A DNA stretch of 42,707 bases from Asterionella formosa (taxonomy: Eukaryota): positions 1-42,707 of the forward strand of contig NKIB01014536.1 in assembly GCA_002256025.1 (NCBI GenBank). Direction: 5' to 3'. Each line of letters starts with the position of its first letter. Positions within the stretch are counted from its first letter, which is position 1. Below, piece by piece: positions 1 to 42,707 of this stretch. Under the pieces are notes generated by a model. That model saw only the letters and a program-made list of their open reading frames with translations, had not been told where the DNA came from and did not search any database. Both the position numbers and the translations under genes were made by a program.

Positions 1-693
1 CCCTTTCGTGTAGAAGGCCTGTTCACTCTTGTTCTTGTTAGTCGTTTTGACGTCATCCCGGACATATAGATCGTAGTAGTCCCGGATGTCTGTCTTAATC
101 TCTTCGACCGTTAGCGTGTTGCGCGCCAGGCCGAACCTTCCTACTACCAAACTCTTGTAGCTTTCAGGTAGGTTGTTGATCATGTGTGCCACATAGGCAC
201 CATCCGAAACGGCGGAGCTCGTATTGCCCAATCGTTCCCGGATTCGATCCAACTCCACATACCAGCTGTCGGGGTTCTCGTTTTCCCCTAGAGTGCACTT
301 CGTCCATTGGTGGGACAAGGCAATGACATTCGCCATGTTGCCTGACTCATACGTAGAAATGAGCTTGTCCCATGCTTCTTTAGCATTGCCGTTAGGAAAC
401 TCGGCACTTCTTGCATTATTTACGTGTCCGAATGGCCCACTCTGGCATGCCATTATCAGACTTGCGTAAGCAACTGTGTTGCTCCTTCGGATGCGTCTCT
501 CGTCAGCATCCGACAACACGATCGTATCGCCCTTTAGGTCTTTCTCTCCTCTTGGTAGTTCGTCACCGTTAAGTATTCCTTGAAAGTTCTTGTAGCACGC
601 GTATGCGAGAAACTTCGCTTTCCACATGTGCCATTTAGCATCTTGCCCATCGAATGTCGGCAACCTCACTGACGTGTCTTCGTCACTTCCCAT
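1..693 (-). CDS. Ty1/Copia LTR retrotransposon gag (N-terminal part of gag-pol, runs off the window)
   Basis: Not in the ORF track because it has no stop in the window. My translation from ATG at 693 gives 231 uninterrupted codons: MGSDEDTSVRLPTFDGQDAKWHMWKAKFLAYA...GNAKEAWDKLISTYE...ENPDSWYVELDRIRERL...HMINNLPESYKSLV. These are the F-D-G-x4-W-x2-W, A-x2-AW-x2-L-x3-YE and LP-x2-Y motifs of Copia gag (UBN2-type). Confidence 0.88.
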   Translation of the reverse strand, partial: MGSDEDTSVRLPTFDGQDAKWHMWKAKFLAYACYKNFQGILNGDELPRGEKDLKGDTIVLSDADERRIRRSNTVAYASLIMACQSGPFGHVNNARSAEFPNGNAKEAWDKLISTYESGNMANVIALSHQWTKCTLGENENPDSWYVELDRIRERLGNTSSAVSDGAYVAHMINNLPESYKSLVVGRFGLARNTLTVEEIKTDIRDYYDLYVRDDVKTTNKNKSEQAFYTKG

Positions 694-792
694 GGTTCCT
701 GAGTAGCCTGTGGCCTTAAAGTGAACGCTTTAAAGCGTGTTGAAAGGTCTCGTACTCCTTCCCGTCTGACGGGTTCCTCTTACGTAGAACTT

Positions 793-805
793 ACCTGCTA
801 TACCA
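793..805 (-). promoter_or_regulatory. Putative primer-binding site of the Copia element
   Basis: Minus strand reads TGGTATAGCAGGT (TGG is complementary to tRNA 3' CCA), ~100 bp upstream of the gag ATG and 7 bp from a candidate LTR end. Confidence 0.5.
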
Positions 806-812
806 CTAGTAT

Positions 813-1150
813 TGTTATCTTCTTTCTGCTGCTAGCCTTCGTGCTAGTTTTCGCTATTGACCTTACTCTGTCAATTCTCACTGTTTCTTAATTATAAGAT
901 TAAACTAAAACTAAGTTTCAATCCCATTCATCACACTTCGAGAACCTGTTCTTCGTGTTCCCTTTTCGTTGATGTAAACCTTCTTCTGATTGATCTAAGA
1001 CATCAATCTCGTTAGCAAGCTTCTTGACATGGGAACGCACCATTTGACTCATTGGACTATAGTCGAGTCCACAGTCCTTGTGACTCATTATAGTCATTGA
1101 TGCTATATTCTTGACAGACTAATACCGTAGTCTTCTTCAATCATAAAACA
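813..1150 (-). repeat. Candidate 5' LTR of the Copia element
   Basis: Bounded by TGTT (813) and AACA (1147-1150), ~340 bp, adjacent to the PBS-like site. The second LTR is outside the window, so the boundaries are unverified. Confidence 0.45.
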
Positions 1151-1262
1151 AACTCCGAAATCGGTTCTATTAACTATAGGTACACCTAGTTGTACCAGTA
1201 ATCAATCTAATAAATATTGATGGACCATTCGTTGTCTCGTGTAACGTGTTTTAAATCTAATT

Positions 1263-2606
1263 TTAGCCATACTTTTCGCATGTGTCGGAACTCAGCCCAC
1301 AGAGTTCAAGCCCAACGCCTTCGATCTGGTCTTGATTGACATTTTTATCCGCTTGCGTAGACAAAGTACTGAGAGAACTGGTAGAAATGATATCCCCGAC
1401 ATTATTCGTTGACCCAGTCGGCATACTGACATAGTAGCTGTCAGTGTGCTGGATGGGTGAAGGATTCCTGGGTTCCACAATGGACGAGACTGACCCAGCA
1501 ACGCTTCCTCTACTACTTTGTCTGGTCACTAAGGGAGTATTAGCGGCCGTTGAAACTGCAGGCAGCTCTAGTCCGTGCAAAGCATCAAAGGCGCCACAGA
1601 CGCTGTGCCGTCGATCATATAGTAGTTCGGCATGTTGTCCTTGTAGACATCCAAATTGGTTAGGGTCTGATACAAACGCCTGAAGTGAGCGTGAGACGAA
1701 ATGAATCGCTGTGGCGAGGGGCCACATCAACACCAATGATACGGCAATAATCAACCATCCATACATTTTTCGGTCTTCGGGCAAGTGATTGATGGCAAGA
1801 GCAGCCCCAACGACGGTAACCAACACTAATGTTGCACCCAGTGAAAGGGAAAGTTTCTTCTTTATTTCACGGCTTTCCGTTTGCAAAATTGCTTTCTGGT
1901 AGTCTTTTTCCCAATCGCGCTGGAGCACACCCGACGTCGGATCATCCGGCAATACCAAAATGTCAACATTGGCAAAGCCAACTTCCAGAAAGTGTTGAGT
2001 CTGAAAAGGTTTGCGGACCTTCATTGAATATCCAGCGGGTCCTTCAACGACATAATCAATTAATGCATAGTAACGTGGAATTCCCATGGATACAGAGCCC
2101 CCCGCCACATCACAAGTGGCTTGCAAGACGTGACCTTTTATCAAAATACCCTCCGTGGCAAAACGCTTCACTAGCGGGTTAACATTAGCAGCAACAAGCC
2201 ACACAGTCCACCCAAGAGCAATGGCCATACAAAAAAAAATGTCTGATAATCGCGTGTAAGTGACAGTCTCTTCTTCTGTGTTCTTGACTCTCCAGAATAT
2301 TTGAATGGGAGTGGGTGCTGGTGTGGGGGTTGGAGCTATACTGGACGTTTGGTCCCGACCGCCTTGCAGTTCTCTATTTGTAGAATATTCGTAAGCGTAG
2401 AAATTTTCCGGTACTATTGCTTCCGGTAATTGTAGGTCAGTAGATTGGGCTGCAGCTGAAAATTCATTGCTGAAACAGCTTGTCACCAAAGATGCTATCG
2501 ACAGCAGCACAAAAGTAGACAAAGGTCGGCGTCGAAAGGTACATTGCATTTGTTTTTGTCGTGCGCTCGTGTGTGTTGCAAGTGTTGGTCGAGCTAGTGG
2601 TGCCAT
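1263..2606 (-). CDS. Uncharacterised membrane protein (N-terminal signal, about 3 further TM segments, Ser-rich C-tail)
   Basis: Long uninterrupted ORF. First ATG is at 2606 (alternative 2549). Hydrophobic segments FVLLSIASLVTSCF, IFFCMAIALGWTVWLV, LSLSLGATLVLVTVVGAALAI and GWLIIAVSLVLMWPLA; RELQ motif and PTPTPAPTP linker after the signal. Confidence 0.8.
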   Translation of the reverse strand: MAPLARPTLATHTSARQKQMQCTFRRRPLSTFVLLSIASLVTSCFSNEFSAAAQSTDLQLPEAIVPENFYAYEYSTNRELQGGRDQTSSIAPTPTPAPTPIQIFWRVKNTEEETVTYTRLSDIFFCMAIALGWTVWLVAANVNPLVKRFATEGILIKGHVLQATCDVAGGSVSMGIPRYYALIDYVVEGPAGYSMKVRKPFQTQHFLEVGFANVDILVLPDDPTSGVLQRDWEKDYQKAILQTESREIKKKLSLSLGATLVLVTVVGAALAINHLPEDRKMYGWLIIAVSLVLMWPLATAIHFVSRSLQAFVSDPNQFGCLQGQHAELLYDRRHSVCGAFDALHGLELPAVSTAANTPLVTRQSSRGSVAGSVSSIVEPRNPSPIQHTDSYYVSMPTGSTNNVGDIISTSSLSTLSTQADKNVNQDQIEGVGLELCGLSSDTCEKYG

Positions 2607-2847
2607 TGCTTTCTGCGAAAGCTGTTCGCGCGTCTCGACAGCTTCCGCAGTCAACACCGGAAAGAGCGCAATGGGTGAAAGAGTAGCAGATCAATGTAGC
2701 TTTGGGCTTTGGACAATCATTTGAATGTTGTTCTTTATGCGGGTGTGGAAAAACTTCGAGCAATACACACTGTCCTACGTATATCCAAATACGACTGTAA
2801 TCCTGAAATAGAAGGAGTATTTGTTTAATTAACATGTGTATGTAGGA

Positions 2848-3734
2848 TACCGGTACATCGGTAGAAGACGATATCATTGCCAGGGAGTAACAGGTACCAG
2901 GTACCAGGTAATCTCCTTGTTTTATGTAGCTACAGGTTTACTGGTTGTCTACCGGTATTCTACTTGCTCCGTCGGCATAAACGTATATGTACATGAATTT
3001 CCAAACATAGTCTAGGAAAAGTACCCGTTGTCGATTCAGCAGGCAGAGCCATCTTTTCCAATCCCATGCATGATCAATGTTGGATAGCCAACCCCTCCTC
3101 CTCGCTCATGATGGCACACGCTAAGTAACACCGCCTCAGAACCAGGTAGACTACCGGTACCGGTATTTGAGCTGCTGTAGTATGTACCTGCAAGTTGCGG
3201 TCATTTTGCTTAAATAAACAATTTAATATGGGATAAAGATAGCTAAAGTTTTGGTTTCAGCACAATTACCGGTACCGCACCAAGCAACTTGCTGGTCCAT
3301 GTGGTACGCATCGTAATTTTTACCGGCTCCTCTTGATCACATCCTGTGGTGTTTCGTCTGTTGTTATGTGTGGTACCAGGTAGTTGTTCATCAAATATCT
3401 AGGTACTTTTTACTTTTAATTACCAGACTACCGGTGCTCCGGGGGTTGCTTTCTATGGACACATGAATACCACCACTGTTTGTCGGTAACAAACAAGTTA
3501 AAAAATATTTTAGATCATTTGGAACAGGAGAGTGCTAGATGATGACAAACCATTCCGTGTAACATCACCTTTCTGTGTTTTCTTCTTCTGCATATCATGA
3601 ATTTTTTTCTCTTTCCTGCATTGCTAACAATTCGCAAGCGTTAGGGTTGCGGACGATTTTGAGACACCCGCACGTTTCAACCACCAAAATTAAAGCAACT
3701 GTTTCTCAATGAATTAGCTACATGACTACCGGTA
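2848..3734. repeat. Cluster of TA-CC(W)GG-TA motifs (putative transposon excision footprints)
   Basis: TACCGGTA at 2848, 2950, 3267 and 3727; TACCAGGTACCAGGTA 2895-2910; TACCGGTACCGGTA 3152-3165; TACCAGGTA 3374. Confidence 0.7.
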
Positions 3735-3735
3735 G

Positions 3736-5175
3736 TTAGTATCGTTCCTTGGCTTCCTTGAGACACTTTTTCCTCCACGCCACCATGTCCACGGGATGAG
3801 TAAGCTCCGAAGCGTCCTCATCTTGCTTCCAAATTTTGACAGTCTTGTCTGCCTCACAGGTGATCAAACGAGTTCCTGTCAAGTCAAAGGTCGATGCATA
3901 AATGCCATTCTCAGCATCCAAACTTCCTGGTTGCGCCTTGGAGGATGTCTCTTGAAAGCAATAACCAGTTTGGTAATCCCAAAATTGCATGGAACCATCA
4001 TCTCCACCACTCACTACAACCCCATCATCATTAACTGACAGCGAATTAATCACAGCATTGTGCCCCGTCATGGATTTCAAAAAGCGTCCATCCTTGCCTT
4101 GCCATTTCTTGAGGCAATCAGCGGCTCCACTAATGAAAGTATTTTCAAACGTTGGTTGTGCCAAGGCTCGAACACTTTTTTGATGGTTTGTCAAGGTGGA
4201 CATGCACTTGCCAGCCACCAAATCCCATAATTTGATGGTAGTGTCATGTGAGCCAGTTATAATTTGTGGATCCGTCGCTTTCGTCAATACACTTGCCACT
4301 GTATGATCATGTCCTGACAAACAATGTATTTGTGTCTTTGTTCGTATATCCCAAACTCGTGCCACAGCATCACGTCCACCAGTGACCAAAATATCCAAGG
4401 TCGGGTGCAGTGCCAAACAAAAGATTCCACTCAAATGTCCGTGATAGTGTCGAATGACTTGATTGGTTTCCAAGTCCCAACATTTGATTTGTTTGTCTTC
4501 TCCCGCACTGAATAGGTACGGATGTCGTTCCGAGAATGCCAATCCACGTACTGGAGAAATATGACCAGTTAATGTAATTTTCAATGCATCCGAGGCTCCA
4601 GTACTAGCCTTGGCCAAATCCCATACTTTAATGACACGGTCGGCTCCACCTGTGGCAAACATATCATTTGTAGGGTCCATGGCTACTGATCGTACCCATC
4701 CTAAATGAGACGATAGGACGGTAGCTAGTTTCCATGGCGCATGCCATTGGGGTGTCAAGGCACTGCTGGCGAGTGTCTGTGCCATTGTTTTGGTGCCAGT
4801 GGTCAAAATGCTTACTGGTGTATTTTGTAAAACTTGTGCGCGTTCTTCTAATCTAGCCAAGACTCCAGTCTTTGTACTATTCGTTGTAGTATTTGGAGTC
4901 TTATTCGTGGATGCCACTACCATTGCATGGTTTGTCGTTTTGTTTGCAGTAACAGTAGTTGTTTGTTGGTTGTAGTGAGTGTACAATCGTCGAGCTAGTG
5001 CAGCTTCTCGAAGTCGTTCATCTTCTCGTGGAATGAATGCCACATGGGCACTGCGATTAAAGAGATCTCGTGCTCGTTTAAGAGAAAGACGTGCTGATTC
5101 GGCTGCCAGTTGCTGCTGTTGCTGCTGTTGCTGCTGTTGTTCCGACAACAACGACGTCAAAGGTAACGACGACAT
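3736..5175 (-). CDS. PLRG1: Pleiotropic regulator 1 / Prp46, WD40 spliceosomal (Prp19/NTC complex) protein
   Basis: 479 aa with the diagnostic [57 protein letters not shown] and [15 protein letters not shown] motifs; Q10 tract near the N-terminus (5110-5139). Confidence 0.96.
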
Positions 5176-5528
5176 GATGATGGTAGTGAATTGAGGGGAT
5201 GAAATAACATTTGGAGTTGCAAATATAGCGGCATACTAAGAGTCTACATGCCGTATATGGTATCCTTGGAAGGTCCGGTTGCGCACGTTTTATGCGCACC
5301 TTTTCAATTTCGACGCACGACTCCTGATGAACAGATCGTATGCCTGCCAGATGAGATAGACTGGCTTTTCATTCCAAACTCTCTGAAGTAACTTTCTTCA
5401 ATGTTAGATTATCATTCACTAAAACCAAGTCGTGTTCTGATCATCGAAATCGTGTTCACCACCTACTACTGGTAATGGTATTCAGCAACTGGATGACGGT
5501 TTGCTAATGGAATTCACCAAGCAATGCA

Positions 5529-5660
5529 TCAGTAACTTCTAGTCGTAGTCGGCAGTTTTCAAGTCATAGTCAGCAGATTCGTGTTGCTGTCAGCAAATTC
5601 TAATTGCTGTAGCAAGTTCTAGTAGTTGTCATCAGATTTCTACTAGTAGTATCAGCAGTC
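5529..5660. repeat. Degenerate short-period tandem repeat (core GTCAGCAG/ATTC)
   Basis: Recurring variants gtcggcagttttc, gtcagcagattc, gtcagcaaattct, gtagcaagttct, gtcatcagatttct at roughly 20-bp spacing. Confidence 0.5.
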
Positions 5661-6442
5661 ATGAACAAAAGAGTCATTTTGAAAATTTGAATGGATTATT
5701 AATCAACATTACTTAATCAAATATAGAATCAAACAAAATTTCGTTTGACCTACAGATTACTGTAGAGTAGCAATTGTCAAATCTGTTTGTAACTTCATCC
5801 AGCATGGAGAATTTCGTTATTTTCGACATGGTCAAGGTGCAGACAGCATGATGCAGGATTCTCCAGCCACGCACAAGAACTATACTTTTGCGTTTTATAG
5901 ACAGAAAGAAATCGCAACATCTGAGCAAAATAATTATATACTAGCTTCTAAAGGTCTACCTTGGATACAGGGTGATGGGTGACAGAAAAATCATTAAGGG
6001 TTCCACCCCTGGAGTAACCGGCACCTAGGTGATTGACATGTCCAAACTTGGTAGCCATCATGCCAGAAGAAAGAAACTAAAAGAAGAAAGTAAGGGATGA
6101 GGGCCAGCCGATGTAAATTAAAACAACAGAAGAAGTGTTGACATGATGGGCAATTGAAATTCTGGATTCCACTCGTTGGTGCATGCTAGATACCGGTAGT
6201 GGTATGTGGTATGCATATTTACTATCTTCATACCGGTAGTTTATTATCATGCCGCTGTTACGGCGGAGTAATATACCAACCTGTAAATGACACAGGTATT
6301 CATTCATTAATAAAAGATTCCAAGTACTCGTACCAGATGGCTCATGGCAGCTTCACCGCCACGACATCATGTTGAGGAAAGTCAAATTGATTTTGAAGAC
6401 GAACCGACAACCTAGTTAGTAAAGGAGGTTTTGCACAGGACG

Positions 6443-7285
6443 ATGACTACCTTGACCCTTTCCAACTGCTACACCCCGCTGGTGGTGACGACCCCCTCAT
6501 CCTCTGACCAGCAAGTCGATCCCATAATACAAAGTCCAACCGGTATTAGTGCTAGTGCTATTCGCTCTGGTATTGTTGGTTCTAGAAGCAACGGCGACGG
6601 TCAAACACGAAGCGCATCGCAACTTCGACGCCTTCATCTCGCGGTTGACATTTCCTCGACGGCTCTTGGCAGTTCGTTGGTGGAACTCGGTCATTCCAAA
6701 GTCCTTTGCCATGTCGTACATGGAGATGTCAATGCCTCCAATGTGGAAGAAGGAGTGGTTGAAGTGACTGTGGAGTGGGCAACAAACTTCGGGCTCGTGG
6801 CCTTGCCAGAGGTGTCAGGGCTGGACCAGCACACCGCGGCACGGACCACCTCGACGAAAACCATGTCGGTGGACTATGCTACCAAAATTAAGGAGGCTCT
6901 GTTACCTGCCATGGTGTCTCTGCAGCATCTCCCCAAAGCCGTCATTTCCGTGGTACTGACAATACTACAAGACGATGGGAGTATCCTTTCTGCTTGTATC
7001 ATGGCGGCGTCATTGGCATTGAGCAACGCTTCCTTGGAACTCTATGATTTAGTCACCTCGTGTACGGTGTGTTGTATGGACAACGGCGTTGTACTGGTCG
7101 ATCCAACCTCGGACGAGCTTGACGCGTCGTTGGGGTCGTTGACATTGACCATGCTGTATGGCTGGAAAGAAGTGACACATTGGCAACAAACTGGGGCAGT
7201 TGTGGGATCAAAAGCCATGGATTTGGCAAAGGAAGGATGCCGAACGTTGGCCAAATTTATGCGAGAATGTTTGGTTCAGTCATGA
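6443..7285 (+). CDS. Exosome complex RNase PH-domain subunit (Mtr3/EXOSC6- or Rrp41-like)
   Basis: RSASQLR, GSSLVELGHSKVLCHV, LPKAVISVVLTILQDDGSILSACIMAASLAL..ASLELYDLV and LVDPTSDE match RNase PH domains 1 and 2. First ATG is at 6443. Confidence 0.88.
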   Translation: MTTLTLSNCYTPLVVTTPSSSDQQVDPIIQSPTGISASAIRSGIVGSRSNGDGQTRSASQLRRLHLAVDISSTALGSSLVELGHSKVLCHVVHGDVNASNVEEGVVEVTVEWATNFGLVALPEVSGLDQHTAARTTSTKTMSVDYATKIKEALLPAMVSLQHLPKAVISVVLTILQDDGSILSACIMAASLALSNASLELYDLVTSCTVCCMDNGVVLVDPTSDELDASLGSLTLTMLYGWKEVTHWQQTGAVVGSKAMDLAKEGCRTLAKFMRECLVQS

Positions 7286-7446
7286 TAATAGTTTAGTCTA
7301 GTCTAGTAGTCAGTAGATGTATCATTGTTCCCATTGCTCTCTAATTAACATGAGTTACAGTAAATAGTATAGTACAGTACGGCAAGCCAAGCCAAGCACA
7401 GGCCTAAAGTAATCACATCCTGGTATTTTGCGCGTCTGCTTTTCTT

Positions 7447-8391
7447 TTAATCAATACAAATCGCATCCTCTTCATTAAGTCCAGAAGCAGGAGCTGGTTG
7501 TGCCATTACGCATTGTCGTTTAGGTGGTGGTGGTTGATTGGGGTTCAAGATCTGTTGTCGCTGAAAAAAAGAGGAGTGAATTATGAATGTATGGCCCAAC
7601 AATCCAAACAACCAACCATCACACACACATCCACTCACCTCTCCCTCAGAAAGGGTCAAATCCGTATTTCGTTCGAAATATGGTTCAACATCGTCTGCTG
7701 AAAAGATGCCCCCCATTTGAATCAACTTATAAATGATGTTGTCCACATGTATCATGGGCAGTGTCGTCACTTCCCTTCGACACATGTGACATTGTGTCGA
7801 TACACAATTCCTACAATACAAATGTCCACAAGGATGACAAGCTGTTGTTTTGACAAAAATATTCAAACATACAGCACAAATGAATTCATCGTCGACTCCA
7901 TGTTGTTGTTGTTGATCCAAGAAGTATGGTTCTTGTTCGTGGATTGGTGGTAGCAGTGGTGTGTGCTGGTCGGTAGAACTCGAACAAGTACTCGAACTAG
8001 TAGTGGTGGTAGTGCGCATCCGCACCTTGTATTGATAATGGTCCTGATCAAAGAGAGAAACGATATCTTGATCAGCCAAAACAAGTGGGAGCTTGACGAG
8101 AGCTCCATTCACGTGTACGGAATGAATCGACTTGAGCGGTGTCAACAGTAGCTCATCATTTCCAGTGTATTGAATCCGACACAAGTGTCTCGAAATATGT
8201 ATCATGGATATTTGGGTGGTCCGATTCCGTCCCAACGTGAGCGGCAATCGCCCAAACACGAACAACGTCGGACGTTCCTTGGACCCTTCCAACAGCACTT
8301 CGAGTGGTTTGTGGAGTGGAACGAGATCACAAATGACAGGCGGTGGGCTACTATTACTACCGCAGTTGCTGGCGATGACCTGAGTTGGCAT
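7447..8391 (-). CDS. FHA + C3HC4 RING E3 ubiquitin ligase (CHFR/RNF8-like); probable intron 7561-7638
   Basis: FHA: LTLGRN...ISRHLCRI...VHVNG. RING: CAVC...PCGHLYCRNC...CHMCR. Minus-strand GAG|GTGAGT donor at 7638 and TTTTTTCAG acceptor at 7561 define a 78-nt in-frame intron, giving ...SEGE|RQQILN. Confidence 0.85.
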   Translation of the reverse strand: MPTQVIASNCGSNSSPPPVICDLVPLHKPLEVLLEGSKERPTLFVFGRLPLTLGRNRTTQISMIHISRHLCRIQYTGNDELLLTPLKSIHSVHVNGALVKLPLVLADQDIVSLFDQDHYQYKVRMRTTTTTSSSTCSSSTDQHTPLLPPIHEQEPYFLDQQQQHGVDDEFICAVCLNIFVKTTACHPCGHLYCRNCVSTQCHMCRREVTTLPMIHVDNIIYKLIQMGGIFSADDVEPYFERNTDLTLSEGEVSGCVCDGWLFGLLGHTFIIHSSFFQRQQILNPNQPPPPKRQCVMAQPAPASGLNEEDAICID

Positions 8392-8663
8392 GGTGATGAA
8401 GAATGTTGCAACAAGGTTGTGTGTGCAACAAAATCTGTTTTTGGGGTCTTACGTATGGTTCCTTGTATTTCGCTTCATTGGTTAAACTACAACTTCTTGA
8501 ATACGTATATTACCGGTATATGATATTCAAATGTACATATATCATATGAAGCACACAGCCATTTGATTGTTCGTTGCTGGCTGGCGTAAGCAAGAATCAT
8601 GTGCTTGTTTGGCTGGTGCTCATAAGACAAATGATTCTCCCTCCATGGTTTTATGACCCTGGG

Positions 8664-9000
8664 TGTTGGAAAAATACGAGCTGACCGCCACAGGACAGAA
8701 GTTATGGGTGTAGTAGACAATAGAGAGAACAGTATGGTAAAGCCAGTGCCAAGCAGTACCTGGGCTGATGTGGTAAGAGGGACACAAGCAAAAGCAATCA
8801 GAGGCCAGGAAATGTTGAAATGCAATAAAAGTAACAAGAGTGTTTCGAGACCATTATCTCGAAACAATCCAGTTAGGTTAAGTGAAAGTTTGAGTTGACT
8901 TCCTCATTGCTATCAATTTCATCAACTGTGTTCGATTGACATAGTACTAGGTTCAAGGAGGCCTAGTACAATATGGTCGATTATGGTAGTTTTAACAACA
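8664..9000 (+). repeat. Candidate 5' LTR of a decayed CoDi-type Copia element
   Basis: TGTTG (8664) ... CAACA (8996-9000) inverted termini, 337 bp. Followed immediately by PBS-like TGGTTTCGCGA (9001) and then gag-region coding sequence. Confidence 0.65.
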
Positions 9001-9068
9001 TGGTTTCGCGATATAAATAAAAATAAAAACATTGAAACAAAAAGGTAACCAGCCGTTTTGAGACTCAC

Positions 9069-9408
9069 ATGGAAGGCACGAGCATTGGCACTTTAATCAT
9101 GGAATTGGATGCTTTACAGATTCGAGTAGCGCAGCTTGCTTGAGGCCGCAGCCACCAAACAAGGAGCCAACAGCGACATTGGAAGAGTGACTGCGACTAG
9201 TTTCAGGAAAGGGGATCGCGTCAGGATCACGAACCAAGTACTAGCACCAGCAACTTGGTCAGGCGAAATTGAGTGTAACAAGACACAGGCAAAAAGGGCC
9301 ACTGTAACACATATATACAAAAGGGCAGCCAAGTGTACTATTTTGTGACCGAGCGATAACAGGATCAAGACCTGGCGAGTGGTGAACAATTTGAAGAGAA
9401 TTGACTAA
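9069..9408 (+). pseudogene. Small ORF upstream of gag (coiled coil plus KOW/SH3-like beta domain), frameshifted
   Basis: MEGTSIGTLIMELDALQIRVAQL / ...FRKGDRVRITNQV...RATVTHI...DNRIKTWRVVNNLKRID*, located between the PBS and the gag start. Contains a frameshift and a stop. Confidence 0.55.
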
Positions 9409-9416
9409 CGAACCCC

Positions 9417-9600
9417 ATGAGCGCCACCCCAGACGCAACGATGATTGGCAGCTTGGCGAGTGGCTGGGCAGCACCAGTGGGCAAGGACAAAGGAGCAATC
9501 GTCCGCGCGGCAGCCATGGCAGGCAGGTAGGGACACAAACGACAAGCAACAACCGTGGCACTTTCAAGGGTAGCACAGAGGGCATGACCGGAAATGTCTG
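9417..9600 (+). pseudogene. Copia (CoDi-type) gag N-terminus, truncated
   Basis: Gly/Arg-rich start followed by RGTFKGSTEGMTGNV, resembling the FKG-x4-M-x-GNVF motif I recall from diatom Copia gag. Abrupt switch to AT-rich DNA at ~9601. Confidence 0.6.
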
Positions 9601-10039
9601 CAAATTAAAGTATCATGCATATAGGCTAGGATCAAGGGTATTGTACGCTAGTAAGTGGCACAGGATTTTCATAGCTATGTATGATAATTTTTGGATCAAA
9701 ACTATGATCAAGGTATCCTGTAACTATGATGATTTATTAATATTTTACCAACCTTGAAGTATAATGATAATAAGAACATTATCATCACACAATGTATATC
9801 AACTGATCAACAAAATTTCTTATCAATATCATTAACCTTCTCATGTTATTTTCACTTATCATGATTGTCAAATGTAAATTATTACTACAACGCATCCTAA
9901 AATCAGCTAAACTCTATGCTATCATGTGAATTGTTTCATCGTATATCTATCTTAAACATCATCATAATAGAAATCACAAGGAATGGAACAGATCTTAATT
10001 TAATTAACAAATTTAGCAATGATATTTCTGTTTCGACAG

Positions 10040-12050
10040 CTACCCAAGGAATGTTTCTTTCCTCTCCACTCGTCTCAATGTATATTCCTGTCTCGCCCTT
10101 TCCTCCTTCCTCTATTCTGAATCATGTGTCAGGCAGTGCCTACTAATGTTGCGTCTCTTTCCATGCTGTTAGTGTCACTCTGAACTCGCCGACTATTCCG
10201 TTGTTTGATTGTATCATTGTCCATTTACATAAACCATCTTTAGGGATTACCACCGCTGCTATTGACCTTATCAAAACCATGAAACCATTAGGACTTTATC
10301 ATCTCAGTCATCTTCGAATGGGCTGTCCAGGCCGGTGTGCTATGGAATTATTGCTCAATGGAACAAGCGTTATGGGTCTCTCTTTGAATGTCCCTATACC
10401 AGACACATTCTCCTGTCCAATCTGTCTCAAAGAAAAACTACCCTCCTTATCCAGAGGTCCCACTGCTGAATCTCCTTCCAAGGTTCTTGGAAGTCTAATC
10501 CATATGGATTTTGGATTCTATGGTAAACAGTCCTGCCGTGGATTTAAATGCTTCTTAGTAGTCACAGAGGCAATCTCTGATAATTGTTGGACATTTTGTC
10601 GTCAATCTCGCACTACACCAGTGAAACTCATCCTTTGGATCATCCAGCACTTACAGATCCGTACTGGCAACCCCGTGCGCCGTATCTGTATGGATGGGGA
10701 ATTATTTGCTAACCAGACGCTCAAGACCGAGTTGTCTCTGCTGCACATCTCGGTGGAGCCCACTGGCATGTACTCATCCTCGCAAAACGGAAAAGCTGAG
10801 GTCTCCATTAAACTTATTGGACTCACGGCTCAATGTCTCTTATATGTAGCACAAATGGATCCCTCACTATGGTGTTTTGCTGTCACATATGCCACTTTTC
10901 TTCTTAATGTTCGGCCTAGTGATGCCCATAATGGTCGCACCCCTCATGAAGTGTTCCACAAACATGCACCTAATTTATCAATGGCCTTTATTTTTGGCTC
11001 TCCACTCCATGTCAAGAATCGACGCGCCAGTCGGCATCGTCCTGATTCTAATACACTTCTTGGGACTTTTGTTGGTTTCCAAGGGACTGCGCATATCTAC
11101 CAATATATTGGGGATTCCGGCCGGGTTCAATATGCTCATCATGCTGTTGTTGATGAACTTTGTGTTCACAGACTTCCTAGTGATCGGTCTCCAGCAGCAA
11201 AAGCTCTCCTGAATCACTCAGCTGTTGATGCTTCCGTTTCAACACACACGGCCGCTTTGAAAACAGCAATCTCTGATCTTATCCCAAGTTGTTCACCATG
11301 GCTAAATCACGAAATGTCCGTAACAGAAATTTCTGATCTATTACCAGATGAGGCACATGGCTTACTTCTCCATTACCATGCTGACCTAGCACGATGTGAG
11401 ATAATTGGGATTGAACCCAATAGTGCTTTCGGGCGTCGTATGACGAAAGGCCCTATACAAATATTAAAGGGTAGAGTGCTGTTACAGATTAATGGAAATG
11501 ACGTACGCACTATCAATGATGCTGAGGAGATACTTGATGGATATGTCCTTGCTACACATGGGCGTCTTTCTTTAAGTGATCCTCATGATCCACGATTCGT
11601 TCCTGGTATGCTCATCAACCTCACCACGAACGAACTATGACTGGAAAGAAAAATTTTCCTTTGGTGCAGGGGATATCAGTATGCTTCGGTCAGGATTTAC
11701 TGTCTCTTCCATCACTTCTCATCCCAATACACTCTGTCCACGATCATTTCATGAAGCAATGAAAGGACCATTTCGAGGAGAATGGACTGCAGCGCTCTTT
11801 CATCATCTAGATAACTGTCATAGCATTGGGACCTTTGGCGCTCCAGGCCTTCCACCCCATGATGCAACTCTGCTTCCAGCTGTTTTGGTTCTCAAACATG
11901 TGGTGAATTCAGCCAAACAGATAAATGATCACAAAGTTCGGCTAGCTATGTGTGAATGGCAGCTATCAAATTAAAGGAGTGAATTATACTGAATCTTTTG
12001 CTCCCACCATACTCGCCATGTCGATCAAAGTTTTTTTGGTCATTGGCACG
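10040..12050 (+). pseudogene. Copia pol fragment: GAG-pre-integrase, integrase (rve), SH3-like, PDZ-like insert and start of RT
   Basis: HLRMG...CPIC zinc finger; IHMDFG, ICMDGEL and SSSQNGKAE (DDE triad); LWCFAVTYA...N; GTFVGF. After a frameshift: PRSFHEAM...EW...HKVRL..NGSYQIKGVNYTESFAPT (RVT_2 start), truncated at ~12050. Confidence 0.9.
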
Positions 12051-12051
12051 T

Positions 12052-12907
12052 ATATGCATTACAATTTCTAAATCAACATTTGGTGGCATGTGGATTAAAA
12101 AGTTGAGAGAATGTCAGAATGTATTGAATAATCAATTTAAAGGAATCTTAGGTAAGTTCTTGCAAGGAGATGCTCCGAAAGCATGATGTTTTGAGTCGGT
12201 GATTATGTTCTTATCAAATTATGTTTCAATTTAAAAATGCTAACATAATTCATGAAACACCAGCTGGTCTTACAGAATATAACTTCCAGACTATGGATAT
12301 TGATGACTTTATTAGGTGGGCGTTCACGCTTTATCGTTTTGCGCAGTCAAAGGAAATTGACAGGGGAAGCCATGGATACCAAGTCTGGCGTGATGTTCTT
12401 GCTCCAGTGTATTTTATAGGTAGCTAGGACAAGTCGTGGAGAACCATCTCTAACAGGAGACAAATCTGGTGTGACCAAATTTCAACTCAGTCTTCGGGCA
12501 CAGTGTGAATTGCAATTACGTTTTGTTGGTTCGCTGATAAACGCCAGTACAGAATCATTTTGCTTCTTGGTGCTGAAAGGCAAATTCCGATTGCAACAAA
12601 AATATTTGGGTTTCAATCCAGATACGCAGGAAATTTCAGAGAACGACATTCGTCATTCAACTTTTTTTGTCGACATTTGTGGGAAACCACTTATCAAAAA
12701 AGTGTGAGGGAAGAAAGTTCAGTTTCAAATGGTCTCACTGATCAATGGACTGATGATTTACTCGTTGTCTTTATTATAAGTAAATGTACACTGGACTTTC
12801 ACAAAAGAATCGATCTGAATATGGAAGGAATCCTAGTGGAATTGCTACTTCCACCACAAATATCATCTACTAACCACACTCACACTACTTCTCATTTCCC
12901 AACGTAA
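12052..12907 (+). pseudogene. Degraded coding-like segment of unknown identity inside the transposon block
   Basis: Chain of overlapping plus-strand ORF fragments (11998-12186, 12221-12427, 12471-12707, 12560-12907). No motif confidently recognised. Confidence 0.35.
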
Positions 12908-13337
12908 GTGAAGAGGATATGCATCAATATGTTGAACCACTTCAACCAAATGTTGCTTCCTGCGAAGAATCTTGATTACAATGACCGCATTAATCAAAAG
13001 GACATTGATGACAACTTTGATTTTGAATGGAATTAATAGAATCCAACAATGCATACTTAGTTACATAATAAATATAGTTAGTGAGACTTCTACAAAGCAA
13101 ACCATATCATAGATGTTAAGACAACATAGACGCTGCTCTATACTAGTATTGCCGCCTGCACTATACTACTATGATGTAGCGGTATTCCTCCACTTTTACT
13201 ACTATGGGGGAGTGATAATTTCATGACTCTGTATTGTCCAGCACAGCATGTTCGGAGTGATGCCAAATTTATTATTATTAATTCATTTTTATTCTATCCT
13301 GTTCATATCCTGACTTGGTCATCATTTTAAATTTGCA

Positions 13338-16300
13338 ATGTCTTTGCGCGCATTGCAATGGTGTTATCTATGTAACTATAAATTTCGGAAGAACAAATCC
13401 CCATCTGGTTTCACAATCGAAATTGTAGCAACCGTGTTTTTTATGCATATGGTCACTGTCGACATTGCATGCAAGAACATCGAGTTCATGGAATACATAA
13501 TGAAAGTATGTATCACGGTAGTGCATCGAATCATTCAAGCAAGGAAAGAAGTTAATGGCAGTGTAACTGCTGCAGCATTTAGGGAGAGTAGACAACAACA
13601 AGATATTATGTGTCCTATCCTTGAATTAAGTGGCCATAATCATCCATTTCATGACGACAGCGATGATTCAGTTTATAACAATATTCAGTCACAACGAGAC
13701 GAACAATTGAGACTAAAAACTCTCCAAGGATTGAATTCAGAAACCATGCAATATTCAGATTTTCAATATCACACCGGCTATCTCCCTGAAAATGCAATGG
13801 AAATGCCCCTTCCTCCTCCTCAATTTCAACTTCCAAGTAAACATTCTCTAAACATGCATCCAATCGAATAAGAACTCATGTTATTCCTTAACGAGAATTA
13901 CCTTCCACCAGTTTAATTTGATCATCTAATGAAATGGCTGTTCAAGGCAAAAGCAATGAAATATTTTGATGGAAGGAGGTATCAAGCTCCATCCTACCAG
14001 ACTTTGAAAAAACGCATGGATATTTCATTTCCACCAACATTAGCTGGTGGTCAACTGTTGACCAAACAAATACAGATTGATAACAATTCAAACATGATCA
14101 TCCCACGCACACTCCATTATTTCGAACCAGTACAGCTCCTGGCAGGATTGTTACGTGATCCCGATATCATGCAACATTTTGTATGCCACCCACAAGTGAA
14201 ACTTACAACGTGTGGAGAACGCATATATGACGAAGTAACTTCCGCGACTTGGTTTGAAAATCCATTCAACAATTCTCCTGCATCATAAAATGGAGTGTTG
14301 AAGAAAGGGTGTTTATTTGTTGCCCTAGCAGTTTTCAGTGATGGTTCACCTATTGATAAACAAATGAAACATTCCGAGCATCCGTTTTCGTTGACAATGT
14401 TAAGCTCAACGTTAGAAGGAAGGAATGTAAAAAGTTGATGGATGGCAATTGGTATCTCTTTTGCCAGACATTGAAGTCAGTGATCTGGAGAAACAAATGA
14501 ATAATAAGTTATCTGATGACGAGTTGTCCTTATGTAGACTCAAGTTATACTATTCTGTTACAGGATTTCTATTGTCGCCTTTCGAAGATCCAAACAAGTC
14601 ATACGATATTTTGGTTCATTTTTTTGGTATGACAAAATTTTATTTCCAGATTGGAATGATCATTGGTGATACAGAAGAGCACAACAAGCAAAATTTGTGG
14701 TTTCAGGGGTGGTAATGGATTATATCGACGATATGTTTGTCGTGATTGCCTGGTTGCAACTGAAGATGCTGATAATCCCGATATTGGATGTGAACGTTGT
14801 AAAGTGTCAGAAGTTAAAAAAGTTTTAAACAAATTTCTTGAAAAAAATGCATATCCAGATGAGTAATTACCATGTATCCCACCTGGGAATGGTGTCTCCC
14901 AATCTAATGGCAAATACACAACAGCAAACAAGTGGTGCCGTGTTATATCGCATAATCCTATTATGCCTGCACTAATAAATAATTTTTTGGTGGTGACTTA
15001 GAAGGATTATTTGGTGCAACTCCATTTGCGGTTCTTCATCATTTACTACTTGGAATAGCTATTTAAGTACATTTTGGAATCATTGTACAATTATCGGACA
15101 ATCCCTGAAGAATGGACATGTTTTTTTAAACAAAGAAAGTCACCAGATATTCCAGAGAACATCCCTGATCAGAAATGTTGCACTGAAAAAACAGACATTG
15201 CTTTTCTTGATCAAGAGCAACAGATGAAACGGGCAAAGACCAAAAAGGACACACGCACCAGTTACCAAAAATATCTACACTGGCAAAAATCAAGACCCAA
15301 CACTTGTACCAGCACCAGAAATGTATTTTCGACACTATACTTTGAACAAAGTGCTAGATATATCAATATTCATTTGGAAAGGCAAAGCGATCGTGATATT
15401 CCAAAATTGTCGTACAGATTTGGGATGACAGCTTTGTCAAAAATGTCAGGGCAAGAAATTCCCGGATTATGCCTGTTCACTTTTTTTTCAATAGGTGGAA
15501 TGATGGGTTCAGAGAACATGCACCTAGAAAAGGATTTCACATTGCTGTTATGGTTATGTATTTTTATTAATGACACTTTATTCATACCGCAGTATACATC
15601 AACATGTATTGATATTTTAGAGGAGAGGGTTAAGAGATTTATGTCAGTTACTAAGATTATGATTGGTCCCCAACGAGAAATGATATATCAAATTGGCTTA
15701 CGAATGGCAAAATTTCATGGAATGAAACATTACCCTCATCTGATTAGGAAGTTCGGATCTCCTCTTAATTTCTTTGGTGGACATTTGGAGTCTTTTTTGA
15801 AAGGCAAATTGAAATGACCCAGTAAGCGTGTCAATGGACAATTACATCGATTAAAGCATGACATTTTAACAAGCTCATATGAAACAAGGCAGTTTTCCTT
15901 GGTACGAATATTTTTTTTGCAAGTGATTCATTACATACAGAAAACAAACAGAAGAAGATGAGTAAGGTAGTACATATGAATGTAACTGAGGGTATTTCAA
16001 CAGAAATTGATTTCGAAGGAATGATTCCGGATACAAGGATGTTGCCTAGTACGTCGCCTGATAATCTGGGAATATCGCCTACCAAGATCCATTCACCATC
16101 CCTTCCTGTTAAAGTTCAATTCTCTGCTTCATCATCAAATGGTCTATGCAATATAGCAGGAGTCCCTAATAAGATTGGGCATGTATCACGGAGTAAGGAT
16201 GCACCCTTGTCTCAATTGGTTCATCCTGATTTACCAAAGGGGGCCAACTATGTAAAGAGCATTGCGAATTCAGCAATAGAAATAGCAAGAATAAAAAGTC

Positions 16301-16871
16301 TTGAAGATGGGGTTGGGCATGTTTCCATTGTAAGGATTGAATTTTATTATCGTGTTAAAATTGAAAGTAACGTTCCTGGCCAAACTACTATTCTCAGATG
16401 CCTTCCGAAATGGAATAATGATTCAAATGCAGGAATCTCTGGTCGTGAATGGTTTGACTGGGTTGAAGTGAACTGGGAGAAAGGATATGGATCAAGTTCC
16501 TACAAAGTTCCGGCAAAACCACTTCTTTGGGGAAATGTTATTTTCTCCAACACAACAACGATTCTCTTAGCTAGCGTGTATTCGTTCCTTGAAAAGTTCA
16601 ACTGAAATGAAAATTCATGAACGACACCTTATGCAATGATACAACTGATTTGAGCGTTGTTGAATTTCATAACATACTTTCGGCAGCATTTGTTGTTCCT
16701 GCTTTGAAAGCACAGGAATCAAGGAAATCTCTGAAACCGCAAGAAGTTTTGGAACAGGCAAATACGGAAAGAAAATTTTTATGTTGCCATCATGCCTCCA
16801 CGTCATTTATGGTAATCAATCGGGTGGGACGAAAAACTTACAAGCGAACGTTGATAAATACACAAGAATAA
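13338..16871 (+). pseudogene. Plavaka-type (CMC/EnSpm-related) transposase, multiply frameshifted
   Basis: Collinear motifs across fragments: ERIYDEVTSATWF; ALAVFSDGSPIDK...HPFSLT; IIGDTEEH..ICG...CRDC; VLHHLLLG; AKFHGMKHYPHLIRKFGSPLNF.G..ESFLK...K.P; LRC.P.W...WFDWVEVNW. Confidence 0.75.
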
Positions 16872-16991
16872 TATAAATAATAGTGATAATATTGTTCACA
16901 TGCATACTAGTCAAGATATTAGAAGGTTTTCACAAACTAAAATGTCCTGAGGAATGATGAGATTGCATGGCTGATCCAGATGGTCCGTCCA

Positions 16992-19455
16992 TTATTTGTT
17001 CTTTTTCACTCCCGAAGAACCTACGATGGTCCTTCTCGTTTCATCCGAAAGTTTTCTTCTCCACTTTTCAACTGCAGTTCGATATGAGTCTGTAAAATTT
17101 TTCAATTTTATTCCAGAAGGGCCATCATCAGTTACAAAATATTTTTTCATTTTTTTTGTCAACTTTGATGCATCCAGAAATTTGGCCAAGAGGTGCATGA
17201 TTATACCATTTGAAGGGAGCAACTTTTTCATTCATTTGTTGGATCATGGATTTCACGTTGACAACATCATCCTTCTTGAAAGAAGAACTGCAAGGAACTC
17301 GTCCAAATACTTCGTTCAACATTTTAAATCTAAATAGGAGGTCAAAATTTTGTCGATACAAAATTGAAGAACAGTTATTTCCAACTGAAACATATCCTCA
17401 CGAATGTTTGTCGTTGTCACTTGAGGCCAAACTTTTCCAAGATGAAAGTATGTTGACTTGGTTGGTGGGTCAGATGTAACAGATAACAAATCGTCTGTTC
17501 GATCAGTTGCTACCACCTGACGTTTTAAAACTTTTCAGGACTCCGTCTCCAAACGGAATTGTGCAGCTCCGGTTGCCAAGAAATTTGGTTTTGCCATTCC
17601 TTTCTAGTTGCAATAGAGTTTCCGATACTTTCACAATTGTAAAAGGTCCACATGACCATCCACTATCATCTTCTGGTTGAAATAACATGGAATCATATTC
17701 AATGGCCATAATGATCTGCAATGGTGCTTTGGTGCCAGTATAGAAAGACTCCGATAAACCAATTTCTTCAGGTGTATGGTATTCTTGTGGAAGATATCCT
17801 GTATCGGTGCATAAAAATTCCAATTGTTTTGTGCATCCAGGGATGATGCAGTACTTACGGGCAAGGTGAAATACTTGATCATAATGTTCATCCAAACTTG
17901 CATCTTTTCCTGGATCACGGACTTGACATAATCCATCATTTATAGCAAAAGATAATGCACAAAATGGTTGTTTTCCTCCTCATCTGATCTTTTGCAATAA
18001 ACAACTAGCACATAGTTACTGTCATGATGAAGTGAATGACAATCACCTTGGTGTATATGCGGTTAGTCATTACTACCCTTTTCTGAGTTCTTATCCAGAT
18101 CAAATATAGCTAACCTTTACATCAGTTGGATGAAGTTCATGAATTATATAATGGATCATAGAGGTAATTGTTTCAAGGTCCCAATATGCAAGATCTTTAA
18201 AATCTGAAGATGATTTTTTTATACCTTTGACTTCATAAAATACGGAGGCGTAATTGCATATTTCTTGTGGGGTACATGTACAAATCTTTCCACAATTTTG
18301 AGTTGTCCATGCGTTTTCGGCAAACTCGAAGAAAATGCCGTTTGCTTTGGCATAATAACTCTACACATTTCACATGCCGACTCTTCACAAAAGTAGCTAG
18401 CTGCCTTCAGGATTGTTCTCGATGATTTTACAGAGAAATTCTTTTTCTTCCATGTATGATTTGGAAAAAGATTCAATTTTGTGCTTCAAACTTCGTTCCC
18501 GACTCAGTGCATCAACTGGCTGCCTTAGCCAGCATCACATCTCTGTCTGCGTTGATCTTCTTGAATTCGATGTCTTGATCTAGCTCGGACTTTTTCTGAA
18601 TATCTTTTCTTTTAGAAATGCAATAGTTTCTCTGCTGTCATGATGTTCATCTTGATGTTCTGGACGAATAGTGAGACATATTTCTTGGTTTTGCAACTTT
18701 TCAACCATTTCTACTTCAGAAGTGATGTCTCCAAAATTTCTGCCGGTATTTTCATTCATCGCATGAATTTGTTCATCAAATGAATGAGAATCACTGAGTT
18801 CTTCTTCATTATCAGTGATTTCAGGAGAATGAGGAGCAAAATACGACACTGGATGGAACTGTGACTCTGTAGGAATAGAGTCTTCATCCGCGAAGAACAA
18901 CTGTTTGGGTTTCCTCGGATCTTCGAAAGCAATCTTTCCTTCTTTTCAATCTCTGCCACTATTGTATCGGCATACTTCATTACTTTTTCTGGAGTATTAT
19001 GAATCTGTTCAAATTCATCTGATATTTGGGTGCATTCAAAGGAATCTTCGATTGATTTCATAAGTTTCTTCATAGTATTCTTTTCCGAAAACTTAAAGTC
19101 GTGTAGTAGTGTAAACAATGGAAGTAAGTCACGTTTCTTGTTTGACTGATCCTTTGCATGAAATCCATGAAATGCCATTTGGAAAGTTTTCAAAGGGCCA
19201 GAAGACTATGATGTAAAACAGTGGAAGGGAAACGCGGAGCTTTTTGCGGCGCTTGTGGAGGTGCAGCTGGTGTGATGGTAACCGAGTGTAGTAATTGTTG
19301 AACAGAGCACAGCAGTGTAATATGCATGGTGTTCGGCCAGTGTAGTGTTTACACAATACACATGCCGGCATAAATACAGCTATAACAAGGAAAAACGACA
19401 CAACAATGAACATGATGGCTGGTTGTTGAGGATACTGGTATGTGATATGCATCAA
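16992..19455 (-). pseudogene. Accessory gene with a Ulp1/C48-like cysteine peptidase domain, frameshifted
   Basis: Minus strand: YVLVVYC...NNHF (His codon 17964-17966), then after a frameshift ALSFAINDGLCQVRDP (Asp 17914-17916), then FQPEDDSGWSCGPF (Cys 17650-17652). This is the H-D-Q-C order of clan CE proteases. Upstream fragments are acidic or helical. Confidence 0.62.
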
Positions 19456-19666
19456 TCCATATCACAAATCATATTATAGTGATGTACATATCAACGCATC
19501 CGTATACTTAGATCCTATACACCGAATAATACTATCATAGAAACTGTTGGCTTTTACTGTTTTCATTAAAAGTCGAATTTATATATAAGTAACATAATTA
19601 TGATTTTTTTCTGTGATGTATCGATAACACTTGCATACATATTTTATCGTATTTTATTGTCATTGC

Positions 19667-20120
19667 AGAAGACTACGTTGAGTGTCTGCAAGGATGGGCC
19701 AAGACCATCGAGTACCACGACAGCGGCACCGTGGCAGCAAGAAATTACAAACTGGTGCCCCTCAAGGATGAGGTCGGAAACGGGCGTAGCATTGAGGAGC
19801 GAAAGGAAATCGCGCGTGAACGCACCCTCGCAATCGCTTTGATTCGCCGTGCTGACCCCACCAGCCAGGTATGGCACCCTCATCACTAACCTCCTATCAA
19901 ACCAGTATGCAATGGGAAATGACCAGTACCCCACCGATTTTCTGTCCGCCCAAAACCTGCTCTTCAACTGCAGAACTCCAACGAATACCAATGCCAGGAT
20001 GGATACACCATGCGCCCAGCCGACTGACTGGAAGCATTGAGGCCAGTGCGATGACCACGTTTGCACAACGCGGCGCAGTTGCAGGCAACAATAAAGTGGT
20101 AGACTACATGACGGCATCAC
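19667..20120 (+). pseudogene. Copia (CoDi-type) gag C-terminal part, degenerate
   Basis: EDYVECLQGWAKTIEYH...RIARERTLAIALIRRADP.RYGTLITNLLSNQYAMGNDQYPTDFLSAQNLL. Same strand and family as the gag start at 9417. Confidence 0.75.
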
Positions 20121-20249
20121 CTGTTAATACTCTCAATCAAATTTTATAGTACGTTAAATCTAAACATAAAATCGCACTTGTGCCTAGTCGACACAGCTGG
20201 AATAATCTAGGGGTGTCTCAAGCAAACTCTTGGTCTTCGTCCCTCCATT

Positions 20250-21400
20250 TGTTCGAATCGCTGTGTCAGGCGAAGCCAAGCTCCGTCTCCCAGAGGTGAT
20301 TGATCACCCTCATCCCATGCTCTTATAGACATGTCAACTGTTTGAATCCATAGCATCTTTTGGAGCAGAGTATGTCTTTGTTTTCTGACATTACATGGTA
20401 GCAGGAACAGTGATTGTTCAATGAATCGCAGCTACCTTTGGCTTGTCTGTGTATAACAGAGATATCGCCTGATCAAGCTCTTGGGTCAACCTCTTATCCT
20501 TCTCCTCATCGGAGATGCCGTACACCAATGAATTTCGAGTAGTCCAGCACGCAATCCCAAAATTCCACAAACCCTCAATCAATTGAATTGTTCATTGTTC
20601 GTCTAATTCCGGATCGTTGTGGAGAGCTCGTGCCCTTATATATAGTGCATTAGCTTTTCCCCAAAGAATGCTGATGCGTCCCCTCACTGCTTGATCCCAA
20701 CCTATATCCTGTTGGTTTAAGAATGCCTCAAAGGTAGCCTGAGCAATTGCAGCATCCTCTGGCGCCGGGGCAAATTCAACTAAATCAAAGAGTTGCATCA
20801 ATGAAATAAAGGCCAAGCCTGCTCATTTGCAATGGCATGCATGGTCACCCTTGAGTTGGCGCGGTGGCAGGGATTTGCCACAAAAATGCAGCATACCCTA
20901 TTCCTCAAAAGTGGATCATCTATCATGAACCCTGCGAATTATTGAATAGCAACAGTCTATCAGTAGGTAGATGTAATTCTGAGACAACAGCAGCAAGTAG
21001 ACACACACTCACCATTCAACTGTATTCTTGCAGAGTTCTATTATTGGAATCGAGGTAGCTGCTGGCACCACGTTCTAAAGTTTCGCATAGTAACAAAGTG
21101 TTGTTAAATAGTTCAGTAGAAATACAGCAGCAGCCATCATGACAAACACGCCAAGGCACACTAACAATTCATGATTTGCGGAGCCCTGTTATATGATATT
21201 AACACAGAATCAAATAACGACAATACTCAATCCTGATTTCATCCGAATGCTCCTGCATTGAAAGGTTTTGCTGCAATGTCAATTGAATTTATAGGAAGAT
21301 TAGTGTGAGTTATCAGTAGTGTTGCTCATATAGTAGCCGTCATCTTAGCGCAGTAATCTTACCTGAACAATTTTCATTCTGGACCTCATTGTACCTGTTG
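20250..21400 (-). mobile_element. Non-LTR (LINE) retrotransposon 3' ORF remnant
   Basis: QQDIGWDQAVRGRISILWG followed by LWNFGIACWTTRNSLVYG, i.e. the Q-x2-IGW-x5-GR-x4-W and W-x2-RN motifs at the C-terminus of diatom LINE ORFs. Ends are approximate. Confidence 0.65.
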
Positions 21401-21842
21401 CCAAAAACAATGTGTGAGCTGACAAGACATACTACTAGCATTTAGATACACAACAAAAACATGTTAGTCTAGCTGCTAAAGAGCCAGTAGGGGGTTGATT
21501 GTTGGCCGCATTGCTTGCTTACTTTTTCACCATGCTTATTGTTGTGTTTGTGGACCCTGCTGCATGGCAAAACTCCTGGCGTGGCCTGGATTCTCTCGTT
21601 GTACCATAACACGGTACATTCTACCAGAAAACACTGGCACAGTCTTGCTAAATGTTTCGTCTGGTCCAAATTCTGTATCTACAAGCGTAAATTGTTAGAA
21701 TAGCATATCATTGTTAATCCTACTAGCTGACTATCATTGTGCCTTTTATGATATATATTTTATGTGTATGTACATCAGCCAGTACGGCAGACTCTCCTTG
21801 ATTATCATTCAATCATGCAATTAAGTGATAGGAGGTAACAAG

Positions 21843-21992
21843 CATAATATAAAACACCTGTTGACACAATCACAACAATACCATATGCCACTGGACACAG
21901 AGAAACTATTTACCAAACATAATATAAAACACCTGTTGACACAATCATAACGATACCATTTGCCGCCGGACACAGAGAAACTATCAACCAAA
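21843..21992 (+). repeat. 75-bp tandem duplication (2 copies)
   Basis: cataatataaaacacctgttgacacaatca...ggacacagagaaactat at 21843 and 21918. Confidence 0.9.
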
Positions 21993-22246
21993 TAATATTC
22001 TACTATTGTCTGGCTGCTCTATGAATTTATTTCATACCCTGTTGGATATACTGCTCAAGGCAATACACGGCCGCCCAAGGTGGTCTCATGCCTGCGAGTA
22101 CACATGTGTACGACGAGAAGGCATGTAGCCACCGAGAAGGGTATTGCTGAGGCAATTCACAAACTAGCTATCGTCGCACCATTCGCTTACCTACTGACCA
22201 CTCATCGAGTGTAAATGTCAATTTTAGCTCACTATAGCCCATCATA

Positions 22247-22345
22247 TAAAATATATTTCGTATATTTCCTATCTTCACATCGAAATTTGCAATGGGTCCG
22301 ATATTGCGCATCATTAAAATATATTTTGTATATTTCCTATCTTTG
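22247..22345 (+). repeat. Short direct repeat (aaaatatattt.gtatatttcctatctt, 2 copies)
   Basis: Two ~28-bp copies about 68 bp apart. Confidence 0.7.
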
Positions 22346-22415
22346 AATTTTGGCATTACAATTTGTAGCAATTGCCCCTCGGTTGTCCAGCCCTGGGATT
22401 GCCGAAATTGGCAAG

Positions 22416-23667
22416 GGGTCTACTTAAGGAAACCATTTAATTTACTCTACAGATTTTTATAATTTATTTCTAGAATTCACCTCGTTTTTGTTCGTCTCCT
22501 GAAAAGTGGACTCCGGCAATTCACCTTTCACCATGCCGATCGTCGTCCATCATTACCGGTTTGAAGCGAAATCAGTTCAGTGATGACGCCAATAGCTATT
22601 CGTTGTCTAACGGATGCGGTTGGTTGTTGGATTGCTTGTCTTCTCGAGGGATTCATGTAGTCGCATCGTCCAAATTTCGTCGGACGAGCGATGATATCGA
22701 TACATCTGATGTTGGTGGCAAGTTTTTGCTCCGGTCATGCATGTGATCATGCTTAACGGATATTCTACTGGTAGTCATCTAGCCTTTGCTTCCATGGTCC
22801 GTTTTGATCGCTTCCATCGTCGTTTGTCATTCCACACTGTCGTTTTGTTTCGATTGTATCTATCTACATAAGAGCCAATGTATATATCGATAACTACTCT
22901 TTGACGACATACTGTTGTTGATTGTATCTGTTGATGTGTATAGTTGTTTACCATGATGTCAATATTGCCGTCAAGCAATGCTTTTCTTGTACTAACGCAC
23001 TTTGCTACATTATACTACGAGTTTGTATCACAAGCTACATAAATACTCAGCTAGAGAGAGTCAATAGTGCTGGTGCAGTGTGGCGATCACGCTTGCTCAG
23101 AATGGAATGATCAGGGTTGCTTGTTTGGTGGCCGGAGGAATGATGACTGTGGCGAAAATACTGCAACTGGTGTCAGCCAGGCTACTACAGCGATGCTTGC
23201 AGCAACCACACCATTTACACTACATAACGATGCAGGTCTAAATTGGGTTCAGCATTTTTTCTTCTTCTTTCGGTCTTCGATTGTGTGGTGATGGAAAGTC
23301 AAGCAATGTTGCCTGTTTAAGTACTACAATGATTCACAATGCATGCGTCTCCATTGAAACTCCTATTTTTTACTTCATTTCTAACCCAAAACAATTTTTT
23401 CTATTTCTTATTTGATGCAACTTATTACATCGCATGATTTCATAGTTTGGTTGCTCCAAACATCATATTCAATTTTCGTTGATGTTGCATGTTGTTACAA
23501 TCATTCTCGTGTGTTTTACGCTTGTTGTACCATCTCCATGCATATTACTGTTATTCTGGTTGTCATGCTAAAAATCGGCAATTTTAATGCCAAAAAATTC
23601 GATGTGCCCCATATTGCCCCAAAATAAAAATTACTTAAAGCCTAAAAATTACTTAGAAGTTGTACCC
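22416..23667. mobile_element. Possible old non-autonomous MULE-like element
   Basis: Left end GGGTCTACTTAAG versus right-end reverse complement GGGTACAACTTCTAAG; flanks aattggcaag / gaatggcaag resemble a degraded 9-10 bp TSD. Confidence 0.3.
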
Positions 23668-23715
23668 GAATGGCAAGACGATAGCTGGAGCGGGAATTGC
23701 TGGTAGCAGCCAGTG

Positions 23716-24290
23716 TGTTAAATCCATACTAGGTTTAAGCTCTTGCACATACCTACAGCATACGTATTGGTAACATGTATCTCCACTATACTGCGCACGC
23801 CTGTTAACGATAGAATGACTCCACCAGAGGTAAATTGTAATAATCCTCTGCTACTCCCCTTCATTACAGCTGTTAACCAAGGTATGTGTGCCACAAGATT
23901 ACCCAACAAGGTTGCTGTGGAATCAATCATAAAATTTGAGCAAATATCAAGAATTTTCTCATCAATTCACATAATAGGTTACTGCTGTAGTGCAATAATC
24001 TCCCCTTTCTGCTATTCTGCTGCCATGGGACATATCTCCCCTTTCTGTGATCCTCTGAGCATCTGTGTAGGCTAGATCCACCATTGGATGAGGATATATC
24101 CCCCCCATTTGAGGAGTTGGCAAGCAAGGGGTCGGCGATGCTTGAGGGATGGGCAGATATGGTGGGGTAGCAATCAAGGAAGGTGGGTGGGAGATGTGGA
24201 GGCTGGCCATGAGACAGGAAGCAAAGCGATGGAAAGGATGGTAATGCCAGGTGTGGGAGGAGAGAATGCATGCCCCTTCTGCTTGTAAGA
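23716..24290 (-). mobile_element. Possible 3' end of a Copia element (RNase H tail, PPT, 3' LTR)
   Basis: Minus strand: ...FHRFASCLM, then polypurine AGAAAGGGGAGA (23999-24010, with a duplicate 36 bp upstream), then TATTG...TTAACA (23997-23716) as a candidate LTR. Confidence 0.35.
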
Positions 24291-24334
24291 CTCTTATGGG
24301 CACATTGAGCGCCCCTGGTTAAACTGAAAGAATA

Positions 24335-25156
24335 CATTTTTGCATAAAAGTCTCGGAAAATGCATAAAACGTAAGTCAGGGGAGTTCATGATCATTTCCG
24401 CAATGCGAAGTTTTTATTCGCTTAAAGAACAAGCAGTCTATTGTTGAATGGCTTATTAAAGTATGTCTATAGTAAGCTGTCAAATGACCTCAAGATTCCA
24501 TAGAAATATGAACCACGACAATTAGTGTGTACATGAAAGTCACTACAAAACTGACGTTGAGGAATTTGTTGCATCTTGAAATGTTGTTCCCTCTCCAAGA
24601 ATACTGTCGCTCAGGTTTTCTCATCTATTTCTACAAATATAGAAAACCTTATCTAGTCAAAGTTATCAAGCTAATCATCGCGGACTCAAAACTGTCGCTA
24701 CTTCGGTCATATCTTCAAAACTTAGCAAATGACGACCAATAACAACTTTCAGCGCCGATTTTATTTTGTTGTTGTCAATACTTACTGGAAGTACGTACCC
24801 AGTAGTATGTATGCCAAGGATATGTACCGGTAATATATAATGCTATATACGGAATGTACAAAGTAGATACATACAAGGTCTGTTGCACATATGATGTGTT
24901 CCATCTCGAAAACGTAAGTACATCTGATTCATTATGCATCCGATTTCTCGACAAAATGTGCAGTAGTACAATCATATTTTGATTTTTCGATTTTCAATAT
25001 TCTAAGTAAAAAGAATCATGGAAAACTTAGTTATGAAAAGTTTCTATCAATGATAGAAATTCATATTGATTTGCTACAAATTTAGTCAAAAAAAGTAATC
25101 CCGAGTTCCCCCGACTAACTCATTATGCATTTTCGGACATTTTTATGCAAAAAGTG
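24335..25156. mobile_element. Non-autonomous Tc1/mariner-type element (MITE), 822 bp, ~60-bp TIRs, TA TSD
   Basis: Left TA|CATTTTTGCATAAAAGTCTCGGAAAATGCATAAAACGTAAGTCAGGGGAG matches right-end reverse complement TA|CACTTTTTGCATAAAAATGTCCGAAAATGCATAATGAGTTAGTCGGGGGAA. No transposase ORF inside. Confidence 0.85.
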
Positions 25157-25491
25157 TAATGGACCATCTATGTGCGATCTAAATAAATATATGATAATAT
25201 GGTTTACCTAATTCATGCATGTGTACATATGCCTGTATACTCCGAGGTCGTGGTAAACCGCTAATTTGTCCAAAAAAGGTCGATCGACACTTTCACGTAA
25301 AAATATTGATTACACAAATGAATGTTCAGTGTAGCTCGCTCATACTTCTTAGAGAAACGCTACATGCTCAGCTACAGATGGATCGTTTCAGATTTGTAAA
25401 CTATCAGAAATTCATGACAAAACGTGTTATTCTACGTATAGTGGTTCAAAGTGGTAAAATAATTTCGATAGAGATTCAAAGCAGTTTTTAG

Positions 25492-25686
25492 GTGGTAGTA
25501 TGTTTTTCCCTATCGTTTTCTGTCGCAGCTCGCTCTGTAGAAGCTGTGATGTATGGTTATTGTGGTACTTTGTTTTTCCCTATTGTTTTCTGTCGCAGCT
25601 CTGTAGAGGCTGCGATGTATGGGCTGGTTATTGTGGTAATATGTTTTTCCCTATTGTTTTCTGTCGCAGCTCTGTAGATGCTGTGA
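25492..25686 (+). repeat. ~70-bp tandem repeat (3 copies)
   Basis: Unit gtggta..tgtttttccctat.gttttctgtcgcagctctgtaga.gctg.ga repeated three times. Confidence 0.9.
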
Positions 25687-25899
25687 AAGTCAAAGCGCTG
25701 GAATCGATTATACCGGAAAAATTTGCTGCATCACCATTATTGTGCGTTGCAATGGGTCGCAACAGGATGGCAGTGGTTATGGAGCAGGGGCAGAACGCCA
25801 CAACATGACGAAGTTCCAAGGATCATGAATAGAAAGAAAATTTGGTTGCATTCTGGTGGTACTATTGGACTTGGAAAACAGCGAGGAAGGCTGTGGTTG

Positions 25900-26400
25900 A
25901 GGGTCTCTCCTGCTGAGCGAGGCCAAGTGTAGGTGCGTAGAAATCCGGTCCATGTGTCGATTCCCTTTGAGGACATTGGGGGTGACGAATTTCCCAGTTC
26001 CATCTACTAAGTCCGCCACTGTGATGACTCTTAGATATAAACGACAAGCATTTAGCCTTTTCAATTCTTTTGGTGTTAGCTTCAAAGCTGGCGTACACTT
26101 TCAACAATACCTGTCTGCTTGTTCTTTTGGAAACTAGAATTTTCGCATCGCTGCTAGAAGAAAAACTAATTCCCAAAAAGAGCCGTTGAGCATTTAGAAA
26201 CACTTATGTGCAAGGATGGTAAGAATGGATCTAGCGCTTCCTGGCGTAATCAGCCCTGGATGCTCAGAGAGAACCCAAACCAAGATCAACCCAACAGGCG
26301 TCATGGTGCTGAAGCACGGGAAAAATCAAATCTTTATTTGATTGCAACTGCCAAAGAGCACCAAAGCTGTAAGGACGCTTCATATAGTAGAACTGAGCAG
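25900..26400 (-). mobile_element. Non-LTR (LINE) retrotransposon internal fragment
   Basis: LTPKELKRLNACRLYLRVITVADLVDGTG...YTWP matches the L-x2-N-x-CRLYL-x5-D post-RT motif of diatom LINEs. Same strand as, and upstream of, the 20.3-21.4 kb remnant. Confidence 0.65.
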
Positions 26401-26984
26401 AACAAATAGTTGCATTATCGCACTTCTTTTTTCTTGTCATTATTGATTGCAGAATTCACAATATCTGGATTTGACATAATGCATCGTTGTTGAGCGTCAA
26501 TAGCGACTAGTTTGACGTGCGTGGTGAGTCAAAATCAAACGATTTCACAATGGACTCCTCCTTTTCCGACCGTCTACATTTAACATACAATTGAAGCTTT
26601 AACAAACAGGATGTGGAAGGAGCAGGAAAGGATGACGAGCCGAGGACATGACAGCTTGCTTAATAGAACTCCAAAGTACTTTCAGGTTATAGTATTGTCA
26701 TTCATAGCATGTCACTGCAGTACACGAGTCGAAATCTGGAAATGCCAACAATTGTCTACTCCTTTGCTTTTGGACCGGCTATATTGAGTATACAATGAAA
26801 ACTGTAACAAATGGAATAGGAGCTGAGAAGCATCAACTTCATTGATTTTATCCTCTCCATTTATCTGAAATATTCGCACATTTTCTGCTGCACTCGAGCC
26901 CACATACTCCGAAAAATATTTACTGAGCGATGCTTAACTTTATCAATTTACCTCCGTTTTAAGAGTATCGACACTCCAAATGTG

Positions 26985-27475
26985 GACATTGATCTTGTGT
27001 ACATCGCATACTTTTCAATTAAGCAGCTGGATAGAAAATCAGTGGAAAAAATTGAGGTTTCCATTTTCGTGGTTGCATCACTGATTCTGTGATGAAATTT
27101 GCATCATCAGTCAACAAGTAGGCTAAACATACTGATGCCCAATTTGATAACTACACATTTCTGAGCAAATTGACATTCGACATGAAGGCATTGATCTCGT
27201 TTACATCGAATAAATTACTAGATAGAAATTGGCTTCAAATTGGTGGAGAAATATAGATCGACATTTTGGTTGCTAGTACATCACTGATCAGCAGTCCACA
27301 AGCATCGAAAATTTTACATATACTGATACCCAAATTGATCAAAATACGTTTGTTCTGAGTATATCAAGTAACATTCGACATGAAAGCATTGATCTCATGT
27401 AAATTGAATACTATACTAGATAGAAATCGGCTTCAAATTGACGGAGAAATATGGATTGGAATTTTGGTTGCGACA
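26985..27475 (+). repeat. Degenerate ~198-bp tandem repeat (about 2.5 copies)
   Basis: acattcgacatgaa.gcattgatctc...actagatagaaat.ggcttcaaattg..ggagaaatat at 27173 and 27371; a more diverged copy at ~26985. Confidence 0.8.
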
Positions 27476-27608
27476 TACTATCGCTAAAATTGAAAAAGCT
27501 TGTAGTCCAAAATGTAAGATTACCCCACCGTTATGGTGGTCTAAGCAGTTCATAGGAGTGGTCTTCAGCAGTTTTTGACTGTTAACTGCTACTCCGTACC
27601 TGGTACCA

Positions 27609-28760
27609 TTACTATTGACAATAGATTCTATACTGGTACATAAAACGCGTAGATTTCCTACATGGTTTGATTGCTGCTTAATAATCACAATAGTCTGGAA
27701 GGAAAAGCACACCCATGATACACCAGTGATCAGACCAAAAAACCCCTTGGTGATACAAAAAAAACCAAACCGCCATTTTTGTATCATATTTCGGAGATGA
27801 TACACCAATGACGACCAATGACAGACTGATAAGAACGGCCCTTATCATTCCGAATTTGCTGTATCATTTTGGGGTTGTGGGCAAAAAGTGACGGTTGGTA
27901 TCAAAACTAGTTATCAGCAACAGTAACTTGATGGTATCAATTTTGTATCAATGATACAAAATTGATACCGTTTTTTGCCCCCTCCAAAAATGTTATCAGT
28001 GATACTGACGTTTTCATGCAGGTATCTTTTCCGTTGTCACTGACAAGATAACCGAAAATACGCCCTCTGCAGGGCAGTACTTTTATTGACATCTATATAA
28101 TATATACATTAAAATTATTATGGTGTGTGCATCAAAGAAGCACCATACAATTATTATAGCGGCCGTGTGTGGCAATGTTCAGCCGCAACACCAAAAAACG
28201 ACAACCACTGAGTCGAGAATTGAACAGATTGAGTCATGTACATAGAGATATACCCGGTATCTAATTACAGATACCTGGCACTGATATTCGGGAACTCATA
28301 ACAAAGTACTAGGCGATAGAATACGAAAATGATCACGTGTCTACGACGTATACCAGCTGTGCAAATACTTTGGTTAGCTTTGGCTGTCACTACCGGTACC
28401 AGGTACCCGGTACTATTACTCGTCCAGCACGTACTAGGCAATAGAATATGAAAATGATCACGTGACTACGACAAATACCTGTGCAAATACTATTGACTAT
28501 AGTAATCCATATACATAATTCGCGTACCGGTAGATTTCTTGCATGGTTTGAGGACTGCTTTGGTACCAGTACGTAGTCTGGAAGGAAAAGCACATGTTTG
28601 TAGCCAGCCCGTAACCGTTGAATTTTCGTGATATTTTTTGGTGAAACAATTTTATTTTTATTTTTGTGGAGAATGGATTTTTTCGGTTTAAATTGAGTAG
28701 CCGTTGCATGATACGTTTTCAAAAAATATGATACCAAATCGAAAATGATAAGAACGCACC
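27609..28760 (+). repeat. Dispersed direct duplications (27609-27712 vs 28489-28594; 28306-28370 vs 28431-28491)
   Basis: Shared tactattgac...cgcgta..gattt...catggtttga...tagtctggaaggaaaagcac, and gtactaggc.atagaata.gaaaatgatcacgtg.ctacgac...tgtgcaaatact. Confidence 0.85.
27715..28000. repeat. Foldback-like region rich in GATAC/GTATC, with a perfect 18-bp inverted repeat
   Basis: GGTATCAATTTTGTATCA-A-TGATACAAAATTGATACC (27933-27969); outer imperfect arms at ~27860-27904 and ~27962-27998; GATACAAAAA...TTTTTGTATC (27752-27785). Confidence 0.8.
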
Positions 28761-30900
28761 TCAGTTTTTAGAGCTCTTATTTACCGGTACCGGTAGTTGA
28801 TATCATATATAGTATCATCCATGTATCATACATTTAACAAAGCTCATTCACATCAACATTATCGGCCCACACGACTTGCTTGCAAAATGACTTTCCACTG
28901 TGTAGACATCATACCATTATATTCAGGTACCAGGTACCAGGTACTCACTCATTGCTTGTCAGTTCCTGGATCCGACAAGAATCCGAACAACATCCAACAA
29001 GACTGACTTTTGGCCAAGAAGGGCCGGTGTGTTACGGAATTCACTATAGTTCCGCTACGAGGAAAGAGTACCTGGTACTTTACAAGCAGCATACCGGTAC
29101 TATGTACGAGGTGTTGTTTATTGAAACTGTTTGAAAGTGTTCGTTTGTATGCAATTCCTACCACCTTGTCCTCCCTTGTACCAGGTACCCGTGGTGAATA
29201 CGAGAACATCGTAATGTAATTCTTCGGTTGATATACTGGTAGGTGGTTCGTAATAGCTATATCTTAATTAAGCAATCGGCATGTTCTATCTTTTTATCCA
29301 TTATGTTTATATTTATATGAATTACCGGTACCTGGTACTCTGCAACCGACAGGTTTCCAAGGCGACTCCGACAACATGCCAACAAGACTAACTTTTCCAG
29401 TTAGATGGTATACTCCATACCCGAATGTAAGAAATATGTAGGACTTGCTGACTGGCGGTGCGCTTAGCTGGTGTACCTGGCTGGTCCTCGTTATTAACAG
29501 GTACCAGGTACCAGGTACCCTGGAACTATTTCATGTTGCTCTGCTGTCACCTTCACAGACCACCACCAACCAAAACTTGGTGTTGAAGATCAAGCACTCC
29601 CTGGACCTGGTATCAGCGTACGGTATGTACAACTAGAATGCCATACCGTACATATGTTTATACCTGCTGAACTACATAGGTACGACTTAGTCTGTAACAA
29701 ATTCGATTTATACATTTGTAAAGGTGTGTCTGTATGGTTGAGACGTTGAGACAGTCGTTTATGACTGTCAGCCTACATATAGATCTGTATGTACCGGTAC
29801 CTGGTATCAAAGTTCAAATCATCTCACAGTCACTGCTCCTTTAACCAGAAATACCGGTTTGTGAGTACCCAGGTACAACTGCTTACCTGGCCGGTCCTAC
29901 CGCTAGCGTCTACCGGCACATGTTATTCAACGGGACCTCGTACCAGGTACTGTAGCTGATACCCTACGATGGCAGTTGTGTTCTGCACTGCCTACATACA
30001 TCATCACTTACTTGCGGTACCTGGTAGTCTACATCTGAGAAAAAGGCGGTCAGTTGCAATTAAATGTCGTATGTAGGTGCACTGAAGAGTATCGAATTTA
30101 TGGCGAAATTCTACAGGGTATTTTCTTATGTACTCCGTACTCCCCAGGTAGCCGGTACCTGGTACCAGAGCTGTGCTGAAGGCCTCAGCAACTGTCATGG
30201 TAAACATTGGATTAAATTAATTTCCCTCTTGCTGCCAGTGAATAAATTGTGAAACGGTAGGCTCTCTGTCCGGTCCACCCTTGGTCATTCCTGGGTGCGT
30301 CATAGCACCAGTACTCGTACATACCCACCGATATGTAGTCTTATTGAATGCCGACAGCTTACATCCATACTTTTATATCAGTGAGATATCTGATAGTACT
30401 CTGTACTTACAATTGACTACCAGTGCAAGCAGCCTTCCAAATTGACTACCGGTAGGGCTAGATTTGGTACTCCCGGGGTACCTGGTAATCTACTGACTAG
30501 AGAGTGCCGGTGGGTACCCCTGGTACCTGGTACTGTCTGCACGCCGCGATCACATTCAGCAGCTCGTCTTTGCTCCATGTAATGCCTCATACAGTAGGGT
30601 ACCAGGTACCAGGTTCCTAGCCTACGTCAAGCAACTTCCTCGACAACTCGGCGCACCTCAAACTTCAGCACCTCCACCTCAAGTTGTATATACATAGAGA
30701 TATTGTACCAGGTAGACTACCTGGTACCTGGTACTTCTCCGACCATGATATACCGGTAGAATACCAGGTAGTCTACGAGGTACGGCTATGATGGTGCTCC
30801 TTTGGTGCTACCTGGTACCAGGTGCCAGATACCAGGTACCAGGGTACCTGGTACTGTATATATTCCGGTTGTTGTTATTAGCCGGAACAAATACCGGTAC
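28250..30900. repeat. Dense field of TA-CC(N)GG-TA motifs and short stacked arrays
   Basis: Examples: TACCGGTACCAGGTACCCGGTA 28391-28412; TACCGGTACCGGTA 28782-28795; 28928-28943; 29502-29517; 30809-30858. Confidence 0.85.
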
Positions 30901-31269
30901 TTAATTCACTATTTAATTAACCTATCTAGGTACATCTTGGTGCAGCTACTAAGAATGAAGCGTTGAAATAGCGGTTATTTAGTCATGTCGCTCGATACTT
31001 TTGGTCGTTTGGGAACTGTTCTGGAATCTTGTAGAGCACTATCAAATACTTGAAGTACCCCGGCGAGATGCCAATATTGTGGGTCTAATTTGGCGTTAAT
31101 TCCTTTACCAGACTCTTTTGATTTTTACTATCATTGAAATTGAAAAAAGACCTTACTGCGCAAAAGACTCGACTTGCGCCCAACAAAATTGGTATCCCGG
31201 TTGCATCTTTCACATTTCAGTGAAACAAAATAAGAAGACACAATTTCGCAAACTCGAACAACTTACAAC

Positions 31270-33614
31270 ATGACTCGATTCAGTGCAATCGTACTGGCTA
31301 TAGTCGTCTCTGTCGTCGCCTCTGCGAAGCCGCGATCAGGCAAGAGGAACCTTCGTTATGAACCGCTCCGCTTCCTACAAGACAGCGTCGGAGGTCAATG
31401 TCAATGTTATGGGCCAAAGGTGGGCCGTTTATTGACAGAAATAGATAATGAACCTGCTGTCGAAGCTGAAGTAAACCAGAGAAAACTATGGGCTGGAAAG
31501 GGCGATATGGACTACGCCAACTCCAAACCCAAACCAACCGCCAAGAATGGAATCTCGAAGCCTGACTGTTGCATAGCGGTCTGCGGAGGCAGTCCTGTTG
31601 CTCCTTATCCATCTCCGGTCGTTCCTTATGCAGCTCCTGCTGATTTTTATGTCCCAGCACCTTCTGGTGGCAATGGCGGAAACGGCGGCAATGGTGGAAA
31701 CGGCGGCAATGGTGGAAACGGCGGCAATGGTGGAAACGGCGGCAATGGAGGCAGCGGTGGTGGTGGGTACAGAGAACTGGGTTTCTATGTTACAAATCCT
31801 GAATGTACTTGGGAAAGTTGTGGATGCCCACCAGTGCCTGTTTACCCTGCTCCTTACCCGGCTCCTTACAGTCCCCCTTACCCGGCTCCTTACAGTCCCC
31901 CTTACCCGGCTCCTTACAGTCCCCCTTACCCGGCTCCTTACAGTCCCCCTTACCCGGCTCCAACAATGCCAAAGACGAATCCACCAGTCGTACCTCCCAC
32001 TCCTCCGCCCACGTTTTCTCCTGTCACTCCTCCTCCAGTGCAAATTAAGACGAATGCACCTCTTGCACCTACCGCTGCTCCTACTGGCGTTTGCATCACC
32101 ACGGTAAGTAGCTCTTGCATGCAATCCACGAAATGGATATGTGTTTTGCACTTCACCGTTTTTTTAACACTTGTCTGAATTTTTTTATATAGGTCTCAAT
32201 TACGTGCATGGGCCCAGGCGGCGAAGAGTGCGCGATGATCCCACCACCTCAAACCACAGATGACTGCATGGTCGATGTCACCTACACTTACACCATTACC
32301 AACACCGGAGCTGAAGTGATGAGTCTTGTCGACCTCAAGTCTACTCAGAACGGCGTGGAAACTTCGTTGGACCTTGGCGGAAAAACCGAGCTTCAACCTG
32401 GTGAATCCATCACCGTCACCGAGGTTGTGGCGATTGATCTTTGCGTTGGCACACCAAATTTGACCACGGTCACCGTAACGGGTCAGCCACCAATGGGACA
32501 GATCTGTACAGGAACCGACACTTACGAGTTCACTCCTGGTACCAAGGCACCAAGCACTCCATCACCAGTTACCCCAGCACCAGTTACTCCTCCTCCGGTC
32601 CAAATTAAGACGAATGCACCTCTTGCACCTACCGCTGCTCCTACTGGCGTTTGCATCACCACGGTAAGTAGCTCTTGCATGCAATCCACGAAATGGATAT
32701 ATGTGTTTTGCACTTCACCGTTTTTTAACACTTGTCTGAATTTTTTTATATAGGTCTCAATTACGTGCATGGGCCCAGGCGGCGAAGAGTGCGCGATGAT
32801 CCCACCACCTCAAACCACAGATGACTGCATGGTCGATGTCACCTACACTTACACCATTACCAACACCGGAGCTGAAGTGATGAGTCTTGTCGACCTCAAG
32901 TCTACTCAGAACGGCGTGGAAACTTCGTTGGACCTTGGCGGAAAAACCGAGCTTCAACCTGGTGAATCCATCACCGTCACCGAGGTTGTGGCGATTGATC
33001 TTTGCGTTGGCACACCAAATTTGACCACGGTCACCGTAACGGGTCAGCCACCAATGGGACAGATCTGTACTGGAACCGACACTTACGAGTTCACTCCTGG
33101 TACCAAGGCACCAAGCACTCCATCACCAGTTACCCCAGCACCAGTTACTCCTCCTCCGGTCCAAATTAAGACGAATGCACCTACTGTACCTCCGACTCCT
33201 CCTCCTACTCCAGCACCAGTGAGTAGTTCGCCAACACCGTGCGTTGACGGTGAATCAATCAACACCTGTGTCTGCAATAATGGCGAGGAAATAAATGTTT
33301 CGTTCCAAATCTGTAATCCACAACCCGAGGATTGGGTCGGTATTTACCCTTGCTTGCCTGAAAACACAACTACCTACAACTACCATCCCACGATTTGGCT
33401 TTGGACATGTTACAGCGCGCCATGTTCAGACGGGAACTTGGCGTTCCAGAACGATTTGACGTTTAACAGCACTCTACCATCATACACGAATTATGGTCCA
33501 CATACATGGCCTCTGCCTCCTGGATGCTATGTAACCATCCTCAACCGAAATTACGGATTGAGTCCCCCTCCATATGACATTGTCATTGAAGGTGAACCTT
33601 TCTACATCGTGTAG
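31270..33614 (+). CDS. Secreted Pro/Gly/Cys-rich cell-wall or adhesion-type protein, 721 aa; join(31270..32103,32193..32663,32754..33614)
   Basis: Signal peptide MTRFSAIVLAIVVSVVASA. Two phase-0 GT-AG introns (32104-32192, 32664-32753) join three ORFs in frame (...CITT|VSITCMGP). Features: RXL motifs, (GGN)n, (PYPAPYSP)n, two identical beta-rich CMVDVTYTYTITNTG domains, and a C-terminal DWVGIY...WPLPPG.Y (SKICH/Ig-like) domain. Confidence 0.92.
31666..31767 (+). repeat. Coding 18-bp/9-bp repeat encoding (GGN)n
   Basis: ggcggcaatggtggaaac repeated in tandem. Confidence 0.95.
31852..31962 (+). repeat. Coding 24-bp repeat encoding PYPAPYSP (~4.5 copies)
   Basis: ccttacccggctccttacagtccc at 31852, 31876, 31900 and 31924, partial at 31948. 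Confidence 0.95.
32026..33182 (+). repeat. Near-perfect 560/561-bp intron+exon tandem duplication
   Basis: The copies differ by two small indels in the intron and a few synonymous changes (e.g. ACA at 32510 vs ACT at 33071). Confidence 0.95.
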
Positions 33615-34272
33615 TTCTACGATGCTAAGATATTGGGATCTGTGTGAAAAAAGTATTGCCTTGTCTATCCTGTCTTCTACAAGGTATCAATTAAGATACA
33701 AGGCGTTGATTCTAAAAGATAAAATATATATATGCATGTTAGTATGACCTTTTTGTTGTCAAATTGAACTCTTGAGAGAGTCGACTTTGTTCCCATCTAC
33801 CGCACGATAGTTTTATGCATTTTGGAACTGTTAGTCTGCACATAAAATTATCCACCTAGAAGCGAACACAGATCTGTTACGTCATTTCATTATTTCAGCT
33901 GAATTTTTTTTCCAGGTGAAATGATATGAGCACACAAAATCTTGTGAGTAATTTTGTTCTCCAAAATATATTAGCTGTAAGTAAATATATTTCTGAGACG
34001 CAGGCCTCATGATTCCTCCTATCTAATTTTTGAGTAATTTTTGTTTCACCCAAAGCCTCTTTTCTCTATCAAAACTTAGATTTATTTAGATAGCAGCAGG
34101 ACGAGCGAGTGATAGCAAGCTCTCCTGTCAAATGCTTACCTGTAGCCACGTGTACCTACCTACTACTTGCAGTGAATCTTCAATAGAAGTCAATGCACAA
34201 CTAAATCTATTGATTGCTCACAGCAGCCCCTCATCTTGTACTTGTACACCAGAAAAGCTTCTCTGATTTGAG

Positions 34273-35056
34273 ATGAATCCATCGAAGAAGAATAATTGCA
34301 ATGAAGACAGTAGTGATGAAGAGTATGTGGTGAGTGAATTCTCATACATCTTTACATCTTCATCCAATGGTCATAGCAATGCCACAGTCAGTATTGGTGA
34401 TGCACAGAGAATGAGAGAATCCTTTCGCACACATTTCAATGCTGTAGCTTTTGGTTTTTTCAATGAAAACGCGGGATCAGGCGCAACTCCAGTTGATCAT
34501 GTGGAAACCGGAACAACTGGAGCAACAAGGAATGAAAAGGCGGGCATAGGTACAACTCCAGTTGATCATGCGGAAACAGGAACAACTGGAGCAATAAGGA
34601 ATGAAAAGGCAACAGTAGCAGGAAAAACTCCAAAAGCGGAAGCCGGAACAACAACTGCAACATGGGCTGCAAAGAGAATCGAAAATGCTAAATCAACAAC
34701 AAAGAAAAAGACTGCAAGAATTATAGCGGGAACAAAGGAAAAGATCACACAAGGAACAGGAAAAGCAAGGTCATGTGACATAACTGATGAGACATACAAT
34801 GAAATTGCATATAACACAACAGGAACAGGAAAAACTAGATCATGTGACATGACTGATGAGAAATACAATAAAATTGTGTATATTATTGAAAACTCATGCT
34901 TTGTGTTATCCTCAAGATAGCAAGTCAAAACGAAGGTGTAGGTGTCTGAAAGAATGCACAAATGCTTGTGGATGCTTTAAGGAAAAGCATGGTTCTTGCA
35001 GTGTGTCTTGCAAATGTTCTACAAAATGTATGAAAAAATTCAATAAACAATTATAA
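34273..35056 (+). pseudogene. Internally deleted transposase-like gene (Ginger/KRBA2-like termini) with a C-terminal CXC-like Cys cluster
   Basis: N-terminal MRESFR...TDEKYNKIV and, in another frame, RCRCLKECTNACGCFKEKHGSCSVSCKCSTKC; no catalytic core. Internal 69-bp repeats (34462/34531/34600 and 34753/34822). Weak inverted similarity between ~33910-33960 and ~35065-35125. Confidence 0.4.
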
Positions 35057-35991
35057 GTAACCTTATGAGGTAAAATACTTTTTTATAAGATTTTTTGTCA
35101 TATTAAAATCTGGTGAAACAGCAGTGTATAGGAAACTGTGGTGAACAGAGCAATCAGTGTGTACTAGGTACTCCTGGTATTGCCTTATGCTACCATTGGT
35201 ATTATGCATACTAGTAGTACTAACAGTGTACGTACCATAGGCTTATTGGAACCACCCCTAGTACACCAGCCAGGGGTCAGGATGGTGATTTTCTTAGCTT
35301 AGAAAACAACTTTTATTAAAGTTAAAATACCTCTGAATTGCCTTGAAATTTTTATCCACGACTCCAAAGAGATGGTTGTGACAGTGGAGTTTATTCACAA
35401 AACAAGCAGCGCTCGTACATAGATACTGCGAGTTATTGCTTCAAATCTGATGAATAAAAGAACCCGGAAAACTAAATAAATAGTGCCGATTCTGCAGATT
35501 TCGCTAATAAATTCTGCTGATTTGGATTTCATCAGATATGACATAACAGATCGGTATCAATTCCTTATGCTCAGTCTGAGTACTGCTTTACATGTATGGG
35601 TTGTACCATAGCAGAGGAATGATGGAAATGATTGGATGAAGAAGATGAACATTTTCCTTTCTTCGAACCAACAGTCTTTGATGACAAGGATGAAGATTTA
35701 GCACTATCAGTACTTTCATGAAATGATGATTTTGGAAGCAATGGAACAGCAAAATTGAGAAGGTGAGGAACTTGGCACAACCATACCACTAGCTAAATGG
35801 TAGTAATATGTATAAGGTCGGCTTCCAAAAAGATTAACAAAGCCATCATGCCTTCCTGACTTTTTGTTGTTCCTGTATGCAATTTGGTAATGAAAGTTAA
35901 TGCACCCTATTGCCATAGAAAATTCGACAGAGGACAGAGCATCATACATCTTTGGTTAGCAACTGTCTGTCCCCATTTGTTCCCAATAAGG

Positions 35992-37062
35992 ATTTTGTGA
36001 AAAGGCAAGAGTTGTGGTTTAATTGTGAATATGTTGATAGAACTTAGTAGCCCTGAGACTTATGAACATTATGTCGTTTATGAAGGTAACAACAAGGTAC
36101 TATATGTTAGGATGATCAAGGCACTATATGGCATGCATGTTAAAGTCATCATTGTTGTATTACAAGAAATTTCGGAAGTATATTGAGTCAGTTGGATTCA
36201 AGGTCAATCCAAAGGATCCATGCGTTGCAAATCGCACTGTTAATGGAAAACAACACACAGCTACTTGGCACATTGACGATTCAAAATCTATTCATGTGGA
36301 TAGCAAGAAAGTGAATGATCAAATTTGGAATGGCTCAAAAAGAAATACGCTTCTGACGAAATTGGTGAAGTAAAGGTCATGTGTGGAAATAAGCATTATT
36401 ATTTGGGCATGACACTAGTAGATTACTCTCTTCCAGGAGTGTAGAGGGTGGATGTGACTAGCTAAATAGTATGTGAAATCACTGATTGATGATTTCCCAG
36501 ATAAGCTTGAAGGTATCGGAAAATTTCCATGGACAAATAAACTGTTCACTGTTGATATGAAATCGAAGAAGTTTGAATATGAGAAAGCAAAAATATTTCA
36601 TACTTTTGTTATGAAAGGAATGCTTCTTGCTTTTGTAAGCAAGGAAGACAGGGCATTCAACCAGTAACTAGTAGGTTTCTGGCAAACCAAACAACCAAGC
36701 CAAATGAAGGCGATTGGGTAAAATTTGTCAAGATCAAAAATTTCTTGAAAGCAACTCAGAATGAGGCTGCATCTATGAGTGCTGATAACACTCAGAGTAT
36801 TAAATGGTACATAGATGTGGCATTTGCATTTGCAGTCCACAAGGAGTTTAAAAGTCACACAGGCGTTACATTGTCATTTGGACAAGGAATTATTTGTTCT
36901 GTGTCTATGAAACAGAAAGCGAACATGAGAGTTCGACTGAAGCAGAATTAGTTGGTGTTGACAACATTTTATCAAAGATGTTGTGGACAAAACTATTTAT
37001 TGAAGCACATGGACACAAAGTGAATATGAATGTCATTTACTGTGACAACACTAGGGCAATGG
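35992..37062 (+). pseudogene. Copia reverse transcriptase / RNase H remnant (CoDi-type)
   Basis: KVLYVRMIKALYG.LKSSLLYYKKF...GFKVNP.DPCVAN...WHIDD; HYYLGM; WYIDVAFA.HKEFKSHTG; KQK.N..SSTEAELVGVD; IYCDNT. Many stops and frameshifts. Confidence 0.92.
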
Positions 37063-37580
37063 GAAAGCAAGTTCAAGAAAATGCACATCCTCTGTATGTT
37101 CTACAAAGTTCTGTCTTCCCGAAATCGCTGCAAGCCAATCAAATCATGCTGTGATTTTTGTGCATTATGCATTACGAACAAATTCCCTTCACACAATTGG
37201 GGGGGGTGCATTGTCAAGAAAACCAAGGCATGCAATGCATCCTTTTGCCGTATCGATACAAACAACCAAATCGTAGTTAAACATTAGCTTGTTTCACTTA
37301 TTTTCTTGCATTCTATCATGGTATTGTTATAGTCGTTGTTGGAGTGATTGCGCAGCTACTGTGACAATGTCAAATCCGTTCAGAGCATCGTCGTTTTGAA
37401 TTGTGCATTCATAAACTTGATGAAAAAATGTGCCATTTGCGTCTCTAATTTTAGATTTTAATATTTTTTATTAGAATAATTCTTTTACGATTGTGTTTTC
37501 TATGTTGTGTATGATATATGGACCAAATCGAAAAGCGTCATTCTCAAGAAATCTCTCATTTTTCACATCACGGAAATAAT

Positions 37581-38079
37581 TGTCATGTTAATACATCTTA
37601 GAAAAATGTGTGCTACCCTCTAGAGCTAATGAAATATACTTAGGCTTAATATTGGTATTATATGGGAAATATCTTCATTGTCCTGGACCCTTGAGTAAAA
37701 TCAGTCTAGAGATTCAGTCACGGCAGTGTAAATTGGGGGAGATCCAGGACAATGAAGTACCAGTATACAGTATCTGTATTCGTAAGACCAATAGTTCTTG
37801 AATCTAATGATAAATGTTAATCAACCTGTCATGTTAATAAATCTTAGAAAAATGTGTGCTACGCTAGCACCCTGTAGAGCTAATGAAATATCATACTTAG
37901 GTTTAATACTGTTAGTATTTGGGAAATATCTTCATTGCCAGGACCCCCTTTAGTAACATCAATCAAGAAATTCAGTCACGGCAGTGTGCTTTGGGGGATC
38001 CAGGACAATGAAGAATATGGTATCTGTATTTGGAAGACCGATAGTTTTTGAATCTAGTAATGATAAATGTGTATCAACC
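37581..38079 (+). repeat. Two tandem ~250-bp units, each with an internal hairpin
   Basis: Copies at 37581-37826 and 37827-38079. Copy 1 has a perfect 15-bp inverted repeat CTTCATTGTCCTGGA (37673-37687) / TCCAGGACAATGAAG (37743-37757), nearly conserved in copy 2. Confidence 0.9.
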
Positions 38080-38633
38080 TATGATCAAAGAATGTGAGGT
38101 CAACATGGGTTTATCTATAAATGAATGATCTGGCAAATGCAAACGGCATGTGGAGAATAGTTCGTTTGATTATTCAAACCGATCAAACCTGCCTAACAAC
38201 TAGCTTAGTAGCTCACAATAAGAGTATAGCAACGAAAGAGAAGCGAACATCACTGTCTATCGCCTTCATTTTTCTAATGATAGATCTATCTAGAAAAGTT
38301 CATACTTCAACAATGCCTCACATGAAGTTCCAACACTTGTGTCATGGGAAGCTGTCTGGTAGGCTACTGTTAACAATTGATGAATACATCGCCTCACACC
38401 TGTTTCGCTAGAGTGATGACAAGTTCCGTTCTTACGAGTAATTCATCGTGGAAAATATCCATTCCGCCTCAATCACCATGAGGCATAATTATTTATTCTT
38501 CACGAGTCCTATTCTCATACATAACGATATCGCAACACTTGACCTCTACAATTCCCGAACTACTTTCTATATATATATATATGGTACTCCCGATACCCAG
38601 AATGTCGAATATACTGATGTAGCTTATAGTAAC

Positions 38634-39761
38634 CTAATAAAACGTATAGTTCCTAGACTTAAGGAACGAAGTCATGGCTGCTCCACAGTTTCCATCACCG
38701 ACAACTGTGTTGTTGAAAGGGCGACTTCCGAGCGCGGTTGGCTTGACCACGCCCGCCGCAACCATGGAATAATAATGATCCCTTAGCCCAATAACCGCCC
38801 CACTTTCATCTTTGCAGGACTCGAGACTAACGCCGTTGAAAGAGTGTGTCAGCGTAGCGTTAGCAGTAATACTCCATTTGAACGCGTACGATTCGTCAAT
38901 CTTGATTTCGGAGCAGTCAGCCTTATCAATGACTGGAGCATCATCCGCACAGGAACACATGGGAGCTCCTGCAATTTCACTGGTAAAATTATTTTCCAGG
39001 AGACCGTGATTAACAGCCAGCTGGAAGAGCGCATTGCCTCGGAAGCGATACGACTCAAGGTATCGTTCGTCCCCAACAGTAAAGCCGTGGCAGTTGACGC
39101 TGCCCTCAGATGCGGCCGGATATAAATAGAAGCCGCCACTGACTTGTCCAGCATACGGGGCGCGGTTGTCGATGTAACATACATCAGTGTTGGTTTTCGA
39201 TTCCGGCACATCAGTCCAACAGCAGATGACAGCCTTCGAGGAACACCTTTTGAAGTTTTGGGAAGTTCCAGGCCACTCCAAGACCTGCGTTTTGACTTTA
39301 ATGGCGGAAGCAGAGAGAATAGCTTTGTGCGACTCAGTTGGACTGTTGTCATCGGTGTTGAGCTCAGTACCCCCGAGAAAGAACTGGTAGTCGTCTTGAG
39401 TCGTCCTGATTGGACTCTCGGTGAAGACACCATCAAAGAGGTCTCGCATGGTTACGCGGTTATTCTTCGCGTACTCCACTTGAGTCTTATTGCACAAGTT
39501 CTGAATATCATCAGCAACTAGGGAGAGATTCCGAAAGAGTCTTCTTGTCTCAGTCAGCCATGACCTACATTTGCTGGCGGTGCTGTTGGGCAATGCCAAC
39601 ATGGCATTCGTAATCGCCGCTTCGAAGGAATACTTGTTGCAACTCGTGAGAGTGAGGTTAAAATCGCCATTGCTATCAACGAAACATGATGCAGGTATGG
39701 TCTGAGCAAGACTGGCCGAGGCCATGGAGGCGATTAGGAGGAGAGAGCGTATAAGATTCAT
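38634..39761 (-). CDS. Secreted Cys-rich protein of unknown function, 375 aa, intronless; paralog of 41040-42475
   Basis: Signal peptide MNLIRSLLLIASMASASLA from ATG 39761. Motifs NFKRC...CCW, NTDVCYID, EG..NCHGF, RFRGNALF, GAPMCSC.D.P...ADC, DESY.F. Confidence 0.9.
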   Translation of the reverse strand: MNLIRSLLLIASMASASLAQTIPASCFVDSNGDFNLTLTSCNKYSFEAAITNAMLALPNSTASKCRSWLTETRRLFRNLSLVADDIQNLCNKTQVEYAKNNRVTMRDLFDGVFTESPIRTTQDDYQFFLGGTELNTDDNSPTESHKAILSASAIKVKTQVLEWPGTSQNFKRCSSKAVICCWTDVPESKTNTDVCYIDNRAPYAGQVSGGFYLYPAASEGSVNCHGFTVGDERYLESYRFRGNALFQLAVNHGLLENNFTSEIAGAPMCSCADDAPVIDKADCSEIKIDESYAFKWSITANATLTHSFNGVSLESCKDESGAVIGLRDHYYSMVAAGVVKPTALGSRPFNNTVVGDGNCGAAMTSFLKSRNYTFY

Positions 39762-40001
39762 GTTTTTGTTGAAAAAGTTGGTTTTGTGAGCACATTCTGC
39801 TTTCATGGCGTTTCGGGAGAGATTTGTTCCGACAATACTCCAACCTCATGTCCTAGATAGTACCTGGTACCAGGTACCAGGTACCATCATCTAGTTGGTT
39901 CCAGTACCTTGAGGCGACTGTATGAATAGTCATACTATACTCTTTTGTAACGCGGAACTCTGTGCAGTCATTGCGGTCGGAATACTTAAACCTGGCTGCA
40001 A

Positions 40002-40270
40002 CGATGTTTCACGAAAGCTGTCTGATGTCGTAGTATTGAAATGTCTATTGCAATATTCTTGCTACCAGGGTACTGGTACTTTCTTACAGATAATCGAAAT
40101 GTGTTTCAGAAAAGACTCCCGAAACGAGTCATTATGAAATGTCGCTTTGTTGACGGCTTTCTATGTTTTTGTTTTTCAAATTCAATGTTTAGCCAACCGA
40201 CACGACTGCTGCGACGTGTATGTCGACATGTTTCAGAAAAGACTCTCTGAACGAGTCATTTTGAGATGTC
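40002..40270. repeat. Repeated ~43-bp motif in the divergent intergenic region
   Basis: tgtttcagaaaaGACTC.c.gaa(a)cGAGTCatt.tga.atgtc at ~40103 and ~40229, each with a GACTC/GAGTC dyad; a degenerate copy at ~40003. Confidence 0.7.
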
Positions 40271-41039
40271 TTGAATTACGGGTTATCGAAGTTGTTTTTG
40301 ATTTCGGCATACCGGTAGTAAATACCAATACCGGTACCAGGTACCTGCTTTACGTATTTTGTATATTTCCGGTACCAGGTACCAGGTACTGTACTGTATT
40401 TATTTTGCTGAAGCATGATCAAATAATAATATGATACTGATGTATGATGCTCAGTATTTCCAAGAGACATCAGATGCCGGTGCATGCGTTGCGACACAAA
40501 TGTGTTATTGAATTCACCAAGCCGACGCGACTCTTGCGACATGAGCATGTCGAATCGACAAAATCAGGAGTCATACATATTATGCATAAAACGGCCTCGA
40601 AATGCCTTTTCGTTCTATAAGTTGTTGGACCACGTATCAACGTACCAGGGTACCGGTTGATACAGTCTGAACTAGATCGTTCATTTTTGCATCAATTACC
40701 GTACCAGGTACCAGGTAATCATTCCTACCGGTATACCCTTGCTGGATTTTTGTGAGACATCGGACTCTATCATGTTTTCCCAACTAGAATGTCTGGTAAT
40801 AATTACGAATGTCTGTTCGAGTGTGATTGTTCCGAAAAGACCTGTATGCAGCGCGACTATTTACAGTCTCCATACCTTCGTTTACAAACCAGACCCGACC
40901 GACCTGGCATTTCCTTTCGCGCCTTCAACCTTTTCATTTCTTGATAAATCGTTTTTGATCCTGGCCTCTGACAAGCAACTCTCCCCCACTGGTCATAAAA
41001 TCAAAAAATTTACCATTGATATCTCCAAAACACGACAGC

Positions 41040-42475
41040 ATGCTCGCCATCACAGTCGCCCTAGTACTCCTCCTTGATCTCATCTCCACGTCCGGCGCTG
41101 CTGTGGCAACCACTAGTCAGCTCAGTATCACAGATTGCTTGAATGCTTTACCCCCTATTACGACATCGGGATGTGAGGAGGTCTCGTTCAAAGCGGCTCT
41201 CACAACTGCTCTCACTGCCGCTACCACTAGCCCTTACTGTGCCAGCAGCACTTCTGACGCTGTCCTTGCTGCACTTCTCGGTACCATTACCAGCGTTACC
41301 GGGGATTTTCAAACCAAGGTCTGCAACCCCGCCAGGGCAACTGCACGTGACAACAAGAGTTCAGACTTCTACAAAATCAATCCTGCAGCAACTTCCCCCG
41401 CCTGGTACAAGCGCTTCTACGACGGAGATACTTTCTTAAACGAGCACGTAGACGACGATGAAGGCCTTCGAGGTAAAACCGAAGGAGCCTTCATCGGATC
41501 CTTTAGAGATACTGCGTCCTCGACCATCGTTACTTTCCCGGAGGAAATCCAGAACTTTAAGAGCTGCGCAATCGAAGCTGCCATGTGCTGCTGGGTACAG
41601 GATCGCCAAGCAAATGACAACAACGGTGGATGCGCGGATAACACTTACGCAGCCAACTGCACGAATAAAAATCCAGGTGACAACACTGATGTTTGTAAGT
41701 CTAGTAAAACTCAAACTTTGACGATCAATGTCACGGTCGTTGCTCACACCATGCTCTCTCGTTTACCCAATTAATTATAACAACAGGCTACATTGACCTC
41801 GGCCTCGCTCCAACCTCTCATAAGATGAACAACGGCCTGGCATTCTTTGATGCGCAATCTCCAGGGGGTCGAGAAGGTGATTCTCATTGCCACGGCTTTG
41901 CTTGGTCAAACAAAAAAACTGATTCCTCCTCTCGCTATCTCGGAAACAGCTTATACTTTGTCTCAATGTTCGACCATCTTTACTCCCGTGGTTATTCCAA
42001 GAACCTCGCTGGAGCACCCATGTGTGGCTGCATCGATCAAATGCCTCTTGTCACCAGAGCTGACTGCACACAAACAAACGTGGACGAGACTTATACCTTC
42101 GTCGTTACCAACGGAGTTTTCTCCACATCTGTCACGAACATCGCGGTAACGTTCCAGGCCTGCCAGGCCACTACTAACAATGATTTGAACTCGTATTGGA
42201 AAAAGATCAACGCAGCAAATGCCACACGTGCACAACTCATCGATGACTATTTGGTGGAAAACAGAAGAGACTCGAACGGAAAAAGGGGGTGCGGATTTGC
42301 CATTGAGCGAAGATTGAATGCAGGCTTTTACGGTGTGAAACGCACGATTGTACTTCCAACCAAGGCTCCCACAAAATCGCCTACACGTAAGCCTGCTATT
42401 GCTCGGGGTCTACGAAGTCGTAATGTTCCAAAAAACCAGAACAGTGAAAGAAACCGCAAGGCTGATATCAAGTAG
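41040..42475 (+). CDS. Secreted Cys-rich protein of unknown function, 447 aa; join(41040..41694,41787..42475)
   Basis: Signal peptide MLAITVALVLLLDLISTSGA. Splicing a 92-nt GTAAGT...AACAG intron restores NTDVCYID, identical to the paralog. Motifs AAMCCWVQDRQANDNNGGC, EGDSHCHGFAW, GNSLYFVSMFDHLYSRGY, GAPMCGC; PTKAPTKSPT tail. Confidence 0.92.
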
Positions 42476-42707
42476 GCAATACATTATAGAGAATGATTAA
42501 ACTGAAATACAAACTAAAACCCTTTTTACTGTCATAAAATACATTCTACTTGCCAGCAACCACTGTGTTTAGAATTAGATAAGGGAAGTACATCATACAG
42601 CGAAGGTGGGTGAAGTAAAATCTTCTGTCCTTCGTTTCACGTTCTCACGTCATTCTCAAAACGACAATGCCTTTCTAAGCACATACAATTATCTACCTAG
42701 AAGCAAA

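Follow-up and report, generated by a model that had tools for sequence, protein, structure and literature searches.

The 42.7-kb window (the whole stretch of Asterionella formosa DNA that was analysed) contained 59 units of the form TACC(N)GGTA in 44 arrays. At one of these sites, comparison of related copies showed the insertion of a constant sequence together with duplication of a TA dinucleotide, and all of the other sites were consistent with the same kind of event. The best mechanism for these insertions, to which we give about an even chance, is that the units are excision scars of a TA-duplicating cut-and-paste transposon.

The units were far more frequent than expected. In the whole window, 23 copies of TACCGGTA were found against an expectation of 0.21, and 36 copies of TACCNGGTA against 0.38; none of 100 dinucleotide shuffles got to 23 copies of the former, and none of 100 got to 36 copies of the latter. 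The original prediction had claimed that TA-CC(N)GG-TA units were abundant and had proposed a count against background, and this count, run within the window, gave a strong excess over both expectation and shuffles. The cores were CCGG (23 units), CCAGG (21), CCTGG (13) and CCCGG (2); in other words, 57 of the 59 were CCGG or CCWGG. TA was present on both sides of 23 of the 92 CCGG and 34 of the 107 CCWGG copies; for fourteen control palindromes or quasi-palindromes the corresponding number was 0-4 in every case. A general excess of palindromes was rejected, with observed-to-expected ratios of 0.98-1.26 once the TACC(N)GGTA family was masked. Since the other palindromes were not enriched after masking, this family stands alone. 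As separate observations, TAGWCTA, seen as TA-GAN-TA or TA-NTC-TA spacers adjoining units, showed a weak excess (9 copies versus 3.6 expected), and TATCGATA was present in 4 copies versus 0.56 expected.

None of the 59 units was inside a long ORF (12.3 kb in all). Most were found in three gene-proximal intergenic stretches, at densities of 0.11-0.13 units per TA. The main field (28251..30899), which agrees with the interval of 28250-30900 originally predicted, had 34 units, or 0.132 units per TA; its 26 arrays were made up of 19 singles (one of them at 29092), 6 doubles and 1 triple. A longer form, TA-CCCAGG-TA, was present at about 29868-29877, and the part at 29166-30887 was mostly single copy. 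A cluster of nine units in seven arrays (2848..3734; 0.106 units per TA) was located between an ORF at 1263-2657(-) and the 3' end of a WD40 gene, and another of 11 units in six arrays (39861..40733; 0.126 units per TA), including the mixed triple at 39861-39883, between the divergent ORFs 38634-39806(-) and 41016-41774(+). A tandem duplication at 40.1-40.4 kb was too degraded for unit gain to be read from it. Some units were 55-250 bp upstream of ORF starts: two single TA-CCGG-TA units (6191..6238) preceded the RNase PH (exosome) ORF by about 200-250 bp, and one (8511..8518) preceded the FHA-RING ORF by 120 bp. A lone TA-CCGG-TA unit (24825..24832) was within a TA-flanked MITE-like element, and a single TA-CCTGG-TA unit (27597..27605) was in a paralog referred to here as copy A. 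There were no units at the 781 TAs of 11641-24000 or the 365 TAs of 33615-38633, 1,146 in total and all in repeat-rich DNA. Absence there, with 0.11-0.13 units per TA elsewhere, requires either strong regional targeting or that the repeats be young.

The insertion event could be read from a multi-copy non-coding repeat family with a member at 28179..28767 (-). Spurious ORFs from this family are present in public protein collections (ENA, JGI and NCBI records), and these were used as paralogs or alleles for comparison. The TA-CCGG-TA unit at 28525..28532 was a derived 6-bp insertion, common only to the window and the near-identical member P0001. Copy A, whose counterpart site (27650..27651) holds a single TA, read ...GCG-TA-GATTT where the window's other paralog, copy B, read ...GCG-TA-CCGG-TA-GATTT. 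Exactly six bases of the unit were missing, with a single TA kept, both in copy A and in all 16 of the other family members; in translation, RNLPVRELC in the window and P0001 corresponded to RNL--RELC or RNL--CKLC, two residues fewer, in 16/16. No repeat was near this TA before the unit arose. Thus, as had been proposed, a discrete insertion at TA with duplication of the TA was recovered: the occupied copy has a duplicated TA around retained bases and the unoccupied homolog a single TA, at the one site that was cleanly comparable.

The triple array at 28391..28412 did not give so simple a comparison. Twelve of 13 family members read ...VIVECTGSD... at this position and the remaining one, P0017, read ...VIVECNGSD...; P0001 was 7 nt longer than the window, and simple addition of units does not connect the family state with that of the window. 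P0017 and a further member, P0020, originate in JGI/IMG, which indicates that related DNA is present there. JGI metagenomes, queried with the RNase PH protein and a unique 23-mer, yielded no contig carrying either the locus or that gene.

Close copies and strains also differed at these arrays. P0006 and P0021, from one 90% cluster, were five residues apart, a difference of 15 nt that matches two units of 8 and 7 nt, and P0019 had an extra 5 nt, TA-bounded. Contigs from three other studies matched the stretch with roughly 99% identity or better; over 28727-31056 they had only 0-8 substitutions per piece, and gap totals relative to the window of 6, 7, 6, 7, 8 and 21 bases. The suggested comparison of haplotypes or strains, run here on repeat copies and strain contigs, returned near-identical copies differing by whole units and strain gap totals of 6-8 and 21 bases; no unit-size gap was among the 12 of 73 indels listed for the strain contigs. 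The cluster at 39.8-41.0 kb had 0-2 gap bases in three strains, indicating that turnover is not uniformly high. The allele states seen were the empty TA and the scar, with no full-element allele among the copies and strains compared. Loose alignment ends at 27709, 36135 and elsewhere reflected paralog divergence rather than insertions, and ORFs 28949-29209(-) and 28880-29134(+), sought as single-copy alleles, were absent from the protein collection.

Analysis of array structure showed 31 single units, 11 doubles and 2 triples, all TA-bounded and made of whole units, the flanks of the 31 singletons being unrelated. Both mixed triples read as quoted in the original prediction: 28391-28412 is TA-CCGG-TA-CCAGG-TA-CCCGG-TA and 39861-39883 is TA-CCTGG-TA-CCAGG-TA-CCAGG-TA. 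Six of the 15 neighbour pairs were of different types, mixing 6-bp and 7-bp units, and nine were identical (33% expected, P = 0.028). There were 15 junctions versus about 6.4 for random insertion into TAs, approximately 2.3 times the expectation. That 31 of the 44 arrays were single units at unrelated flanks indicates that slippage alone is insufficient, and excess stacking together with identical neighbours indicates that duplication of units, or targeting of units by the same process, also acts. The earlier argument against slippage therefore held for singletons and mixed pairs, but slippage gained support as a contributor, and growth of the arrays purely one event at a time was too strong a claim. 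Outward flanks began with CC, as in a degenerate neighbouring unit, in 21 of 88 cases. In the remaining flanks, the base after TA was C in 22 of 67, versus 27% for all TAs, which indicates that generic TAs are used.

The middle base of the five-base cores was W in 34 of 36 (P about 2e-6 versus base composition), with A and T in a ratio of 21:13 (P = 0.23). There were 57 perfect copies, whereas one-mismatch copies exceeded expectation by about 19, led by TACTGGTA/TACCAGTA (9 versus 2.2 expected). Decay of the units looks neutral and of the CpG type.

These features can be accommodated by a footprint mechanism. In Tc1 the scar is TA-CA-TG-TA and in Sleeping Beauty it is TA-C(A/T)G-TA. In the present case, each event adds CC(N)GG and a further TA where one TA already stood, and the most likely source of such events is repeated insertion and excision of a Tc1/mariner/pogo-like transposon with ends beginning CC and ending GG. 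CCGG would be the canonical scar, with two terminal bases from each end of the element, as in the Tc1 scar. CCWGG could arise either from a CCGG scar with one A added on either strand or from two CCAGG-type overhangs paired across a central A:A mismatch, as in the Sleeping Beauty scar, and either route would give the observed W:S ratio of 34:2 with A roughly equal to T. Because every scar makes a new TA, dense fields would chain by chance; extra chaining might come from duplication of units by slippage or from a preference of the transposase for scars that resemble its own ends. The scars would later decay neutrally, chiefly by CpG-to-TpG change.

A source element was not apparent in the window. 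As the original prediction had stated, no TA-flanked element with CC...GG ends was found in the 42.7 kb. Every inverted-repeat pair in the scan for terminal inverted repeats was driven by the motif itself. Sixteen ORFs, and 51 of the 88 stop-to-stop frames with at least 90 amino acids, were scanned and contained no Tc1/mariner/pogo transposase. The transposon origin proposed there is thus supported by insertions at TA with TA duplication, but not by any CC...GG element or transposase in the window. The only TA-flanked element with terminal inverted repeats, the MITE-like one, had ends CA...TG, and the scar predicted from it, TACATGTA, was not enriched in the window (2 versus 1.1 expected). Scars expected from a 3-nt stagger were likewise not enriched in the window (TACCATGGTA, 0; TACCATA, 4 versus 5.4 expected), and termini of the CAGTGA type did not form a consistent family. 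A 21-mer of the repeat family gave only 2 chance matches in a viral collection and 0 in a prokaryote collection; the array pattern matched 2 viral and more than 107 prokaryote loci, none of them related, all being coding or microsatellite repeats. Rfam gave a single sub-threshold chance match inside an array (23.2 bits versus a gathering score of 36), and a tRNA scan of the window found none.

In comparison with Tc1/mariner and Stowaway MITE footprints, the units are similar in that a few constant bases are enclosed by TA dinucleotides at otherwise unrelated TA sites, and in that the empty site holds one TA. The symmetry of the core is also similar, either a full palindrome or one interrupted by a central A/T. 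The units differ in the lack of a donor or transposase in the window, and in being far more uniform, denser (0.13 per TA) and stacked. The 59 near-uniform scars with 0 elements in the window count against the footprint reading. In addition, a 4-5-base core starting with CC requires that an A be added after a 2-nt stagger, or else a stagger of 5 nt, which is unreported; we know of no Tc1/mariner enzyme that cuts in this way. According to PMC4561436, Mariner and Stowaway excision sites retain the TA duplication and short bits of the element ends. Between rice species, genome-wide excision polymorphisms were likewise found by comparing related genomes, and the TA-targeting Mariner elements leave imprecise sites: according to PMC4423477, insertions exceed excisions 2.6-2.8 to 1, footprints are heterogeneous and only 8 of 94 excisions leave a clean duplicated target, whereas here only scars are present and they are nearly identical. 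The units are therefore unlike known footprints in three ways: uniformity, density, and total absence from 1,146 repeat-rich TAs. No description of the TACC(N)GGTA motif or of stacked TA-bounded scars was found in the literature searched; the 25 best-ranked of 844 papers with text matches to motif strings all had primers or barcodes, and PMC5953449 uses the word 'footprints' loosely.

HIP1 is a highly iterated 8-bp palindrome of cyanobacteria that is also found in coding DNA; to our knowledge it has not been shown to originate by insertion. The present units share with HIP1 the huge over-representation of a short palindrome and differ in that 0/59 are in ORFs, in being 6-7 bp insertions at TA, and in having 8- and 9-bp forms. 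Bacterial GTACCNG-type microsatellites are similar in their head-to-tail runs with a period of 6-7 and in lengths that differ by whole units, but the units here are mostly single, vary at one middle base, are TA-bounded, and can originate de novo at a non-repeat TA.

Such bacterial arrays are relevant to the quite improbable alternative that the units are ordinary microsatellites, (GGTACC)n and (GGTACCW)n, driven by slippage with point mutation making the variants. Heptamer arrays were indeed detected by TRF (11 in the window), the surplus of identical neighbours and of junctions is as slippage would predict, and the 15-nt difference between P0006 and P0021 sits between direct repeats, where slippage could have produced it. 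However, most arrays (31 of 44) consist of one unit, at sites unrelated to each other, 6-bp units adjoin 7-bp units in 6/15 pairs, arrays end at TA in whole units rather than in arbitrary phase, and only the presence or identity of the middle base varies, whereas bacterial arrays drift at many positions. The singletons, with the de novo insertion at 28525 at a TA that had no repeat nearby, rule out slippage as the sole cause. An assembly, adapter or linker artefact is hardly credible: GGTACC is a common cloning site, and nothing else speaks for this origin. The same arrays recur in contigs of four independent studies and among paralogs translated from ENA, JGI and NCBI records, and the near-identity of the independent contigs excludes an assembly artefact.

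Selection or biased conversion could instead have kept TACC(N)GGTA as a functional palindromic cis-element, such as a site for a dimeric protein with 0 or 1 bp between half-sites. This is improbable, though it would fit the avoidance of long ORFs, the concentration in three gene-proximal stretches, the lack of units at repeat-rich TAs and the predominance of perfect over decayed copies, and half-site spacing also varies in bZIP sites. Selection on point mutations does not yield exact 6-bp insertions at TA, and an insertion within a dispersed repeat copy speaks for a mutational origin; 34 sites in 2.65 kb overlapping through shared TAs would also be an unusual architecture for binding sites. 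Units that come and go between strains 0-8 substitutions apart per piece, together with decay of the neutral CpG type, disfavour strong constraint. It is also possible, although fairly unlikely, that a process other than transposition writes a constant CC(N)GG and TA at TA: a site-specific nuclease or recombinase, belonging to the host or selfish, with repair that adds a fixed palindrome, or copying of the 4-5 bp unit plus TA itself. This covers the same insertion evidence without an unseen element and fits both the uniformity (57/59 CCGG or CCWGG) and the strong regional restriction. Restriction enzymes of the CCGG family use one fold to read CCGG and CCNGG, the extra base in the latter being flipped out; this would suit an optional middle base. 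No such mechanism is known to us from eukaryotes, however, no candidate was encoded among the window ORFs and frames scanned, and snap-back or hairpin repair copies local flanks, so the insert would vary by site instead of being constant.

A broader proposal, which we consider unlikely, is that permissive, gene-proximal DNA acquires uniform palindromic scars of 4-5 bp, about one every 75 bp, at a pace that exceeds their erasure by point mutation. They would be written by a cut-and-paste system specific for TA, either unusually active or domesticated, or by an unknown insertion mechanism, and scars would attract further events, making the arrays autocatalytic. If true, intergenic DNA would be a dense, strain-variable written record, with each event adding CpG or CCWGG sites near promoters. 

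Apart from that proposal, if no element exists, the units would point to an unknown sequence-specific insertion process, which would be of greater importance than a transposon origin. Should the footprint reading prove correct, the literature searched contains no earlier case in which uniform, stacked footprints form a major part of intergenic DNA and are far more numerous than their source elements. The genome itself would then record when a DNA transposon moved and which targets it chose, the arrays would provide hypervariable markers for distinguishing strains of a common freshwater alga, and their formation would constitute a mutational route that repeatedly places CpG- and CCWGG-containing palindromes beside promoters.

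Units consisting of a CC(N)GG core between TA dinucleotides were strongly enriched over background when their counts were checked: TACCGGTA occurred 23 times in the window versus 0.21 expected, and TACCNGGTA 36 times versus 0.38 expected, with all shuffles far below these counts. The window was parsed into 59 units (23 CCGG, 21 CCAGG, 13 CCTGG and 2 CCCGG) in 44 arrays, of which 31 hold a single unit, 11 hold two and 2 hold three chained through shared TAs, and the two arrays quoted in the original prediction were both present exactly as given. TA flanked both sides of 23 of the 92 CCGG sites and 34 of the 107 CCWGG sites, versus 0-4 sites for each of fourteen control palindromes; this flanking is specific to CCGG and CCWGG. 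No general palindrome excess was left after the unit family was masked (observed/expected 0.98-1.26). There is next to no chance that the unit stretch is an artefact, because independent contigs from three other studies contain it. Other TA-bounded words were also counted window-wide: TATCGATA (4 versus 0.56 expected), ATAGCTAT (4 versus 0.62) and TAGWCTA (9 versus 3.6); TAGWCTA is often found abutting a unit, for example in GGTA-GAC-TACC and GGTA-GTC-TAC. Minor scar types or a target-site preference may explain these words.

The units were whole and bounded by TA, and the sequences flanking the arrays had no mutual similarity. The base following the outer TA was C in 43 of 88 flanks, 21 of which begin CC and are degenerate neighbouring units; with these set aside C followed in 22 of 67, much as it does after TAs in general (27%), so the boundary is TA rather than GTAC. 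Against the 57 perfect CCGG or CCWGG units there was an excess of about 19 one-mismatch copies, and the commonest decayed form, TACTGGTA/TACCAGTA (9 versus 2.2 expected), is CCGG with a CpG-to-TpG change. Three gene-proximal intergenic stretches were dense in units: 2658-3735 (0.106 units per TA), 28250-30900 (0.132) and 39807-41015 (0.126). None of the 59 units lay inside the 12.3 kb of long ORFs in the window, and none occurred in repeat-rich DNA at 781 TAs (11641-24000) or 365 TAs (33615-38633), 1,146 TAs together.

The window is eukaryotic nuclear DNA. On its minus strand it encodes a WD40 protein (3736-5175) and an FHA-RING protein (7447-8391), on its plus strand an exosome RNase PH subunit (6431-7285), and copia-type retrotransposon fragments lie in 1-693 and 10201-11640 (a gag domain with E 1e-12, and a weakly matched SH3-like domain of retroviral integrase). 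Bacillariophyta was the commonest group in the atlas cluster nearest to the RNase PH protein, which suggests a diatom as a lead, short of proof. Single-copy parts of the locus reached about 900-fold word depth in X1, a run labelled 'algae metagenome', and freshwater metagenomes from several additional studies contain the locus too. At 31270-33614, three tandem ORFs derive from a 560-bp duplication (blocks 95-100% identical), contain internal 9-, 12-, 18- and 24-nt repeats encoding Gly/Asn-rich and Pro/Tyr-rich stretches, and include two with weak DUF7507 matches; they may form a gene family for repetitive proteins that are secreted or belong to the wall.

Positions 28179-28767 (minus strand) hold one member of a non-coding repeat family with many copies; in the bins that contain it, the contig depth summed over X1 exceeds the single-copy level by a factor of hundreds. 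Collections derived from ENA, JGI and NCBI list spurious ORFs of this family as 'proteins' (here P0001-P0028), and homology between copies begins exactly at the residues LRVVLIIF, marking one element end near 28765.

Depth bins across 27444-29165 were at multi-copy level, and two paralogs there, copy A (27597-27711) and copy B (28476-28594), were 73% identical when aligned. At a TA they differ by exactly six bases: ...GCG-TA-CCGG-TA-GATTT in copy B versus ...GCG-TA-GATTT in copy A. A spurious 115-aa ORF across copy B (28390-28737, minus strand), searched against a public protein collection, matched 11 clusters of translated family members, and cluster look-up gave 17 more sequences; all comparisons among family members are protein-level inferences from these translations. 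Seventeen members covered the site. The window reads RNLPVRELC, and 16 of 16 members besides P0001 read RNL--RELC (RNL--CKLC in P0007), the two extra residues (PV) being common to the window and P0001 only. P0001, at 97% identity, has a C-terminal part that translates the DNA of the window itself in a different frame; it must be this very locus or a copy made very recently. The 16 unit-less members carry differing upstream flanks and therefore represent several loci. Since copy A and all 16 lack the unit, the CCGGTA at 28525-28532 is a derived insertion at a TA without an adjoining repeat, which bears out the predicted insertion with TA duplication.

Other differences within the family were also of unit size. 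Near window position 28265-28290, P0006 and P0021, from one 90% cluster, differ by five residues, equal to 15 nt or an 8-nt plus a 7-nt unit. P0019 has an extra 5 nt, frame-shifting and readable as TA-CGG-TA. PGTRVPGTCN in P0020 and PGYQVPVIR in P0002 are the same array in two frames, so back-translation fixes the underlying unit sequence. DYRY in seven members and DYQY or DYQC in six fit a TAC-CGG-TAC decayed to TAC-CAG-TAC, a unit absent from the window copy. At 28391-28412 the window has three units, all of different types, where 12 members read ...VIVECTGSD... and P0017 ...VIVECNGSD..., leaving room for at most one unit, and P0001 has 18 nt versus 11 in the window; judged from the translations, simple unit addition is insufficient here.

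Among strains, contigs from three metagenome studies (X4, X6 and X7) over 28727-31056 showed 0-8 substitutions per piece relative to the window, with gap totals of 6, 7, 6, 7, 8 and 21 bases; these totals per piece are unit-sized. Elsewhere in the window the pieces had 0-3 gap bases. The cluster at 39.8-41.0 kb had only 0-2 in the same strains, so unit turnover is uneven.

The original prediction held that arrays grow one event at a time. When units were placed at random, in simulation, at the TAs that the three dense stretches offer, about 6.4 shared-TA junctions resulted, so part of the stacking is a consequence of density; 15 were observed (per-stretch P = 0.21, 0.048 and 0.005). Six of the 15 neighbour pairs were mixed and nine were identical versus 33% expected (P = 0.028). 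The identical pairs and the excess junctions indicate that duplication of units, or a bias towards scars already present, adds to independent events. Slippage may thus contribute, but that it alone built the arrays is very improbable, because it is contradicted by the singletons, by the six pairs of mixed type and by the unit that arose de novo at 28525-28532. A plain microsatellite identity was likewise rejected for the arrays. In bacterial heptamer arrays that share an 18-mer with the window, many positions of the unit have drifted, whereas window units vary at one middle base. These arrays, on five MAG contigs (labelled Chitinophaga, Pseudobdellovibrionaceae and others), are non-coding-looking GTACCNG-type units drifting at several positions, unrelated to the window and a contrast case for slippage-driven arrays.

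A constant short sequence has been inserted recurrently with TA duplication, and the chances are about even that its source is transposon excision footprints. To our knowledge Tc1/mariner-type excision is the sole established process that leaves a few constant bases, flanked by a duplicated TA, at sites with no other likeness; that some unknown non-transposon insertion process makes the units is considered unlikely, and a candidate role as a selected binding site more doubtful still. For Mariner/Stowaway elements such an outcome of excision has been described (PMC4561436). An element ending CC...GG and cut with a 2-nt stagger would leave TA-CC-GG-TA, and adding a single untemplated A to one strand or the other would turn this into CCAGG or CCTGG. 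This route fits the middle base of five-base cores, which was W 34 : S 2 (P about 2e-6) with A:T 21:13 (P = 0.23). Alternatively, CCAGG overhangs might pair across a central mismatch, as in Sleeping Beauty, with the same outcome; this would require a 5-nt stagger, of which we know no report. Scars predicted by a 3-nt stagger showed no enrichment, which counts against the footprint model.

Also against the footprint model, the 42.7 kb contained no CC...GG element, as originally stated, and no Tc1/mariner transposase in the ORFs and the 51 of 88 stop-to-stop frames (90 aa or more) scanned. Only one MITE-like element is TA-flanked (24334-25156); its inverted terminal arms span about 61 nt and are 77% complementary. 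It ends CA...TG, and the scar expected from it was not enriched in the window. Its termini are CA(C)TTTTTGCATAAAA, it is multi-copy by depth, and it contains one internal TA-CCGG-TA at 24825. The low-GC DNA (36-38%) at 13300-17350 has a series of ORFs, all on the plus strand, and zero units, and may be a decayed large DNA transposon; a sub-threshold Plavaka transposase match lies at 13917-14285 (E 3.6e-4, 20.3 bits versus a cutoff of 26.3). Because units are absent from the 1,146 repeat-rich TAs, the footprint model needs strong targeting or young repeats. The excess of insertions over excisions and the heterogeneous footprints reported for rice (PMC4423477) likewise weigh against it.

The units matched no known RNA. 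HIP1-like palindrome identity, judged on the defining features of HIP1, was rejected. The literature searched contained no account of the motif, nor of uniform TA-bounded scars that stack and reach such density, which is not proof of absence. The units behave like Tc1/mariner footprints, with TA duplication at the single testable site, but their retained bases match no resident element within the window. The pattern itself is real and dynamic and hints at a mechanism, though its agent went unseen.
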